Part shown: in pieces, positions 1-64,000 of the stretch
Position numbering within the stretch: position 1 is the first letter of the stretch
How the letters are laid out: each line of letters opens with the position of its first letter
From: Escherichia coli
Lineage (GTDB): Bacteria > Pseudomonadota > Gammaproteobacteria > Enterobacterales > Enterobacteriaceae
Reading direction: 5' to 3' (one strand)
Length of the DNA stretch: 64,000 nt
Assembly (NCBI RefSeq): GCF_003790525.1
Contig: NZ_CP033635.1
Translations under genes and position numbers: made by a program
The notes under the pieces: generated by a model
Databases searched by the model: none
What the model was told of the DNA's origin: nothing
Seen by the model: the letters and a program-made list of their open reading frames with translations, nothing else

Positions 1-10614: not shown

Positions 10615-12112
10615 AGTGCTCCTCCCGATGATGTAATGGCATCACGCCTTCTTGCTGTAATTTCAACTGATACCAGCTTTTCCATTTGTGCTGATAACGC
10701 TGTAATTGATGGTATCTCGCCCGATTCGGTAACAAACGTTGGGCTATGGTGACTTGCGGCGGTGGAATATCCGGTGCGGCGGTTAATAATGCTCCGACAG
10801 AAACCGCCTCGTTAAATGCAATTGCTTCAACCGGACGCTGTAAAATATCCGCCTTTAATTGCAGCCAAAGGGGATTACGGGTTGCCGGACCTATCACTTT
10901 TAACGCGCTGGTGCCGGGCACATTAAAACAGGCGAAGCAGTTGGCAAATTCCATGGTTAATCCCAGTGAGACGCTGGCAATTAACATATCGATATTTAAC
11001 GTATCGCCAAGCCCATAAAATAATCCTCGGGTATGGCGATTTTTATAGGGCGAACCCGAACCGCGAAGATGCGGAATAAAAACGGGAATGTCATCGAGCG
11101 ACCAGTTCCCCGCCAGGTAATCCGCATGTCCGCGAGTAAGTGATGCGGCGATCTCCTCATCGGTTAGCCGGAACGTGTTGCGCAGCCACTCCAGAGCGAA
11201 ACCGCCCACCGGCAGCGACGCAAACAGGGTGAACTGGTTTGCAAGCGAATAACAGCCGTTTGCCAGCTTGTCACGTTTGGCATGTTCATCCAGCGTCGGT
11301 TGTGTATCCAGTTGCAGAATGCCTTCTGTGGTGCCCGTCGAGTTAAGGATATCGCCCGGCGTCATCTGCAACGCCCGCGCACCCACCATATGGTCATGCC
11401 CGGCCAGCGTCACGCTGACCGGTTGCAAGAACCCAAGCGTTTTGCAGAGCGACTCGCTGACCCATCCGGCGTGCTCGCCTGGCTGCACCAATGGCGCAAA
11501 TGCTGAACAGGGAACGTGTAACAACGCCGCCGCTTTCGCTGACCATTCGCCTTTACGCACGTCCAGACACAGCGTACGGCTGGCTAAGGTGATATCCGTA
11601 CGCTGTTCGCCAGTCAGCCGCCAGAGCAGTACTTCCGGCGCATGTAGCCAACGCAGGCCGCGGCGATTACGCAGTGGATAATGCTCCAGCAACCAACGCA
11701 TTTTGAAGGCAGAGTAATTGCTGTGCAGCGGTAGCCCGCAGATGTCATAAAGCGCCGCACTGTCTGCCTCACTAAGCGTTGCCAGGTACTCTTCACCGCG
11801 GCGGTCATACCATGCCAGCATTGGCGTCAGGATCTCGCCATGCTCGTCAAGAAACACCCCTGACTCGCCAAAACTGGCAATGCTTATCCGCCTGACCGGC
11901 AGCGGCGAAGCGGCGCTCAGTTGCGCTATTGCCTGGCGGACCTCCTGCCAGAGGGCGTCGATATCGAAATCGACATCGCCCTGTGGGGAGATCTGTTTTG
12001 CCGTCACGAATTTATGCGCGCCCAACGTCGTTGCATCCAGGCAGGAAAAGCAGGTGACTTTGCAATTGGTGGTGCCAATATCGATAACGATAGCTGCGCT
12101 GTTATCAGGCAT
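10604..12112 (-). CDS. FGGY-family carbohydrate kinase (xylulokinase/glycerol kinase superfamily), substrate unknown
   Basis: 502 aa; N-terminal IDIGTTNCK motif and FGGY C-terminal domain; overlaps neighbouring genes by 8-11 nt. Confidence 0.8.
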   Translation of the reverse strand: MPDNSAAIVIDIGTTNCKVTCFSCLDATTLGAHKFVTAKQISPQGDVDFDIDALWQEVRQAIAQLSAASPLPVRRISIASFGESGVFLDEHGEILTPMLAWYDRRGEEYLATLSEADSAALYDICGLPLHSNYSAFKMRWLLEHYPLRNRRGLRWLHAPEVLLWRLTGEQRTDITLASRTLCLDVRKGEWSAKAAALLHVPCSAFAPLVQPGEHAGWVSESLCKTLGFLQPVSVTLAGHDHMVGARALQMTPGDILNSTGTTEGILQLDTQPTLDEHAKRDKLANGCYSLANQFTLFASLPVGGFALEWLRNTFRLTDEEIAASLTRGHADYLAGNWSLDDIPVFIPHLRGSGSPYKNRHTRGLFYGLGDTLNIDMLIASVSLGLTMEFANCFACFNVPGTSALKVIGPATRNPLWLQLKADILQRPVEAIAFNEAVSVGALLTAAPDIPPPQVTIAQRLLPNRARYHQLQRYQHKWKSWYQLKLQQEGVMPLHHREEHYVE

Positions 12113-13463
12113 AAACCGTGCTCCGCGTCATTCGGAAAATGCCATACAGTACCAGGGCGATAACCGGCACCAGACCAATGGCGATGAGATTGCCGTTGAA
12201 GATTTCCAGCAGCCAGAAGCGGAACGGGTTACCGCCATCAAGGAAACTGGAAACCTGGCCGCTGGAGCCTTCGGCAAATTTGAAGTTAACGTCTTTCGCC
12301 ATTCCGGTAATAAACGGCGCGATTTTAGTGGCAATCCACAGGTCGGCAATAATCACCGGGATCGCCGCCAGAACGGTGCGGAAAATATTGCCACGGCTGG
12401 CTAAAGCAATCATCGACGCCATTACCGCCAGGTTGGCAAGGTCACCAAGCGGCAGGACTTCATTACCTGGGAGGACAAACGCGATAAAGACCGAGATTGG
12501 CGTCAGCAGCAGGGCGGTGGAGATAATCGCCGGGTTACCTACGGCAACGGCGATATCCAGGCCGATATAGAGATCGTCACGGTCAGGGTATTTGGCATTG
12601 AGATACTTTTTAATGGCTTCAGACAGCGGTAATAAACCTTCCATCAGGATGCGTACCATGCGTGGCAGGATGAACATCACACCGCCAATGCTGATGCCAA
12701 GCAGCAAGACTTTTTTGAAATCGTATCCGGCAATTACGCCGAGCAGAATGCCCAGAATAGTGCCAACCATCATCGGTTCGCCGAAGATGCCAAACTTTTT
12801 CTGTACGGTTTCCGGGTCGATATGAATACGATTGAGGCCAGGGATATGGTCGATGATTTTGTCGACCAGCAGACCGACCGGGAAGAACACCACCGAAGAG
12901 AGCGTCGGCAATGAGATCCCTTCCAGGCCAAAGTATTTTTGTACCAGTGGCGCAGACCAGTCGGCGAGTTTTAGCACCACCACTGCGGCAATCGCGGCCG
13001 CCAGCAAACCAAAGAACAGGCTGCCGGTGCTGTAATAAACCAGCGTACCGGCAAGGGCAAAATGCCAGTAGTTCCACATATCTACATCAACGGTGCGGGT
13101 TTTATTCAACGCCAGCATTGCGACATTAATCAGAATGGTCAGGGGAATAACAAACGGGGCAATTGGCGACCCCCAGGTAATGGCAGAAAGCGGCGGCCAG
13201 CCTAAATCCACCACCGGTAAATTAATTCCGGTGCGTTCAACCATCGCCTGGGCCGCTGGCCCGACATTGCTGGTAAGAATATCGAAAATGGCATAAATAC
13301 CGACAAAACCAATGCCGACCGTTAATGACGAGCGTAAGGCTTTAGCGGGTTTTACTTTAAAACAGAGAGCAAGAATAAATAACACCAACGGCAACATTAC
13401 CGTGGGGCCAAATCCCAATATATATTGCACAATATTATAGAGGGTATGCGCGATATCGTTCAT
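12105..13463 (-). CDS. PTS EIIC component, galactitol (Gat) family
   Basis: Multi-TM protein with GatC-like motifs (GPTVMLP, LGWPP...TWGS, FGEPMMVG). Start set at the ATG preceded by AAGAGG (13463) rather than the GTG at 13493. Confidence 0.85.
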   Translation of the reverse strand: MNDIAHTLYNIVQYILGFGPTVMLPLVLFILALCFKVKPAKALRSSLTVGIGFVGIYAIFDILTSNVGPAAQAMVERTGINLPVVDLGWPPLSAITWGSPIAPFVIPLTILINVAMLALNKTRTVDVDMWNYWHFALAGTLVYYSTGSLFFGLLAAAIAAVVVLKLADWSAPLVQKYFGLEGISLPTLSSVVFFPVGLLVDKIIDHIPGLNRIHIDPETVQKKFGIFGEPMMVGTILGILLGVIAGYDFKKVLLLGISIGGVMFILPRMVRILMEGLLPLSEAIKKYLNAKYPDRDDLYIGLDIAVAVGNPAIISTALLLTPISVFIAFVLPGNEVLPLGDLANLAVMASMIALASRGNIFRTVLAAIPVIIADLWIATKIAPFITGMAKDVNFKFAEGSSGQVSSFLDGGNPFRFWLLEIFNGNLIAIGLVPVIALVLYGIFRMTRSTVYA

Positions 13464-13536
13464 AATAAACCTCTTTTTCAGGCGAGAGCGCACCTCGCGT
13501 TAGCGCCTGATGGAGTGGGTTGGAATTAATTATTAA

Positions 13537-13818
13537 TTACTTTTTAAGAATCGAAACAATTTGCGCCAGCACTTTCTCTTCGCCAATACCGGTAATAATG
13601 GGTAAGCCGTTAACCACCGGCACGTCGAGTTCATAAGGCACTTTAGTCGTTGAAACAACCAGCGCTACGCCGTCGGTATTACCGGGTAAAGAGGCAACGT
13701 TGGTTTGGGAATAATTGACGTTAAGGCCGTGCTCTTTGCAATACTCCATGACTTTTTCTGTTACCGCCGTGGATGTGGCAATACCTGTGGCGCAGACAAA
13801 TAAAATGGTTTGACTCAT
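13537..13818 (-). CDS. PTS EIIB component, galactitol family
   Basis: 93 aa; phosphorylation-site Cys in LFVCATGIATS; start overlaps the EIIA stop. Confidence 0.85.
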   Translation of the reverse strand: MSQTILFVCATGIATSTAVTEKVMEYCKEHGLNVNYSQTNVASLPGNTDGVALVVSTTKVPYELDVPVVNGLPIITGIGEEKVLAQIVSILKK

Positions 13819-14288
13819 ATTTCACCTCGTTCATTCATTTTGTTTAAGATTACTGTGTGTATTTCTGTTGTTTCCATCGTAAGCAAGGCTTGCATAAAGG
13901 GCGTATCCTGAATCATCTCCATAATCCAGCCCAGGGCATTTAATTGTTTGTTACTTTCGCTTAAGGCGAGCAAAAAAATCACCCTGACAGGCACGGGATC
14001 AGGGTCGCCGCCCATATCGGCAAACTCTACCGGCTCTGGCAAAATACCGACGGCAATTGCATTGTGCCGGACATGTTTATGGTCCGTGTGCGGAATGGCG
14101 ACGCACGGTGGTTCGGTAGGCAGCCCCGTTGGATACGTCGCCTCACGTTTCAGTACGTGATTGGCAAAATCAGGGACCACCAGCTCAGCAGCAACCAACG
14201 GTTGCGCTAACTGACGGATGATCTGTTCAACGCTTAACCCTGCCGGAAGTCGTTGAATATAATTTTCCTGAAACTGTATGCCTTGCAT
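13815..14288 (-). CDS. PTS EIIA component (type-2 EIIA fold, GatA-like)
   Basis: About 157 aa with a conserved His region (AIPHTDH). Start placed at the second ATG, which has a GAGGAA RBS; the ORF track extends to 14300. Confidence 0.8.
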   Translation of the reverse strand: MQGIQFQENYIQRLPAGLSVEQIIRQLAQPLVAAELVVPDFANHVLKREATYPTGLPTEPPCVAIPHTDHKHVRHNAIAVGILPEPVEFADMGGDPDPVPVRVIFLLALSESNKQLNALGWIMEMIQDTPFMQALLTMETTEIHTVILNKMNERGEI

Positions 14289-14312
14289 TTTATTCCTCAT
14301 AAAAAAGTGTAT

Positions 14313-15068
14313 TTAACTCACTTCCCGCCGTTGCAGCACGGTGCCCAGATAATATTTATTTCCTTTTAACCAGACGTTGCCAAACTCAACGGGTAACTCT
14401 CGGGAGAAAAAGACTAACTGCTCCAGATGCAAAACGGGTGCATCTTCACTGATATCTAAAAAATGACCGCGTTCATTACCAATTAATCGCGCGGCATAGC
14501 GACTTTCCGAGTAACGAATTTTTCTTTGCGACAAACTTTCTATTGTTGGAAATAAATTGTGTTGATTAAAATCGATTTCCACGATGCCGGGGCATAGCTC
14601 AATATTGATACGGTTCTCTATCAGCATCGCTTTTTCATCACCAATTGAACGTAAACGCTCAAGGTAAAGAATATCCTGACCGGGCGTTATTCTTAATTTC
14701 TCTGCCACATAACGATTAGCCGGTTCAATCCGTGACGTAATAACTTCAGTGGTAAAATGTATTTTCTGGCTTTCCAGCGATTCCGCGAATGACAATAATC
14801 CTTCACCTAACGGATATGCCACGTTCTCTTTTTTGACAAAAGTTCCCTTCCCCTGGACCTGAATCAACACGCCTTCTTTTACCAGTTGGGCGACCGCTTT
14901 TTTAACGGTTCCCCGACTCACTTCCAGCATATCCATAATCTGGTATTCCGAAGGAATGCGATCGTCTTCCACCAGATCCCCGGTATAAATACTTTCTCTT
15001 ATCCACTCCACCACTTGTTGATAGAGCGGTATTTGTGACGACTTACTTAATGATTTCATGGCGCGCAC
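14313..15068 (-). CDS. GntR/HutC-family transcriptional regulator with UTRA effector domain; probable regulator of the adjacent PTS operon
   Basis: 251 aa; N-terminal wHTH (SEYQIMDMLEVSRGTVKKAVAQLVKEGVL) and C-terminal UTRA-like domain. Confidence 0.85.
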   Translation of the reverse strand: MRAMKSLSKSSQIPLYQQVVEWIRESIYTGDLVEDDRIPSEYQIMDMLEVSRGTVKKAVAQLVKEGVLIQVQGKGTFVKKENVAYPLGEGLLSFAESLESQKIHFTTEVITSRIEPANRYVAEKLRITPGQDILYLERLRSIGDEKAMLIENRINIELCPGIVEIDFNQHNLFPTIESLSQRKIRYSESRYAARLIGNERGHFLDISEDAPVLHLEQLVFFSRELPVEFGNVWLKGNKYYLGTVLQRREVS

Positions 15069-15080
15069 CTGAACATTTAC

Positions 15081-15108
15081 AGTTGTCTATGGACAATCAT
15101 GGACAACT
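15081..15108. promoter_or_regulatory. Nested palindrome AGTTGTC-N14-GACAACT / TTGTC-N4-GACAA, candidate operator of the GntR/HutC regulator
   Basis: Perfect inverted repeats 13-40 bp upstream of the regulator start codon. Confidence 0.5.
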
Positions 15109-15223
15109 TCAAGCGTATAGTAGGTGAACGGGAGAAAAAGAGGATCGAAGCGTCTCACATTTTGAGGGACCAAATCGTGATCAAAAAAATGTGACGTGAG
15201 TCGATATTTGGCAGGAATTTACT

Positions 15224-15246
15224 GCGCCGTCAGGAAATAACGGCGC
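15224..15246 (-). terminator. Hairpin (GCGCCGT/ACGGCGC) just downstream of the nikR stop
   Basis: 7-bp inverted repeat; weak T tract on the minus strand. Confidence 0.35.
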
Positions 15247-15257
15247 GTGGGTAGGTG

Positions 15258-18061
<2,804 letters not shown>

Positions 18062-18065
<4 letters not shown>

Positions 18066-19006
18066 GCGTGGGCTCCTTCATGACGACGAATACGTGGGTC
18101 CAGCGCGGCGTTGAGCAAATCGACAATCAAATTACAGACCACAAAAACCACCACCATCATCAGCGTAAAGCACTGGATCACCGGATAGTCACGGTTGAAA
18201 ATCGCCGACACCGCATAGCGCCCGACGCCCGGCCAGGCAAAGATGTTTTCGATAATCATCGTCCCGCCAATCAGTTCGCCAATGTGCATCCCCACGGCGG
18301 TGATCATCGGCAGCGAGGCATTGCGCAGGATGTGGCGGCGTTCGGTCTGTTTGTCGTTCAGGCCGCGCAGTCGCGCCCAGGTCACATGACGCTGACCGGC
18401 GACGTCCAGCATACTGGCGCGCAGCAGACGCGCGTTAATCGCCAGCGACATAAAAGCGATGGAAACCGCAGGCAAAATGATGTGCTGCCAGCCGCCGTAA
18501 CCCATCGCGGGCAGCCATTGCAGATACACTGAAAATGCCATCACCAGTAAAAACGCCAACCAGAAGTTAGGCATCGACACGCCAAGAAACGCGATAAAAC
18601 GCACGGCGAAATCCGGCAGGCGGTCGCGATGGCGCGCCGCCCAGATGCCGAGCGGCACGGAAGTGAGCAGAATTAATACCAGCGCCGCACCCGCCAGCTC
18701 CAGCGTGGCGGGCAGGAAGGTCAGCATATCGTCCAGCACCGGGCGTTGGCTGGCGAATGAGATACCAAAGTCAAGATGCAGCGCTTTCCACAACCAGGTT
18801 CCGTACTGCACGTACAACGGCTGATCCAGCCCCAGCATGGTGCGGGTAGAAGCCAGCATTTCCGGCGTCGGCGGCAGGTTAGACAGACGCAGATAATCGA
18901 GCGCCGGGTCGCCGGTGCCGAGGCGCAGCATCAGAAAAATGATCACCGAGGCGGCGAGCACCATCGGGATCAGCAGCAGAAAGCGGCGTAATACATAACG
19001 CAACAT
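18062..19006 (-). CDS. nikB: Nickel ABC transporter permease NikB
   Basis: 314 aa; DppB/OppB-type permease. Confidence 0.93.
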
Positions 19007-20580
19007 TAAGGTTTCACCGGTTTAATCTGTTCGAACGGGATTTCGGTGGCGATCGGCGCGTAGGGGATGTTACCCAGTTCCGGTTTTGAAACCACCATCA
19101 TTGAGATATAGCTGATGGGCAGATAAACCGCCTCGTTATGCAGACGGGTCAGAATGTCGCGATACAGTGCCTGACGTTGTGTTTCGTCGTGTGTCGCCAG
19201 CACTTCGCCAATCTCTTTATCAATCAGTGGCTTGTCGGCTAAACCTTGCTGTGCCTGGAAGTCAGCGTGCGACGGTACGCGCATTGAACTCAGGAAGGCG
19301 TGTGGATCGTATGGCGCGCCCCAGGTACGGTGGAAAATCATGCCAAAACGACCGTCGCGCTGACGAGCATAGATACTGCTCTCTTCTTCGCCGATCAGCG
19401 TGACATCCGCGCCAATCTGGCGCATATCAGCCTGAATGATTTCGGCCATTGATTTGCTTAACGCATCGGTGCCGATGAACGACAGTTCAATGCGCAGCGG
19501 CTGACCATTTTTCTCGCGGATGTCTTTGCCTGCGGGCAGCGTCCAGCCTGCTTGTTCCAGCAACGCTTTCGCTTTCTGCGGATCGTACTGGCGCGGTTTC
19601 AGGCCGAGATTGGCATAGGGCACGGAAGGGGCAAACAGGGTGTCGGCGACCTGCTGGGTGCCATACAACGCGTTATCGATCAGCGATTTTTTGTTTACCG
19701 CGTAATTGAGAGCTTCACGTACGGCCAGCTCGTTGGTGGGGGCTTTGGCAGTATTGAGCGCCAGCATCACGGTTTCGATCGGCTGTGACAGTTGGGTGTG
19801 GTAAGCCGAGTTCTGGCTAAAGCGGGCGAAGGTATCGAGCGGTAATAGCCCTTCATTACCGTATAGTAGATCGATATCGCCGGTTTCAAACGCTACTGCG
19901 CGGGTAGTCGGGTCTGGGATGACGTTAAAAGTGATCTTCTTAATCGCCGGCTTTTCGCCCCAGTAGTTTTCGTTACGGACGAAGACATCGTACTGATTCA
20001 GTTTCGATTCCTGCAAAACCCACGGCCCGGTGCCAATCGGCGCTTTAATCCCATTCATGGTTTCATGGTTTTTAAACTGCGAGGGGGCGATAAAGCGGAA
20101 AGGGCGCGGCAGGGCCAGTTCTTGCAGGAAAGGATAGTAGGCGCTTTTCAGGGTGATTTGCAGCTCGTTTTTGCTGAGTGCTTTGACATCAACAATCTGG
20201 TTTGCCAGCTCCAGCCAGGCGTGACGTTGACGGTTGTCGAGCACAGCGCGGAAGTTTTCTGCCGCGGCCTCTGCATCAAACGGTTCACCGTTAGAGAATT
20301 TCACATCATCACGCAGGGTGAAGGTCCAGGTTTTGCCATCTTCTGAATGGGTCCAGCTTTTTGCCAGCCACGGGATCACCGAACCGTCTGCCTGATATTT
20401 CACCAGTGGTTCATAAACCATGCTCTGGGCGAACATTTGGTTAGGCGTGTAAAGGTGCGGGTTTAGTGGCCCGACATTCACCGGCCAGGCGGTGGTGATT
20501 TCATCTGGTGCAGCGGCATGGACGATAAAAGACGCACAAGCCAGCAGCGCAAATAGAGTGCGGCGGAGTGTAGAGAACAT
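19006..20580 (-). CDS. nikA: Periplasmic nickel-binding protein NikA
   Basis: 524 aa with signal peptide; SBP family 5. Confidence 0.93.
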
Positions 20581-20617
20581 GGTAACCCCAATGGATTAAA
20601 ATAGATGGCGGAAATAA

Positions 20618-20645
20618 GTATGACGATTTTAAGTATTCGTCATAC
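20618..20645. promoter_or_regulatory. NikR operator GTATGA-N16-TCATAC in the nikA promoter
   Basis: Exact match to the dyad (GTATGA cgattttaagtattcg TCATAC), 38-65 bp upstream of the nikA start. Confidence 0.85.
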
Positions 20646-20690
20646 TGATTACCTGTTCTGGATCAATAGATGGGCAGTCGGGTGGGCGGA

Positions 20691-21278
20691 TCAGTTAACT
20701 GAATCGATCCATTGCACACTGTCGGCGGTGAGCGTAAAGGGGGTAGGGGTGCAGATCGCCAGGCTTAAATTTTCTAGCTGACAATGGCTGACTGACAGCG
20801 AGGAGTTATAGGTGCTGTCTACGCTGACGATTTGCCAGGCGCTGCCGCCACGCTGTTTAACGATGGCTTCTTTGCGCGTCCAGATGCGCCAGAACATTTC
20901 CAGTTGCTGATCAGGATGCACGGCGTCCATCTCGGCATGTTCCCCAAGGCTGAATACGGCGTTCGCCAGCCAGCGCCAGTTGGCGCGCGGGCGAATCACT
21001 TCGATATCGCAGCCGACTTCGCCTTCATCGCTCAACAGCAGGGCGATATCGTCACCGCTATGGCTTAAGTTGAACCATAGCGGCGTTTCCGGCGCGAATG
21101 CAGGTTTGCCTTGTTCGCCATAGATGATCTCCGGTAGCGGGGAAAGCGTGTGCGAAAGCAATGCACGCCCCGCCAGCCAGCGTTCGCGTCGTGGACCTTG
21201 CGGTGCTTGCTCGCGTAAACCCGGTGGCAGAGGAGCTGCGCTTAAGGTCGAAACTTTCCCCAGAACTATCCGATACAT
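20691..21278 (-). CDS. acpT: 4'-phosphopantetheinyl transferase AcpT
   Basis: 195 aa; position directly upstream of nikA as in K-12. Confidence 0.85.
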   Translation of the reverse strand: MYRIVLGKVSTLSAAPLPPGLREQAPQGPRRERWLAGRALLSHTLSPLPEIIYGEQGKPAFAPETPLWFNLSHSGDDIALLLSDEGEVGCDIEVIRPRANWRWLANAVFSLGEHAEMDAVHPDQQLEMFWRIWTRKEAIVKQRGGSAWQIVSVDSTYNSSLSVSHCQLENLSLAICTPTPFTLTADSVQWIDSVN

Positions 21279-21332
21279 ATCAGGGCCAACGTTTAATGGA
21301 AAATGAAAGTGCGTATCGTAACACTTGTCGCC

Positions 21333-22382
21333 TCATCCCGGTAATCGACTTTTCGGTCTGCCCGGTCCCAGTAAAATCGCCAGTTTGCTACCGCCTTTGG
21401 TGGTTTCCATCCAGATTTTACACACGCTGGTTAATGGTACCGAAAGTAGCATCCCTACCGGGCCGAGCAGCCATCCCCAAATTAACAATGAAAGAAATAC
21501 CACCATGGTGGACATCCCCAGGCGATGGCCCATCATCCGTGGTTCTAAAATATTGCCGATGACCATATGGACCACTAAAAACAATGCGCCGACCAGAATA
21601 CATTCGTAAACGCCATTAAACAGCAGCACCTGAATCATTGGCGGTACGGCGGAAATTACCGCGCCGATATTGGGCACGTAGTTGAGCAAAAACGCCAGTA
21701 CTGCCCACATCAGCGCAAACTGTACGCCCATTAGCGCCAGCCCCAGCCAGACGATTACGCCTGTCCATAAACTTAGCAGTGTCTTCAATGCAAGATAGTG
21801 CGAAACACCTTTTAAGGCGCGGTGTAGTCCGGCGATGTGAATCTGTGGATTATTCAACGCAAAACGCATTTTGTAAGGGACGTGGCGCACTTCAAACAGC
21901 ATGAAAACTACGGTCATCACCAGCAAAAGCACGCTCGCCATTGCCCCGGAAAGCCCGGTCATTAGCGCCGTGGTGAAGGTAACCATTTTTTCCGAGTCCA
22001 TCCGCTGCAGCATTCGCTCCGGCGACATATGCAAATTAAGAAAAGGCAACATCTCCTGCAATTTAAAAAGTTTGCGCGTCAGCTCCTTATTAAACTTCGG
22101 CAGCATAGAGATAAATTCGTTAAACGATGCCGCCAGTACGCCGACCAGCGCGGTTAGTGCGATCAGCATCACCACCACCACAATCGTAATGGCAACGGGG
22201 CGTTGTACTCCCCGACGAATAAACCAGGTGACGAGCGGGTTGAGGACGATGGCAAAAAACAGCGCCAGTAACAGCTGCACAATGATATCTGCCGCTGCGT
22301 GAATTCCCGCGAGGATCACCACCAGCGAGGCCAGCTTGAGCAGAATGTGCATGCCCGTTTTATCGGGTTGAGGGGTTTCCAT
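21333..22382 (-). CDS. yhhT: AI-2E family transporter YhhT
   Basis: Start placed at METPQPDK (349 aa); polytopic membrane protein. The ORF track extends 27 codons further upstream. Confidence 0.85.
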   Translation of the reverse strand: METPQPDKTGMHILLKLASLVVILAGIHAAADIIVQLLLALFFAIVLNPLVTWFIRRGVQRPVAITIVVVVMLIALTALVGVLAASFNEFISMLPKFNKELTRKLFKLQEMLPFLNLHMSPERMLQRMDSEKMVTFTTALMTGLSGAMASVLLLVMTVVFMLFEVRHVPYKMRFALNNPQIHIAGLHRALKGVSHYLALKTLLSLWTGVIVWLGLALMGVQFALMWAVLAFLLNYVPNIGAVISAVPPMIQVLLFNGVYECILVGALFLVVHMVIGNILEPRMMGHRLGMSTMVVFLSLLIWGWLLGPVGMLLSVPLTSVCKIWMETTKGGSKLAILLGPGRPKSRLPG

Positions 22383-22513
22383 TGGGGCTTCCTTGTGACT
22401 TTTTGTATTAAGTGTAGCGGGAGTCACGCCAGCAATATTCTGATTCTTACTGCTGATTTTCACGTCAGCACGTGGTAAAAATGAAACACTGTTGTAAAAA
22501 TGTGGTGATCCTC

Positions 22514-23731
22514 ATGCCCGAACCCGTAGCCGAACCCGCGCTAAACGGATTGCGCCTGAATTTGCGCATTGTCTCCATTGTCATGTTTAACTTCGCCAGC
22601 TACCTCACCATCGGGTTGCCGCTCGCTGTATTACCGGGCTATGTCCATGATGTGATGGGATTTAGTGCCTTCTGGGCAGGGTTGGTTATCAGCCTGCAAT
22701 ATTTCGCCACCTTGCTGAGCCGTCCTCATGCCGGACGTTACGCCGATTTGCTGGGACCCAAAAAGATTGTCGTCTTCGGTTTATGCGGCTGCTTTTTGAG
22801 CGGTCTGGGATATCTGACGGCGGGATTAACCGCCAGTCTGCCCGTCATCAGCCTGTTATTACTGTGCCTGGGGCGCGTAATCCTTGGGATTGGGCAAAGT
22901 TTTGCCGGAACGGGATCGACCCTGTGGGGTGTTGGCGTGGTTGGTTCGCTACATATCGGGCGGGTGATTTCGTGGAACGGTATTGTCACTTACGGGGCGA
23001 TGGCGATGGGTGCGCCGTTAGGTGTCGTGTTTTATCACTGGGGCGGATTGCAGGCGTTAGCGTTAATCATTATGGGCGTGGCGCTGGTGGCCATTTTGTT
23101 GGCGATCCCGCGTCCGATGGTAAAAGCCAGTAAAGGCAAACCGCTGCCGTTTCGTGCGGTGCTTGGGCGCGTCTGGCTGTACGGTATGGCGCTGGCACTG
23201 GCTTCCGCCGGATTTGGCGTTATCGCCACCTTTATCACGCTGTTTTATGACGCTAAAGGTTGGGACGGTGCGGCTTTCGCGCTGACGCTGTTTAGCTGTG
23301 CGTTTGTCGGTACGCGTTTGTTATTCCCTAACGGCATTAACCGTATCGGCGGCTTAAACGTGGCGATGATTTGCTTTAGCGTTGAGATAATCGGCCTGCT
23401 ACTGGTTGGCGTGGCGACTATGCCGTGGATGGCGAAAATCGGCGTCTTACTCGCGGGGGCGGGGTTTTCGCTGGTGTTCCCGGCATTGGGCGTAGTGGCG
23501 GTAAAAGCGGTTCCGCAGCAAAATCAGGGGGCGGCGCTGGCAACTTACACCGTATTTATGGATTTATCGCTTGGCGTGACCGGACCACTGGCTGGGCTGG
23601 TGATGAGTTGGGCGGGCGTCCCGGTGATTTATCTGGCGGCGGCGGGACTGGTCGCAATCGCGTTATTACTGACGTGGCGATTAAAAAAACGGCCTCCGGT
23701 GGAAGTACCTGAGGCCATCTCATCATCTTAA
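22514..23731 (+). CDS. yhhS: MFS transporter YhhS
   Basis: Start placed at MPEPVAEP (405 aa); 12-TM MFS protein; divergent from yhhT. Confidence 0.85.
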   Translation: MPEPVAEPALNGLRLNLRIVSIVMFNFASYLTIGLPLAVLPGYVHDVMGFSAFWAGLVISLQYFATLLSRPHAGRYADLLGPKKIVVFGLCGCFLSGLGYLTAGLTASLPVISLLLLCLGRVILGIGQSFAGTGSTLWGVGVVGSLHIGRVISWNGIVTYGAMAMGAPLGVVFYHWGGLQALALIIMGVALVAILLAIPRPMVKASKGKPLPFRAVLGRVWLYGMALALASAGFGVIATFITLFYDAKGWDGAAFALTLFSCAFVGTRLLFPNGINRIGGLNVAMICFSVEIIGLLLVGVATMPWMAKIGVLLAGAGFSLVFPALGVVAVKAVPQQNQGAALATYTVFMDLSLGVTGPLAGLVMSWAGVPVIYLAAAGLVAIALLLTWRLKKRPPVEVPEAISSS

Positions 23732-23734
23732 AAC

Positions 23735-24292
23735 TTACTGAATAACCAGCGTATTAATGATGTTTTCTGCGGTGGTCTGTGCTTTTTGCTGATCGTCAGC
23801 GGGCAGTGTAATTTGCATGGTCAGTAGTTGATTACCCACGTTACCCAGAATAACGGAAGAGTACGCCGTCTGGCCTTTCGCGGAGATAATGCTGTCTAAC
23901 TGCTGCATTTTGTGACCTTTCAGCTCAATGGCTTTATTGGTTACCACTTGCAGCTGCGGATCGCGGCTACGTTGCTGATCTTCCAGGCGCTTCGCCAGCA
24001 CCGCCAGATCTTCTTTCGGATCATCGCCCATGATGACGATGACTGCTTTTTGCCCGGTGGCGTCGGACCAGACATGCATGTTATTAGCCTGCGTTCCCAG
24101 CTTACCGCTCTGGTCGGTCATATCCGCTGGCAGCGAGAAACTTAACTTGCCATCAAGCAGGTTGACGGGATTCCCGGTAGCGTTACTTTCCGCGACCGAA
24201 CCCTGCGCCGTAGCGTTAGTGTCTTTATCATCACAGGCCGCAAGCCCCATAACCAGCAGGCCAATTCCGACATATTTAACCAGATTGCGCAT
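23735..24292 (-). CDS. dcrB: Periplasmic lipoprotein DcrB
   Basis: Start at MRNLVKYVG (185 aa); lipobox LAAC. Confidence 0.85.
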
Positions 24293-24364
24293 TGACTTCT
24301 TCCTTTCGATAAACGGCCATAACGGCTCATTCATCCATCTTATCACAACTCTGATAACGAACCT

Positions 24365-25030
24365 TTAACTCGCCTGCAAAGCGTTGATTTCGGATTTATC
24401 TGCCAGTCTTTTCAACAGCATATTGAGTAATACGCCATACATTGGCAGGAAGAAAACGATACTGATTAACACTTTGAAACAGTAATCGACCAGCGCGATT
24501 TCCATCCAGTGTTCAGCCATAAAGGCATCTGGGCTGCGCCAGAAGGCAATGAAGAAGAAGGCCAGCGTGTCGCTGACGTTACCAAACAGGGTGGAAGCCG
24601 TCGGTGCCAGCCACCAGCGACGACTCTGACGCAGGCGGTTAAAAACGTGCACGTCGAGGATTTGCCCCAGCGCGTAGGCCATGAAACTGGCGGTGGCGAT
24701 ACGGGCGACAAACAGGTTGAAGTGGGCGAGCGCGCCGAATCCCTGCCAGGAACCCATATAGAACAGCGACGAGATGACGTAGGAGATCAGTAACGCCGGG
24801 ATCATCACCGCAAAGATGATACGACGGGCCAGCGGTGCGCCAAAAATACGCACAGTCAGGTCGGTAGCAAGGAAAATAAACGGAAAGCTAAACGCGCCCC
24901 AGGTGGTATGGAAACCAAAAATGGATACGGGAAGCTGAACCAGATAGTTACTGGAGGTGATCACCAGAAGATGAAATAACGATAACCAGAACAACGCCTT
25001 ATAGCGTTGAGTTTGCGAGAAAACGTTCAT
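24365..25030 (-). CDS. yhhQ: Queuosine-precursor transporter YhhQ
   Basis: 221 aa polytopic membrane protein. Confidence 0.85.
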   Translation of the reverse strand: MNVFSQTQRYKALFWLSLFHLLVITSSNYLVQLPVSIFGFHTTWGAFSFPFIFLATDLTVRIFGAPLARRIIFAVMIPALLISYVISSLFYMGSWQGFGALAHFNLFVARIATASFMAYALGQILDVHVFNRLRQSRRWWLAPTASTLFGNVSDTLAFFFIAFWRSPDAFMAEHWMEIALVDYCFKVLISIVFFLPMYGVLLNMLLKRLADKSEINALQAS

Positions 25031-25250
25031 ATTGTACCTTTTTGATTAACCATTGGGGTGAGGGAACCCAATACGTACGACACGTCTGTTACCTTAACAT
25101 AATAACGTGCTGACCCTTTTTTCGAGCCGCCGCATGATACTGCTTTACGTTAACAATGCAATGGTTAATTTTCACGCAATCGTTAACCTGGTTTGCTTAC
25201 GGACTCACAGGGCGTAAACTAGCGCCGTTTTTTTATGTGATGAGAAGAAA

Positions 25251-25496
25251 ATGACCGATCTCTTTTCCAGCCCTGACCACACACTCGACGCACTTGGCCT
25301 GCGCTGCCCGGAACCAGTAATGATGGTGCGCAAAACAGTGCGCAATATGCAGCCAGGTGAAACGTTGCTGATTATTGCTGACGATCCGGCGACGACACGC
25401 GATATTCCTGGGTTTTGTACCTTTATGGAACACGAACTGGTTGCGAAAGAGACGGATGGACTGCCTTATCGTTATTTGATTCGCAAATCGGGGTAA
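25251..25496 (+). CDS. tusA: Sulfur-carrier protein TusA
   Basis: 81 aa; CPxP motif (LRCPEPV). Confidence 0.93.
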
Positions 25497-25600
25497 GGTG
25501 GATCAGGCTAGCGGACCGATCGCGCTCAATTTTGCGGCTTGCAACCGGTTTGTAGGACGGATAAAAAGTTCAAGCTGCATCTGGCGATACGGTGCGCAAT

Positions 25601-25687
25601 GCCTGATGCGACGCTGTCGCGTCTTATCATGCCTACGAGTTCGATGCCCTGTGTAGGCCAGATAAGGCGTTTACGCCGCATCCGGCA
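25601..25687. repeat. REP/BIME element (two inverted REP units)
   Basis: GCCTGATGCGACGCTG...CGTCTTATCATGCCTAC and TGTAGGCCAGATAAGGCGTTTACGCCGCATCCGGCA read directly. Confidence 0.8.
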
Positions 25688-25710
25688 CGCAAACGTAATG
25701 GAATGCACAA

Positions 25711-26019
25711 ATGGATTATTTAATTCCAGTTTGTCTGGCATTGCTGGGATTGCTCGCGATCTTCACCCCCAATTGGCTGATCCCTGTTTTTATCGTCGTG
25801 GGGGGATGGCTGGGGGTACTTGCCTGGGGTTGGCTCTGGCTAATGATTTTTTTACCTTTACTTAACGGTGTCGGGCTTGCTTATGCCCTGTGGTTGATGT
25901 TCAAAAGGCCATCCATAGCATCCCGCCTGGTTGCTGCATGCTGTGTTATCTCCGTCATTCTGATGTTAGCGCTTTATTATGCTTTCCTGACTATGCCGCC
26001 GTTCCCGCCTCAGCACTAA
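25711..26019 (+). CDS. Hypothetical small hydrophobic protein (about 3 TM helices, Trp-rich) in the tusA-zntA gap
   Basis: 102-aa ORF with a weak RBS between two convergent genes, next to REP repeats; could be spurious. Confidence 0.3.
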   Translation: MDYLIPVCLALLGLLAIFTPNWLIPVFIVVGGWLGVLAWGWLWLMIFLPLLNGVGLAYALWLMFKRPSIASRLVAACCVISVILMLALYYAFLTMPPFPPQH

Positions 26020-26051
26020 GCCTGATAGCCAGAGGCTATCAGGCAACACTT

Positions 26052-28250
26052 TTACTTCCTGCGCAACAATCTTAACGCATTCGCCGTCACCAGCACCGTC
26101 GCACCCGTATCTGCCAGCACCGCCAGCCATAGCCCGGTCATTCCTAACAGTGTGGTGACGAGGAAAACGCCTTTCAGCCCCAGCGCAATGGTGATGTTCT
26201 GGCGGATATTGGCGTGAGTGGCGCGTGCCAGTTCAATCATTTGCACCAGACCGCGCAGGTGGTTATGGGTTAATGCTGCATCGGCGGTTTCCAGCGCCAC
26301 GTCTGTGCCACTGCCCATTGCAATCCCGATGGCGGCAGCTTTCATCGCTGGCGCGTCGTTAATACCATCACCGACCATCGCCAGCGGCGCATGTTGATTC
26401 AGCTCGGTCACCGCTTTGACTTTATCTTCCGGCAACAGGCCCGCTTTAAATTCCAGCCCCAACTCCCCGGCAATTGCCGCCGCGGCGCGTGGATTATCGC
26501 CGGTGAGGATCACTCCTTTAACCCCCAGCGCGTTCAGTTCACTGATAGCAGTTGCAGCATCGGCGCGCAGGGTATCCTGCAACGCAATGACACCCAGCAC
26601 GTCATCATTACGTACTACCAGCACTACCGTTTGCCCGGCGCTTTCCAGTTCATTAATCAAACCAGCAAATGCATCAGCAGGATGTTTTCCGGCAGCGCAT
26701 ATCAACACGCGCTCACCGTTAACCTGCGCTTCAATGCCAGACCCGACCAGCGCCCGCTGTGATTGGGCGGTGGGAATGGCGAGTTCAGCAACCTGTGCTT
26801 CGCGCACAATGGCTTGTGCCAGTGGATGCGTCGCGCCTTGCTCGACCGCCGCCGCCAGTGTCAGCAGTTCAGATTCACTAATACCCGTTGCCGGATGAAT
26901 CGCGGTAACGCGCGGTTTACCGACGGTCAGCGTACCGGTTTTATCAAACGCCACCTGGGTAACACGACCCAGCTGCTCCAGCGCCGCGCCGCCTTTAATC
27001 AACGCCCCACGACGCGCTGCTGCCGCCAGCCCGGAGGTAATCGCCGCGGGCGTGGAGATAACTAACGCACACGGGCAACCAATCAGCAGCAGCGTCAGCC
27101 CTTTATAAATCCACTCTTGCCAGCTGGCGGCAAACAGCAGCGGCGGCACCAGCGTCACCAGCAGAGCGACGGCCATAATCGCTGGCGTGTAGATACGGCT
27201 GAAACGGTCGATAAACCGCTCAATGGGGGCGCGACGCTCTTCGGCTTCTTCGATCAGTTTCAGAATCCGGTCAATGGCGCTGGCACCCGGTTCTGACAGC
27301 ACTTCCAGCGTTACCAGACGGTCTACGCTGGTGGCACCAGCAGGGACTTTATCGCCCGTTGCGCGCTCCACCGGAATGGATTCTCCGGTCAGGGCGCTTT
27401 CATCAAAACTGGCAAACGGTGAGAGCAGTTTACCGTCGGCAGGCAAACGCCCACCTGCCGCAACTTCAATCACATCGCCAGGGCGCAGGCTGTTAATCGC
27501 CACCTCTTCACGCTCACCGTTACGCAGACGCGTGGCGGTTTCCGGTTTCAGCGCCATTAACGCGCTAACGCCCTGACGCGCGCGGCTGGCGGCCCAGCCT
27601 TCCAGTCGTTCACCAATCAAAAACAGCAGCAACACCATCGCAGCTTCAGCCGTTGCGCCAATAAACAGCGCACCAATAGCGGCTACGCTCATTAAGGTTT
27701 CAATGGCGAAGTAGCTGCCAGATTTGATCAGCCGTAATGCCTGACGAGCAATCGGGTACAGCCCAACCAGCGTGGTCGCGATAAACGCCAGTTGACCAAA
27801 CGGATGATTGAACTGCTCCAGACCCCAGCTGATTGCCATCATCACGATTAGCGTAATCAGCGGCAGATTCTCTTTCAGGCGTGATGCTTGTGGTTCGTCG
27901 GTGGTCTGTTCATCGCGCAGGGAATAGCCCGCTTTTTGCACCGCAGATTCAACCTGGGCACGGATGTCATTGTCGGCATCGACTACCAATTTTTCGGTGG
28001 CGAACAACACCTGCACCTGATTCACGCCTGCAAGCTGGCGCACGGCATTTTCCACTTTGCGCGCACAGGCGGCGCAGTCCATGCCGCTGACTTTCCAGCT
28101 ATAGCGGGTGCCGGAGACGCTTTCAGAGAGCGTTGGCGTGCTGGAACATGCGCCATCGCAGCAACAGTCGTTGGTGTTCTGTACCGTAGTTAGCGGTTTG
28201 AACGCAGCAAATTGAGGGGCTTTCTTGCCGTGATTGTCAGGAGTCGACAT
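26052..28250 (-). CDS. zntA: Zn/Cd/Pb-exporting P1B-type ATPase ZntA
   Basis: 732 aa; metal-binding GMDCAAC, CPC transmembrane motif, DKTGTLT phosphorylation site. Confidence 0.95.
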   Translation of the reverse strand: MSTPDNHGKKAPQFAAFKPLTTVQNTNDCCCDGACSSTPTLSESVSGTRYSWKVSGMDCAACARKVENAVRQLAGVNQVQVLFATEKLVVDADNDIRAQVESAVQKAGYSLRDEQTTDEPQASRLKENLPLITLIVMMAISWGLEQFNHPFGQLAFIATTLVGLYPIARQALRLIKSGSYFAIETLMSVAAIGALFIGATAEAAMVLLLFLIGERLEGWAASRARQGVSALMALKPETATRLRNGEREEVAINSLRPGDVIEVAAGGRLPADGKLLSPFASFDESALTGESIPVERATGDKVPAGATSVDRLVTLEVLSEPGASAIDRILKLIEEAEERRAPIERFIDRFSRIYTPAIMAVALLVTLVPPLLFAASWQEWIYKGLTLLLIGCPCALVISTPAAITSGLAAAARRGALIKGGAALEQLGRVTQVAFDKTGTLTVGKPRVTAIHPATGISESELLTLAAAVEQGATHPLAQAIVREAQVAELAIPTAQSQRALVGSGIEAQVNGERVLICAAGKHPADAFAGLINELESAGQTVVLVVRNDDVLGVIALQDTLRADAATAISELNALGVKGVILTGDNPRAAAAIAGELGLEFKAGLLPEDKVKAVTELNQHAPLAMVGDGINDAPAMKAAAIGIAMGSGTDVALETADAALTHNHLRGLVQMIELARATHANIRQNITIALGLKGVFLVTTLLGMTGLWLAVLADTGATVLVTANALRLLRRK

Positions 28251-28292
28251 GGCATCCTCCGGTTAAGTTTTTTCTCATTAACCGAAGGATAC

Positions 28293-28314
28293 ACTCTGGA
28301 GTCGACTCCAGAGT
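28293..28314. promoter_or_regulatory. ZntR (MerR-family) operator palindrome ACTCTGGAGTC/GACTCCAGAGT within the zntA promoter
   Basis: Perfect 22-bp palindrome 43-64 bp upstream of the zntA start, adjacent to a TTGACT -35 on the minus strand. Confidence 0.75.
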
Positions 28315-28323
28315 CAAGTTTTA

Positions 28324-28950
28324 TCAGAGATACAGCGAGCGGACGATGAGGAAGTGACCAGCAAAGTAGCAGGCCGCAGCAATCGCGTTGTCCGCACGGA
28401 AGCGGCGGCGATAGTGACTACCCAGCCAGACAAAGTTACTGATAAACAGCAACGAAGCGCCGACAAACGCAGAGAGTGCCGGAGCGGTCGGACGGAAGAA
28501 CCACAGTTCACCTGCCAGCCACACCATCACCAGCGTCATGCCGATAAACGTGCAGATAGGCCAACGATACTCTTCCAGACGCGTCCAGATAATCGCCAGT
28601 AACAGCGCGCCCAGAACCAACAGTACCAACGGCAGAGGCCAGAAGAAGGAGAGCGTCATCTGACTGGCGAAATAGATGGTGTACAGCAGGTGCGAGAGGA
28701 AAAACGCGCCGATGGCGTACATCAGACGTTGACGTGGCAACAGGGTTAGCGCATCGCCCAGCAGTGAGGCACACAGCCCCGCCAGCACCAGATAGCTAAT
28801 GGCGTCGAACATCGGCGCTTGCCAGGCCAGCAACAGCAGGAGAAGAAGGGTTAACGGTTTAAACACCCAGCGTTGCCAGGTTGGCCCACGATACGATGCA
28901 TCCACAGATAGCCATGCGGAAAGACAGACAGCGATAAACGACCAAAGCAT
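28324..28950 (-). CDS. yhhN: YhhN-family membrane protein
   Basis: 208 aa polytopic membrane protein. Confidence 0.85.
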
Positions 28951-29090
28951 CTTAGTTCCTTGAATTCGTTATTTTTTCGTAAGCGGAATGCCTACGGTCT
29001 TGCTTCCAGTTTAGTGGCGAGGGTGGACGGATGACAACACCATAACTGGCAGGGTATGCTTATTTCCGCATTTTCCGATGAGGGATAAAG

Positions 29091-29450
29091 ATGAGTAAAC
29101 CACCTCTTTTCTTTATTGTTATCATTGGCTTAATCATCGTCGCCGCATCGTTTCGTTTTATGCAACAACGACGGGAAAAAGCTGATAATGATATGGCACC
29201 GCTCCAGCAAAAGCTGGTGGTGGTGAGCAACAAGCGGGAAAAACCGATTAACGATCGCCGTTCGCGCCAGCAGGAAGTAACTCCGGCAGGCACCAGTATG
29301 CGCTATGAGGCAAGCTTCAAACCGCAAAGCGGAGGAATGGAGCAGACGTTTCGCCTAGACGCCCAGCAGTACCACGCCCTGACAGTGGGCGATAAAGGTA
29401 CGCTGAGCTATAAAGGAACGCGCTTTGTCAGCTTTATAGGCGAACAATAA
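29091..29450 (+). CDS. yhhM: DUF2500 protein YhhM
   Basis: 119 aa with an N-terminal TM helix. Confidence 0.8.
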   Translation: MSKPPLFFIVIIGLIIVAASFRFMQQRREKADNDMAPLQQKLVVVSNKREKPINDRRSRQQEVTPAGTSMRYEASFKPQSGGMEQTFRLDAQQYHALTVGDKGTLSYKGTRFVSFIGEQ

Positions 29451-29452
29451 GG

Positions 29453-29722
29453 TTATTTTTTAACTTTAAATTTCTTCTGCCAGACCAGCAGTTCAAACAC
29501 GCCGAAAAGGAAAATCCGCACCTTTTCGGCGGTGGTCATCTGCGGGCCATCTTTCGGCAAAGTGGATTTCAATAGCGCCAGCTGCATACCATGCATCAGC
29601 ACGGTAAAAATCAGCGCCACGTTAACGAAAATATTCAGCGGACGCGGGAAGGGATGCACCAGGTTGAGGATTAAAAATCCCCAAACGCAGAGCATTAACA
29701 AACGTCCAATATTAATCAACAT
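29453..29722 (-). CDS. yhhL: DUF1145 small membrane protein YhhL
   Basis: Start at MLINIGRLL (89 aa); overlaps the rsmD stop by 11 nt. Confidence 0.75.
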   Translation of the reverse strand: MLINIGRLLMLCVWGFLILNLVHPFPRPLNIFVNVALIFTVLMHGMQLALLKSTLPKDGPQMTTAEKVRIFLFGVFELLVWQKKFKVKK

Positions 29723-30308
29723 CACTTTCTCCTTGTGCTTCGCGTTGATACAGCCGATAAGCCACCTGACCCGCCACTTTTTCCCGATGTAATGACCAGT
29801 TCGCCGGAACAGTGGGCAGACCGTTTTCGACTTCGCTTTCGACATAAATCAGGGCTTCGTCAGCCAGCCAGCCGTTATCTTCCAGTAAATTTATCGTCTC
29901 TTCTAACAATCCACGGCGGAACGGTGGATCGACAAACACGATATTATGCGGTGTGCCTTTTTGCGCCAGGAATGACATCGCGTTGCTGTTCACCACGCGT
30001 GCATTGCCTGCTTTTAGTGTCGCCAGATTCTTAATTAACTGCTGAGAAACCGCACGATCCATCTCAATCAACGTGGCCCCCGCAGCGTAGCGCGATAACG
30101 CTTCCAGCCCCAGCGCGCCGCTTCCGGCGAAGCAATCCAGACATTGGGCGTCAACAATGACCGGAGCCAGCCAGTTAAACAACGTTTCGCGTACGCGGTC
30201 GGTGGTGGGGCGCAGACCTGGGCTATCAGGAACCGGGAGTTTACGGCCTCGCCACTGCCCGCCAATAATGCGGATTTGGCCGCTGCCGGAATGATTCGGT
30301 TTTTTCAT
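29712..30308 (-). CDS. rsmD: 16S rRNA m2G966 methyltransferase RsmD
   Basis: 198 aa; SAM-MTase motifs (LDCFAGSGALGLEALSR, VDPPF). Confidence 0.9.
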   Translation of the reverse strand: MKKPNHSGSGQIRIIGGQWRGRKLPVPDSPGLRPTTDRVRETLFNWLAPVIVDAQCLDCFAGSGALGLEALSRYAAGATLIEMDRAVSQQLIKNLATLKAGNARVVNSNAMSFLAQKGTPHNIVFVDPPFRRGLLEETINLLEDNGWLADEALIYVESEVENGLPTVPANWSLHREKVAGQVAYRLYQREAQGESDVD

Positions 30309-30457
30309 GATAAATTGCTCAATCCGCCAGATAACACATACTTGCAGGCGGTGATGTGAATTAAGTTAAGTGATAGACTATTTCATCATTTTTTTAGCTG
30401 CTATGTACATAGCGTTAACGCTGTGCCATGAAGCAACAGCGAGGAGTGTAGTCGCAA

Positions 30458-31996
30458 ATGGCGAAAGAAAAAAAACGTGGCTTTTTTTCCTGGCTGGGCT
30501 TTGGTCAAAAAGAGCAGACCCCGGAAAAAGAGACAGAAGTTCAGAATGAACAACCAGTTGTAGAAGAAATCGTTCCGGCGCAAGAGCCTGTGAAGGCTTC
30601 TGAACAAACCGTTGAAGAGCAGCCGCAGGCGCATACTGAAGCCGAGGCGGAAACTTTTGCTGCCGACGTTGTGGAAGTTACTGAACAGGTTGCTGAAAGT
30701 GAAAAAGCGCAGCCTGAAGCTGTTGCTGAACCGGAAGTTATTACTGAGCCGGAAACGATAGTTGAAGAAACGCCAGCGTCAGTCATTGAACCTGAAGTTA
30801 CGCCAGAGCCAGTGGCTATCGAGCGTGAAGAGCTGCCGTTGCCGGAAGACGTCAACGCCGAAGAGGTTTCGCCAGAAGAGTGGCAGGCTGAAGCGGAAAC
30901 CCTAGAGATTGTCGAAGCGGCGGAAGAAGAAGCGGCTAAAGAAGACATCACCGACGAAGAGCTGGAAGCACAGGCGCTGGCTGCCGAAGCGGCAGAAGAG
31001 GCGGTAATGGTGGTTTCTCCGGCAGAAGAAGAGCAGCCGGTGGAAGAAATCGCTCAGGAGCAGGAAAAACCGACCAAAGAAGGTTTCTTCGCGCGCCTGA
31101 AACGCAGCCTGTTAAAAACCAAAGAAAATCTCGGTTCCGGATTTATCAGCCTGTTCCGCGGTAAAAAAATCGACGATGATCTGTTTGAAGAGCTGGAAGA
31201 ACAGCTGTTGATCGCCGATGTGGGCGTGGAAACCACACGTAAAATTATCACCAATCTGACGGAAGGCGCATCCCGCAAGCAGCTTCGTGATGCCGAGGCG
31301 CTCTATGGCCTGCTGAAAGAAGAGATGGGCGAGATTCTGGCGAAAGTCGATGAGCCGCTGAATGTTGAAGGTAAAACGCCGTTCGTGATCCTGATGGTGG
31401 GCGTCAACGGTGTGGGTAAAACCACGACGATTGGTAAGCTGGCGCGTCAGTTTGAGCAGCAGGGTAAATCGGTGATGCTGGCGGCAGGCGATACTTTCCG
31501 TGCGGCAGCGGTTGAACAGCTTCAGGTCTGGGGTCAGCGCAACAATATTCCGGTGATTGCCCAGCATACCGGTGCGGATTCCGCTTCTGTTATCTTCGAC
31601 GCCATTCAGGCCGCTAAAGCGCGTAACATCGACGTCCTGATTGCCGATACCGCCGGACGCCTGCAAAACAAATCGCACCTGATGGAAGAGTTGAAGAAAA
31701 TCGTCCGCGTGATGAAGAAACTCGACGTTGAAGCTCCGCATGAAGTTATGCTGACTATTGATGCCAGCACCGGGCAGAATGCGGTAAGCCAGGCCAAACT
31801 GTTCCACGAAGCCGTTGGCTTAACCGGCATCACGCTAACGAAACTGGACGGCACGGCGAAAGGCGGGGTAATTTTCTCGGTGGCTGACCAGTTTGGTATC
31901 CCTATCCGCTACATTGGTGTCGGCGAACGTATTGAGGATTTGCGTCCGTTTAAGGCGGACGACTTTATAGAGGCACTTTTTGCCCGAGAGGATTAA
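30458..31996 (+). CDS. ftsY: Signal recognition particle receptor FtsY
   Basis: 512 aa; acidic N-terminal domain followed by NG GTPase domain (GVNGVGKTTT, DTAGR, TKLD). Confidence 0.95.
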   Translation: MAKEKKRGFFSWLGFGQKEQTPEKETEVQNEQPVVEEIVPAQEPVKASEQTVEEQPQAHTEAEAETFAADVVEVTEQVAESEKAQPEAVAEPEVITEPETIVEETPASVIEPEVTPEPVAIEREELPLPEDVNAEEVSPEEWQAEAETLEIVEAAEEEAAKEDITDEELEAQALAAEAAEEAVMVVSPAEEEQPVEEIAQEQEKPTKEGFFARLKRSLLKTKENLGSGFISLFRGKKIDDDLFEELEEQLLIADVGVETTRKIITNLTEGASRKQLRDAEALYGLLKEEMGEILAKVDEPLNVEGKTPFVILMVGVNGVGKTTTIGKLARQFEQQGKSVMLAAGDTFRAAAVEQLQVWGQRNNIPVIAQHTGADSASVIFDAIQAAKARNIDVLIADTAGRLQNKSHLMEELKKIVRVMKKLDVEAPHEVMLTIDASTGQNAVSQAKLFHEAVGLTGITLTKLDGTAKGGVIFSVADQFGIPIRYIGVGERIEDLRPFKADDFIEALFARED

Positions 31997-31998
31997 CA

Positions 31999-32667
31999 AT
32001 GATTCGCTTTGAACATGTCAGCAAGGCTTATCTCGGTGGGAGACAGGCGCTGCAGGGCGTTACGTTCCATATGCAGCCGGGTGAGATGGCGTTTCTGACC
32101 GGTCATTCCGGCGCAGGGAAAAGTACCCTCCTGAAGCTGATCTGTGGGATTGAGCGGCCCAGCGCCGGGAAAATCTGGTTTAGCGGCCATGACATCACGC
32201 GTCTGAAAAACCGTGAAGTTCCGTTTCTGCGCCGCCAGATTGGCATGATTTTCCAGGATCACCATCTACTGATGGACCGTACTGTCTACGATAATGTGGC
32301 GATCCCGCTGATTATCGCCGGTGCCAGCGGTGACGATATTCGTCGCCGGGTGTCGGCGGCACTGGATAAAGTCGGGCTACTGGACAAAGCGAAGAACTTT
32401 CCTATTCAGCTTTCCGGCGGTGAACAACAACGTGTTGGCATTGCCCGCGCGGTGGTGAACAAGCCTGCGGTACTGCTGGCGGATGAACCGACCGGTAACC
32501 TGGACGACGCGTTGTCGGAAGGCATTTTACGTCTGTTTGAAGAGTTTAACCGCGTTGGGGTAACCGTATTGATGGCAACGCACGACATCAACCTGATCTC
32601 GCGGCGTTCCTATCGCATGCTCACCCTGAGCGATGGTCACTTGCATGGAGGCGTGGGCCATGAATAA
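31999..32667 (+). CDS. ftsE: Cell-division ABC ATPase FtsE
   Basis: 222 aa; Walker [10 protein letters not shown], signature LSGGEQQR. Confidence 0.95.
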
Positions 32668-33718
32668 GCGCGATGCAATCAATCATATTCGGCAGTTTGG
32701 CGGGCGTCTGGATCGCTTCCGTAAATCGGTCGGCGGCTCTGGCGACGGCGGTCGTAACGCGCCAAAACGGGCGAAATCCTCGCCAAAACCGGTAAATCGC
32801 AAAACCAACGTTTTCAACGAACAGGTGCGCTATGCCTTCCACGGCGCATTGCAGGATCTGAAAAGCAAACCGTTCGCCACGTTTTTAACGGTGATGGTTA
32901 TCGCCATCTCCCTGACGCTGCCCAGCGTCTGTTATATGGTGTACAAAAACGTTAACCAGGCGGCGACGCAATATTATCCGTCACCGCAAATCACTGTTTA
33001 TCTGCAAAAAACGCTGGACGATGACGCCGCTGCGGGCGTGGTGGCACAGTTGCAGGCCGAGCAAGGCGTGGAGAAAGTGAATTATCTTTCTCGTGAAGAC
33101 GCACTGGGCGAGTTCCGTAACTGGTCTGGTTTTGGTGGTGCGCTGGATATGCTGGAAGAAAACCCGCTTCCGGCAGTGGCGGTGGTGATCCCGAAACTCG
33201 ATTTTCAGGGGACGGAATCACTGAATACGCTGCGTGATCGTATCACCCAGATCAACGGCATTGACGAAGTGCGGATGGATGACAGCTGGTTTGCCCGTCT
33301 GGCGGCGTTAACCGGGCTGGTCGGGCGCGTTTCCGCGATGATCGGCGTGTTGATGGTGGCAGCAGTGTTCCTCGTCATCGGTAACAGTGTGCGCCTGAGT
33401 ATCTTTGCTCGCCGTGACTCCATTAACGTGCAGAAACTGATTGGTGCGACGGATGGTTTCATCCTGCGCCCGTTCCTATACGGAGGCGCATTGCTGGGAT
33501 TTTCTGGCGCATTGTTGTCATTAATTTTGTCAGAAATTCTGGTGCTGCGATTGTCATCGGCGGTTGCGGAAGTGGCGCAGGTTTTCGGAACGAAGTTTGA
33601 TATCAATGGTTTATCGTTCGATGAATGCCTGCTATTGCTGCTGGTATGCTCGATGATTGGCTGGGTGGCAGCGTGGCTTGCCACGGTACAACATTTACGC
33701 CACTTTACGCCTGAATAA
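32660..33718 (+). CDS. ftsX: Cell-division ABC permease-like protein FtsX
   Basis: Start at MNKRDAINH (352 aa), overlapping the ftsE end by 8 nt. Confidence 0.92.
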
Positions 33719-33842
33719 TAAAAGCGTGTTATACTCTTTCCCTACAATGGGTTCCGTAGCAGGGAAAGAGACCCCGTTGTCTCTTCCCGGTATTTCATCT
33801 CTATGTCACATTTTGTGCGTAATTTATTCACAGCGTTGCATT

Positions 33843-33869
33843 GAACTTGTGGATAAAATCACTGTCTGA
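33843..33869 (+). promoter_or_regulatory. Sigma-E-dependent rpoH promoter (GAACTT-N16-TCTGA)
   Basis: Match to the sigma-E consensus about 100 bp upstream of the rpoH start. Confidence 0.6.
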
Positions 33870-33962
33870 TAAAACAGTGAATGATAACCTCGTTGCTCTT
33901 AAGCTCTGGCACAGTTGTTGCTACCACTGAAGCGCCAGAAGATATCGATTGAGAGGATTTGA

Positions 33963-34817
33963 ATGACTGACAAAATGCAAAGTTTAGCTTTAGCCCCAGT
34001 TGGCAACCTGGATTCCTACATCCGGGCAGCTAACGCGTGGCCGATGTTGTCGGCTGACGAGGAGCGGGCGCTGGCTGAAAAGCTGCATTACCATGGCGAT
34101 CTGGAAGCAGCTAAAACGCTGATCCTGTCTCACCTGCGGTTTGTTGTTCATATTGCTCGTAATTATGCGGGCTATGGCCTGCCACAGGCGGATTTGATTC
34201 AGGAAGGTAACATCGGCCTGATGAAAGCAGTGCGCCGTTTTAACCCGGAAGTGGGTGTGCGCCTGGTCTCCTTCGCCGTTCACTGGATCAAAGCAGAGAT
34301 CCACGAATACGTTCTGCGCAACTGGCGTATCGTCAAAGTTGCGACCACCAAAGCGCAGCGCAAACTGTTCTTCAACCTGCGTAAAACCAAGCAGCGTCTG
34401 GGCTGGTTTAATCAGGATGAAGTCGAAATGGTGGCCCGTGAACTGGGCGTAACCAGCAAAGACGTACGTGAGATGGAATCGCGTATGGCGGCACAGGACA
34501 TGACCTTTGACCTGTCTTCCGATGACGATTCCGACAGCCAGCCGATGGCTCCGGTGCTCTATCTGCAGGATAAATCATCTAACTTTGCTGACGGCATCGA
34601 AGATGATAACTGGGAAGAGCAGGCGGCAAACCGTCTGACCGACGCGATGCAAGGTCTGGACGAGCGTAGCCAGGATATCATCCGCGCGCGCTGGCTGGAC
34701 GAAGACAACAAGTCCACGTTGCAGGAACTGGCTGACCGTTACGGTGTTTCCGCTGAGCGTGTGCGTCAGCTGGAAAAGAACGCGATGAAAAAATTGCGCG
34801 CTGCCATTGAAGCGTAA
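33963..34817 (+). CDS. rpoH: RNA polymerase heat-shock sigma factor sigma-32
   Basis: 284 aa; sigma-70 family regions 2 and 4. Confidence 0.96.
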
Positions 34818-34837
34818 TTTCCGCTATTAAGCAGAGA

Positions 34838-34870
34838 ACCCTGGATGAGAGTCCGGGGTTTTTGTTTTTT
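34838..34870 (+). terminator. rpoH intrinsic terminator (stem ACCCTGGA/TCCGGGGT followed by TTTTTGTTTTTT)
   Basis: GC-rich hairpin plus a long T tract 20 nt after the stop codon. Confidence 0.85.
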
Positions 34871-35088
34871 GGGCCTCTACAATAATCAGTTTCCCCCTCC
34901 GGCAAAACGCCAATCCCCACGCAGATTGTTAATAAACTGTCAAAATAGCTATTCCAATATCATAAAAATGGGGTATGTTTTAGCAGAGTATGCTGCTAAA
35001 GCACGGGTGGCTACGTATAAAACGAAATAAAGTGCTGCACAACAACATCACAACACACGTAATAACCAGAAGAGTGGGGATTCTCAGG

Positions 35089-36192
35089 ATGAACATAAAG
35101 GGTAAAGCGTTACTGGCAGGATGTATCGCGCTGGCATTCAGCAATATGGCTCTGGCAGAAGATATTAAAGTCGCCGTCGTAGGCGCAATGTCCGGTCCGG
35201 TGGCGCAGTACGGTGACCAGGAGTTTACTGGTGCTGAGCAGGCGGTTGCGGATATCAATGCTAAAGGTGGTATCAAAGGCAACAAACTGCAAATCGTGAA
35301 ATATGACGATGCCTGTGACCCGAAACAGGCGGTTGCGGTGGCGAACAAAGTCGTTAACGACGGCATTAAATATGTGATTGGTCACCTCTGTTCTTCATCA
35401 ACGCAGCCAGCGTCAGACATCTATGAAGATGAAGGCATTTTAATGATCACCCCAGCGGCAACCGCGCCAGAGCTGACCGCCCGTGGCTATCAGCTGATCC
35501 TGCGCACTACCGGCCTGGACTCCGACCAGGGGCCGACGGCGGCGAAATATATTCTTGAGAAAGTGAAACCGCAACGCATTGCTATCGTTCACGACAAACA
35601 GCAGTACGGCGAAGGTCTGGCGCGTGCGGTGCAGGACGGCCTGAAGAAAGGCAATGCTAACGTGGTGTTCTTTGATGGTATTACCGCTGGGGAAAAAGAT
35701 TTCTCAACCCTGGTGGCGCGTCTGAAGAAAGAGAATATCGACTTCGTTTACTACGGTGGTTATCACCCGGAAATGGGGCAAATCCTGCGTCAGGCACGCG
35801 CGGCAGGGTTGAAAACTCAGTTTATGGGGCCGGAAGGTGTGGCTAACGTTTCGCTGTCTAACATTGCGGGCGAATCAGCGGAAGGGCTGCTGGTGACCAA
35901 GCCGAAGAACTACGATCAGGTTCCGGCGAACAAACCCATTGTTGATGCGATCAAAGCGAAAAAACAGGACCCAAGCGGCGCGTTCGTCTGGACCACCTAC
36001 GCCGCGCTGCAATCTTTGCAAGCGGGGCTGAATCAGTCTGACGATCCGGCGGAGATCGCTAAATACCTGAAAGCGAACTCGGTTGATACGGTGATGGGGC
36101 CGCTTAGCTGGGATGAGAAAGGCGATCTGAAAGGCTTTGAGTTCGGCGTATTTGACTGGCACGCCAACGGCACGGCGACCGATGCGAAGTAA
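35089..36192 (+). CDS. livJ: Leu/Ile/Val-binding periplasmic protein LivJ
   Basis: Start at [11 protein letters not shown] (367 aa) with signal peptide; close paralog of livK in this window. Confidence 0.93.
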
Positions 36193-36250
36193 TCATTAAT
36201 CGGCAACTTTGGGTTGCCGCCAAATTGCTAATATCGAGTACGTTGCTTCA

Positions 36251-36351
36251 TGCCGGATACGGCGTAAACGCCTTATCCGGCCTACAAGATTCAAAGAAAT
36301 CAGTAAATTGCAGCACACATTGTAGGCCTGATAAGCGTAGCGCATCAGGCA
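36251..36351. repeat. REP/BIME element downstream of livJ
   Basis: TGCCGGATACGGCGTAAACGCCTTATCCGGCCTACA and TGTAGGCCTGATAAGCGTAGCGCATCAGGCA units. Confidence 0.8.
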
Positions 36352-36379
36352 ATATCACTTGTGAAATCAAACTTGACGA

Positions 36380-36763
36380 TTAACGCTTCTCCCAGCCACC
36401 CTGTTGTGCCGTAAATCCCAGTGCTCGCATAAACGCCGTCATCACGCCGCGATCTTCCACGCCAGCATCCGCCATCCACCAACATGAAACGCCAGGATTG
36501 GTACGCAAAACCTCTTCCAGCAGATATTGCCCCACACCGCGACGGCGGGTGACTTCCCGCACGCGCAGGGAATCCAGTGCCCCCTCAGTGCCGCTTAAGG
36601 TTACCCGCACGGCCGCGAGCAGGCGCTCGTTAAAACGCGCGGCGTAGATGCGGTGGTTATCGTCAACCTGTAAAGAGGAAGGGGAATATTCCGGCCAGAT
36701 CTTTTGCAGGTCAATCCGGTCCTGGTCGCTAAAGTTTTCTAATCGAATGATGGTCAGCTTCAT
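36380..36763 (-). CDS. panM: PanD maturation factor PanM (GNAT-fold acetyl-CoA sensor, YhhK)
   Basis: 127 aa GNAT-like protein between livJ and livK. Confidence 0.85.
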   Translation of the reverse strand: MKLTIIRLENFSDQDRIDLQKIWPEYSPSSLQVDDNHRIYAARFNERLLAAVRVTLSGTEGALDSLRVREVTRRRGVGQYLLEEVLRTNPGVSCWWMADAGVEDRGVMTAFMRALGFTAQQGGWEKR

Positions 36764-37186
36764 GGGGAACCCGTGTAAATCACAAAAGTGGAACCAGTGT
36801 AGCGAAATAATTTAATCGGAGGCTTTCTCTTTTTTATTTCTTTTGGCAGGTGATTAATTTTTTTTCAGCAATAATTACAAAGTTAAAACATTAGAGAATG
36901 AAAAATATCCAGCATAATCCCCTAAATGGTAGTGAATTATTCTGCCCTTTGTACCGTTATTTTATGCTGACAACGGCGCTCTTTTCTGTTTATCTATCAA
37001 TAAATTCAGAATATTATCTGTTCTTAATCGACTGAAAAATAGGGATTTTAATCGCTATCATCACAAAATACTGCGCTAAACCCTTAATCAGACAGGTAAA
37101 AACAGTGCAGTATAAAAAAAGAACAGTCTGATTTGTTAACACATAAAAACAAAGCAACACAACATCACGAATGGGGATTTTTGACT

Positions 37187-38296
37187 ATGAAACGGAATGC
37201 GAAAACTATCATCGCAGGGATGATTGCACTGACAATTTCACACACCGCTATGGCTGACGATATTAAAGTCGCCGTTGTCGGCGCGATGTCCGGCCCGATT
37301 GCCCAGTGGGGCGATATGGAATTTAACGGCGCGCGTCAGGCAATTAAAGACATTAATGCCAAAGGGGGAATTAAGGGCGATAAACTGGTTGGCGTGGAAT
37401 ATGACGACGCCTGCGACCCGAAACAAGCCGTTGCGGTCGCCAACAAAATCGTTAACGACGGCATTAAATACGTTATTGGTCATCTGTGTTCTTCTTCTAC
37501 CCAACCTGCATCAGATATCTACGAAGACGAAGGTATTTTGATGATCTCGCCGGGGGCGACCAACCCGGAGCTGACCCAACGCGGTTATCAATACATCATG
37601 CGTACTGCCGGGCTGGATTCTTCCCAGGGGCCAACGGCGGCAAAATACATTGTTGAGACGGTGAAGCCCCAGCGCATCGCCATCATTCACGACAAACAAC
37701 AGTATGGCGAAGGGCTGGCACGTTCGGTGCAGGACGGGCTGAAAGCGGCTAACGCCAACGTTGTCTTCTTCGACGGTATTACCGCGGGTGAGAAAGATTT
37801 CTCCGCGCTGATCGCCCGCCTGAAAAAAGAAAACATCGACTTCGTTTACTACGGCGGTTACTACCCGGAAATGGGGCAGATGCTGCGCCAGGCCCGTTCC
37901 GTTGGCCTGAAAACCCAGTTTATGGGGCCGGAAGGTGTGGGTAATGCGTCGTTGTCGAATATTGCTGGCGATGCTGCCGAAGGCATGTTGGTCACTATGC
38001 CAAAACGCTATGACCAGGATCCGGCAAATCAGGGCATCGTTGATGCGCTGAAAGCAGACAAGAAAGATCCGTCCGGGCCATATGTCTGGATCACTTACGC
38101 GGCGGTGCAATCTCTGGCGACTGCACTTGAGCGTACCGGCAGCGATGAGCCGCTGGCGCTGGTGAAAGATTTAAAAGCTAACGGTGCAAACACCGTAATT
38201 GGGCCGCTGAACTGGGATGAAAAAGGCGATCTTAAGGGATTTGATTTTGGTGTCTTCCAGTGGCACGCCGACGGTTCATCCACGGCAGCCAAGTGA
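37187..38296 (+). CDS. livK: Leucine-specific periplasmic binding protein LivK
   Basis: Start at [11 protein letters not shown] (369 aa); first gene of livKHMGF. Confidence 0.93.
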
Positions 38297-38343
38297 TCAT
38301 CCCACTGCCCGTGAAAAACGGGCGGGTTTAGAAAGGTTACCTT

Positions 38344-39270
38344 ATGTCTGAGCAGTTTTTGTATTTCTTGCAGCAGATGTTTAACGGCGTCACGCTGGGC
38401 AGTACCTACGCGCTGATAGCCATCGGCTACACCATGGTTTACGGCATTATCGGCATGATCAACTTCGCCCACGGCGAGGTTTACATGATTGGCAGCTACG
38501 TCTCCTTTATGATCATCGCTGCACTGATGATGCTGGGAATTGATACCGGCTGGCTGCTGGTGGCGGCGGGATTCGTTGGCGCAATCGTCATTGCCAGCGC
38601 CTACGGCTGGAGTATCGAACGGGTGGCCTATCGCCCGGTGCGTAACTCTAAGCGCCTGATTGCGCTTATTTCCGCAATCGGCATGTCTATCTTCCTGCAA
38701 AACTACGTCAGCCTGACCGAAGGTTCGCGCGACGTGGCGCTGCCGAGCCTGTTTAACGGTCAGTGGGTGGTAGGCCATAGCGAAAACTTCTCTGCCTCTA
38801 TTACTACCATGCAGGCGGTTATCTGGATTGTTACTTTCCTCGCCATGCTGGCGCTGACGATTTTCATTCGCTATTCCCGTATGGGGCGAGCCTGCCGTGC
38901 CTGCGCGGAAGATCTGAAAATGGCGAGCCTGCTTGGCATCAACACCGACCGGGTGATTGCGCTGACCTTTGTGATTGGCGCGGCGATGGCGGCGGTGGCG
39001 GGTGTGCTGCTCGGTCAGTTCTACGGCGTAATTAACCCCTACATCGGCTTTATGGCCGGGATGAAAGCCTTTACCGCTGCGGTGCTCGGTGGGATTGGCA
39101 GCATTCCGGGAGCGATGATTGGCGGCCTGATTCTGGGGATTGCGGAGGCGCTCTCTTCTGCCTATCTGAGTACGGAATATAAAGATGTGGTCTCATTCGC
39201 CCTGCTGATTCTGGTGTTGCTGGTGATGCCGACCGGTATTCTGGGTCGCCCGGAGGTAGAGAAAGTATGA
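38344..39270 (+). CDS. livH: Branched-chain amino acid ABC permease LivH
   Basis: 308 aa polytopic permease. Confidence 0.93.
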
Positions 39271-40544
39271 AACCGATGCATATTGCAATGGCGCTGCTCT
39301 CTGCCGCCATGTTCTTTGTGCTGGCGGGCGTCTTTATGGGCGTGCAACTGGAGCTGGATGGCACCAAACTGGTGGTCGACACGGCTTCAGAGATCCGTTG
39401 GCAGTGGGTGTTTATCGGCACGGCGGTGGTCTTTTTTTTCCAGCTTTTGCGACCGGCTTTCCAGAAAGGGCTAAAAAGCGTTTCCGGGCCGAAGTTTATT
39501 CTGCCCGCGATTGATGGCTCCACGGTGAAGCAAAAGCTGTTTCTCGTGGCGCTGCTGGTGCTTGCGGTGGCGTGGCCGTTTATGGTTTCACGTGGGACGG
39601 TGGATATCGCCACCCTGACCATGATCTACATTATTCTCGGTCTCGGGCTGAACGTGGTGGTAGGTCTTTCTGGTCTGCTGGTGCTGGGATACGGCGGTTT
39701 TTACGCTATCGGCGCTTACACTTTTGCGCTGCTCAATCACTATTACGGCTTGGGCTTCTGGACCTGTCTGCCGATTGCCGGGTTGATGGCGGCGGCGGCG
39801 GGCTTCCTGCTCGGTTTTCCGGTGCTGCGTCTGCGCGGTGACTATCTGGCGATCGTTACCCTCGGGTTCGGCGAAATCGTGCGCATATTGCTGCTCAATA
39901 ACACCGAAATTACCGGCGGCCCGAACGGAATCAGTCAGATCCCGAAACCGACTTTCTTCGGCCTTGAGTTCAGCCGTACCGCCCGTGAAGGCGGCTGGGA
40001 CACGTTCAGCAATTTCTTTGGCCTGAAATACGATCCCTCCGATCGCGTCATCTTCCTCTACCTGGTGGCGTTGCTGCTGGTGGTGTTAAGCCTGTTTGTC
40101 ATTAACCGCCTGCTGCGGATGCCGCTGGGGCGTGCGTGGGAAGCGTTGCGTGAAGATGAAATCGCTTGTCGTTCGCTGGGCTTAAGCCCGCGTCGTATCA
40201 AGCTGACTGCCTTTACCATCAGCGCTGCGTTTGCCGGTTTTGCCGGAACGTTGTTTGCTGCGCGTCAGGGCTTTGTCAGCCCGGAATCCTTCACCTTTGC
40301 CGAATCGGCGTTTGTGCTGGCGATAGTGGTGCTCGGCGGTATGGGCTCGCAATTTGCGGTAATTCTGGCGGCAATTTTGCTGGTGGTGTCGCGCGAATTG
40401 ATGCGTGATTTCAACGAATACAGCATGTTAATGCTTGGTGGTTTGATGGTGCTGATGATGATCTGGCGTCCGCAGGGCTTGCTGCCCATGACGCGCCCGC
40501 AACTCAAGCTGAAGAACGGCGCAGCGAAAGGAGAGCAGGCATGA
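39267..40544 (+). CDS. livM: Branched-chain amino acid ABC permease LivM
   Basis: 425 aa; overlaps livH and livG (ATGA). Confidence 0.93.
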
Positions 40545-41308
40545 GTCAGCCATTATTATCTGTTAACGGCTTGATGATGCGCTTCGGCGGCCTGCTGGCG
40601 GTGAACAACGTCAATCTTGAACTGTACCCGCAGGAGATCGTCTCGTTAATCGGCCCTAACGGTGCCGGAAAAACCACGGTCTTCAACTGCCTGACCGGAT
40701 TCTATAAACCCACCGGCGGCACCATTTTACTGCGCGATCAGCATCTGGAAGGTTTACCGGGGCAGCAAATCGCCCGAATGGGCGTGGTGCGCACCTTCCA
40801 GCATGTGCGTCTGTTCCGTGAAATGACGGTAATTGAAAACCTGCTGGTGGCGCAGCATCAGCAACTGAAAACCGGGCTGTTCTCTGGCCTGTTGAAAACG
40901 CCTTCTTTCCGTCGCGCCCAGAGCGAAGCGCTCGACCGCGCCGCTACCTGGCTTGAGCGCATTGGTTTGTTGGAACACGCCAACCGTCAGGCGAGTAACC
41001 TGGCCTATGGCGACCAGCGTCGTCTGGAGATCGCCCGCTGCATGGTGACGCAGCCGGAGATTTTAATGCTCGACGAACCGGCAGCAGGACTTAACCCGAA
41101 AGAGACGAAAGAGCTGGATGAGCTGATTGCCGAACTGCGTAATCATCACAACACCACTATCTTGTTGATTGAACACGATATGAAGCTGGTGATGGGAATT
41201 TCAGACCGAATTTACGTGGTCAATCAGGGGACGCCGCTGGCAAACGGTACACCGGAGCAGATCCGTAATAACCCGGACGTGATCCGTGCCTATTTAGGTG
41301 AGGCATAA
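40541..41308 (+). CDS. livG: Branched-chain amino acid ABC ATPase LivG
   Basis: 255 aa; Walker [10 protein letters not shown]. Confidence 0.93.
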
Positions 41309-41309
41309 G

Positions 41310-42023
41310 ATGGAAAAAGTCATGTTGTCCTTTGACAAAGTCAGCGCCCACTACGGCAAAATCCAGGCGCTGCATGAGGTGAGCCTGCATATCAATCAGG
41401 GCGAGATTGTCACCCTCATTGGCGCGAACGGGGCGGGGAAAACCACCTTGCTCGGCACGTTATGCGGCGATCCGCGCGCCACCAGTGGGCGAATTGTGTT
41501 TGATGATAAAGACATTACCGACTGGCAGACAGCGAAAATCATGCGCGAAGCGGTGGCGATTGTTCCGGAAGGGCGTCGTGTTTTCTCGCGGATGACGGTG
41601 GAAGAGAACCTGGCAATGGGCGGCTTTTTTGCCGAACGCGACCAGTTCCAGGAACGCATAAAGTGGGTGTATGAACTGTTTCCGCGTCTCCATGAACGCC
41701 GTGTTCAGCGGGCGGGCACCATGTCCGGCGGTGAGCAGCAGATGCTGGCGATTGGGCGCGCGCTGATGAGCAACCCGCGTTTGTTGTTGCTTGATGAGCC
41801 ATCGCTCGGGCTGGCACCGATTATCATCCAGCAAATTTTCGACACCATCGAACAACTGCGCGAGCAGGGGATGACCATCTTCCTCGTCGAGCAGAACGCC
41901 AACCAGGCGCTGAAGCTCGCTGATCGCGGCTACGTGCTGGAAAACGGTCATGTGGTGCTCTCCGATACTGGTGATGCACTACTGGCGAATGAAGCGGTGA
42001 GAAGTGCGTATTTAGGCGGGTAA
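41310..42023 (+). CDS. livF: Branched-chain amino acid ABC ATPase LivF
   Basis: Start at MEKVMLSFD (237 aa); Walker A GANGAGKTT. Confidence 0.93.
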   Translation: MEKVMLSFDKVSAHYGKIQALHEVSLHINQGEIVTLIGANGAGKTTLLGTLCGDPRATSGRIVFDDKDITDWQTAKIMREAVAIVPEGRRVFSRMTVEENLAMGGFFAERDQFQERIKWVYELFPRLHERRVQRAGTMSGGEQQMLAIGRALMSNPRLLLLDEPSLGLAPIIIQQIFDTIEQLREQGMTIFLVEQNANQALKLADRGYVLENGHVVLSDTGDALLANEAVRSAYLGG

Positions 42024-42032
42024 ATTATCAAT

Positions 42033-42059
42033 AACCCGGCAGCTAAGTTCTGCCGGGTT
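42033..42059 (+). terminator. Hairpin after livF (10-bp stem AACCCGGCAG/CTGCCGGGTT)
   Basis: Perfect inverted repeat 10 nt after the stop; the T tract is weak. Confidence 0.55.
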
Positions 42060-42141
42060 ATTCGTCCGTATACAGACTTGTTTCAACAGACCGGGAGGAT
42101 TAAAACCAGACCACTTATTTGCCACGGAAAGGTTTGCTCCC

Positions 42142-42888
42142 ATGCATTATGCCGTTGTTGTCATGCTTGAACTGCTTTGCTGTATTCACGCTTACCGTAC
42201 CGGACAAGAGCGGTACTGGATTTTTATCATTTTCTGTTTTCCGGTGATTGGCTGCGTGGCGTATTTCGTCATAGTGATGTTGCCTGAAACGGGCGCTGAC
42301 CGTCACGGGCATACTTTGCTGATGCGCCTGCAGGACAAACTCAACCCTGAGCGCCACCTGCGCAAATTAACCGAAGAACTGGCGATTGCCGAGACGAATC
42401 AAAACCATTATGCGTTGGCTAATGAACTGGTGTGTCTGGGGCGTTATCACGAAGCTGTTCCCCATTATCAGCAGGCGTTAAGCGGGATATTCGTCCATGA
42501 AGCGGCAATGATGCTAAGCCTGGCGCAGGCGCAGTTTGCCATTCAGGAGTTCGCCGCCTGTCAGCAGACGCTGGAAGATGTGATGCGTTATAACCCCGAT
42601 TTTCAGTCGGCAGACGGGCATTTGTTATTTGCCAGAGCGTTAGCCGCACAAGAAAAATACGCTGATGCGGAAAGCGAGTTTGAGGTGTTGATTTCTTATT
42701 ACTCCGGCCCGCAGGCGCGTATTTACTATGCGGAAATGTTGGCGAAAATGAGTCGGTTACGTGAAGCCAACGAGCAGTATATTGCTGTGGTTGATACGGC
42801 TAAACGTTCAAAACCACATTATAGAAAACACCACCGGGAATGGATTAAGACCGCCAATGAACGGCTGAAGCAGAGTGTGGTGCAATGA
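42142..42888 (+). CDS. Hypothetical membrane-anchored protein: N-terminal PLDc_N-like two-helix anchor plus C-terminal helical-repeat (TPR-like) domain
   Basis: 248-aa ORF; N-terminus RYWIFIIFCFPVIGCVAYFV resembles PLD-nuclease N-terminal membrane domains; the remainder is predicted alpha-helical. Not present between livF and ugpB in the K-12 order as I recall it. Confidence 0.6.
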   Translation: MHYAVVVMLELLCCIHAYRTGQERYWIFIIFCFPVIGCVAYFVIVMLPETGADRHGHTLLMRLQDKLNPERHLRKLTEELAIAETNQNHYALANELVCLGRYHEAVPHYQQALSGIFVHEAAMMLSLAQAQFAIQEFAACQQTLEDVMRYNPDFQSADGHLLFARALAAQEKYADAESEFEVLISYYSGPQARIYYAEMLAKMSRLREANEQYIAVVDTAKRSKPHYRKHHREWIKTANERLKQSVVQ

Positions 42889-43111
42889 AAATCTTCTTTG
42901 CCGTTAGACCAGTGTCGCGGCAATCTTTTGTTAAAATTGAAAAATGTAGCTCTCATCGGGCAGCAAAACTGGACGCAGAATTTGCTGCCATTTTTGCTCT
43001 TCATGGTAAGGAGTTCTGGCGATTAGCTGGCCGTTAATCGCCTCTTTTCAGTGCATTCTCGGGATATCCGTGCCCCATCTCCCATTTTCCCTCACCCGTA
43101 CCGTCACCGCC

Positions 43112-43129
43112 TTGTCATCTTTCTGACAC
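43112..43129 (+). promoter_or_regulatory. Putative Pho box (TTGTCAT-cttt-CTGACAC) in the ugpB promoter
   Basis: 7-bp direct repeats with 4-bp spacer resembling the PhoB consensus, about 120 bp upstream of ugpB. Confidence 0.5.
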
Positions 43130-43247
43130 CTTACTATCTTAAAAATGTAACAAAATAGTTATTTTTCTGTAATTCGAGCATGTCATGTTACCCCGCGAGC
43201 ATAAAACGCGTGAATTCGCGCATTCGGTACAACAAGAGAGATAATCA

Positions 43248-44564
43248 ATGAAACCGTTACGTTATACAGCTTCAGCACTGGCGCTCGGACTGGCTTTAAT
43301 GGCAAATGCGCAGGCAGCGACGACCATTCCGTTCTGGCATTCTATGGAAGGGGAACTGGGTAAAGAGGTGGATTCTCTGGCCCAACGTTTTAACGCCGAA
43401 AACCCGGATTACAAAATTGTACCGACCTATAAAGGCAACTACGAACAGAATTTAAGCGCGGGGATTGCCGCATTTCGTACCGGCAACGCTCCGGCTATTT
43501 TGCAGGTTTATGAAGTTGGCACCGCCACCATGATGGCGTCGAAAGCCATTAAACCGGTATATGACGTGTTTAAAGAGGCGGGGATTCAGTTCGATGAGTC
43601 GCAGTTTGTGCCGACGGTTTCAGGCTACTACTCCGACAGCAAAACTGGGCACTTACTCTCCCAGCCGTTCAACAGCTCGACTCCCGTTCTCTATTACAAC
43701 AAAGACGCCTTCAAGAAAGCCGGTTTAGACCCGGAACAGCCGCCGAAAACCTGGCAGGATCTGGCGGACTATGCCGCGAAACTGAAAGCCTCCGGTATGA
43801 AGTGCGGCTACGCCAGCGGCTGGCAGGGCTGGATCCAACTGGAAAACTTTAGCGCCTGGAACGGTCTGCCGTTTGCCAGCAAAAACAACGGCTTTGACGG
43901 CACAGACGCGGTGCTGGAGTTCAACAAGCCGGAGCAGGTGAAACACATCGCTATGCTCGAAGAGATGAACAAGAAGGGCGATTTCAGCTACGTCGGGCGT
44001 AAGGATGAATCCACCGAGAAGTTCTATAACGGTGATTGCGCGATGACGACCGCCTCTTCCGGTTCTCTTGCCAACATTCGCGAGTACGCCAAATTTAACT
44101 ATGGCGTAGGCATGATGCCTTACGATGCCGATGCGAAAGACGCGCCGCAAAACGCCATTATCGGCGGAGCCAGTCTATGGGTAATGCAGGGTAAAGATAA
44201 AGAAACCTACACCGGCGTGGCGAAGTTCCTCGACTTCCTCGCAAAGCCAGAAAACGCTGCCGAGTGGCATCAGAAAACCGGCTATCTGCCAATCACTAAA
44301 GCGGCGTATGACCTGACCCGTGAGCAGGGCTTTTACGAGAAAAACCCAGGAGCGGATATTGCCACGCGTCAGATGCTGAACAAGCCACCGTTGCCGTTCA
44401 CCAAAGGTTTGCGTCTGGGCAACATGCCGCAGATCCGCGTGATTGTGGATGAAGAGCTGGAGAGCGTGTGGACCGGTAAGAAGACACCACAGCAGGCGCT
44501 GGATACTGCCGTTGAGCGTGGGAACCAGTTACTGCGCCGCTTTGAGAAATCGACGAAGTCTTAA
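43248..44564 (+). CDS. ugpB: sn-Glycerol-3-phosphate-binding periplasmic protein UgpB
   Basis: 438 aa with signal peptide; SBP family 1. Confidence 0.95.
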
Positions 44565-44572
44565 TCAGTGTA

Positions 44573-44641
44573 ATGTCGGATGCGTTTCGCTTATCTGACC
44601 TGGCATCGCGTGTAGGCCGGATAAGCGAAGCGCATCCGGCA
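44573..44641. repeat. REP/BIME element between ugpB and ugpA
   Basis: GTAGGCCGGATAAGCGAAGCGCATCCGGCA and a partner unit. Confidence 0.75.
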
Positions 44642-44661
44642 CAGTTCAGGAATTAACTGTA

Positions 44662-45549
44662 ATGTCATCATCCCGTCCGGTGTTCCGCTCGCGCTGGCTG
44701 CCTTATCTGCTGGTCGCGCCGCAGCTCATCATCACCGTTATCTTTTTTATCTGGCCTGCGGGCGAAGCGTTGTGGTACTCGCTGCAAAGTGTCGATCCAT
44801 TTGGTTTCTCCAGCCAGTTTGTCGGCCTGGATAACTTCGTCACGCTGTTTCACGACAGCTACTATCTCGACGCCTTCTGGACGACGATAAAATTCAGCAC
44901 CTTTGTCACCGTCAGCGGTTTGCTGGTGTCACTGTTCTTCGCGGCGTTGGTGGAGTACATCGTGCGCGGCAGCCGTTTCTATCAAACCTTAATGCTGCTG
45001 CCGTATGCCGTGGCTCCCGCCGTTGCCGCCGTATTATGGATCTTCCTGTTTAACCCCGGTCGCGGGCTGATCACCCATTTTCTCGCTGAGTTCGGCTACG
45101 ACTGGAACCACGCGCAAAACAGCGGTCAGGCGATGTTCCTGGTGGTGTTTGCCTCAGTGTGGAAGCAAATCAGCTACAACTTTCTGTTCTTCTATGCCGC
45201 GCTGCAATCCATCCCCCGTTCGTTGATCGAAGCCGCAGCCATTGATGGGGCTGGCCCGATTCGCCGCTTCTTTAAGATTGCGCTGCCGCTTATCGCTCCG
45301 GTGAGTTTCTTCCTGCTGGTGGTGAACCTGGTGTATGCCTTCTTCGACACCTTCCCGGTGATCGACGCCGCCACGTCCGGCGGGCCAGTACAGGCCACCA
45401 CGACGCTGATTTATAAGATCTACCGTGAAGGCTTTACCGGACTGGATTTGGCTTCGTCTGCCGCGCAGTCGGTGGTGTTGATGTTCCTCGTCATCGTGCT
45501 GACGGTGGTGCAGTTCCGCTATGTTGAAAGCAAGGTACGTTACCAATGA
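44662..45549 (+). CDS. ugpA: G3P ABC permease UgpA
   Basis: 295 aa; MalF-type permease with EAA loop. Confidence 0.93.
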
Positions 45550-46391
45550 TTGAGAACCGTCCGTGGCTGACAATATTCAGCCATACCATGCTGATCCTCG
45601 GGATCGCGGTGATCCTCTTCCCGCTGTACGTGGCGTTTGTCGCGGCGACACTGGATAAACAAGAAGTCTATGCCGCGCCGATGACGCTAATCCCCGGCAC
45701 ACATCTGCTGGAAAACATCCACAACATCTGGGTAAACGGGGTAGGCACGAATAGTGCGCCGTTCTGGCGGATGTTGCTTAACAGCTTCGTGATGGCGTTC
45801 AGCATTACGCTCGGCAAAATTACCGTCTCGATGCTCTCGGCATTTGCCATTGTCTGGTTTCGTTTTCCGCTACGTAACCTCTTCTTCTGGATGATTTTTA
45901 TCACCCTGATGCTGCCGGTTGAAGTGCGTATCTTCCCGACGGTGGAAGTCATCGCTAACCTGAAAATGCTCGACAGCTACGCAGGTTTAACGCTGCCGCT
46001 GATGGCCTCGGCGACCGCGACCTTCCTGTTCCGCCAGTTCTTTATGACGCTGCCGGATGAGCTGGTGGAAGCGGCGCGGATCGACGGTGCGTCACCAATG
46101 CGTTTCTTTTGCGACATCGTTTTTCCGCTGTCCAAAACTAATCTGGCGGCGCTGTTTGTGATCACCTTTATTTACGGCTGGAACCAGTATTTGTGGCCGT
46201 TGTTGATTATTACCGATGTGGATCTCGGCACCACCGTAGCAGGGATTAAAGGGATGATCGCCACAGGCGAAGGCACCACGGAATGGAACTCGGTGATGGC
46301 GGCGATGTTGTTAACCCTGATCCCACCAGTAGTGATTGTTTTAGTGATGCAGCGTGCCTTCGTGCGCGGCCTGGTCGATAGTGAGAAATAA
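45546..46391 (+). CDS. ugpE: G3P ABC permease UgpE
   Basis: 281 aa; MalG-type permease. Confidence 0.93.
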
Positions 46392-46392
46392 G

Positions 46393-47463
46393 ATGGCAGG
46401 ACTGAAATTACAGGCAGTAACCAAAAGCTGGGATGGCAAAACCCAGGTCATTAAACCGCTGACCCTTGATGTGGCGGATGGCGAATTTATCGTGATGGTC
46501 GGGCCGTCTGGCTGCGGGAAATCGACGTTATTGCGAATGGTGGCCGGACTGGAGCGGGTAACGACGGGCGATATCTGGATCGACCGCAAGCGTGTCACCG
46601 AAATGGAGCCGAAAGATCGCGGAATTGCGATGGTGTTCCAGAACTACGCGCTCTATCCGCATATGAGCGTAGAGGAGAACATGGCGTGGGGGCTGAAAAT
46701 TCGCGGCATGGGCAAGCAACAAATTGCCGAACGTGTTAAAGAAGCGGCGCGCATTCTGGAGCTGGACGGCCTGCTTAAGCGCCGCCCGCGTGAGCTATCT
46801 GGCGGTCAGCGTCAGCGTGTGGCGATGGGGCGTGCGATTGTGCGTGAGCCGGCAGTGTTCCTGTTTGATGAGCCGCTCTCTAACCTCGATGCCAAGCTGC
46901 GTGTGCAGATGCGTCTTGAACTGCAACAGCTGCACCGTCGCCTGAAAACGACTTCACTCTACGTTACCCACGATCAGGTTGAGGCGATGACGCTCGCCCA
47001 GCGAGTAATGGTGATGAACGGCGGCGTTGCCGAACAGATTGGCACGCCAGTGGAAGTCTACGAAAAGCCCGCCAGCCTGTTTGTAGCGAGTTTTATCGGC
47101 AGCCCGGCGATGAACCTACTGGCTGGCCGCGTGAATAACGAAGGTACGCATTTCGAACTGGATGGTGGTATTACGCTGCCGCTAAACGGTGGCTACCGTC
47201 AGTATGCCGGGCGTAAAATGACCCTCGGCATTCGCCCGGAACATATAGCGCTAAGCTCGCAGGCAGAAGGTGGTGTGCCGCTGGTGATGGACACGCTGGA
47301 GATCCTCGGCGCAGATAACCTGGCGCACGGACGCTGGGGCGAACAGAAGCTGGTGGTGCGACTGGCACATCAGGAGCGCCCGACGGCAGGCAGCACGCTG
47401 TGGCTGCATCTGCCGGAAAATCAGCTACATCTTTTTGATGGTGAAACAGGACAACGAGTATGA
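46393..47463 (+). CDS. ugpC: G3P ABC ATPase UgpC
   Basis: Start at MAGLKLQAV (356 aa); Walker [10 protein letters not shown]. Confidence 0.93.
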
Positions 47464-48203
47464 GTAACTGGCCTTATCCCCGCATCGTCGCCCATCGTGG
47501 CGGCGGTAAACTGGCCCCGGAGAACACCCTGGCAGCAATCGACGTCGGGGCAAAATACGGTCATAAGATGATCGAATTTGACGCGAAGTTATCGAAAGAT
47601 GGCGAGATCTTCCTGCTCCATGACGACAATCTTGAACGCACCAGCAACGGCTGGGGCGTCGCGGGCGATCTGAACTGGCAGGATTTACTGCGCGTGGATG
47701 CAGGCAGTTGGTACAGCAAAGCGTTTAAAGGTGAGCCACTGCCGTTGCTTTCGCAGGTGGCGGAACGTTGTCGCAAACACGGGATGATGGCGAATATCGA
47801 AATCAAACCCACCACTGGCACCGGGCCATTAACGGGCAAAATGGTGGCGCTGGCGGCACGCGAACTGTGGGCCGGAATGACGCCGCCGCTGCTGTCATCG
47901 TTTGAGATTGATGCTTTAGACGCCGCGCAACAAGCAGTACCAGAACTGCCGCGCGGTTTATTGCTTGATGAGTGGCGCGACGACTGGCGAGAATTGACCG
48001 CGCGACTGGGCTGCGTCTCTATTCATCTCAATCATAAGTTGCTCGATAAAGCGCGAGTGATGCAGTTGAAAGACGCCGGATTACGGATTCTGGTTTATAC
48101 CGTCAATAAACCCCAGCGCGCGGCAGAGTTGCTGCGCTGGGGCGTGGATTGCATCTGTACCGATGCGATTGATGTGATTGGTCCGAACTTTACGGCCCAA
48201 TAG
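47460..48203 (+). CDS. ugpQ: Glycerophosphodiester phosphodiesterase UgpQ
   Basis: 247 aa; GP-PDE motif HRGG at the N-terminus. Confidence 0.93.
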
Positions 48204-48630
48204 TTTTCAACGGTATATCAGGCTGCGGCGTGCCGGGTTGATTCAGCATGTCGCCGTTTCTCCTCTCCGGCAACATATGCTGCTGATTCAACGAACTATC
48301 CGGATTACGGTTGCTGTTTAACATCCCGCCATTGGTGTTGGGCAGCATTTGCTGCCGGGCGGGATTTCGCTCCCCCGGCTGTGACTGCAACACCCGCTGA
48401 GAATTATTGTTTATCTGGTTTTCTAAATGCTGTTGTTGCAACTGAGTTTGCGTTTTCAGTTGCTGATTCAGCATCCCTTTTTGCTGGATTTGCTGCGTTT
48501 GCATTTGGGTTTGCATCCGCTGCTGACTGGGGATCTGATACCCCGGCTGGTTAGGGTTGTTCAGAGTATTAATGGGCTGTGCAAAGCCGACAAACGGCAG
48601 GAGTGCCGTTAGAATCAGAAGTCGTTTCAT
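48190..48630 (-). CDS. yhhA: Gln-rich secreted protein YhhA (DUF2756)
   Basis: 146 aa; signal peptide and Q-rich low-complexity region; 3' end overlaps ugpQ by 14 nt on the opposite strand. Confidence 0.8.
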
Positions 48631-48749
48631 CGCGTATCCTCCTCTGAAGATATTCTTTAAGTTTACTCCTTTCCTGCAATCATCAGGATTAATTCAGAGT
48701 TATATACCAGGCTTAGCTGGGGTTGCCCCTTAATCTCTGGAGAATAACG

Positions 48750-50495
48750 ATGATAAAACCGACGTTTTTACGCCGGGTGGCCATTGCTGCTCTGTTCACA
48801 GGAAGTTGTTTTAGTACGGTAGCCGCGCCACCTGCGCCGTCTCCTGTTTCTTACGGCGTGGAGGAAGATGTCTTTCATCCGGTACGCGCGAAACAGGGGA
48901 TGGTGGCGTCTGTCGATGCCACTGCCACCCAAGTGGGGGTAGATATTCTAAAGGAGGGCGGGAATGCCGTTGATGCTGCCGTGGCAGTGGGCTACGCGCT
49001 GGCGGTAACGCATCCGCAGGCAGGAAATTTGGGCGGTGGTGGTTTTATGCTGATCCGCTCGAAAAATGGCAATACCACCGCTATCGATTTCCGCGAAATG
49101 GCACCCGCCAAAGCGACCCGCGATATGTTCCTTGATGATCAGGGCAACCCGGACAGCAAAAAATCACTCACTTCGCATCTGGCTTCTGGTACGCCCGGTA
49201 CGGTAGCAGGTTTCTCGCTGGCGTTGGAGAAGTACGGCACCATGCCGTTGAACAAAGTGGTGCAACCGGCGTTTAAACTGGCACGCGATGGTTTTATCGT
49301 TAACGACGCGTTGGCTGACGATCTCAAAACCTACGGTAGCGAAGTATTGCCGAATCACGAAAACAGCAAGGCTATCTTCTGGAAAGAGGGCGCGCCGCTG
49401 AAAAAGGGTGACAAGCTGGTGCAGGCGAACCTGGCAAAGAGCCTGGAGATGATTGCCGAAAACGGCCCGGACGAATTCTACAAAGGCACGATAGCGGAAC
49501 AGATTGCCCAGGAGATGCAGAAAAACGGTGGCTTGATCACTAAAGAAGATTTAGCGGCGTATAAAGCGGTCGAACGTACACCGATTAGCGGCGAATATCG
49601 CGGGTATCAGGTTTACTCGATGCCACCGCCATCTTCCGGTGGGATTCATATCGTGCAGATCCTCAATATCCTGGAAAACTTCGATATGAAGAAATATGGC
49701 TTTGGCAGTGCCGACGCGATGCAAATCATGGCAGAAGCTGAGAAATACGCCTACGCCGACCGCTCGGAATATCTTGGCGATCCGGATTTTGTCAAAGTAC
49801 CGTGGCAGGCGCTGACCAATAAAGCCTATGCCAAATCTATTGCCGATCAAATCGATATCAATAAAGCGAAGCCATCCAGCGAAATTCGCCCCGGCAAGCT
49901 TGCGCCTTATGAGAGTAATCAAACTACCCATTACTCAGTGGTGGATAAAGACGGTAACGCGGTGGCGGTGACCTATACGCTGAACACCACCTTCGGTACG
50001 GGCATTGTCGCGGGCGAGAGCGGTATTCTGCTTAATAACCAGATGGATGATTTCTCCGCCAAACCGGGCGTACCGAACGTTTACGGGCTGGTGGGCGGCG
50101 ATGCCAACGCCGTCGGGCCGAATAAACGCCCGCTGTCGTCGATGTCACCAACCATTGTGGTCAAGGATGGTAAAACCTGGCTGGTCACCGGAAGCCCAGG
50201 CGGTAGCCGGATTATCACCACTGTGCTGCAAATGGTGGTGAATAGCATCGATTATGGAATGAACGTCGCCGAAGCGACCAATGCGCCGCGTTTCCACCAT
50301 CAGTGGTTGCCGGACGAGCTGCGTGTCGAAAAAGGGTTTAGCCCGGATACGATCAAGCTGCTGGAAGCAAAAGGTCAGAAAGTGGCGCTGAAAGAGGCGA
50401 TGGGCAGTACACAAAGCATTATGGTTGGGCCGGACGGTGAGCTGTACGGTGCATCCGACCCACGCTCGGTGGATGATTTAACTGCGGGGTATTAA
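48750..50495 (+). CDS. ggt: Gamma-glutamyltranspeptidase
   Basis: Start at MIKPTFLRR; signal peptide; autoprocessing Thr in QTTHYSV; GGT family. Confidence 0.95.
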   Translation: MIKPTFLRRVAIAALFTGSCFSTVAAPPAPSPVSYGVEEDVFHPVRAKQGMVASVDATATQVGVDILKEGGNAVDAAVAVGYALAVTHPQAGNLGGGGFMLIRSKNGNTTAIDFREMAPAKATRDMFLDDQGNPDSKKSLTSHLASGTPGTVAGFSLALEKYGTMPLNKVVQPAFKLARDGFIVNDALADDLKTYGSEVLPNHENSKAIFWKEGAPLKKGDKLVQANLAKSLEMIAENGPDEFYKGTIAEQIAQEMQKNGGLITKEDLAAYKAVERTPISGEYRGYQVYSMPPPSSGGIHIVQILNILENFDMKKYGFGSADAMQIMAEAEKYAYADRSEYLGDPDFVKVPWQALTNKAYAKSIADQIDINKAKPSSEIRPGKLAPYESNQTTHYSVVDKDGNAVAVTYTLNTTFGTGIVAGESGILLNNQMDDFSAKPGVPNVYGLVGGDANAVGPNKRPLSSMSPTIVVKDGKTWLVTGSPGGSRIITTVLQMVVNSIDYGMNVAEATNAPRFHHQWLPDELRVEKGFSPDTIKLLEAKGQKVALKEAMGSTQSIMVGPDGELYGASDPRSVDDLTAGY

Positions 50496-50500
50496 TATCT

Positions 50501-50529
50501 TAAGCCCTCTCCCGGTAGGTGAGGGCTTA
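50501..50529. terminator. Bidirectional hairpin between the convergent ggt and yhhY genes (TAAGCCCTC/GAGGGCTTA)
   Basis: 9-bp inverted repeat with an 11-nt loop in a 60-bp gap. Confidence 0.55.
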
Positions 50530-50555
50530 AATGACAAACGTAGATTGCAAATTCT

Positions 50556-51044
50556 CTATTTCACCCGCGCCATATAATACGCATCGACATATTCACCATT
50601 ACGCAGCGCGTACTTCTTGCCAGTCCCTTCAATCTCAAAGCCAAATTTTTTATAGACCTTAATTGCTGGCGCGTTATCGACGAACACCGTTAGCTCAATA
50701 CGATCTACCCGCAACCAGTTGTCGCACATTTCAATCATCTCTCGCATCAGGGCGCTGGCGACGCCGCGGTTCTTCCAACGGGAGTCGACACAGATACCAA
50801 AGTCGGCAACATGACTGCGGTGTGGGCGTTGTTGCACGTCAATGGTGAGATGGCCTACGACGATTCCATCAATACAGGCGACTAACTGCTTGATGCCGGG
50901 GCGAGCGGTGAGTCGTTCCAGCCACATTTGTTCTGAAGGATGAGGCACCTGTAGCGTGTTGTAATACACCTCCGGCTGGGCGTGAATCTGCCTGATGGCC
51001 TCGTAATCGCGTGTTTCTGCGTGGCGTATTACTATCTCACTCAT
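50556..51044 (-). CDS. yhhY: GNAT-family N-acetyltransferase YhhY
   Basis: Start at MSEIVIRHA (162 aa); GNAT motifs. Confidence 0.88.
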   Translation of the reverse strand: MSEIVIRHAETRDYEAIRQIHAQPEVYYNTLQVPHPSEQMWLERLTARPGIKQLVACIDGIVVGHLTIDVQQRPHRSHVADFGICVDSRWKNRGVASALMREMIEMCDNWLRVDRIELTVFVDNAPAIKVYKKFGFEIEGTGKKYALRNGEYVDAYYMARVK

Positions 51045-51144
51045 TCCTTTGTCCTCTTTGGGGTAAATGTCCCTTTCAACATCATTGACTTTCAAATGCG
51101 AGTCAAATGCATTTTTTTGCAAAAAGTGTTGGACAAGTGCGAAT

Positions 51145-51163
51145 GAGAATGATTATTATTGTC
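51145..51163 (+). promoter_or_regulatory. Fur box overlapping the ryhB promoter
   Basis: GAGAATGATTATTATTGTC closely matches the Fur consensus and lies immediately 5' of the RyhB +1. Confidence 0.8.
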
Positions 51164-51165
51164 TC

Positions 51166-51255
51166 GCGATCAGGAAGACCCTCGCGGAGAACCTGAAAGC
51201 ACGACATTGCTCACATTGCTTCCAGTATTACTTAGCCAGCCGGGTGCTGGCTTTT
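51166..51255 (+). ncRNA. ryhB: Iron-responsive small RNA RyhB
   Basis: Sequence GCGATCAGGAAGACCCTCGCGGAGAACCTGAAAGCACGACATTGCTCACATTGCTTCCAGTATTACTTAGCCAGCCGGGTGCTGGCTTTT matches RyhB as I remember it, ending in an intrinsic terminator (AGCCAGC/GCTGGCT plus T9). Confidence 0.92.
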
Positions 51256-51377
51256 TTTTTGACCTTTCGTTCTCAATTTATCCTCGGGAAGTGCTTGTGT
51301 TCGTTATGCGCACTCCAGTAGGAACCACGTCCGCTTTGCGCTAAGGTGTAAATAACCACCTTAAAAAGGACGAAATC

Positions 51378-52415
51378 ATGGTCATTAACTGCGCCTTTAT
51401 TGGCTTCGGCAAAAGCACCACCCGTTACCATCTGCCGTATGTACTTAACCGCAAGGATAGCTGGCATGTCGCGCATATTTTTCGCCGCCATGCGAAGCCG
51501 GAAGAACAGGCCCCCATTTATTCCCATATCCATTTCACCAGCGATCTCGACGAAGTGCTAAACGATCCCGATGTTAAGCTGGTTGTCGTCTGCACCCACG
51601 CGGACAGCCACTTCGAGTACGCGAAGCGCGCGCTGGAAGCCGGGAAAAATGTGCTGGTCGAAAAACCGTTCACTCCGACAATTGCGCAGGCGAAAGAGCT
51701 GTTTGCACTGGCGAAAAGCAAAGGGCTGATCGTTACGCCGTATCAGAATCGTCGCTTTGATTCCTGTTTCCTGACAGCGAAAAAAGCGATTGAAAGCGGC
51801 AAGCTGGGAGAGATTGTCGAAGTGGAAAGCCATTTTGACTATTACCGCCCGGTGGCAGAAACCAAACCTGGGCTGCCGCAGGATGGCGCGTTCTATGGCC
51901 TTGGTGTGCATACGATGGACCAGATTATTTCTCTGTTCGGTCGCCCGGATCACGTCGCTTATGACATCCGCAGCCTGCGTAATAAAGCCAATCCGGACGA
52001 CACCTTTGAAGCGCAGCTGTTTTATGGCGATCTAAAAGCCATCGTCAAAACCAGCCATCTGGTGAAAATCGATTATCCGAAATTTATCGTTCACGGTAAG
52101 AAAGGTTCGTTTATTAAATACGGTATCGACCAGCAGGAAACCAGCCTGAAGGCTAATATTATGCCGGGCGAACCGGGATTCGCAGCGGATGATTCGGTCG
52201 GTGTGCTGGAGTATGTCAATGACGAGGGTGTGACGGTCAGAAAAGAGATGAAGCCGGAGGTGGGCGATTACGGGCGCGTTTATGATGCGTTGTATCAAAC
52301 CATCACCAACGGTGCGCCAAATTACGTCAAGGAATCTGAAGTTCTTACCAATTTGGAAATCCTTGAACGCGGTTTTGAGCAAGCCTCTCCCTCCACAGTG
52401 ACTCTCGCGAAGTAA
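51378..52415 (+). CDS. yhhX: Gfo/Idh/MocA-family NAD(P)-dependent oxidoreductase YhhX
   Basis: 345 aa; N-terminal Rossmann fold. Confidence 0.88.
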   Translation: MVINCAFIGFGKSTTRYHLPYVLNRKDSWHVAHIFRRHAKPEEQAPIYSHIHFTSDLDEVLNDPDVKLVVVCTHADSHFEYAKRALEAGKNVLVEKPFTPTIAQAKELFALAKSKGLIVTPYQNRRFDSCFLTAKKAIESGKLGEIVEVESHFDYYRPVAETKPGLPQDGAFYGLGVHTMDQIISLFGRPDHVAYDIRSLRNKANPDDTFEAQLFYGDLKAIVKTSHLVKIDYPKFIVHGKKGSFIKYGIDQQETSLKANIMPGEPGFAADDSVGVLEYVNDEGVTVRKEMKPEVGDYGRVYDALYQTITNGAPNYVKESEVLTNLEILERGFEQASPSTVTLAK

Positions 52416-52537
52416 GTTTGATGGCCCCTCGAATAGTTCAATTTTTTTGAACAGAGGGGTCAATTTTCACCCTCTATCATCCCAGGCAGATCGGGTCCAC
52501 ACTAAGCCCATCGAAAACATTCAGGGGGCGAATACAA

Positions 52538-53233
52538 ATGATCTACTTACGCAAAGCAAATGAACGTGGTCATGCAAATCATGGCTGGCTGGATTCCTGG
52601 CATACTTTCTCTTTTGCCAACTATTACGATCCGAACTTTATGGGCTTCTCCGCGCTGCGCGTGATTAACGACGACGTGATTGAAGCAGGGCAGGGCTTTG
52701 GCACTCACCCGCATAAAGATATGGAAATTTTGACCTACGTGCTGGAAGGTACTGTTGAGCACCAGGACAGCATGGGCAATAAAGAGCAGGTTCCGGCGGG
52801 TGAGTTCCAGATTATGAGTGCGGGTACGGGTATCCGTCACTCTGAGTACAACCCAAGCAGCACCGAGCGTCTGCATCTGTATCAGATCTGGATCATGCCT
52901 GAAGAAAACGGCATTACGCCGCGTTATGAACAGCGTCGCTTCGATGCCGTACAGGGCAAACAGCTGGTGCTCTCGCCGGATGCGCGAGATGGTTCGCTGA
53001 AAGTGCATCAGGATATGGAACTGTATCGTTGGGCATTGCTGAAAGATGAGCAGTCGGTGCATCAGATTGCCGCTGAACGCCGCGTCTGGATCCAGGTGGT
53101 GAAAGGCAATGTCACCATTAACGGCGTGAAAGCCTCGACCAGCGATGGTCTGGCAATCTGGGATGAGCAGGCAATCTCCATTCATGCGGATAGCGACAGC
53201 GAAGTGTTACTGTTCGATCTGCCGCCGGTTTAA
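52538..53233 (+). CDS. yhhW: Pirin-like cupin, quercetin 2,3-dioxygenase YhhW
   Basis: 231 aa; metal-binding His residues of the pirin family (HPH...H). Confidence 0.88.
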   Translation: MIYLRKANERGHANHGWLDSWHTFSFANYYDPNFMGFSALRVINDDVIEAGQGFGTHPHKDMEILTYVLEGTVEHQDSMGNKEQVPAGEFQIMSAGTGIRHSEYNPSSTERLHLYQIWIMPEENGITPRYEQRRFDAVQGKQLVLSPDARDGSLKVHQDMELYRWALLKDEQSVHQIAAERRVWIQVVKGNVTINGVKASTSDGLAIWDEQAISIHADSDSEVLLFDLPPV

Positions 53234-53456
53234 AACTCAACGGCATCTTTGAAGCCTGCCTTTTTGCAGGCTTCCTCGCTCGCTCCGGTCGCGTGCTGAT
53301 GTACGCGACCGGGGTTTTGCCGCGTCGTTAGCACAATGCGATGCAATTGATTTAGTGTATATCTAATAATTGTAAACAAGCACTGTTTTCCCCGGGAAGG
53401 TTCTGAGGCGTCCGTGTTAAACTAAAAGAATCTATCTCTTTTGTACCTTCAGGACG

Positions 53457-54452
53457 ATGAAAAAGAAAAGACCCGTACTTCAGGATGTGGCTGACCGTGT
53501 AGGCGTGACCAAAATGACGGTCAGCCGTTTTTTACGCAACCCGGAGCAGGTTTCCGTCGCTCTACGCGGCAAGATTGCCGCCGCTCTTGATGAACTGGGT
53601 TATATTCCCAATCGCGCACCCGATATCCTCTCTAACGCCACCAGCCGGGCGATTGGCGTCCTGTTACCTTCTCTCACCAACCAGGTTTTTGCGGAAGTAT
53701 TACGCGGAATCGAAAGCGTCACCGACGCGCACGGTTATCAGACCATGCTGGCCCACTACGGTTATAAACCGGAAATGGAGCAAGAACGCCTCGAATCCAT
53801 GCTCTCCTGGAATATCGACGGCCTGATCCTCACTGAACGTACGCACACGCCGCGCACCTTAAAGATGATTGAAGTGGCGGGGATTCCAGTGGTGGAACTG
53901 ATGGACAGCAAGTCGCCGTGCCTCGATATTGCCGTCGGTTTTGATAACTTTGAAGCGGCACGCCAGATGACCACCGCCATTATTGCTCGCGGGCATCGCC
54001 ACATTGCCTATCTCGGCGCACGTCTCGACGAACGTACTATCATCAAACAGAAGGGATACGAACAGGCGATGCTGGATGCAGGCCTGGTGCCATATAGCGT
54101 GATGGTTGAGCAATCTTCTTCTTACTCTTCCGGTATTGAATTGATTCGCCAGGCGAGGCGGGAATATCCGCAGCTGGATGGCGTGTTCTGTACTAATGAT
54201 GACCTGGCGGTCGGCGCGGCGTTTGAATGCCAGCGTCTGGGGTTGAAAGTTCCTGACGATATGGCGATTGCCGGTTTCCATGGTCATGACATTGGTCAGG
54301 TGATGGAACCTCGGTTGGCGAGCGTACTGACGCCGCGTGAGCGGATGGGCAGTATTGGCGCTGAACGCCTGCTGGCGCGTATTCGTGGCGAATCTGTGAC
54401 ACCGAAAATGTTAGATTTAGGTTTCACCTTGTCACCGGGCGGATCTATTTAA
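53457..54452 (+). CDS. gntR: Gluconate repressor GntR (LacI family)
   Basis: 331 aa; N-terminal HTH (LQDVADRVGVTKMTVSRFL) plus periplasmic-binding-protein-like fold. Confidence 0.93.
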   Translation: MKKKRPVLQDVADRVGVTKMTVSRFLRNPEQVSVALRGKIAAALDELGYIPNRAPDILSNATSRAIGVLLPSLTNQVFAEVLRGIESVTDAHGYQTMLAHYGYKPEMEQERLESMLSWNIDGLILTERTHTPRTLKMIEVAGIPVVELMDSKSPCLDIAVGFDNFEAARQMTTAIIARGHRHIAYLGARLDERTIIKQKGYEQAMLDAGLVPYSVMVEQSSSYSSGIELIRQARREYPQLDGVFCTNDDLAVGAAFECQRLGLKVPDDMAIAGFHGHDIGQVMEPRLASVLTPRERMGSIGAERLLARIRGESVTPKMLDLGFTLSPGGSI

Positions 54453-54531
54453 GCCCACAAATTTGAAGTAGCTCACACTTATACACTTAAGGCACGGATG
54501 GATATTGCTTCTGATATTGTCCGGCTGGACA

Positions 54532-54560
54532 ATGTTACCGATAACAGTTACCCGTAACAT
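54532..54560 (+). promoter_or_regulatory. GntR operator(s) in the gntKU promoter (ATGTTACCGATAACAGTTACCCGTAACAT)
   Basis: Characteristic GntR palindromic operator read directly, about 30 bp upstream of gntK. Confidence 0.75.
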
Positions 54561-54590
54561 TTTTAATTCTTGTATTGTGGGGGCACCACT

Positions 54591-55118
54591 TTGAGCACGA
54601 CTAACCATGATCACCACATTTACGTCTTGATGGGCGTATCGGGCAGCGGCAAATCTGCGGTCGCCAGTGAAGTGGCGCATCAACTTCATGCCGCGTTTCT
54701 TGATGGCGATTTCCTCCATCCGCGCTGCAATATCGAAAAAATGGCGTCTGGCGAACCGCTGAATGACGACGATCGCAAACCGTGGTTGCAGGCGCTGAAC
54801 GACGCCGCGTTTGCTATGCAGCGCACTAATAAAGTGTCGCTGATTGTCTGTTCTGCACTGAAAAAACACTATCGTGACCTGCTACGCGCGGGTAATCCGA
54901 ATCTCTCTTTCATCTACCTGAAAGGCGATTTTGATGTGATTGAAAGCCGCCTGAAAGCGCGCAAAGGCCATTTCTTTAAAACCCAAATGTTGGTGACGCA
55001 GTTTGAAACGCTGCAGGAGCCGGGTGCGGACGAAACCGATGTACTGGTGGTAGATATCGATCAACCGCTGGAAGGTGTTGTGGCAAGCACCATTGAGGTT
55101 ATTAAAAAAGGCAAATAA
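54591..55118 (+). CDS. gntK: Thermoresistant gluconokinase GntK
   Basis: TTG start giving MSTTNHDHHIYVLMGVSGSGKS (175 aa); P-loop kinase. Confidence 0.9.
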   Translation: MSTTNHDHHIYVLMGVSGSGKSAVASEVAHQLHAAFLDGDFLHPRCNIEKMASGEPLNDDDRKPWLQALNDAAFAMQRTNKVSLIVCSALKKHYRDLLRAGNPNLSFIYLKGDFDVIESRLKARKGHFFKTQMLVTQFETLQEPGADETDVLVVDIDQPLEGVVASTIEVIKKGK

Positions 55119-55121
55119 GTA

Positions 55122-56462
55122 GTGACTACATTAACGCTTGTTTTAACAGCAGTAGGGTCTGTTTTACTGCTGCTGTTTTTAGTCATGAAGGCGCGTATGC
55201 ACGCTTTCCTGGCTTTAATGGTGGTGTCTATGGGGGCTGGCCTTTTTTCCGGTATGCCGCTCGATAAAATCGCAGCGACGATGGAAAAAGGGATGGGAGG
55301 CACCCTCGGCTTCCTGGCGGTGGTTGTCGCCCTGGGAGCCATGTTTGGCAAGATCTTACATGAAACCGGCGCAGTCGATCAGATTGCCGTCAAAATGCTC
55401 AAATCCTTCGGTCACAGCCGCGCGCATTATGCCATCGGCCTTGCGGGGCTGGTCTGTGCGCTGCCGTTGTTCTTTGAAGTGGCGATTGTTCTGCTGATTA
55501 GCGTTGCTTTCTCAATGGCGCGCCACACCGGTACGAACCTGGTGAAGCTGGTAATCCCATTATTTGCAGGCGTGGCGGCCGCTGCTGCGTTCCTGGTGCC
55601 TGGACCAGCGCCAATGCTGCTGGCATCGCAGATGAACGCCGACTTTGGCTGGATGATCCTGATTGGCCTGTGTGCGGCAATTCCGGGAATGATTATTGCC
55701 GGGCCGCTGTGGGGTAATTTCATCAGCCGCTACGTGGAGCTGCATATTCCTGACGACATCAGCGAACCGCATCTCGGCGAAGGCAAAATGCCATCTTTCG
55801 GATTCAGCCTGTCGCTGATCCTGTTGCCGCTGGTGCTGGTAGGGCTGAAAACCATTGCCGCGCGTTTTGTGCCAGAAGGCTCTACCGCTTACGAATGGTT
55901 CGAGTTTATTGGTCATCCGTTTACCGCGATTCTGGTTGCTTGTCTGGTAGCGATTTATGGCCTGGCAATGCGTCAGGGCATGCCGAAAGATAAAGTGATG
56001 GAAATTTGCGGTCACGCGCTGCAACCGGCGGGGATCATTCTGCTGGTGATTGGTGCGGGCGGCGTATTCAAACAGGTGCTGGTTGACTCTGGCGTAGGTC
56101 CGGCACTGGGCGAAGCGTTAACCGGCATGGGCCTGCCGATTGCCATCACCTGCTTCGTGCTGGCAGCTGCAGTGCGCATCATTCAGGGTTCTGCCACCGT
56201 TGCCTGTTTAACGGCGGTGGGACTGGTGATGCCGGTTATTGAACAACTGAACTACTCCGGTGCGCAAATGGCGGCGCTGTCGATTTGTATCGCCGGTGGT
56301 TCGATTGTTGTCAGCCACGTTAACGACGCGGGTTTCTGGTTGTTCGGTAAATTTACCGGCGCGACCGAAGCCGAAACGCTGAAAACCTGGACCATGATGG
56401 AAACCATACTCGGCACTGTTGGTGCCATCGTTGGGATGATTGCGTTCCAGCTGTTGAGTTAA
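55122..56462 (+). CDS. gntU: Low-affinity gluconate:H+ symporter GntU
   Basis: 446 aa; GntP family. Confidence 0.93.
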   Translation: MTTLTLVLTAVGSVLLLLFLVMKARMHAFLALMVVSMGAGLFSGMPLDKIAATMEKGMGGTLGFLAVVVALGAMFGKILHETGAVDQIAVKMLKSFGHSRAHYAIGLAGLVCALPLFFEVAIVLLISVAFSMARHTGTNLVKLVIPLFAGVAAAAAFLVPGPAPMLLASQMNADFGWMILIGLCAAIPGMIIAGPLWGNFISRYVELHIPDDISEPHLGEGKMPSFGFSLSLILLPLVLVGLKTIAARFVPEGSTAYEWFEFIGHPFTAILVACLVAIYGLAMRQGMPKDKVMEICGHALQPAGIILLVIGAGGVFKQVLVDSGVGPALGEALTGMGLPIAITCFVLAAAVRIIQGSATVACLTAVGLVMPVIEQLNYSGAQMAALSICIAGGSIVVSHVNDAGFWLFGKFTGATEAETLKTWTMMETILGTVGAIVGMIAFQLLS

Positions 56463-56473
56463 TTACTGCGACA

Positions 56474-56501
56474 AATTACTGCGAGCTTGCTCGCAGTAAT
56501 T
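56474..56501 (+). terminator. gntU terminator hairpin (12-bp perfect stem AATTACTGCGAG/CTCGCAGTAATT, loop CTTG)
   Basis: Perfect inverted repeat 12 nt after the gntU stop, followed by a T-rich stretch. Confidence 0.6.
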
Positions 56502-56601
56502 CATTTCTCTTATCTCCTCTCTTCATCTTTTGGATCTCTCTCGCAAATTTACCTGCTAATAATCCGTTCTAATCACTGCCTAAAGATCGCAGGAGATAAA
56601 G

Positions 56602-64000: not shown

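Follow-up and report, generated by a model that had tools for sequence, protein, structure and literature searches.

A predicted operator of a GntR/HutC-type regulator ahead of an accessory galactitol-family PTS operon in Escherichia coli

The window, a stretch of 64,000 nucleotides from the E. coli contig NZ_CP033635.1 (assembly GCF_003790525.1), carries next to nikR an operon for sugar uptake. On the minus strand the genes follow in the order regulator, PTS IIA, IIB, IIC, FGGY kinase, HPr-like protein and class II ketose-bisphosphate aldolase. Annotation, Pfam and NCBIfam place the IIA, IIB and IIC proteins in the galactitol-family PTS. Between the nikR stop codon (15258) and the regulator ATG (15059), both on the minus strand, lies an intergenic region of 198 bp with the predicted regulatory elements considered here. 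The features of the locus are as follows.

9453 to 14300, minus strand: operon genes downstream of the regulator, identified by annotation and by Pfam and NCBIfam matches
14313 to 15059, minus strand: gene for the GntR/HutC-type regulator (248 aa), the first of the operon (RefSeq: GntR family regulator)
15060 to 15080, minus strand: 5' leader, unusually conserved, with a Shine-Dalgarno AGGTG at 15070-15066
15081 to 15108, minus strand: predicted operator of 28 nt, AGTTGTCCATGATTGTCCATAGACAACT on the coding strand, delimited by its dyads and its conservation
15083 to 15096, no strand assigned: inner 14-bp palindrome TTGTC(C/T)AT(A/G)GACAA, the core dyad, which in the window reads TTGTC-N4-GACAA
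15117 to 15122, minus strand: predicted -10 hexamer TACTAT, a TAnnAT column in the alignment
15144 to 15159, minus strand: proximal CRP-like site TGTGA GACGCT TCGAT, an exact occurrence of the TGTGA-N6-TCGAT pattern, centred at 15151.5
15190 to 15205, plus strand: distal CRP-like site TGTGA CGTGAG TCGAT, centred at 15197.5

The stop codon of the regulator lies 24 nt from the annotated start of IIA, and this gap contains neither a minus-strand promoter match nor a terminator match. Given that the regulator is also the first gene, an operator ahead of it probably controls the whole PTS operon, beyond the regulator alone.

The operon is an accessory sugar-uptake island adjoining nikR, and is also present in many other Enterobacterales. 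E. coli K-12 does not have the cluster, so that CRP data sets from K-12 do not extend to this promoter. Its sequence and that of the window diverge exactly at the nikR stop codon, where K-12 has rhsB. The intergenic region was found in 1637 of 5426 complete E. coli genomes (about 30%), including O157:H7 and UM146 (B2), and E. coli SMS-3-5 is 100% identical to the window across the 1,401 bases queried (14300-15700). The island adjoins nikR in two genera, Escherichia and Citrobacter (C. amalonaticus). The literature yielded nothing relevant on the island (including under its O157 name, OI-139), on the locus or on the motif sequence. We considered whether the locus could be the published vpe PTS operon, and dropped this idea because vpe was placed beside the deoK operon, in a different island.

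An earlier note on this DNA had described two nested dyads immediately upstream of the regulator start, AGTTGTC...GACAACT (7 bp, with 14-bp spacing) and an inner TTGTC-N4-GACAA. The sequence reads exactly so. On the plus strand the block is laid out as AGTTGTC (15081-15087), TATG (15088-15091), GACAA (15092-15096), TCATG (15097-15101) and GACAACT (15102-15108), so that the outer dyad AGTTGTC-N14-GACAACT spans 15081-15108 as a perfect 7-bp repeat around a 14-bp spacer. The block ends 21 nt from the regulator ATG. A repeat search of the block also detected arms of 11 nt with 91% complementarity and two copies of ATGGACAA in direct orientation, at 10-bp spacing. On the coding strand the same block appears as two direct 10-bp repeats, TTGTCCATGA and TTGTCCATAG, followed by the inverted arm. 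Expressed as half-sites on the minus strand, it comprises H1 (GTTG, 15107-15104), H2 (ATTG, 15097-15094) and H3 (CAAC, 15085-15082). H2 repeats H1 in the same orientation at a distance of 10 bp, and H3 faces H2 in inverted orientation across a spacer of 8 nt.

Taken from one sequence alone, the dyads are only mildly unusual, and in that respect suggestive. When the 198-bp intergenic region was shuffled 2000 times by dinucleotides, 12% of the shuffles had a perfect 7-bp inverted repeat whose arms were at most 20 nt apart, 4.6% had a 5-mer three times, in both orientations, within 28 nt, and 1.25% had the two features together. With up to two mismatches allowed, the outer dyad has a single occurrence across the 64-kb window, where 0.12 are expected. 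TTGTC-N4-GACAA, with up to one mismatch, was found four times against 2.0 expected, which is not significant. A second exact TTGTC-N4-GACAA at 41325-41338 was taken as chance: it lies where two coding ORFs overlap, has a different centre and falls outside the best matrix matches. It is thus the comparative evidence, rather than single-sequence statistics, that places these elements under selection.

A scan with one genome per species recovered 27 Enterobacterales loci whose regulators are 66-100% identical to that of the window. Nineteen of them make up group A, which includes Escherichia, Citrobacter, Enterobacter, Klebsiella, Pantoea, Rahnella, Cedecea and others. Eighteen have the order regulator-IIA-IIB-IIC-FGGY, with the aldolase inserted directly after the regulator in two of the 18, and the nineteenth, L020, is truncated within the regulator gene. 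Most group A members have unrelated genes upstream of the locus. The promoter alignment comprises 16 group A sequences, namely the window and 15 other loci, one per genus or distinct species, and gives the following mean pairwise identities.

DNA upstream of the distal CRP-like site (unalignable): 0.28
Interval from the proximal CRP-like site to the -10: 0.45
The two CRP-like 16-mers: 0.67-0.69
The 28-nt operator: 0.93
The 21-nt leader: 0.89
Regulator codon positions 1 and 2, first 30 codons: 0.92 each
Regulator codon position 3, first 30 codons: 0.54

No other non-coding part of the promoter is as conserved over the 16 genera as the dyad block, and an identity of 0.93 in the operator as opposed to 0.54 at third codon positions indicates a constraint much stronger than that at synonymous sites. 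Each group A locus has a single such site, always ahead of the regulator. Over the 16 genera it keeps a fixed distance from the -10 and from the start codon amid unrelated flanking genes. The inner palindrome is free of mismatches in 15 of the 16 loci and has one mismatch in the other. Seven loci have it as a perfect palindrome, the central pair being T..A in six of these and C..G in the seventh, L012. Only Escherichia and Citrobacter amalonaticus have the complete 7-bp outer dyad, its innermost pair being broken in 14 of the 16 genera. Judged from this alignment, what is conserved is the 14-bp palindrome together with one additional half-site, in direct orientation, 10 bp upstream. Among nine Escherichia sequences about 20 columns vary, all of them upstream of the -10. 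None varies from the -10 to the ATG, and the operator block is invariant.

The remaining eight loci (Raoultella, Superficieibacter and some Enterobacter), with regulators 66-70% identical to that of the window, form group B and are rearranged. Here IIA-IIB-IIC-FGGY-Zn-dehydrogenase is followed by a separate intergenic region and then by regulator-aldolase-HPr, with another Zn-dehydrogenase further downstream. Given that the regulator is separated from the PTS genes, each of these loci should have two promoters. A weight matrix trained on the 16 group A operators only was run over both strands of five group B loci (12.7-20.7 kb). In all five the top match lies ahead of IIA, for example ACTTGAACATGGTTGTACATAGACAACC (z = 6.6-7.1), and the next independent match, again in all five, lies ahead of the regulator, ACTTGTTCATACTTGTATACAGATGATC (z = 5.0-5.7). 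Applied to the 64-kb window, the matrix ranks the operator itself first (z = 8.9), and no comparable match occurs elsewhere in that stretch. The motif thus recurs at both promoters of the rearranged locus in all five cases, and its recurrence in group B ties the predicted site to this regulator family. The winged-helix domains of groups A and B are 69% identical and share the same recognition helix, VSRGTVKKAV. Conservation at the group B PTS promoters covers the operator but not the leader to the start codon, which indicates that the constraint acts on a DNA site and not on a leader RNA. The site at the group B regulator promoter is without the inverted CAAC arm.

The regulator has a GntR winged-helix domain (PF00392, E = 4e-16) and a UTRA effector domain (PF07702, E = 1e-26). 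It falls under the cut-off of every named NCBIfam equivalog, and is thus an uncharacterised member of the family. The best characterised PDB match is NagR (YvoA; E = 2.6e-21), which, like DasR with its dre sites, combines a GntR winged-helix with UTRA, although protein identity between NagR and the regulator is only in the 25-30% range. In NagR each DNA-binding domain reads a 4-nt half-site, GTGG, with Arg48 contacting G-4, Arg38 contacting G-5 and Gly69 of the wing contacting G-7 (PMC4333415). In the alignment of the two proteins Arg49 corresponds to Arg48, Gly70 to Gly69 and Tyr39 to Arg38. The predicted operator likewise is palindromic and built from 4-nt half-sites with a G that would be read by the conserved Arg, and the wing Gly is kept. 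Unlike those of NagR, its half-sites are xTTG instead of GTGG, which matches the change from Arg38 to Tyr39. We infer that Tyr39 in place of Arg38 fits half-sites with T, not G, at -5. Two further differences from NagR are the spacer of 8 rather than 6 nt and the extra direct half-site 10 bp upstream.

Half-sites are separated by 6 nt in dre sites, by 5 nt in those of FadR and by 6 or 8 nt in complexes of AraR, which retains only the equivalent of Arg48 of NagR (PMC4333415). The E. coli operator, ATTG-N8-CAAC, consists of inverted G-containing half-sites with a spacer inside this family range of 5-8 nt. AraR of Bacillus subtilis, the DNA-binding domain of which matches residues 7-75 of the regulator (E = 6.8e-12), resembles it in the one Arg kept and in the 8-nt spacer. 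However, AraR has an effector domain of the LacI type instead of UTRA, and its operators act in cooperative pairs.

MngR/FarR of E. coli, also of the HutC family, has operators made of tandem 10-bp direct repeats. Like it, the regulator described here belongs to the HutC family, is a predicted repressor of a PTS operon and is associated with direct repeats of 10-bp period (H1/H2, TTGTCCATGA TTGTCCATAG). In contrast to the MngR/FarR operators, the site here has a clear inverted arm that creates the 14-bp palindrome, and the repeat sequence differs. The consensus of the HutC subfamily is reportedly GT-N-TA-N-AC. The E. coli core, GTC-CATA-GAC, does not fit it, as it is 2 nt longer and satisfies only the general GT-Nx-AC. 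The site at the group B regulator promoter, TTGTATACAG, matches this consensus at 7 of 8 positions and is thus closer to it than the E. coli core.

On these grounds we suggest, with a probability of roughly three in four, that the adjacent GntR/HutC repressor uses the 28-nt block (15081-15108) as its operator, beside a CRP-dependent promoter. The earlier note had proposed the nested dyads as a candidate autoregulatory operator of this regulator, and the comparative evidence supports that reading of what is still a predicted site. The mechanism that we propose assigns to the site a binding protein, a direction of regulation, an effector and a dependence on CRP, each by prediction. In this scenario, a dimer of the regulator would bind the 14-bp palindrome TTGTCCATAGACAA through the half-sites ATTG and CAAC, 8 nt apart. 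The third half-site, GTTG, one helical turn upstream, may strengthen binding or recruit a second dimer. On the operator, the repressor would block initiation or promoter escape of the regulator-PTS-kinase-HPr-aldolase transcript, and with it the expression of the regulator itself. If NagR and other members of the HutC family are a guide, a phosphorylated sugar from the PTS pathway may bind the UTRA domain and release the repressor. Control of a PTS sugar pathway and an expected sugar-phosphate effector would be further points in common with NagR.

The position of the operator relative to the predicted promoter is consistent with repression. The TAnnAT hexamer is aligned at the same column in 14 of the 16 genera (in L016 it is one base closer, and L013 has TATGCT), and it lies 10 nt upstream of the first TTG of the operator, a distance that is fixed. 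Taking the start 7 nt after the hexamer, we infer that transcription begins near 15110, which would place the operator at about +2 to +30. This would be the position of a repressor operator, and with the operator just downstream of the -10, a bound repressor should block transcription. No -35 match occurs upstream of the -10. Consensus scans of 14900-15400 returned no sigma-70 promoter and no intrinsic terminator; a promoter of this type, without a -35, could not have been detected by the consensus scan.

The predicted promoter, which has no -35, probably needs cAMP-CRP. The proximal site, with its centre about 41.5 bp upstream of the predicted start, would be at the class II position and may activate, with help from the site 46 bp upstream. 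CRP activates from about -41.5 at class II promoters, and from -61.5, -72.5, -82.5 or -92.5 at class I promoters. At the proximal site the TGTGA half is present in 15 of the 16 genera and the promoter-proximal half is poorly conserved. The 21 nt between this site and the -10 are the same across all 16 sequences of the alignment, as are the 46 bp between the centres of the two sites. This inverted second copy of TGTGA-N6-TCGAT, at 15144-15159, was missed by the earlier note, which had reported one CRP-like element at about 15193-15208. That element is real but its coordinates were 3 nt off, the actual position being 15190-15205.

The distal site has no more than one mismatch to TGTGA-N6-TCACA in 13 of the 14 other genera, and three core mismatches in Escherichia and C. 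amalonaticus. The Klebsiella oxytoca promoter is among those with a consensus distal site. The suggestion that the element is a weak CRP-like match with a possible role in catabolite control is thereby strengthened, since its counterpart in those 13 genera would be a full consensus CRP site. For the same reason, the element in Escherichia appears to be a decayed version of a consensus site. Its centre would be at about -87.5 from the predicted start, which is not a standard class I distance, and we consider the proximal site to be probably the more likely activating site at this promoter. The island junction did not truncate the distal site, since the point where K-12 departs from the window, the nikR stop codon, lies upstream of it. 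A conserved TGTGA-N6-(G/A)C(A/G)CA occurs at the group B PTS promoters as well, about 60 bp upstream of the likely start. A conserved TGATC lies between the two CRP-like sites of group A. Visual comparison of this element to the motifs of FNR, Cra and CytR gave no convincing match.

A rival reading concerns CRP in E. coli itself. The TGTGA-N6-TCGAT elements of Escherichia could be decayed and nonfunctional, or could be read by another protein of the CRP/FNR family, in which case there would be no CRP catabolite control in E. coli. A CRP site has a 16-bp core, TGTGA-N6-TCACA, between A/T-rich flanks. Both E. coli sites have 7 of the 10 core bases (three mismatches), with AAAA/TTTT flanks. Singly they are not above chance, they would not pass a usual threshold, and no CRP-like match with two or fewer mismatches was found in this region of the window. 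The predicted distal centre at -87.5 is also outside the canonical class I positions. However, the half-sites ATCGA, TCACA, TGTGA and TCGAT are invariant in the nine Escherichia sequences while the N6 spacers and surrounding bases vary, the geometry is the same in all 16 genera, and a promoter without a -35 would need an activator. Functional class II sites with poor halves are also known: galP1 has a poor promoter-proximal half, and deoP2 has TCGAA as its right half. We therefore regard loss of CRP control in E. coli as unlikely, but with enough weight to be kept in view.

The predicted promoter resembles CRP-dependent promoters with tandem CRP sites (class II/III, for example galP1 and deoP2) in that its TGTGA site with a weak promoter-proximal half would be near -41.5, in having no -35 and in having a second CRP-like site upstream. 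It differs from them in its 46-bp spacing, which would put the second site at about -87.5 and not at the usual -90.5 to -93.5, and in that no CytR-like element was recognised between the sites. A further difference is that both sites here are, in Escherichia, three mismatches from the core consensus.

The architecture of the operator may also be more elaborate than one dimer on one palindrome. In an alternative scenario, xTTG half-sites recurring at intervals of one helical turn would form an array, to which two dimers of the HutC type would bind cooperatively. The group A leader would then exert additional control, by offering a fourth contact or by folding into a hairpin over the Shine-Dalgarno that restricts how much regulator is translated. 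The Superficieibacter PTS promoter has a fully symmetric form with four half-sites, CTTG-N6-GTTG-N8-CAAC-N6-CAAC. In E. coli the third half-site is without a symmetric partner. We consider this combined scenario quite unlikely. If true, it would be new to the HutC subfamily, whose described operators are not known to be built in this way.

It is also conceivable that the dyad acts as RNA, forming a stem-loop at the 5' end of the mRNA (for stability or processing) together with a leader hairpin that hides the Shine-Dalgarno and the AUG. With a start near 15110 the dyad would be transcribed, and the predicted fold indeed has a 5' hairpin and a hairpin over the Shine-Dalgarno and AUG (-16.1 kcal/mol). 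The consensus fold retains both hairpins. L015 has one compensatory change, and in the leader helix U-A alternates with U-G. The leader identity of 0.89 suggests that part of the group A constraint could be due to RNA or translation. However, the folding z-score is -1.31, with 17 of 200 shuffles folding equally well, and covariation is no better than in shuffles (85 of 500 and 63 of 500). A permissive Rfam scan of 14800-15500 returned no match. The innermost pair of the outer stem is the one broken in 14 of 16 genera, and the symmetric T..A and C..G variants of the palindrome flank a centre of 2 nt, too short to close an RNA loop. In group B, moreover, the motif is conserved at PTS promoters with unrelated and unconserved leaders, and at the regulator promoter, which is without the 3' arm, the stem cannot form. 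An RNA function of the dyad is thus improbable, while a leader hairpin may exist alongside the operator.

Less probable still, in our opinion, is that the block is a real DNA site bound by another factor, such as a global regulator or a sugar-specific repressor encoded elsewhere. The mismatch to the compact HutC consensus speaks for this reading, and the conserved TGATC shows that the promoter contains further unexplained elements. However, the motif travels with the regulator family through two gene arrangements and many genomic contexts and occurs exactly at the promoters of the local genes. The form and spacing of its half-sites fit the contact residues of the GntR family that are retained here, and the 64-kb window has no other strong site. 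That the dyads are chance palindromes, or an att-like or terminal-repeat scar of island insertion without a regulatory role, is hardly credible: such repeats do arise in shuffles (12% and 1.25%, as above) and the region is at the edge of an accessory island, but the junction at the nikR stop codon is about 150 bp from the dyads and this, with conservation of the block in 16 genera across unrelated genomic contexts, excludes a scar, while the fixed distances and the recurrence at group B promoters also argue against chance.

From the perspective of gene regulation, an operator, a -10 and CRP-like sites ahead of a local repressor gene are an ordinary bacterial promoter layout that would not surprise a specialist, and the regulator is an uncharacterised one. 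A defined operator together with the predicted promoter and CRP sites provides reagents (fragments, point mutations and reporters) with which to find the inducer, and the inducer in turn offers a route to the sugar used by this PTS system. The predicted pairing would also add to the recognition rules of GntR/HutC regulators an operator-regulator pair in which Tyr for Arg38 would go with T at -5 and an 8-nt spacer. The UTRA domain of this regulator is represented in the PDB by entry 3hfi, a structural-genomics deposit described as a 'putative regulator'.

The operon beside nikR looks mosaic when its predicted proteins are compared with those of its relatives. The features considered here, with window coordinates, are:

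8773-9403, hicA/hicB toxin-antitoxin pair flanking the far end of the island
9453-10313, aldolase, compared with loci L021, L022 and L024 of relatives
15060-15080, minus strand, 21-nt leader GTAAATGTTCAGGTGCGCGCC, extending to about 15030, considered for conservation and predicted fold
15178-15183, TGATCA element between the two CRP-like sites
15224-15246, perfect 7-bp stem GCGCCGT-N9-ACGGCGC directly past the nikR stop codon, within island-specific DNA

The E. coli aldolase shares 91% identity with its counterpart in the rearranged Raoultella and Superficieibacter loci, and only 72% with the one in the Enterobacter and Pantoea loci that have the same gene order as E. coli. For the other proteins, identity to the rearranged loci is lower (regulator ~70%, IIC 57%, HPr 44-51% and FGGY kinase 34-38%). 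This disparity in sequence identity suggests an exchange of the operon's 3' end between related systems. Five loci of group B, the rearranged relatives (L050 and L053-L056), each encode a pair of Zn-dependent dehydrogenases with no counterpart in the E. coli operon, which suggests that the group B loci act on a polyol and the E. coli version on a ketose.

The Superficieibacter PTS promoter (locus L053, 933-970) carries an operator with a fourth half-site, CTTG-AACATG-GTTG-TACATAGA-CAAC-CATAAC-CAAC, so that its four half-sites are fully symmetric, and in the other group B loci the weight matrix built from the 16 group A operators also scores the opposite strand, at an offset of +10. Within the window, a second exact TTGTC-N4-GACAA (TTGTCCTTTGACAA, 41325-41338) sits where two plus-strand ORFs overlap (40541-41308 and 41298-42023), and is probably a chance occurrence.

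The leader between the operator and the regulator start codon has an identity of 0.89 across the 16 genera of group A, nearly matching the conservation of the operator. In the predicted fold, the leader could form a helix covering the Shine-Dalgarno AGGTG and the AUG; covariation in this helix was not significant. In many genera the stretch preceding the ATG is a perfect 10-bp palindrome, GGTGCGCACC.

Nearly all 16 genera keep the TGATC element, which contains a Dam GATC site and lies at a constant 7 nt past the distal TCACA. Visual comparison with the FNR, Cra and CytR motifs gave no convincing match.

In island-carrying strains, the nikR transcript may end at the 15224-15246 stem, which the terminator scan did not call because it lacks a T-run. 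A direct repeat with 16-nt copies at 15212-15227 and 15231-15246 overlaps this stem. At the other end of the island, hicA is frameshifted according to the RefSeq annotation.

Follow-up and report, generated by a model that had tools for sequence, protein, structure and literature searches.

The open reading frame (ORF) at positions 25711 to 26019, on the plus strand between the convergent genes tusA and zntA, is probably a genuine, dispensable gene that encodes a small polytopic protein of the inner membrane. Judging from sequence comparison, it would belong to an unnamed orphan family whose position downstream of tusA is the only consistent feature. Positions are those of the window, by which we mean the whole 64,000-nucleotide stretch of Escherichia coli contig NZ_CP033635.1 that was analysed. 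The earlier note had proposed a possible small membrane-protein gene here, and this proposal is supported by the conservation of the frame, by the selection acting on it and by distant homologues located after tusA. The same note suspected that annotation might have missed the gene, which turned out to be wrong: PGAP calls the gene, as a hypothetical protein, in all E. coli records inspected, and UniRef holds an entry with identical sequence, A0A1M2T030 (A0A1M2T030_ECOLX). Both RefSeq and UniRef already list the gene publicly: WP_000385055.1 and A0A1M2T030_ECOLX denote the same gene, and the entry carries no information on family, function or context. Two things appear not to have been described previously, namely that tusA-linked relatives form a family beyond Escherichia and that E. 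coli is in the course of losing the gene; literature searches returned nothing on the three WP accessions, nor on TusA with a small membrane protein.

Over positions 25400-26150 the window is 100% identical to the chromosome of E. coli strain 2016C-3878, and in this identical record PGAP gives the gene order dcrB, yhhQ, tusA, hypothetical protein WP_000385055.1, zntA. The three genes that define the locus are:

Positions 25251 to 25496, plus strand: tusA, encoding the sulfurtransferase TusA of 81 aa, assigned from the ORF and the PGAP annotation of the identical record, with a Pfam PF01206 match of 81.9 bits.
Positions 25711 to 26019, plus strand: the small membrane-protein gene, with an ATG start and 102 aa plus stop, RefSeq WP_000385055.1, 'hypothetical protein'.
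Positions 26052 to 28250, minus strand: zntA, encoding a Zn/Cd/Pb P-type ATPase, the convergent neighbour, assigned from the ORF and the PGAP annotation of the identical record.

The gap from stop to stop, 25497-26051, is exactly 555 bp long, as had been stated, and contains a G-rich repeat remnant directly 3' of tusA, three REPs, the 102-codon ORF and an 11-bp hairpin.

We scanned for conservation of the ORF with one genome per GTDB species and found it in five Escherichia species-level genomes, namely E. albertii, E. whittamii, two Escherichia sp. and a record labelled E. coli; cryptic Escherichia clades are among them. A set of nine sequences, which includes these five together with three divergent E. 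coli alleles (92-99% nucleotide identity), keeps 102 codons throughout, with neither an indel nor a stop within the frame. Among the checks that the earlier note had named, conservation of the reading frame in relatives and the balance of synonymous and nonsynonymous substitutions both speak for a gene. Start and stop are identical in all nine sequences, and pN/pS is 0.22-0.46 in the more divergent pairs (one-sided Fisher p from 0.03 to 5e-6). The minimum numbers of substitutions at the three codon positions are 24/17/44, an enrichment at the third position with a chi-square p of 0.001. About 4.2% of random substitutions in the ORF would make a stop; neutral change would thus have produced about 3.6 stops among the at least 85 substitutions, and none is observed (P about 0.026). 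In addition, two full-length variants, P0016 and P0021, carry in-frame changes of +9 and -9 nt. This substitution pattern demonstrates moderate purifying selection on the frame across Escherichia. The Nei-Gojobori (NG86) dN/dS of the ORF is mostly 0.3-0.5, compared with 0-0.08 for tusA in the same genome pairs, so the constraint on the ORF is clearly weaker than that on tusA.

These data also bear on whether there is a gene at all, or only a chance open frame that has been conserved for some non-coding reason or merely by shared ancestry. Such a reading could draw on the weak SD and the lack of a detected promoter, both described below, on the lack of any family or fold match, and on the dS of the ORF, which is rather low compared with tusA and could hint at nucleotide-level constraint. 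It is hard to reconcile, however, with the third-position enrichment and the pN/pS values, with the in-frame indels, with the lack of an Rfam match inside the ORF, and with protein homologues that share 37-40% identity at the same position in other genera despite divergence of the DNA. Stops interrupt the other frames on both strands in all except one alternative plus-strand frame, and the reverse-strand frames are full of them. The comparative data already largely refute the chance-frame reading, which we regard as exceedingly improbable.

Returning to a protein-coding gene, we examined the composition and predicted structure of its product. The protein has a GRAVY of 1.45, with 22 Leu and 6 Trp, which confirms the earlier description of a very hydrophobic, Trp-rich 102-aa product. 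Only five residues are D, K, R or H (D2, K65, R66, R72 and H102); Glu is missing altogether, which leaves D2 as the sole acidic residue, and the C-terminus, MPPFPPQH, is uncharged. The AlphaFold2 model is all-helical, with a mean pLDDT of 79 and helices at residues 4-18, 23-65 and 69-94. About three TM helices had been predicted from the sequence, and the model does contain three helices; the middle one, however, is 43 residues long and could cross the membrane twice, which makes four TM segments likelier than three. These would probably lie at about 4-18, 22-43, 46-64 and 72-94. By the positive-inside rule, the likely topology is N-out/C-out, with the basic loop K65-R66...R72 facing the cytoplasm.

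Comparison of the product with known families gave no identity. When the AlphaFold2 model was compared with the PDB by Foldseek, no match reached E <= 0.001 and only generic helical hairpins came up, and scans of the ORF and its relatives with Pfam, NCBIfam, PHROGs and PADLOC yielded nothing above threshold. The similarity to the Mnh/Pha cation-proton antiporter subunit F (NF009243) scores 17.1 bits (E = 0.007), where the cut-off is 95, and looks like a compositional effect of hydrophobic helices; we rejected this assignment. Holins are found in a phage or prophage context and have a charged C-terminal tail. We rejected a phage holin in view of the core chromosomal context, the uncharged C-terminus and a single PHROG match, at E = 0.18, to a family of unknown function. 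Type I toxins such as Hok, Ldr, Ibs and TisB are single-TM peptides shorter than about 60 aa, usually multicopy and accompanied by an antisense or overlapping sRNA; we rejected this reading too, as the product considered here has 102 aa and 3-4 helices, its gene is single-copy, and no Rfam sRNA lies in or opposite the ORF. A role in anti-phage defence was set aside as neither the ORF, nor its relatives, nor the DUF2004-type neighbour described below has a PADLOC match, and mobile-element cargo was set aside for a gene that occurs once per genome, invariably at this locus, and never on a plasmid.

Not all database forms of the protein are full-length. Frameshifted or truncated ones are P0023, P0026-P0028, P0030, P0034 and P0038, and several of their breakpoints fall at two homopolymer runs:

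Positions 25800 to 25805, plus strand: a G6 homopolymer in the ORF, the frameshift point of the truncated database variant P0038.
Positions 25847 to 25853, plus strand: a T7 homopolymer in the ORF, where the frame changes in variants P0034 (61 aa, truncated) and P0027/P0030.

P0027 and P0030 are 106 aa long and have an alternative-frame N-terminus; P0032, P0033, P0035 and P0036 are also 61 aa, as read from the database lengths alone. The frameshifted forms could be either true pseudogenes or homopolymer sequencing errors.

We next turn to relatives outside Escherichia. A word-indexed protein search returned Escherichia proteins only. A profile (HMM) search of 1.84 billion cluster representatives found, beyond Escherichia, only P0039 (83 aa, hmmsearch E = 1.2e-5) and P0042 (84 aa, hmmsearch E = 5.5e-4), and further protein searches with these two as queries added one sequence, P0043. 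Annotated records of P0042 come from Huaxiibacter chinensis and Lelliottia amnigena (WP_442359237.1, ANG94608.1), and P0039 from a contig of another enterobacterial lineage. The window protein and P0039 are 37% identical over 83 residues (BLASTP E = 6e-16), P0039 and P0042 are 40% identical (BLASTP E = 1e-16), and hhalign aligns the Escherichia profile to P0042 with 95.6% probability. The proteins of Huaxiibacter/Lelliottia and of the metagenome contig L013, 83-84 aa long, are homologous to Escherichia residues 21-102 and share with the Escherichia protein P25, G32-W33, G55, M63, R72, S81 and F98. They lack the first TM helix, corresponding to Escherichia residues 2-20. Residues 2-17 (DYLIPVCLALLGLLAI) resemble residues 21-36 (NWLIPVFIVVGGWLGV), and both segments match the N-terminus of P0039 equally well, with scores of 43 and 44; a shuffle test for internal duplication was marginal, as 115-148 of 2000 shuffles reached the score (p about 0.06-0.07). 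The first TM segment is probably an Escherichia-specific addition and may have arisen by tandem duplication of codons 2-20.

What these genes have in common is their place in the genome. All Escherichia loci inspected, the window included, have the gene downstream of tusA, and so do L013, L014-L017 and L018. Outside Escherichia, the relatives start 35-36 nt after the tusA stop, on the same strand, in every such locus, and the dcrB-yhhQ-tusA-ORF context is present wherever their contigs reach far enough. The 83-84 aa relatives thus share with the Escherichia gene its position after tusA, its strand and a homologous AAGGAA ribosome-binding motif; they differ in having no REPs in the short spacer and a stronger SD. 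The linkage to tusA rests on three independent lineages, and the family is found in very few lineages. As the alignments and gene orders indicate, it is a small orphan family defined by tusA linkage.

The other neighbour offers a different reading, in which the protein would be an accessory subunit or regulator of ZntA, like KdpF, MgtS/MgtR, sarcolipin or the FXYD proteins. Small membrane proteins of these kinds act on other P-type ATPases, the product here is likewise small, hydrophobic and of membrane type, and in the window the ORF adjoins zntA, with 32 nt from stop to stop. The two genes are convergent, however, and not co-transcribed. A three-gene TRAP transporter operon (dctPQM) intervenes between them in Huaxiibacter/Lelliottia (L014, L017), the opposite-strand gene of 162-165 aa that follows the ORF in E. 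albertii, GF4-3 and L013 intervenes in E. albertii, and most E. coli carry zntA without the small gene. The invariant link is to tusA, across the same 35-36 nt spacer outside Escherichia. We therefore rejected a KdpF-like or MgtS-like small subunit of a P-type ATPase, for a gene that is convergent with zntA and not consistently linked to it, and we judge a ZntA partner to be very unlikely.

For the tusA-linked gene that we favour, we next consider how it might be expressed in E. coli. Between tusA and the ORF, and again behind the ORF, the following elements are found:

Positions 25552 to 25586, plus strand: a degenerate REP of decayed Y-type, recognised by alignment with the intact REP GTAGGCCGGATAAGGCGTTCAAGCTGCATCTGGCG of the 260-bp-gap E. 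coli allele.
Positions 25601 to 25636, plus strand: a canonical Z-type REP, with 1 mismatch to GCCTGATGCGACGCTNNCGCGTCTTATCAGGCCTAC; 0 of 100 shuffles match.
Positions 25653 to 25687, plus strand: a canonical Y-type REP, whose core at 25657-25686 has 1 mismatch to the consensus; 0 of 100 shuffles match.
Positions 25699 to 25706, plus strand: the ribosome-binding motif TGGAATGC, whose GGAA core ends 7 nt before the ATG, from the upstream regions of 12 loci.
Positions 26020 to 26044, no strand assigned: an inverted repeat with perfect 11-bp arms, GCCTGATAGCC-AGA-GGCTATCAGGC, lying between the stop codons of the ORF and zntA.

A BIME had been placed at 25601-25687, and two canonical REPs do lie there; with the third, degenerate REP at 25552-25586 the BIME is somewhat larger than proposed. 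The repeats are clustered, extragenic imperfect palindromes of about 35 bp that match the E. coli consensus. The degenerate REP lies inside an Rfam naRNA4 (RF02564) match at 25555-25633 (E = 8.6e-7), and a second naRNA4 match, at 25656-25690, overlaps the Y-type REP; all naRNA4 matches here are below the gathering score. Within the ORF or the hairpin we found no Rfam RNA family; the REP-derived similarity to naRNA4 was the only one in the scan. The REP context invoked in the earlier note is thus present, but the meaningful linkage of the ORF is with tusA, and with neither the REPs nor zntA.

The ribosome-binding motif TGGAATGC corresponds to AAGGAATGC/AAGGAAGGC in distant relatives, and the region reads AAAGGAATGC or AAAGGAAGGC in other genera. 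Most Escherichia sequences have (A/T)TGGAAT(G/A)C at this place, and the Escherichia lineage L006 retains AAAGGAA. The predicted SD:anti-SD duplex of the ORF is -3.3 kcal/mol, compared with a median of -5.4 kcal/mol for the long ORFs in the window and -2.5 kcal/mol for random 20-mers, in agreement with the weak RBS noted before. The corresponding duplexes in L013, L014 and L018 are -5.6 to -7.8 kcal/mol, and that of tusA itself is only -2.7 kcal/mol.

A scan of positions 25000-26300 for consensus promoters found no sigma-70-like site; it missed the tusA promoter too, so the scan is insensitive. No terminator-like site was found between tusA and the ORF, either in the window or in other genera. 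Since the spacers hold no terminator-like site and no consensus promoter was detected, co-transcription with tusA is the simplest reading, and the small gene would be the distal cistron of the tusA transcript. The tusA-to-ORF spacer in the window is 214 nt long and folds strongly as RNA (z = -3.5), and this structured spacer, with the inserted REP/BIME, probably lowers expression in Escherichia. The change of AAGGAA to ATGGAA weakens the SD and would probably act in the same direction. Given the folded spacer and the drop of the SD duplex to the value above, expression is probably low. Sequence comparison across these loci indicates that REP insertion and a weakened SD separate the ORF from tusA in Escherichia, where the gene is being lost.

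At the other end of the ORF, the hairpin at 26020-26044 has an RNA folding energy of -20.6 kcal/mol, with z = -3.9 on the plus strand and z = -2.8 on the minus strand. It is kept in L005, L006 and L009, alleles in which the ORF abuts zntA directly, with the loop inverted in L009. We suggest that it ends or stabilises both convergent transcripts, probably as a shared 3'-end or terminator.

The distribution within E. coli shows how far the loss has gone. The ORF is present in 317 of 5426 complete E. coli genomes, in one copy each and never on a plasmid; about 94% lack it, and their tusA-zntA gaps are 260 bp or 101 bp long. In the allele with the 260-bp gap the REPs survive together with a remnant of the hairpin arm, CTGATAGCC, and the K-12-type 101-bp gap keeps the G-rich repeat only. 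Because ORF-less alleles retain a relic of the downstream hairpin, the absence of the ORF arose by deletion. A further gene belongs to this history: on the opposite strand, 3' of the ORF, a gene of 162-165 aa that PGAP annotates as DUF2004 is found in E. albertii, E. coli GF4-3 and contig L013, the two compared copies being 58% identical, and in E. albertii (L007) it lies between the ORF and zntA. Read together, the alleles indicate a locus trimmed stepwise, first of the DUF2004-type gene, then of the small ORF and then of the REPs.

Such a history invites the reading that the ORF is a relic, a gene of the tusA operon that worked in an enterobacterial ancestor but, severed from tusA by the REP insertion and left with a weakened SD, is now effectively silent in E. 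coli and whose frame is still open for lack of time. Its loss from the great majority of complete E. coli genomes points this way, as do the stepwise deletion of the DUF2004 gene, the ORF and the REPs in different lineages, the SD that is weak relative to other genera, the frameshifted variants at homopolymers and a dN/dS several-fold above that of tusA. The selection data pull in the opposite direction. pN/pS is significantly below 1 within Escherichia, where all lineages already have at least one upstream REP and already carry the weak ATGGAA/TTGGAA motif. Furthermore, the nine divergent alleles hold no stop or frameshift where several stops would be expected under neutrality, the indels of full-length alleles stay in frame, and an SD just as weak precedes tusA, whose status as a gene is beyond doubt. 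We consider a silent relic unlikely, if far from negligible, and a real, dispensable gene under moderate constraint remains our preferred reading.

As to what such a protein might do, the tusA linkage in three lineages is the sole functional lead. TusA is a sulfur-trafficking branch point that feeds tRNA 2-thiolation and molybdenum cofactor synthesis, and a membrane partner at that point would therefore be of some interest. Our best guess, from the linkage alone, would be a membrane protein that assists the TusA sulfur relay, and it is a long shot. Somewhat more doubtful still is the specific notion of a functional partner in Enterobacteriaceae that would, for example, anchor TusA to the inner membrane or link it to the uptake or export of a sulfur species. 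If a partner of TusA were indeed encoded here, the gene would have been lost or replaced in most lineages, and the E. coli strains that carry it would differ from strains without it, such as K-12, in tRNA thiolation or in molybdenum-cofactor sulfur flux.

If expressed, the product would be one more uncharacterised small membrane protein in the E. coli accessory genome. Neither K-12 nor O157:H7 carries the gene, so that nearly all functional genomics is blind to it. The locus offers a tidy example of stepwise gene loss and REP insertion into a former two-gene operon. We regard it as real but ordinary: the REP-rich gap holds an already annotated gene for a small membrane protein, restricted to certain lineages and dispensable. 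Nothing here would surprise a specialist, and the loss and the tusA-linked family are of modest interest.

Two known systems invite direct comparison. The first is the SMR family of transporters (EmrE, SugE/Gdx), which the product resembles in its size of about 100 aa and in the prediction of four short TM helices packed as a bundle. SMR transporters have a conserved membrane-embedded Glu in TM1. The ORF product, in contrast, has no membrane-embedded acidic residue and no sequence similarity to the family; with no Pfam match at E <= 1 and no Glu, an SMR transporter (EmrE/SugE, PF00893) was rejected. The second comparison is with the BIME/REP clusters of E. coli, to which the window corresponds in having three REPs, at 25552-25687, between the stop codons of two genes, the classic location of REPs. 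Unlike a usual BIME, however, this cluster sits within what other genera have as a tight two-gene unit, so that it probably splits or attenuates an operon rather than merely trailing its last gene.

Across Enterobacteriaceae, the tusA-zntA interval is a variable insertion site, since the Huaxiibacter/Lelliottia loci have a TRAP transporter operon (dctP, dctQ and dctM; locus L014, 4423-7221) between zntA and the small membrane-protein ORF, which is 102 aa long in the window. Another gene, of 162-165 aa and labelled DUF2004 by PGAP, lies 3' of the small ORF and in the opposite orientation at three other loci:

L007 3369-3866, minus strand, E. albertii copy
L012 981-1475, minus strand, E. coli GF4-3 copy
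L013 688-1176, minus strand, copy on an enterobacterial metagenome contig

In E. albertii this gene sits between the small ORF and zntA. Two compared copies share 58% identity, and the GF4-3 copy gave no match in the Pfam or PADLOC scan. The window carries no such DUF2004-labelled gene, suggesting that an earlier step of deletion at its tusA-zntA locus removed it.

The small ORF (25711-26019) itself yielded dS values of 0.11-0.24 between the window and four genomes of other Escherichia species, about half of the 0.22-0.50 obtained for tusA (25251-25496) in the same genome pairs, with both genes being short. Because of that shortness, noise may account for the low small-ORF dS relative to tusA; other possible causes are recombination of the segment or some additional nucleotide-level constraint. 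O145 and its related E. coli have a small-ORF allele that shares only 92% identity with the one in the window, yet 98% with that of the cryptic-clade Escherichia sp. E1V33. This pattern of sequence identity suggests that the segment passed between species, or that an old polymorphism persisted.

Two homopolymer runs lie inside the small ORF:

25800-25805, run of six G
25847-25853, run of seven T

Several database variants of the protein that are truncated or switch frame (P0027, P0030, P0034 and P0038) have frameshifts coinciding with these two runs. Such variants could have arisen by genuine, repeated slippage with pseudogenisation, or from sequencing errors at the homopolymers.

Outside the tusA-zntA gap, the window holds a further canonical Y-type REP element (36252-36281, minus strand) with one mismatch to the consensus.

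Immediately 3' of the tusA stop, K-12-type strains (L003, 598-680) carry a G-rich repeat of the hairpin/G-quadruplex type, CCCTCTCCCCAGAGGGGCGAGGGGACCGATCGC. Compared with this sequence, the window at 25497-25523 keeps only the last ~11 bases of the repeat, GGACCGATCGC, the rest being deleted, and the final three tusA codons also differ, reading KSG in the window and KGG in the K-12-type sequence. E. albertii retains a partial copy of the repeat. The K-12-type repeat corresponds to a published listing, HPG1 no. 40, located between zntA and tusA (PMC5100583).

Follow-up and report, generated by a model that had tools for sequence, protein, structure and literature searches.

A putative membrane-anchored TPR protein gene as a probable old resident of the livF-ugpB slot of Escherichia and Citrobacter

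Introduction

What occupies the space between livF and ugpB in Escherichia coli, and is it a recent insertion or a remainder of something older? The question arises from a 64,000-nucleotide stretch of the E. coli contig NZ_CP033635.1, here called the window, in which livF ends at position 42023 and ugpB starts at 43248, leaving a gap of 1224 bp. An earlier note, made from the letters of this DNA, had described a gap of about 1.2 kb with a 248-aa ORF; an ATG-started ORF of this length indeed lies at 42142-42888 on the plus strand. Its picture of livF and ugpB as close neighbours in K-12, without the ORF, was half right. The gene is absent from MG1655, which also goes against the core gene that the note had held up as the contrary case, but livF and ugpB are separated there by 398 bp with a REP-like sequence, and so lack tight adjacency.

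Alignment and an allele census set the variable part of the gap apart from the constant part:

42024..43064, strandless: allele-specific block (four-allele alignment; allele census of 5426 genomes)
43065..43247, plus strand: ugpB promoter region (alignment, pattern search)

The allele-specific block measures 1041 bp and runs from directly behind the livF stop codon up to the beginning (TATCCGTGCCCCATC) of the ugpB promoter region, which is common to all alleles in the alignment and hence lies outside the variable block. The content of the block is the ORF, hereafter the TPR gene, and a phd remnant alone.

Results

The 248-aa ORF and its relatives

42142..42888, plus strand: gene for a 248-aa PLDc_N-TPR membrane protein (ORF, annotation, dN/dS, family, AF2)
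42145..42291, plus strand: two-helix hydrophobic hairpin, codons 2-50 (AF2, conserved columns, Pfam, hhalign, hydropathy)
42397..42882, plus strand: TPR domain, codons 86-247 (AF2, Foldseek, Pfam, PDB sequence search)

RefSeq names the product 'tetratricopeptide repeat protein' (WP_000558843.1, from the identical gene of strain SC516, which shows 100% identity to the window). The gene is already annotated in O157:H7, as ECs_4300 in strain Sakai, where the corresponding region is 4310113-4311336 on the minus strand, and is present in all O157:H7 genomes sampled. Literature searches on ECs4300/Z4823, and on PLDc_N and TPR together, returned nothing relevant; we found neither experimental nor published data on any member of the PLDc_N-TPR family, and the gene itself seems to be studied in no published work that we could find.

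Could the ORF be spurious, as the earlier note had allowed in case it lacked conservation elsewhere? Between Escherichia alleles dN/dS is 0.07-0.23. A profile search of 50%-identity cluster representatives retrieved 6495 relatives at E <= 1e-3, and full-length relatives make up at least 513 clusters at E <= 1e-30; the best 150 relatives are nearly all 243-255 aa long and match along their full length. The selective constraint and the 513 full-length relatives indicate, judged by sequence, that the ORF is a real gene rather than a chance ORF. Its distribution is uneven in Citrobacter as well, and the E. albertii type strain carries a frameshifted copy; the gene is clearly dispensable. Relatives in AFDB come from Xenorhabdus, Pseudomonas, Xanthomonas, Lysobacter, Saezia and Aliidongia, and these proteins are unnamed; one AFDB relative bears the label 'LapB' and looks mislabelled.

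A predicted two-helix anchor followed by four TPRs

The AF2 model (mean pLDDT 87) has two N-terminal helices, then four TPR pairs, with a conserved linker of about 30 residues between hairpin and TPR domain. The hairpin helices span residues 2-19 and 23-50, and H16, W26, P34, G37, Y41 and P48 are near-invariant. The PLDc_N-like anchor proposed by the earlier note on the strength of the motif RYWIFIIFCFPVIGCVAYFV (residues 24-43) survives for part of helix 2. There the Pfam match to PLDc_N, short, weak and partial, covers residues 26-44 (E = 6.9e-4), and hhalign aligns the family with helix 2 of ClsA (residues 37-59; probability 71%, E = 3.7e-5, 23 columns). PLDc_N is found in 12 of 54 family members at E <= 1e-3 and in 37 of 54 at E <= 0.1. 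Helix 1, on the other hand, is covered by no PLDc_N or ClsA match.

The TPR-like helical domain was confirmed. Pfam TPR_19 matches with E = 5.7e-5, as it does in 45 of the 54 family members, and TPR_2 and TPR_1 match weakly. In the model the four helix pairs (86-112, 121-150, 157-186, 191-222) are followed by a basic capping helix (232-247). With at least three tandem repeats that match TPR profiles, the 248-aa protein counts as a TPR protein. The most conserved motif of the domain is NPDFQSxxGHLL[FY]AR[AT]. Foldseek retrieves MamA, OGT and consensus TPR structures, with a target-normalised TM-score of about 0.8 for TPR structures such as MamA, and a PDB sequence search yields generic TPR proteins only, the best being LbcA (PA4667; E = 5e-7). 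No catalytic motif was found in the protein.

On which side of the membrane would the TPR domain lie? The K+R count is 4.19 over the 20 residues that follow helix 2, 0.06 at the N-terminus and 2.07 in the inter-helix loop. Two positive charges (K/R) are conserved in the loop, whose roughly 10 residues have a net charge of +1.6, as is typical of a cytoplasmic loop before a signal-anchor helix; these two charges speak against a periplasmic loop, so the topology signals conflict. Were the loop cytoplasmic and the TPR domain exported, the protein could act on the periplasmic side as a chaperone or as an adaptor for proteases, in the manner of CcmI, NlpI or LbcA, and LbcA, a protease-activating TPR protein, is its best sequence match in the PDB. 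Yet that match reflects generic TPR similarity, the 20 residues after helix 2 are more positive still (net +2.6), and the homologous ClsA anchor precedes a catalytic domain generally taken as cytoplasmic. We regard an exported TPR domain as unlikely, and a cytoplasmic location as the more likely prediction.

One slot, several alleles

Among 5426 complete E. coli genomes, 4630 carry the K-12-like REP gap, 658 (12%) the TPR gene and 107 a phd-doc pair, which bears out the strain-variable character suggested by the earlier note. Its word 'insertion', however, does not fit. The same slot holds the TPR gene in seven other species of Escherichia, Citrobacter and Pseudocitrobacter (E. albertii, E. 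whittamii, two further Escherichia, C. freundii, Citrobacter sp. NCU1 and Pseudocitrobacter). The gene has diverged in step with livF: towards E. whittamii, dS amounts to 0.36 for the TPR gene and 0.32 for livF. Both observations show why 'insertion' misreads the locus. They indicate that the gene has long resided in this slot within the Escherichia/Citrobacter lineage and was lost by most E. coli including K-12.

The phd-doc pair has a distribution of its own, being present in the slot of Salmonella, C. freundii and the 107 E. coli genomes. C. freundii has the TPR gene together with phd-doc, Salmonella has phd-doc without the TPR gene, and E. coli alleles have one or the other, never both. 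We envisage that the slot formerly also held the phd-doc pair: the strain of the window would have retained the TPR gene while its phd-doc pair eroded to a 3' remnant of phd, other E. coli would have kept phd-doc alone, and K-12 and 85% of E. coli would have lost both. Transfer between genera by homologous replacement would be a less likely route. A REP-mediated deletion between repeats on either side of the gene was considered as the origin of the K-12 state and found no support: the upstream side of E. albertii is unrelated, and the 14-mer of the window does not yield the K-12 sequence. In E. albertii a K-12-type REP and tail lie downstream of the TPR gene.

Might a mobile element nonetheless have brought the block into the gap recently, as an accessory island? 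The gene's absence from K-12 and its presence in just 12% of the complete E. coli genomes invite this view, as do a GC content of 0.45-0.53, slightly below the 0.55-0.58 of the liv genes, and one distant family member on a conjugative plasmid. Against it stand the same-slot copies in Escherichia spp., Citrobacter and Pseudocitrobacter with their livF-like dS, and the block is without integrase, IS or tRNA. The sole flanking 'repeat', an imperfect 14-mer (11/14), has a further occurrence within the gene and is probably due to chance. Phage copies are absent, and plasmid copies are confined to Ralstonia and Methylobacterium megaplasmids. Membership in a genomic island was rejected on these grounds (no integrase, transposase or tRNA, chance-like repeats, the gene at the same site in seven relatives), and the island reading, largely refuted, is in our view improbable. 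The variable block is an allelic replacement from the livF stop codon onwards, without the hallmarks of a mobile element.

A phd remnant in a nearly invariant segment

42885..43037, plus strand: 50-aa ORF (tblastn with Phd proteins, phage collection)
42889..43064, plus strand: nearly invariant 176-bp segment, phd remnant plus terminator (identity, diversity, fold)

A 50-aa ORF, a 'hypothetical protein' in the annotation of some genomes, overlaps the stop codon of the TPR gene (ATGA). Its C-terminal half (nt 42930-43034) is what remains of a phd antitoxin gene, namely part of the 3' end. The Phd protein of E. coli VCSW5 matches the window by tblastn at 16 of 35 residues (E = 5e-8, search space 1.2 kb) and that of C. 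freundii at E = 5e-6; the recognisable Phd residues are about 39 to 73. In a phage collection the ORF matched nothing but the 3' end of a Salmonella phd (STM3559), from the same livF-ugpB slot. No homologue of the 50-aa ORF was found outside E. coli, and no doc-like sequence follows it (tblastn E = 2.9). Compared with the Phd-Doc pairs that occupy this site elsewhere (Salmonella STM3559/STM3558, C. freundii, 107 E. coli), it still has some 35 codons similar to the toxin-binding C-terminus of Phd and lacks the N-terminal DNA-binding half as well as the entire doc gene. A Phd/YefM-Doc toxin-antitoxin system was rejected for this reason; what is left is a remnant.

The surrounding 176-bp segment is at least 99% identical in 636 of 640 genomes, against 25 of 570 for a piece of the TPR gene of equal length. 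Its diversity (pi) is 0.0038 versus 0.023-0.059 in both flanks, and its plus strand folds with z = -3.2. An Rfam search over 41900-43400 gave no credible match. The EHEC small RNA Esr41 was dismissed as an identity of the segment, being located in O-island 43, and of this region the RNase E-CLASH supplements name the ugpB 5'UTR only.

Could the TPR gene itself belong to a toxin-antitoxin pair or to phage defence, given that it shares a variable slot with phd-doc? It is a solitary and patchy gene, it stands beside phd-doc in C. freundii and beside the phd remnant in the window. Set against this, a PADLOC-DB search at E <= 0.1 matched neither the TPR protein nor the 50-aa ORF nor the extra slot ORFs of relatives, a toxin-antitoxin pair adjoins none of three more distant gene-called contexts, and no common neighbour recurs from clade to clade. 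Moreover, E. coli alleles have the gene or the pair but not both, and Salmonella has phd-doc alone. We consider such a link very improbable. The extra slot ORFs, a small membrane ORF upstream in E. albertii and E. whittamii and others in C. freundii and MOD1-EC7003, have no Pfam, NCBIfam or PADLOC match; a comparison with the CBU_0592-type ORF that precedes a plasmid-borne homologue found them unrelated to it.

Transcription signals and neighbours

42030..42062, plus strand: livF-distal hairpin (fold energy, inverted repeat I2, alignment)
42072..42106, plus strand: conserved upstream block ACAGACTTGTTTCAAC...GGAGGATTAAAAC (conservation across alleles)
43018..43052, plus strand: terminator-like hairpin with a 10-bp stem, then TCTTTTCAGT (terminator scan, fold)

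The earlier note had placed the gene between a livF terminator hairpin and a Pho-box-containing ugpB promoter, as a unit that could be transcribed on its own. The first of these signals is there: a perfect 13-bp stem with a 7-nt loop (-20.9 kcal/mol, z = -5.4) and a T-poor tail, likely the terminator of the liv operon. It is specific to the TPR allele, and the K-12 and phd-doc alleles have a different hairpin. The second is tenuous, in that a single Pho-box-like match exists upstream of ugpB (43134-43151, within the promoter region conserved across all alleles) but is weak, with 3 mismatches and 0.33 matches expected by chance. Further signals bracket the gene. The upstream block is kept in six Escherichia alleles and in C. 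freundii, and remains beside the TPR gene in E. albertii and E. whittamii despite the extra ORF upstream. It is a candidate for a weak sigma-70 promoter (TTGTTT, 17-nt spacer, TAAAAC), a poor consensus match that a stricter promoter consensus scan did not pick up, so that we infer promoter function. A Shine-Dalgarno-like GGAAAGG is found at 42126-42132. The TPR gene transcript probably ends at the terminator-like hairpin proper (43018-43042), shortly ahead of the ugpB promoter. With block and hairpin on its two sides, an independent transcription unit is plausible.

Does the gene keep constant company elsewhere? In 80 loci and in Pfam-annotated contexts no neighbour gene is conserved across clades. 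The apparent 'conserved neighbours' of an all-ORF analysis were antisense shadow ORFs of the TPR gene and generic ABC ATPases only. Distant homologues lie, for example, beside mnmE, beside rsmA/apaGH, or on a plasmid.

A membrane anchor joined to a helical domain, beside the Pho-regulated ugpB promoter, might evoke a membrane anti-sigma factor, a possibility raised in the earlier note, or a regulator that serves the adjoining liv and ugp operons specifically; this is highly improbable, as none of the 80 loci has a sigma factor gene adjoining, Pfam and NCBIfam reveal no anti-sigma domain, all homologues examined outside Escherichia, Citrobacter and Pseudocitrobacter are away from liv and ugp, and K-12 regulates both operons without the TPR protein.

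Discussion

What kind of protein might this slot encode? LapB (YciM)-type adaptors offer the closest parallel in layout, with a membrane anchor at the N-terminus, a TPR solenoid behind it and no enzymatic domain, and the presumed action, recruitment of a partner at the membrane, would be common to both. The TPR protein is not LapB: LapB combines a single transmembrane helix with nine TPRs and carries a rubredoxin zinc finger at its C-terminus, whereas the TPR protein combines a two-helix hairpin with four TPRs and lacks a zinc finger. Its model ends in the capping helix without a Cys-rich domain, and it matches no LapB model of NCBIfam, where the best, weak hit is the generic TPR family YbgF (28 bits versus a cutoff of 90). 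With the N-terminal anchor of ClsA (PLDc_N, PF13396) it shares the helix 2 pattern W-x7-P-x2-G-x3-Y, over some 20 residues only, and it carries a TPR domain in place of the phospholipase D catalytic domain.

We propose that the hairpin, related to the anchor of cardiolipin synthase, would hold the protein in the cytoplasmic membrane, and that the conserved linker would join it to a solenoid, formed by the four TPR pairs and the basic cap, able to bind a protein or peptide. As a tethered adaptor it would bind or sequester a protein encoded elsewhere. The missing catalytic motif and the missing conserved partner gene point towards this role; the proposal draws on the general behaviour of TPR domains, and a membrane-tethered protein-binding adaptor is our best guess. 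As for the whole explanation, a functional and independent inner-membrane TPR adaptor gene, long resident in a slot where phd-doc decayed, we lean towards it with modest confidence.

Two extensions go further. PLDc_N-TPR proteins could form a widespread and so far unrecognised class of inner-membrane adaptors, in which the cardiolipin-synthase-like hairpin, with H16, W26 and Y41 invariant, might direct the protein to particular lipids, or sense them, and bring a TPR-bound client there. The 176-bp phd remnant, for its part, might have been co-opted, either as a 3'-UTR-derived small RNA or to encode a stand-alone peptide, the C-terminus of Phd, able to neutralise incoming Doc toxins. Taken jointly, we judge these two ideas decidedly unlikely.

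The practical consequences are modest, as the TPR gene is dispensable and nothing ties it to virulence. The locus is nonetheless a clean example of one intergenic slot with three alternative states reached through differential loss, and as such is relevant to 'island' calls made from presence/absence data. The PLDc_N-TPR family comprises hundreds of proteobacterial sequence clusters without a characterised member, and the partner of the TPR protein, once identified, would give function to the whole family.

The TPR gene and the states of its slot

In the window, a gap of 1224 bp separates the end of livF (42023) from the start of ugpB (43248); it has these features:

42142-42888, + strand: TPR gene, called as an ORF of 248 codons with an ATG start
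42885-43037: 50-aa ORF, a RefSeq "hypothetical protein" (WP_001302354.1), overlapping the TPR stop codon
42889-43064: 176-bp segment (phd remnant plus terminator), from the TPR stop codon to the shared ugpB promoter
43018-43042: terminator-like hairpin 3' of the TPR gene

Alignment of four livF-ugpB alleles delimits a variable block that begins directly behind the livF stop codon, at 42024, and extends to about 43064. All four have the promoter region of ugpB in common, from TATCCGTGCCCCATC on. How is this slot occupied across E. coli? Among 5426 complete genomes, 4630 carry a K-12-type block of about 215 bp with its own hairpin and REP-like repeats (median 11 copies per genome), 658 (12%) carry the block with the TPR gene as in the window, and 107 carry a phd-doc toxin-antitoxin pair. 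About 30 genomes fall outside all three states. O157:H7, O55:H7 and O145 are among the genomes with the window-type block, and the 398-bp gap of MG1655 bears no trace of the TPR gene. An earlier note had described the gene as strain-variable and missing from K-12, and on both points the census and MG1655 agree with it.

E. coli SC516, a chicken isolate, is 100% identical to the window over 41900-43400. There RefSeq labels the ORF "tetratricopeptide repeat protein" (WP_000558843.1), followed by the 50-aa "hypothetical protein". The O157:H7 Sakai counterpart, ECs_4300, is likewise a "hypothetical protein", and a literature search found no paper mentioning the gene. The TPR gene, although annotated before, is uncharacterised; it belongs to a large family of membrane-anchored TPR proteins.

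A family with fixed architecture

The gene is under purifying selection (dN/dS 0.07-0.23). A profile built from 14 relatives and run against 1.84 billion cluster representatives retrieved 6495 proteins at E <= 1e-3 and 513 at E <= 1e-30. The top 150 matches are, with few exceptions, 243-255 aa long and aligned end to end: the architecture is fixed and goes beyond mere repeat sharing. Relatives in AFDB come from Gamma-, Beta- and Alphaproteobacteria; their labels go no further than "TPR protein", "cardiolipin synthase N-terminal domain-containing protein" or "membrane protein". The AlphaFold model of the 248-aa protein (mean pLDDT 87) comprises:

residues 2-19 and 23-50: two hydrophobic helices
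residues 54-82: two linker helices of lower confidence, conserved in sequence (P69, R71, L73, L76)
residues 86-222: four TPR pairs
residues 232-247: basic capping helix

Pfam TPR_19 matches 45 of 54 family members; a short PLDc_N match is found in 12 of the 54 at E <= 1e-3 and in 37 at E <= 0.1. Helix 2 of E. coli ClsA aligns with residues 23-45 (hhalign, probability 71%), and the motif first read as PLDc_N-like spans residues 24-43. Pfam and AlphaFold uphold the proposed TPR domain; the short Pfam and hhalign matches suggest a PLDc_N-like anchor. PDB structure and sequence searches returned generic TPR proteins only; NCBIfam gave no assignment and PADLOC no match.

Probably an old resident, not an insertion

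Was the TPR gene inserted, as first proposed? The same slot holds it in Escherichia sp. E1V33, Escherichia sp. MOD1-EC7003, E. whittamii and E. albertii, and also in C. freundii, Citrobacter sp. NCU1 and one Pseudocitrobacter genome. The more distant the species, the lower the nucleotide identity of the gene, in parallel with livF: compared with E. whittamii, dS is 0.36 for the TPR gene and 0.32 for livF, and against C. freundii it is saturated. Integrase, IS and tRNA are all absent from the window's block, no convincing repeats flank it, and in GC content it is unremarkable for E. coli. A phage search for the family found no carriers, and its plasmid carriers are Ralstonia and Methylobacterium megaplasmids only. 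The shared slot, the livF-like dS and the lack of mobile-element hallmarks count against insertion, and on this point the earlier note is wrong. The economical reading of these comparisons is that the gene is an old resident of the slot, lost by most E. coli. Some Citrobacter have also lost it. The copy in type strain NBRC 107761 of E. albertii (locus L014, 6001-6743) has a frameshift after residue ~184 (EFEVLIS), which points to a pseudogene or to a mistake in the draft assembly.

Against O157:H7 Sakai, livF of the window (41310-42023) has a dS of 0.24 with no amino-acid changes, and the adjacent TPR gene a dS of 0.065; that livF is the more diverged suggests a mosaic recombination history around the slot.

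In MOD1-EC7003 (locus L010, 5802-11802), a 231-aa unknown ORF lies 3' of the TPR gene, again with an ATGA overlap, followed by an IS200-like transposase fragment and then yhhA, yhhX, yhhW and gntR; the ugp operon and ggt are apparently missing at this position.

The phd-doc pair and its remnant

The slot of C. freundii reads TPR gene, two unknown ORFs, phd, doc, ugpB; that of Salmonella holds phd-doc only (STM3559/STM3558). Intact pairs in this slot of C. freundii, Salmonella and the 107 E. coli genomes (comparison loci L003, 1712-2307; L005, 5738-6324; L099, 3387-3973) indicate that phd-doc, too, is an old resident. The C-terminal half of the 50-aa ORF, AKLDAEFAAIFALHGKEFWRLAGR, resembles the toxin-binding C-terminus of the slot Phd proteins of C. 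freundii, Salmonella and E. coli VCSW5, with 16 of 35 residues identical to the last. No doc-like sequence comes after it. The ORF is what remains, in decayed form, of the 3' end of a phd antitoxin gene whose partner toxin gene doc is gone. No homologues of the ORF were found beyond E. coli; a diverged version of the remnant is present in Pseudocitrobacter and Citrobacter sp. NCU1. It is absent from E1V33, E. whittamii and the alleles that encode P0001 (a homologue with 92% identity to the window protein; its NCBI label is E. fergusonii), where the terminator differs and the gene-to-ugpB gap is 233 bp. From the contents shared across species, namely TPR gene, phd-doc and remnants, it follows that each of the three E. 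coli states is one of several ways in which a slot that once held more has survived.

A few kb from the slot, O157:H7 Sakai carries another small toxin-antitoxin module, an AtaT-type acetyltransferase toxin with its antitoxin (ECs_4307/ECs_4308; locus L089, 21978-22778), between panM and the second livK-annotated binding-protein gene (ECs_4309). In strain M10 (locus L004, 1-148), ataT likewise adjoins panM.

A near-invariant segment

The 176-bp segment is at least 99% identical to the window in 636 of 640 E. coli genomes; for a TPR gene piece of equal length this holds in only 25 of 570.

Diversity (pi) computed from six divergent alleles
livF 3' end: 0.034
TPR gene: 0.03-0.06
176-bp segment: 0.0038 (2 variable sites, both synonymous in the 50-aa frame)
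ugpB promoter: 0.023
ugpB 5' end: 0.026

The edges are sharp: the flanks on both sides vary by 2-6%, with variable sites reappearing within about 30 bp. The segment's + strand forms several hairpins (z = -3.2), and Rfam gave no match. We lean slightly towards a neutral explanation over selection: the segment would be private to one allele class with a young common ancestor, its flanks gaining diversity by recombination with alleles that do not have it. The O145 allele indeed has an E1V33-like 5' end, and homology stops precisely where the segment does, which would account for the sharp edges. Alternatively, selection could constrain the nucleotide sequence of the segment for a function as small RNA, terminator or cis element, or could retain it as a Doc-neutralising peptide.

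Transcription, orientation and role

An upstream block (42072-42106) is conserved from E. coli to C. freundii and stays joined to the TPR gene in E. albertii and E. whittamii despite a membrane ORF inserted before it. This extra ORF of ~96 aa (L014, about 5590-5880; L013, about 5600-5880) encodes a predicted membrane protein with no Pfam or NCBIfam match. The block holds a weak candidate promoter (TTGTTT, 17-nt spacer, TAAAAC), which we infer to be that of the TPR gene, plausibly an independent transcription unit.

Homologues lie after mnmE near oriC, beside rsmA/apaGH, on a conjugative plasmid and elsewhere, and no gene neighbour is conserved across clades. This is evidence against an operon partner, and specifically against the anti-sigma role raised in the earlier note, which is left unsupported. 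P0197 (245 aa), a distant member of the family, is encoded on a contig resembling a conjugative plasmid (L094, 1-12738), with type IV secretion, RepA, MobA and ParA genes; the gene for a small CBU_0592-family membrane protein precedes that of P0197.

Across 54 family members, K+R counts are 0.06 at the N-terminus, 2.07 in the loop between the helices and 4.19 in the first 20 residues after helix 2. By these totals both ends are more likely cytoplasmic, and with them the TPR domain; the usual view of ClsA has the matching orientation. The conserved positive interhelix loop, however, is awkward for this topology, so that we prefer a cytoplasmic TPR domain by a modest measure only.

The analysis establishes a real, constrained gene, with its domain architecture, stand-alone status and evolutionary history. 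Its product is probably a non-enzymatic, membrane-tethered adaptor, which would bind a protein encoded elsewhere.

Follow-up and report, generated by a model that had tools for sequence, protein, structure and literature searches.

In Escherichia coli the genes ggt and yhhY converge, and what lies between them differs from strain to strain. The K-12 interval holds several small genes and an insertion sequence and the DNA analysed here holds none, which raises the question of whether this short junction is the site as it stood before an insertion or an allele of its own kind. On the explanation that we favour, the window (the whole 64-kb stretch of DNA under study) would carry the empty allele of a multi-allelic accessory locus; this allele would represent the ancestral Escherichia state, and the block that other strains hold in its place would be exchanged by recombination in the flanking genes. 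We give this explanation as a whole a probability of about 0.65.

A short junction between ggt and yhhY

A sequence-only reading of the window had placed the ggt and yhhY stop codons in direct convergence, 60 bp apart, and both the open reading frame list and the RefSeq annotation of E. coli SMS-3-5 (NC_010498.1) bear this out (Table 1). In that annotation the two genes are adjacent at the same coordinates as in the window, which is 100% identical over 24 kb to SMS-3-5 and to more than 10 related strains. The Ggt encoded here shares 98% amino-acid identity with K-12 Ggt, and YhhY, a match to Pfam Acetyltransf_1 (5e-18), shares 94.4% with K-12 YhhY.

Table 1. Features of the ggt–yhhY junction and of its surroundings, in window coordinates
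Feature	Position	Strand	Basis or remark
Gene for a 248-aa tetratricopeptide-repeat protein	~42142-42888	+	between livF and ugpB, as in SMS-3-5
ggt (gamma-glutamyltransferase) CDS	48750..50495	+	ORF list and SMS-3-5 annotation; stop TAA at 50493-50495
ggt–yhhY intergenic spacer	50496..50555		exactly 60 bp; empty allele "A1" of the yhhY–ggt cassette site
Type-1 GC-rich hairpin	50500..50530	both	arms TTAAGCCCTC (50500-50509) and GAGGGCTTAA (50521-50530); inner pair 50511-12/50518-19
Position matching the left breakpoint	50526..50527		type-2 hairpin common up to ...GAGGGC(T), alleles diverging beyond
Empty-specific 29 nt (TTAAATGACAAACGTAGATTGCAAATTCT)	50527..50555		only in empty alleles A1 and A2, in no occupied allele
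yhhY stop TAG (CTA on the + strand)	50556-50558	-	
Right breakpoint of allele divergence	50556-50558		the yhhY stop codon, from the junction comparison
yhhY (GNAT N-acetyltransferase, 162 aa)	50556..51044	-	ORF list; ATG at 51044
Promoter-like site of RyhB	51130-51159		
RyhB small RNA	51195-51259	+	between yhhY and yhhX; Rfam RF00057, 83 bits
RyhB terminator	51234-51252		canonical hairpin and T-run
Genes for a RecQ-family helicase and a DprA-like protein	~56602-59900	+	between gntU and yhgN, as in SMS-3-5

The same reading had stated that K-12 carries yhhZ, yrhA, an IS1 copy and yrhB between these two genes and had taken the site in the window to be unoccupied. The K-12 sequence (NC_000913.3) has the order yhhY, yhhZ, yrhA (split by an IS1E that carries insA6/insB6), yrhD, yrhB, ggt, so that the stated gene order was accurate except for the small yrhD. 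Had K-12 possessed the same short junction, the comparison would have collapsed; its ggt and yhhY stops are in fact 3,454 bp apart. Homologues of the K-12 segment, sought as DNA by blastn and as protein by tblastn, are absent from the rest of the 64-kb window, and the site is indeed unoccupied there. The window is a cargo-free allele of the very position that holds the K-12 segment, and it differs from the K-12 allele not only in lacking cargo but also in having a different hairpin beside ggt and a 29-nt spacer that is absent from K-12.

The hairpin in the spacer

The spacer had further been described as filled by a bidirectional hairpin. A GC-rich hairpin, here called type 1, can form in both convergent transcripts, and the description was right in that respect; the hairpin covers only about half of the spacer, and does not fill it. 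It consists of a 10-bp stem with two inner pairs and lies 4 nt past the ggt stop and 25 nt past the yhhY stop. Folding predicts -20.0 kcal/mol for the + strand and -20.7 for the - strand (z-scores against shuffled sequences -3.2 and -3.4, respectively); only 2 and 1 of 200 shuffles fold equally well.

Convergent genes of enterobacteria may share a hairpin or terminator, and the same bacteria carry REP/boxC-type extragenic palindromes, of which Bachellier et al. are said to have made a survey. Like such elements, the window has a GC-rich palindrome right after two convergent stop codons. Unlike REP or boxC elements, its hairpin is single-copy: a sensitive blastn search with the 100-bp junction found one place per genome (median 1, maximum 2). 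An Rfam search returned no family for it either, and it was therefore rejected as a copy of a REP/BIME or boxC element or as a member of a known RNA family. A U-rich tract 3' of the stem is absent on both strands, the tail reading AUGACAAACG on the + strand and GAUAUUAAUA on the - strand, and a scan for consensus terminators did not call the hairpin although it called the RyhB terminator 700 bp away. As the hairpin comes without a U-tract, we only infer that it would act as a bidirectional terminator. Double changes occur in only 2 of its pairs among 7 Escherichia sequences, too few to argue from covariation.

The K-12 segment and its cargo

The yhhZ-yrhA-yrhD-yrhB segment of K-12 has been predicted to be a genomic island, "Gist34" (PMC3309015). 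Without IS1 the cassette is 2,675-2,680 bp long. The IS1E lies inside yrhA, flanked by its own 9-bp duplication (GACATTAAA); an IS1 occupies this yrhA position in 357 of 5,426 complete E. coli genomes, and IS1E is missing from about 90% of the genomes that bear the cassette. It is a later, secondary insertion into yrhA, found mostly in the K-12 lineage. The cargo has a G+C content of 0.34-0.43 (0.34 in E. coli), as against 0.54-0.57 in ggt.

YhhZ has an N-terminal T6SS_HCP domain (PF05638, E 1.6e-11, 45 bits against a cut-off of 23.5) and a weak C-terminal match to HNH (PF01844) that, at 17.4 bits, stays under the cut-off of 21.4. Earlier work calls the protein an "evolved Hcp" that bears an HNH domain (PMC2907695; PMC5714182) and places it in group 32 of the His-Me finger nucleases (PMC5714182). 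YrhB matches Imm35 (4e-23), while YrhA and YrhD are without a family in the Pfam search. YrhA is presumed to be the immunity protein of YhhZ: a YrhA homologue of 162-164 aa is encoded directly downstream of the full-length Hcp-HNH homologues checked, those of C. koseri, C. freundii and the metagenome contig L065.

Polymorphic T6SS effectors of the Hcp-ET type include the HNH-DNase Hcp-ET1 with its immunity protein ETI1, according to the summary of Ma et al. 2017 given in PMC6730261, where Hcp-ET1/ETI1 figures as an experimentally characterised effector pair for which T6SS delivery and neutralisation by the immunity protein are reported. K-12 is without a T6SS (PMC6730261), which makes the cassette an orphan in that strain. 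An orphan Hcp-HNH of an O22:H8 strain has been reported to be 99% identical to Hcp-ET1 (bioRxiv 10.1101/2024.03.05.583533), and an O22:H8 genome carries yhhZ-yrhA at 99.8% identity; taken together, the two observations indicate that YhhZ/YrhA are probably Hcp-ET1/ETI1. As in Hcp-ET systems, the cargo of the occupied alleles joins an N-terminal Hcp domain to a variable, putative toxin part at the C-terminus and includes an immunity gene downstream as well as orphan immunity genes, with the difference that this architecture belongs to the alternative allele and not to the window.

The cassette is decaying in some lineages. In PMV-1 (L055:3736-5654) its genes include annotated pseudogenes, with internal stops in yhhZ and yrhD and a frameshift in yrhA, and in O145:H28 (L056:3737-6143) yhhZ is frameshifted and has an internal stop and yrhB is frameshifted, again as annotated pseudogenes.

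Alleles of the site in E. coli

A census of 5,426 complete E. coli genomes revealed at least four alleles at this site, not two. The K-12 type, with the yhhZ-yrhA segment (yhhZ-yrhA-yrhD-yrhB), is found in 3,829 genomes (71%), and the empty junction of the 60-bp type, which includes that of ST131, in 985-988 genomes (18%). A third allele, in 343 genomes (6%) of the O157:H7/O55:H7 lineage and a few others, has a DUF4225 gene in an interval of 1,855 bp; a fourth, in 230 genomes (4%), retains only yrhB in an interval of 431 bp, all copies being at least 99% identical. The other genomes, about 40 (<1%), comprise among others IS1-mediated deletions and one probable artefact. Some 82% of E. coli have a haplotype block in place of the whole intergenic region. 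The segment had been called a lineage-specific islet, a description that does not survive its presence in 3,829 of 5,426 E. coli genomes and the occurrence of homologous cassettes at the same site in Citrobacter and Salmonella.

In all occupied alleles the ggt stop is directly followed by a hairpin that differs from that of the window, GGTTAGCGGCCCTCTTCGTGGGAAGAGGGC (type 2). The yrhB-only allele corresponds to the K-12 type over its first 338 nt (92-93% identity), and the DUF4225 allele of O157 keeps an 89-nt remnant of the yrhB 5' end adjoining the hairpin. With the same type-2 hairpin, the same left junction and these remnants of yrhB, the occupied alleles are of one origin.

Empty and occupied alleles can be found in closely related backgrounds. 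ST131 (empty) and PMV-1 (occupied), both B2, differ by 0.3% in yhhX and 1.1% in ggt, which suggests a recent exchange within E. coli. A sorting of yhhY alleles by occupancy was considered and rejected; they sort by background, and ST131, SMS-3-5 and PMV-1 cluster together.

Some rearrangements at the locus are of a different nature. In E. coli 730V1 (L007:8086-8783) and other strains, IS1 has removed or split parts of the cassette, leaving for example yhhY-IS1-yrhB-ggt; IS1 is actively remodelling the yhhY–ggt locus. In E. coli HS-02 (NZ_CP172818.1, L006:8053-8405), 353 bp of 82% G+C replace the spacer and the 3' end of yhhY after the type-1 hairpin, a stretch very unlike E. coli DNA that is probably an assembly or polishing artefact.

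Related cassettes at the same site in other genera

When YhhZ was compared with a protein database, full-length relatives at 71-74% identity came from Citrobacter, and many further proteins had only the Hcp part in common with it and carried other toxin domains, among them Gln_amidase and Colicin_D, at the C-terminal position. The context was checked for ten relatives, eight of which lie between yhhY (or yhhX) and ggt and the other two at other loci. The eight come from C. koseri, C. freundii, C. rodentium, C. portucalensis, two different S. enterica cassettes and two metagenome contigs.

The type-2 hairpin adjoins ggt in all the occupied loci examined (C. koseri, C. freundii, S. enterica L063 and the metagenome contigs L065 and L071), where 23-25 of its 30 nt are identical to the E. 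coli version. It was not found in other genera where the locus is empty, nor next to the related cassettes at the two other sites. The latter absence led us to reject it as a cassette-borne element or att site, and both absences together mark the type-2 hairpin as a component of the occupied haplotype that is linked to ggt. Between E. coli and Citrobacter, identity is 76-81% in the Hcp-coding part and 79-85% in the flanking genes.

Behind the Hcp-coding region the cargo changes from one allele to another. An Hcp-Gln_amidase gene is followed directly by Imm35 in L070, L071 and L068. Among these, the ENA metagenome contig L071 (L071:2309-3744) holds an Escherichia-type allele with the K-12 junctions, in which the Hcp-Gln_amidase toxin gene directly precedes yrhB (Imm35). 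Its identity with K-12 is 97.9% in the Hcp 5' part and 87% in yrhB, but the toxin module that separates the two is another one, that of the Gln_amidase; none of the 5,426 complete E. coli genomes has this module. Such a structure fits a history in which the Hcp 5' region was conserved, the toxin/immunity module behind it was replaced and yrhB stayed on as an orphan immunity gene. Judged from this arrangement, yrhB would be a cognate-type immunity gene for a Gln_amidase Hcp toxin and an orphan in K-12.

Arrays of orphan immunity genes are left by successive effector replacement in T6SS auxiliary clusters, as PMC6730261 relates from Kirchberger et al. 2017. The yhhY–ggt locus resembles them in that yrhB (Imm35) is kept by ggt while the upstream toxin differs, being Gln_amidase with its cognate Imm35 in L070/L071 and HNH with YrhA in K-12, and in that 230 genomes have an allele with yrhB alone. 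Unlike arrays in T6SS clusters, this one lies outside any such cluster, at a fixed site between two housekeeping genes, and an entirely empty allele segregates as well.

Two further ideas about the cargo and its flanks were discarded. The O157 DUF4225 protein has no similarity to the product of a 294-aa gene of the Citrobacter cassettes, to which it might have been related. Nor were Citrobacter-like flanks imported along with the cassette, for the yhhY and ggt 3' end of K-12 are ordinary Escherichia alleles with no tract of 15-20% divergence.

Since relatives of the cassette occupy the same site in Citrobacter and Salmonella, the yhhY–ggt interval is an old, syntenic Hcp-toxin/immunity locus whose content is most likely exchanged through homologous recombination in the flanks.

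Which state is ancestral

An outgroup scan with YhhY, using one genome per species, returned 45 loci. Folding covered 38 non-E. coli enterobacterial loci; in 38 of 38 the convergence of yhhY and ggt is direct, with spacers of 34-131 nt, and all 38 spacers contain a hairpin with a minimum free energy of -18 kcal/mol or lower; in other genera these are often REP-like or CCCTCTCCC...GGGAGAGGG-type palindromes. None of the 38 non-E. coli species representatives carries the cassette. An orthologous empty junction is present in five Escherichia lineages, each represented by one genome: E. albertii, E. whittamii, Escherichia sp. E1V33 and the strains E69 and SCPM-O-B-8794. Their flanks are 92-95% identical to those of the window, and the spacer of the window is matched at 57/60 positions in E69, 55/60 in sp. 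E1V33 and 52/63 in E. albertii. The orthologous junction in these five lineages and the direct convergence in 38 of 38 loci make it, on parsimony, rather probable that the empty junction is the ancestral state in Escherichia.

Franconibacter pulveris provides the one clear exception to direct convergence. Its yhhY–ggt interval (L033:8751-11261) contains an ABC-transporter operon (ATPase, permease and lipoprotein; metNIQ-like by eye), and the interval can thus host unrelated cargo in another genus.

The polarity may also be reversed. The cassette and its hairpin are syntenic across at least three genera, and the Hcp part is about as diverged as the flanks, so the locus could predate Escherichia, the empty allele being an old loss. 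In its full form this alternative holds that a cassette locus already existed before Escherichia, Citrobacter and Salmonella split, and that the 60-bp junction is a loss allele that part of E. coli retains and that went to fixation in the other Escherichia lineages. It draws on the homologous cassettes that E. coli, four Citrobacter species and S. enterica have in this position, on a conserved inner order (Hcp-ET, immunity, Imm35, ggt), on an identity of the Hcp part between E. coli and Citrobacter similar to that of yhhX and yhhY, and on a type-2 hairpin that is kept in all occupied loci with about the divergence of ggt and is absent from the empty loci of other genera. However, with the cassette in 0 of 38 non-E. 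coli representatives and five Escherichia lineages empty, it needs many losses or a long-lived polymorphism. Moreover, occupied alleles have neither the type-1 hairpin nor the 29-nt spacer, so that deletion of a cassette could not produce them, and a cargo as strongly AT-rich as that of E. coli (0.34 G+C) is unexpected after a very long residence. We regard this alternative as rather unlikely, yet worth keeping in mind.

A more speculative proposal concerns how cargo came to this place. The yhhY–ggt interval might be an ancient docking site for orphan Hcp-toxin/immunity cassettes in Escherichia, Citrobacter and Salmonella at which the conserved type-2 hairpin, beyond any part as a linked terminator, served as an entry point for a dedicated, recombinase-independent capture mechanism, for instance by hairpin- or terminator-directed illegitimate recombination. 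If true, this would explain the occupancy of the same site in several genera without a mobility gene; we consider it a long shot.

Alleles replaced from stop codon to stop codon

In the favoured explanation, the empty and occupied forms are alternative alleles. The window had been taken to provide the pre-insertion junction sequence, and alignment to the K-12 interval had been proposed as the way to find the insertion boundaries and any target-site duplication. When run, the alignment yielded neither, because the alleles differ over the whole intergenic region; only IS1 showed a duplication, its own of 9 bp. On the ggt side, the match to the last 30 nt of ggt and the 30-nt type-2 hairpin, present in 4,520 genomes, goes no further, the occupied alleles diverging from one another immediately past the GGGC of this hairpin. 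On the yhhY side, the divergence extends to the stop codon and includes it, with TAG, TAA and TGA all occurring among the alleles. No occupied allele has pieces of the 60-bp spacer flanking its cargo. Occupied and empty alleles thus differ from stop codon to stop codon, and the junction of the window is an alternative allele, not a clean pre-insertion site.

The same features bear on whether the K-12 segment is a discrete mobile islet, transposed or site-specifically integrated into a junction of this sort, as its low G+C content and the IS1 within it could suggest. Apart from the divergence over the entire interval, the longest direct or inverted repeat from end to end in four occupied alleles measures 7 nt, a length reached by 17-28% of shuffles, and hence gives no sign of a duplicated target site or of terminal repeats. 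The annotations of the K-12, PMV-1, O145, AF46, O157 and CUVET16-559 alleles contain no integrase, and no transposase other than that of the internal IS1E; no tRNA lies in window positions 40000-64000. The IS1E itself sits in yrhA with its own duplication and is missing from most cassette-bearing genomes, and the type-2 hairpin is absent by the related cassettes at two other chromosomal sites, so that it cannot be a cassette-borne attachment site. Integration of a mobile islet is, in our view, highly improbable.

Whole-haplotype exchange by homologous recombination in ggt and yhhY appears to be the most economical reading of these data. We infer recombination in the flanks because other signatures are lacking and because yhhY and the ggt 3' end are mosaic and of raised diversity (5.8% and 3.9% within the species, as against 2.7% in yhhX); the AT-rich cargo (0.34 G+C, with 0.54-0.55 in ggt) and the near-identical flanks of ST131 and PMV-1 are also consistent with such an exchange. 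According to the mechanism that we propose, no transposase or integrase would have inserted the block into a junction like that of the window. Instead, homologous recombination in ggt and yhhY, the conserved flanks, would bring the block in or take it out, and inside it toxin/immunity modules would be swapped behind the conserved Hcp-coding 5' part, older immunity genes such as yrhB being retained next to ggt. Alleles with yrhB alone, or with the DUF4225 gene and a remnant of yrhB, are derivatives. In the empty allele, the type-1 hairpin may provide a shared 3'-end or termination structure for the ggt and yhhY transcripts.

One allele does not follow this scheme. A2, an empty allele present in 97 genomes (among the empty ones), joins the type-2 hairpin to the 29-nt spacer. 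Its yhhY (L004:1860-2348, L005:1580-2068) has an internal tract, at about nt 60-450, that differs by 17-19% from all Escherichia alleles and by 25% from C. freundii and that looks like an import from another enterobacterium. Its yhhX is only 0.1-0.2% from that of B2 strains, and its background is B2-like. We did not adopt A2 as the true pre-insertion junction in view of the foreign yhhY tract, the mosaic background and the type-2 hairpin, which is otherwise linked to the cassette across genera. The A2 allele is not explained by simple two-sided homologous recombination.

Shorter matches were also followed. The 29-nt spacer was sought within cassettes as a possible deletion scar, with only chance matches of 6-8 nt, and a 7-nt match, AATGACA, near the yhhY-side end of the K-12 cassette was judged not significant.

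Finally, that the short junction is an assembly collapse or another artefact of the window sequence has next to no probability, given the same junction in 985-988 independent complete genomes, ST131 isolates among them, and the 24-kb identity with SMS-3-5 and more than 10 other strains.

Significance of the locus and neighbouring features

The variation between empty and cassette-bearing forms at ggt–yhhY is ordinary strain variation, already annotated and known. That SMS-3-5, a phylogroup-F strain, is without a small K-12 islet amounts to routine pan-genome variation, the islet having already been predicted to be a genomic island. What the present analysis adds is the frequency of the alleles over 5,426 genomes, the related cassettes at the same site in Citrobacter and Salmonella, and the recognition that a test based on aligning the junction and finding its boundaries fails here because whole intergenic haplotypes are exchanged. 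The locus could serve as a natural system for toxin/immunity turnover by homologous recombination at a fixed chromosomal site.

The window contains other features of note near the junction. The gene for the small RNA RyhB lies between yhhY and yhhX, with a promoter-like site and a canonical terminator (Table 1). Between gntU and yhgN, the window and SMS-3-5 carry a RecQ-family helicase gene together with a DprA-like gene; gntU and yhgN are adjacent in HS-02 and 730V1, and the RecQ gene is frameshifted in the O157 strain 122, which makes this another small variable islet in the window. Between livF and ugpB, where the window and SMS-3-5 have the gene for the tetratricopeptide-repeat protein, HS-02 has only a 398-bp gap.

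Follow-up and report, generated by a model that had tools for sequence, protein, structure and literature searches.

Gene arrangement and control elements of the locus

The window, i.e., the whole stretch of 64,000 nucleotides of Escherichia coli that has been analyzed (contig NZ_CP033635.1 of assembly GCF_003790525.1), carries the sequence of the small RNA RyhB between two protein genes. Divergent from it on the minus strand is yhhY (50556..51044), assigned to the GNAT N-acetyltransferases in the RefSeq annotation of the SMS-3-5 locus and by the Pfam domain Acetyltransf_1, and co-oriented with it on the plus strand is yhhX (51378..52415), which encodes a GFO/IDH/MocA oxidoreductase and has its ATG 117 nt downstream of the ryhB terminator. 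An earlier note, made from the sequence, had placed the RNA between these two genes, and this position is confirmed by the ORFs, the SMS-3-5 annotation, and the K-12 record. The same location of ryhB between yhhX and yhhY is given in published work (PMC2189734, PMC3415461).

A consensus scan gave a -35 hexamer TGGACA (51130..51135, plus strand), located in a region conserved in the alignment of RyhB-1-type orthologues, and a -10 hexamer TATTAT (51154..51159, plus strand), which ends 7 nt before the 5' end of the RNA at 51166. This combination (TGGACA-18-TATTAT, 10 of 12 matches) is the sole sigma-70-like promoter found by the scan in positions 50900-51500. The main Fur box GAGAATGATTATTATTGTC (51145..51163) overlaps the -10 hexamer and extends to 3 nt before the transcription start. 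When compared with the Fur consensus GATAATGATAATCATTATC, it matches at 15 of 19 positions in the plus reading and at 16 of 19 in the minus reading, and it is the only site with at least 15/19 among approximately 128,000 19-mers on both strands of the 64-kb window. A near-consensus Fur box over the -10 region had been proposed in the earlier note, and the quoted sequence GAGAATGATTATTATTGTC is indeed found here, covers TATTAT, and is the top site in the window. A second Fur-like site GCGAATGAGAATGATTATT (51139..51157; 14/19) is shifted by 6 bp and overlaps the main box; in several Citrobacter and Enterobacter orthologues among the matches listed, the counterpart of this shifted site scores best. 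The Fur cluster at ryhB has been described as having 25.2 bits, being centred at -15, overlapping weaker sites, and binding Fur in gel shift (PMC2189734), and the two overlapping sites at 51145-51163 and 51139-51157 would fit this published arrangement of a strong site over weaker ones.

The ryhB transcript (51166..51260, plus strand) starts with G at 51166 and has two forms, a 90-nt form ending at 51255 and an annotated 95-nt form ending at 51260. Minimum free energy (MFE) folding gives a 5' stem-loop, SL1 (51166..51185, plus strand), which is the variable part of the RNA and lies outside the Rfam model, while the central stem-loop SL2 with the conserved pairing region (51201..51226, plus strand) is taken from the Rfam consensus structure. 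These are followed by an A/U-rich single-stranded linker AUUACUU (51227..51233, plus strand), as read from the sequence, by the terminator hairpin AGCCAGC-CGGGU-GCUGGCU (51234..51252, plus strand; 7 pairs, of which 5 are G-C, and a loop of 5), and by a T9 tract corresponding to the U-tail (51252..51260, plus strand), the first T of which also closes the stem. This stem-loop with its T run is the sole intrinsic-terminator-like site detected by scanning positions 50900-51500, and the hairpin and nine T reported for the gene end in the earlier note are thus present. The single-sequence fold of 51166-51260 has an MFE of -24.1 kcal/mol and, at a z-score of -0.67, is no more stable than shuffled sequences; this is usual for short sRNAs and was given no weight for or against the gene. 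An Hfq-binding module has been described as an internal U-rich stretch, a terminator hairpin, and a long 3' poly-U, with a tail of 9 U in RyhB (PMC4509938); we infer that the linker at 51227-51233, the hairpin, and the U-tail may form this module in the present copy. Since the start of the interval 51139-51260 that had been assigned to the element lies 27 nt upstream of the transcription start, it represents the promoter and the gene together.

Concerning other RNA genes, RyhB is the sole Rfam match at the gathering threshold in the window, in agreement with the earlier statement that it is the one clear RNA gene there. No tRNA or tmRNA genes were found in the window by ARAGORN, and in the homologous part of K-12 (glgB to yhiL), ryhB is the only ncRNA that the curated record lists. 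A permissive Rfam scan of 44000-58000 yielded a single further match, to snoTBR5, which was rejected as chance level (20.8 bits, the gathering score being 44; E = 0.43).

Identity with the reference allele and conservation in E. coli

Membership in the RyhB family was examined with Rfam 15 over the whole window. The match to RF00057 (51195-51259, plus strand) scores 83.1 bits, well above the gathering score of 55, with E = 3.6e-14; it spans the full model (positions 1-67 of 67) and is the same with permissive filters. With this E-value and with 100% identity to thousands of E. coli genomes, the match is well outside chance. A scripted exact search located the complete 90-nt RyhB sequence on the plus strand at 51166-51255, as had been claimed, and the 95-nt ncRNA ryhB in the curated record of K-12 MG1655 (b4451) maps to 51166-51260 with 0 differences. 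The element is therefore a known one, as the earlier note had stated; the comparison with Rfam proposed there gave the above score, and in the seed region, which it had singled out as the place where divergence from RyhB would matter most, 0 differences from K-12 were found across the whole pairing region.

The K-12 copy (RF00057) has the same flanks, yhhY and yhhX, in the same relative orientation, and departs from the window copy only in the downstream spacer toward yhhX. Over 51042-51262, which begins at the yhhY start codon and takes in the promoter, Fur boxes, RNA, and T9, there are 0 differences; the substitutions at 51263 and 51284 and the 1-nt indel at 51289 are all in the spacer between the terminator and yhhX. 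A 2-kb query of the locus is 100% identical to E. coli SMS-3-5 among others, and over its full 64 kb the window shows only 4 mismatches to SMS-3-5 (99.99% identity). The sequence at 51166-51260 on the plus strand is almost certainly the chromosomal ryhB of an E. coli strain nearly identical to SMS-3-5.

Conservation of the locus within the species was examined with complete genomes. The 2-kb query matches 5424 of 5426 complete E. coli genomes, and the promoter and RNA (136 nt) are at least 99% identical in 5413 of these 5424, whereas the whole 255-nt intergenic query reaches at least 99% identity in only 1552 genomes. Because the 136-nt part is near-invariant and the 255-nt query is not, the polymorphism is located in the 117-nt downstream spacer. 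Two of the 5426 genomes have no match to the locus, and a few match at two or three places. In one genome, NZ_CP195448.1, identity over the promoter and RNA is only 93.8% and the aligned span is longer, pointing to an insertion.

Several other segments of the window were recorded in the course of these comparisons. Relative to K-12, two overlapping plus-strand genes are inserted between yhgN and gntU at 56602-59900; these encode a RecQ-family helicase (56602-58698), which matches PADLOC PsyrT over its full length with 1058 bits, and a DprA/SLOG-domain protein (58605-59900), which matches PADLOC PsyrA with E = 5e-202. By these matches the pair is assigned as a PsyrTA (RqlHI-type) toxin-antitoxin/anti-phage defence pair, for which the RefSeq annotation is only generic. 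The stop codons of ggt and yhhY are 60 bp apart (50496-50555); in K-12 MG1655 a 3.4-kb island (yhhZ-yrhA::IS1E-yrhD-yrhB) is located between ggt and yhhY, and it is absent here and in SMS-3-5. After nikR, where K-12 has rhsB-yhhH-yrhC-yhhI, the window has at approximately 8773-15059 (coordinates transferred from the SMS-3-5 annotation) genes for a GntR-family regulator, PTS IIA/IIB/IIC, an FGGY kinase, an HPr-like protein, and a class II aldolase; behind these comes a hicB/hicA pair with a frame-shifted hicA. Also absent from K-12 are a gene for a tetratricopeptide-repeat protein between ugpB and livF (approximately 42142-42888) and one for a hypothetical protein of 102 aa between zntA and tusA (approximately 25711-26019).

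Pairing core and relatives in other genera

The conserved pairing core (…GCACGACAUUGCUCACAUUGCUUCCAGU…) is intact in the window copy and identical to that of K-12. Nucleotides 38-46 of RyhB (GACAUUGCU, 51203-51211) are an exact 9-nt complement of positions -4 to +5 of K-12 sodB, including the start codon; for these lengths approximately 0.03 such matches are expected by chance, the sodB sequence used being that of K-12. For whole-molecule pairing of RyhB with sodB -56 to +30, RNAduplex gave -34.3 kcal/mol, which 17 of 1000 shuffles equalled or exceeded, and because this predicted duplex unrealistically unfolds the terminator, we have relied on the exact 9-nt complement alone.

An exact-pattern scan for the 21-nt core CATTGCTCACATTGCTTCCAG, using one genome per species, gave at least 120 loci, and those among the matches listed belong to Enterobacterales, Vibrionaceae, and Aeromonadaceae. 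A Fur-like box of at least 14/19 is located upstream of 112 of the 121 core copies outside the window (among the matches listed), while the chance expectation of such a site, calculated from the window's own score distribution, is approximately 0.015 per 140-nt stretch. In enteric RyhB-1-type copies among the matches listed, the Fur box lies about 57-70 nt before the core, and the corresponding distance in the window copy is 60 nt.

By aligning 78 distinct sequences with MAFFT, a conserved block of promoter and Fur box, a variable 5' segment, an invariant core, and then a terminator were observed. Since the core columns were set by the search pattern, invariance there is uninformative, and the SL2 columns are likewise invariant, partly by the search pattern, so that no covariation signal is possible in them. 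The bases GCACGA (51199-51204), located 5' of the search pattern, are invariant or nearly so in the 78 aligned sequences without such selection. The SL1 segment varies in sequence and length among genera, and the alignment is too gappy there to score covariation. In the terminator stem, pairing holds for 90.1% of cells across the 78 orthologues and paralogues, as against 29-53% when the partners are slid, and compensatory double changes occur in 27 cells, as against 6.6 ± 2.1 in shuffles.

Gene order was examined by tblastn of the YhhX and YhhY of the window. Among the matches listed, the order yhhY-ryhB-yhhX is kept in E. albertii, Citrobacter, Enterobacter, Klebsiella, Lelliottia, Pseudescherichia, and Superficieibacter, and linkage to yhhY alone extends to Yersinia, Pantoea, Serratia, and Mixta. 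Paralogues of the RyhB-2/IsrE type in Salmonella, Klebsiella, Enterobacter, and Citrobacter carry the invariant core ACGACATTGCTCACATTGCTTCCAGT as does the window copy, and like it they have a promoter covered by a Fur-like box and a poly-U hairpin terminator. They differ from it in having their own 5' segment (…CCGAATAGTTGAG…), their own Fur box variant GATAAAGATTATCTTTCTC, a terminator stem of the GCCCGC/GCCCAC type, and another locus without yhhY or yhhX. Such copies have been described as ryhB-2 in Klebsiella (PMC3415461) and as RyhB paralogues in Salmonella (PMC9860832). The window copy can clearly be assigned to the orthologous RyhB-1 type.

In Vibrio, Aliivibrio, and Photobacterium, RyhB has the 21-nt core and an upstream Fur-like box in common with the window copy, while its synteny is unlike that of the window locus. 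Many Vibrio copies have the Fur box 107-138 nt upstream of the core and a T run 33-84 nt downstream, whereas these distances in the window are 60 and 26 nt; this spacing implies that many Vibrio RyhB RNAs would be much longer than the RyhB of the window. Salinivibrio sharmensis has two RyhB core copies in tandem on one contig, about 300 nt apart (L070, 11702-12028), each with its own Fur-like box 69 nt upstream, as if the sRNA gene had been duplicated in tandem. PrrF1 and PrrF2 of Pseudomonas are Fur-repressed sRNAs that repress mRNAs of iron-using proteins (sodB, sdh) and are functional analogues of RyhB. They are not known to share sequence homology with RyhB, are placed in another Rfam family, and are regarded as analogues, not as family members.

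Mechanism, read-through into yhhX, and significance

The present analysis covers sequence identity, family membership, the anatomy of promoter, Fur boxes, and terminator, conservation, and complementarity to sodB, and what is said on occupancy by Fur, the response of expression to iron, Hfq binding, and decay through RNase E comes from the literature. Because the allele is identical to that of K-12, the mechanism known for K-12 is considered to carry over to the window copy. In published work, Fe2+-Fur represses ryhB, and iron starvation lifts this repression; together with its cofactor Hfq, RyhB pairs with approximately 20 mRNAs of iron-using proteins, including sodB and sdhC, blocks target translation, and stimulates breakdown of the mRNAs by the RNase E degradosome (PMC8544716). 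The K-12 allele is induced by iron limitation or in a fur mutant, and an RNA of about 90 nt then accumulates (PMC8544716, PMC4509938). Hfq binding and RNase E-dependent decay coupled with that of the targets have also been reported in the RyhB literature (PMC8544716, PMC6191717).

When placed on the coordinates of the window, this scheme would operate as follows. Under sufficient iron, Fe2+-Fur dimers on the overlapping boxes at 51139-51163 would cover the -10 hexamer and the start site and exclude RNA polymerase. When iron is scarce, Fur would leave the DNA, and an RNA of about 90-95 nt would be made from 51166 and end in the U-tract after the hairpin at 51234-51252. The hairpin, the 3' poly-U, and the A/U-rich linker would bind Hfq, by which RyhB would be stabilized, and the invariant central region at about 51199-51226 would pair with mRNAs of non-essential iron-using proteins where their translation is initiated. 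The expected targets are sodB, sdhCDAB, acnB, fumA, ftnA, bfr, iscSUA, and others. Pairing would block ribosome binding and recruit the RNase E degradosome, so that the sRNA and mRNA would be degraded together, while a few targets, such as shiA and cirA, would be activated instead. The net outcome would be that scarce iron is kept for essential enzymes.

A rival reading, current before RyhB was discovered, takes the element as primarily a Fur-regulated promoter and leader for yhhX, with the hairpin and T9 as an attenuator and the short RNA as a by-product; the Fur site was originally assigned to yhhX by in-vivo selection (cited in PMC2189734). The arrangement has features that suit such a role, since yhhX is co-oriented and starts 117 nt past T9, and no promoter-like site was found at the scan threshold in the spacer 51261-51377 between T9 and the yhhX ATG, which is compatible with transcription of yhhX by read-through from the ryhB promoter (PMC8896160). 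About 20% of polymerases pass the ryhB terminator, as measured in reporter constructs (PMC4509938), and yhhX mRNA is up under iron limitation only with the ryhB promoter present (PMC8896160). As the primary function, however, this is very improbable: the trans-pairing core is kept without a downstream yhhX in RyhB-2-type copies and in Yersinia, Pantoea, Vibrio, and Aeromonas among the matches listed, the distance from core to yhhX ranges from about 95 to about 1480 nt among the listed loci with both, which speaks against a conserved leader, and the trans-acting function of RyhB has been established experimentally (PMC8544716). The promoter and leader role has some truth as a secondary one and cannot be primary; read-through is best regarded as a supplement to what the sRNA does, and not as a competing explanation. 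It is quite possible, although we lean slightly against it, that the ryhB promoter and Fur boxes serve doubly in Escherichia, partial read-through of T9 making yhhX induced by iron limitation in a small sRNA-mRNA operon. Published transcript data hint at such ryhB-yhhX read-through (PMC8896160, PMC4509938), and the variable spacing in other genera suggests that it is not a conserved design. Since 3'-extended RyhB loses Hfq binding (PMC4509938), the extended form, if this double use is true, would act solely as a yhhX leader.

The earlier note had also stated that no ORF explains the interval. ORFs do cross it mechanically (84 aa at 51067-51321 and 61 aa at 51159-51344 on the plus strand, and 34 aa at 51103-51207 on the minus strand), and the statement holds in the sense that none of them is annotated. 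That one of these encodes a small protein has practically no probability: ATG is absent within the RyhB RNA, both plus-strand ORFs cross the terminator and are frame-shifted in K-12 by the 1-nt indel at 51289, and the curated K-12 record, in which very small proteins nearby (yhgO, yhgP, yhiY) and even proteins of 9-13 aa are listed, has no protein at ryhB. The conservation is also RNA-like: the core is invariant, the stem shows compensation, and the 5' part is rich in indels that alter its length by other than multiples of three. The protein-coding reading of the crossing ORFs is rejected, the frames not being conserved in K-12. Equally negligible is the idea of a decayed or silent copy, or of a chance resemblance, with no functional RyhB gene. 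No support for a decayed copy or for chance was found in the analysis, and opposed to both are the Rfam E-value of 3.6e-14, the identity with the functional allele of K-12 over promoter, Fur box, RNA, and terminator, and the presence of ryhB as a single copy at its ancestral position in 5424 of the 5426 complete genomes of E. coli, apart from the few with two or three places. Both are effectively refuted by the sequence identity. The sequence is thus read as an intact ryhB gene.

Among regulators of the bacterial iron economy, RyhB is a textbook case. It is the link through which Fur indirectly "activates" iron-using proteins, and its effects extend to the biogenesis of Fe-S clusters, the production of siderophores, tolerance of antibiotics, and virulence. 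The RyhB found here is already known and is present as the reference allele with known control elements, and the locus leaves the current understanding unchanged. In RefSeq/PGAP records there is no feature over ryhB, and in SMS-3-5 the series of locus tags from yhhY to yhhX omits RS18805. Because the curated K-12 record annotates an ncRNA at the same position, the missing feature is regarded as a gap in the RefSeq/PGAP annotation. The intact ryhB shows only that this strain has the standard circuit, and the chief use of the result is for annotation: the PGAP/RefSeq records of most E. coli genomes, SMS-3-5 included, have no feature there, so that views built on ORFs leave ryhB blank, and the coordinates presented here fill this gap.

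Follow-up and report, generated by a model that had tools for sequence, protein, structure and literature searches.

Promoters of the BenM/CatM type, which are controlled by LysR-type regulators, have a site 1 at about -64, a site 2 at about -43 and a site 3 near -12. YhaJ is a LysR-type regulator, and yhhW is one of its published targets: hydroquinone induces yhhW (assayed as yhhW::gfp) only when YhaJ is present, and induction is lost in a yhaJ deletion (Palevsky 2016; PMC5031710). In that study YhaJ shifted a probe of ~300 bp from upstream of yhhW in EMSA, a 16-nt motif with the dyad TCA-N7-TGA was found to be common to five YhaJ targets, and the yhhW mutations C-99T and T-91C/T-92C strongly reduced induction. 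ChIP-seq in EHEC subsequently placed a YhaJ peak at yhhW in vivo (Connolly et al. 2019; PMC6765310). The motif of another target, yqjF, is quoted in the literature as TCAAATTTTTTGAAGA. According to a 2025 paper, the recognition and activation sites of YhaJ, the -10 and the start site had yet to be assigned.

The window analysed here is a 64,000-nt stretch of Escherichia coli DNA in which ryhB, yhhX, a spacer, yhhW and gntR follow one another on the + strand. The spacer (52416–52537, 122 nt) extends exactly from the yhhX stop codon to the yhhW ATG. Identity to E. coli strain SC516 is 100% across 351 nt, and the stretch is found in 5,424 of 5,426 complete E. coli genomes. Since the spacer differs from that of K-12 MG1655 at a single base (52517), the K-12 literature can be applied to it directly. 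The earlier note on this DNA had described two mutually exclusive hairpins in the spacer and proposed that they form either a simple terminator for yhhX or a conditional read-through element for yhhW. We consider it likely that the spacer contains two ordinary elements that overlap, a YhaJ-dependent promoter of yhhW and a 3' hairpin of yhhX. The relevant features are:

51378–52415, + strand: yhhX open reading frame, annotated as yhhX in K-12 and SC516
52413–52415, + strand: yhhX stop codon, TAA
52423–52430, + strand: arm A, GGCCCCUC, the 5' arm of an outer RNA stem, present only where yhhX lies upstream
52436–52452, unstranded: inner palindrome GTTCAA-T5-TTGAAC, including a T7 run at 52442–52448, with TTCA and TGAA invariant
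52438–52450, unstranded: published recognition box of the LysR-type regulator YhaJ, TCA-N7-TGA, a T-N11-A box
52454–52461, + strand: arm B, GAGGGGUC, the 3' arm of the outer stem, which also lies within the invariant promoter core
52460–52472, unstranded: putative second YhaJ site, TCA-N7-CCC, in a block invariant in 79–81 of 81 sequences
52462–52469, + strand: tail after the stem, AAUUUUCA, a weak U tract with 4 U in 8
52469–52474, + strand: segment C, ACCCTC, the 3' arm of the second hairpin, within the conserved promoter core
52474–52480, unstranded: CTAT(C/G)AT, invariant, containing a candidate -35 region CTATCA (18-nt spacer) or, in a rival layout, a -10 TATCAT
52495–52503, unstranded: GTCCACACT, invariant in 81 sequences, containing a putative weak -10, CACACT (52498–52503)
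52509–52516, + strand: CATCGAAA, conserved, containing a putative start site at A52510
52523–52528, + strand: Shine-Dalgarno-like AGGGGG of yhhW, 9 nt upstream of the ATG, in a conserved G-rich block
52538–53233, + strand: yhhW, start codon 52538–52540, annotated as yhhW in K-12 and SC516

A small ORF that starts at the ATG at 52421 (MAPRIVQFF and a stop) was rejected as a gene because ATGG occurs in only 19 of 81 sequences and its frame shifts among genera. Directly upstream of yhhX, on the same strand, lies the gene of the RyhB sRNA (Rfam RF00057, 83 bits; 51195–51259), which has a promoter match, TGGACA-18-TATTAT, at 51130–51159 and a strong terminator at 51234–51252. Co-transcription of ryhB and yhhX was considered possible, though not demonstrated, by Morita (2015). 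Farther upstream (window ~50500–51200), ggt adjoins yhhY in SC516, the strain that matches best, and yhhZ and more genes follow yhhY in K-12; this difference in gene order between K-12 (L001) and SC516 (L002) suggests an island between yhhY and ggt.

To compare the spacer across the family we used 80 Enterobacteriaceae loci, one per species or lineage, collected with YhhW as query, which together with the window give 81 sequences (individual loci carry L numbers below). Conservation was scored with the sequences anchored on the YhaJ box, and broken pairs were counted on the 72 distinct sequences. The T7 run that the earlier note had placed between two hairpins is present at 52442–52448, but it lies inside the first hairpin, between its arms, where it is the loop of an inner GTTCAA/TTGAAC stem (52436–52441 with 52447–52452). 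This inner palindrome with its T run is a DNA-level protein-binding site, which the earlier note had overlooked. The sequence TCAATTTTTTTGA at 52438–52450 is the published YhaJ box itself (PMC5031710, PMC6765310), with no difference from it: counted from the ATG at 52538, the published C-99 is C52439, the C of the box TCA, and counting in this way also recovers the positions published for yhaK (-92) and ybiJ (-120). Near-identity to the yhhW box is seen in the yqjF motif and, over ~31 nt, in the ybiJ promoter. Its TCA and TGA are invariant in all 81 sequences, except that the A of TCA is kept in 80. The outermost G-C pair of the palindrome is broken without compensation in 13 of the 72 distinct sequences. 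Given that this flanking pair is lost uncompensated, the palindrome appears to act as a protein site and not as an RNA stem.

The gene yhhX lies upstream of yhhW, at a near-constant distance, in 74 of the 80 loci (75 including the window). Among the 81 sequences, a core of ~47 nt (52434–52481) is nearly invariant. It is followed by variable sequence (52482–52494), the invariant GTCCACACT, a second variable stretch (52504–52508) and the conserved CATCGAAA. All six loci without yhhX have an intact core, which assigns it to yhhW rather than to the yhhX 3' end. These loci come from Atlantibacter (L072, L076, L079), Pluralibacter (L077, L078) and Entomohabitans (L080). In the three Atlantibacter loci ryhB and its terminator lie ~27 nt upstream of the yhhW YhaJ box, and in L072 (positions 2313–2377 and 2404–2501) RyhB with its own canonical terminator directly precedes the core. 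Two loci have an insertion between CATCGA and the yhhW Shine-Dalgarno sequence, one of ~23–24 nt in L051 (Siccibacter colletis; ~2460–2485), which contains a small inverted repeat, CCTGA-TGGC-TCAGG, and one of ~18–19 nt in L080.

The segments on which the earlier description was built all exist in the window: CCCCTC at 52425–52430, GAGGGG at 52454–52459 (GAGGGGT at 52454–52460) and ACCCTC at 52469–52474. Because GAGGGG is common to both hairpins, the two are indeed mutually exclusive in E. coli. They are far from balanced, however: the first has a folding energy of -20.4 kcal/mol, and the inner stem together with the second reaches -14.9 kcal/mol, a gap of ~5.5 kcal/mol. The first hairpin starts 8 nt past the yhhX TAA, is 39 nt long and consists of 8 outer pairs (52423–52430 with 52454–52461), a 5x1 internal loop and 6 inner pairs (-18.0 kcal/mol). 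The fold of 52416–52480 has a z score of -3.27 for the + strand; the - strand gives -1.71.

Pairing between arms A and B, over 8–10 bp, is found in 69–70 of the 75 loci that contain yhhX, and arm A is absent from the six loci without yhhX. The energies of this fold lie between -13 and -21 kcal/mol nearly everywhere, with the weakest values in L032 (-8.8), L045 (-12.4) and L036 (-12.7). In the uncorrected alignment 86% of the cells are paired, a conservative figure, compared with 39–50% when the partner is slid by 1–3 columns. MAFFT left arm A of Escherichia out of register because its loop differs by 2 nt from that of the other genera, and corrected counts were therefore made in Python. Across the 8 core pairs of 70 loci, these give 498 Watson-Crick pairs, 58 G.U, 1 A.C and 3 others; the excess of G.U over A.C indicates that pairing takes place in + strand RNA. 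About three independent compensatory double changes were found. At pair 4 most loci have U-A, Escherichia has C-G and L061 has G-C, and U.G intermediates are seen in L007 and L032; pair 5 changes from C-G to U-A in L004 alone. Uncompensated mismatches in the outer stem occur in L045 and L005. A column-shuffle control for covariation on this stem was not significant, and it is uninformative because most columns hardly vary. In the helix of the second hairpin, none of the 72 distinct sequences has a double change.

Arm A has also been lost from six loci that do contain yhhX (L056, L057, L062, L073, L074 and L075); in L075 the remaining A-B pairing is weak and rich in G.U (-6.3 kcal/mol). A search of these six loci for replacement terminator hairpins gave a convincing one in L062 only. 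Since arm A can disappear without a consistent replacement, the structure is dispensable, yet it appears to be useful to the cell.

Like the intrinsic terminators of E. coli, the first hairpin is a stable, GC-rich stem-loop a few nucleotides past a stop codon, followed by a tail that contains U, and its stem is conserved with tolerance of G.U and with compensatory changes. Unlike them it has a weak U tract (AAUUUUCA), a 5x1 internal loop and a length of 39 nt. Termination cannot be optimised in the tail, the loop and the 3' arm, because these double as the operator and promoter of yhhW. The tail has a TransTermHP-style score of -2.44, whereas the RyhB terminator of this window reaches -5.82, and the terminator scan made no call at this hairpin, the tail falling below the scan criterion of at least 5 T in 8. 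The tables of Adams (2021) contain no 3' end between yhhX and yhhW; yhhX was perhaps too weakly expressed in those experiments. A literature search for yhhW start sites and for 3' ends in the spacer found none, and Kim (2012) gives a start site for Klebsiella yhhX only. The suggestion of a simple yhhX terminator is reasonably well supported for this hairpin by its position, stability, conservation and few compensatory changes and by the + strand character of its G.U tolerance; the weak U tract and the empty result from the Adams tables call for caution. The spacer probably holds a terminator-like yhhX hairpin, which is probably either a modest terminator or a stem-loop that protects the 3' end.

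In the K-12 yqjK-yqjF spacer (L083, ~5400–5420), a few nucleotides separate the end of the yqjK terminator hairpin, GGCCGGAGCCATTCCGGCC, from the yqjF YhaJ box. This is a second instance of a YhaJ operator bordered by the terminator of the gene before it; Adams (2021) lists a 3' end at the very edge of that box, 153 nt ahead of the yqjF ORF. Within gntR (ORF start 53457) a terminator-like hairpin lies ~50–75 nt into the coding sequence, at 53506–53533 (+), with TGACCAAAATGACGGTCA followed by GCCGTTTTTT. A strong ORF-internal 3' end in Adams (2021), at K-12 3578650 (-), corresponds to window ~53533, inside gntR, and suggests premature termination there. The same source has two 3' ends antisense to yhhW, at K-12 3579057 (+) and 3578999 (+), which correspond to ~53126 and 53184 on the - strand of the window.

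The second hairpin, formed by B and C, has a different standing. In E. coli it consists of 6 pairs (AGAGGG with CCCUCU) around an 11-nt loop, with an energy of -8.6 kcal/mol as an isolated 23-nt hairpin and -9.4 kcal/mol in the context of 52416–52480, and its equilibrium probability is 0.004 (0.4%). We estimate that a bare 6-bp complement is expected about 1–2 times by chance within 122 nt, so this hairpin on its own does not rise above chance. Its fifth pair forms in only 6 of the 72 distinct sequences (Escherichia plus L032), and an A-U pair of the helix is broken in 17 of 72, by changes such as CCCTC to CCCAC, while B is unchanged. Segment C itself owes its conservation to the promoter core, in which it lies. 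An Rfam search at E <= 10 over 51000–54000 returned RyhB as the sole match above its family threshold and none in the spacer. The second hairpin is fortuitous and occurs only in Escherichia and at a single locus of Salmonella arizonae.

A whole-spacer fold in which A pairs with the yhhW Shine-Dalgarno sequence AGGGGG and B pairs with C was also considered, as a means of sequestering the ribosome-binding site. It was rejected as meaningful because the A-B hairpin forms first and dominates, and because mRNA started at the YhaJ-driven promoter would contain none of A, B and C. Segments A and C resemble anti-Shine-Dalgarno sequences only because B resembles a Shine-Dalgarno sequence.

To place the yhhW promoter, five K-12 YhaJ promoters (yqjF, yhaK, ybiJ, ygiD and yhhW) were compared. 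In yhhW, TCAATTTT is repeated at 52460–52467, 22 bp after its first copy at 52438–52445. With the promoters aligned on the box, NCA follows the box TCA by 22 bp in all five, and a -10-like hexamer lies at +47/48 after the box, again in all five (TATGAT, TACCAT, GATACT and TATTGT, with CACACT in yhhW). In yqjF, ybiJ and yhhW, CATCGA follows this hexamer after 5–6 nt. From this geometry we infer a layout in which the box lies at about -66, the second site near -44 and the start near A52510; this would fit the canonical LysR arrangement. The geometry of ygiD does not fit a -65 layout, because its ATG is only 65 nt after the box. Like the BenM/CatM promoters, yhhW has a strong dyad, followed by a putative weaker site ~21–22 bp on and a conserved block (GTCCACACT) ~55 bp downstream; its half-site sequences differ from theirs. 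Readings of TTGAAC...TATCAT as a sigma-32, sigma-E, MerR-type or minus-strand promoter were rejected by eye, because the hexamers are 22 nt apart and no usable minus-strand -10 is present.

Taken together, these data suggest the following arrangement. The DNA from ~52434 to the ATG is the YhaJ-dependent promoter of yhhW, its palindrome and T run being the published YhaJ box, which acts on DNA. The invariant GAGGxGTCAATTTTCACCCTCTATsATC, GTCCACACT and CATCGAAA would most likely contain the second YhaJ site and the start, along with a -35 that is poor and a -10 that is weak. On a yhhX transcript, arm A would pair with arm B to give the 39-nt hairpin that encloses the YhaJ box, and this would be the 3' stem-loop of yhhX mRNA, either a modest intrinsic terminator or a stem that protects the 3' end after termination. 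Because promoter function fixes the loop, the 3' arm and the tail, arm A alone would be free to evolve, and it would track changes in B. The B-C hairpin would be incidental, and yhhW mRNA initiated under YhaJ would contain none of the three segments.

A second promoter layout is somewhat less likely in our view: TATCAT (52475–52480) could be the -10, with a start at ~52487, the box centred at ~-43 as for a class II activator, and GTCCACACT and CATCGAAA as elements of the 5' UTR. TATCAT has the best -10 score of the spacer (6.6, compared with 1.5 for CACACT), T-A-T-x-A-T is invariant in the 81 sequences with only its fourth base varying, the sequence after it is variable, and AACAAT stands at the same offset (+25 to +30) in yqjF and yhaK. 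However, the second TCA site would then fall at ~-21, which is odd for an activator, the position of a -35 is occupied by CAGAGG, which is none, and the shared hexamer at +47/48 with CATCGA is a better fit to the canonical -65/-45 arrangement. The choice affects details of the promoter and leaves the verdict on the hairpins unchanged, since both candidate starts lie downstream of A, B and C and the hairpins could therefore form only on transcripts derived from yhhX. This bears on the proposal of a conditional element, in which B pairs with A as a terminator or with C as an anti-terminator and so decides read-through from yhhX into yhhW; in a variant, a ribosome pausing at the yhhX stop, 8 nt upstream, could mask A. 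The mutual exclusion of the two pairings in E. coli is in keeping with such an attenuator, as is the position of arm A, which, given the footprint of a ribosome, a terminating ribosome could reach. As in the trp and pyrBI leaders, one segment can pair with two partners. Unlike in those leaders, the alternative pairing is neither conserved nor energetically competitive, the element follows a full-length gene and not a leader peptide, and the downstream promoter lies inside it. The breakage of B-C pairs largely refutes this reading. The energy gap, the small probability of the fold, the empty Rfam result and the published YhaJ-dependent promoter that yhhW has within the spacer also speak against it, and the invariance of C is tied to yhhW, as it persists where yhhX is absent. 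We judge an attenuator or switch to be highly improbable.

Two further alternatives concern the A-B hairpin. It might not terminate transcription at all: yhhX termination could be Rho-dependent or absent, with the stem blocking 3' exonucleases and stabilising yhhX mRNA, or marking a site where a yhhX-yhhW transcript is processed. The weak U tract and the lack of an intrinsic-type 3' end in Adams (2021) agree with this, as does the pattern reported by Dar and Sorek (2018), in which Rho-dependent transcripts end just past stable stem-loops that lack U tracts. On the other hand, four consecutive U stand at the usual distance from the stem, and nothing at this spacer speaks for Rho dependence; this version, which departs from the preferred explanation only in the step acted on, seems unlikely to us. 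The complementarity of A and B could also belong to the DNA, as an extended operator palindrome or cruciform for YhaJ or another protein. In many species a perfect 10-bp inverted repeat, GACTCCTCTG ... CAGAGGAGTC, does flank the known protein site. The ratio of 58 G.T to 1 A.C cells, though, is an asymmetry expected of + strand RNA and not of duplex DNA, arm A vanishes along with yhhX from loci where the remainder of the promoter persists, and lineages differ by -2 to +3 nt in the spacing between arm A and the box (2 nt in Escherichia), which is awkward for a fixed protein contact. A DNA-level role for the outer repeat is thus very doubtful.

Overall, the spacer holds no switch, and the apparent regulatory RNA is for the most part a DNA operator that was already known. 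That the hairpin is built around this operator is the only mildly new point. It is a far-fetched idea that terminator and operator are deliberately interlocked, such that a YhaJ roadblock at 52438–52480, or a ribosome masking arm A, alters read-through into yhhW; if true, it would couple iron status, on the Fur-controlled ryhB/yhhX side, to the quinone-responsive yhhW. For scans of intergenic DNA, the locus illustrates that a palindromic protein site combined with a repeat resembling Shine-Dalgarno and anti-Shine-Dalgarno sequences can mimic a switching RNA, and that the two can be told apart by invariance without covariation and by persistence after loss of the upstream gene. Beyond what is published on the box, the comparison shows that it is invariant across Enterobacteriaceae and adds a likely second site 22 bp on, with a candidate -10 and start; for work on YhaJ biosensors, the alignment and the five-promoter comparison thus suggest where these elements may lie. 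The proper annotation of the spacer is a YhaJ operator and yhhW promoter together with a 3' hairpin of yhhX, and not a candidate riboswitch or attenuator.
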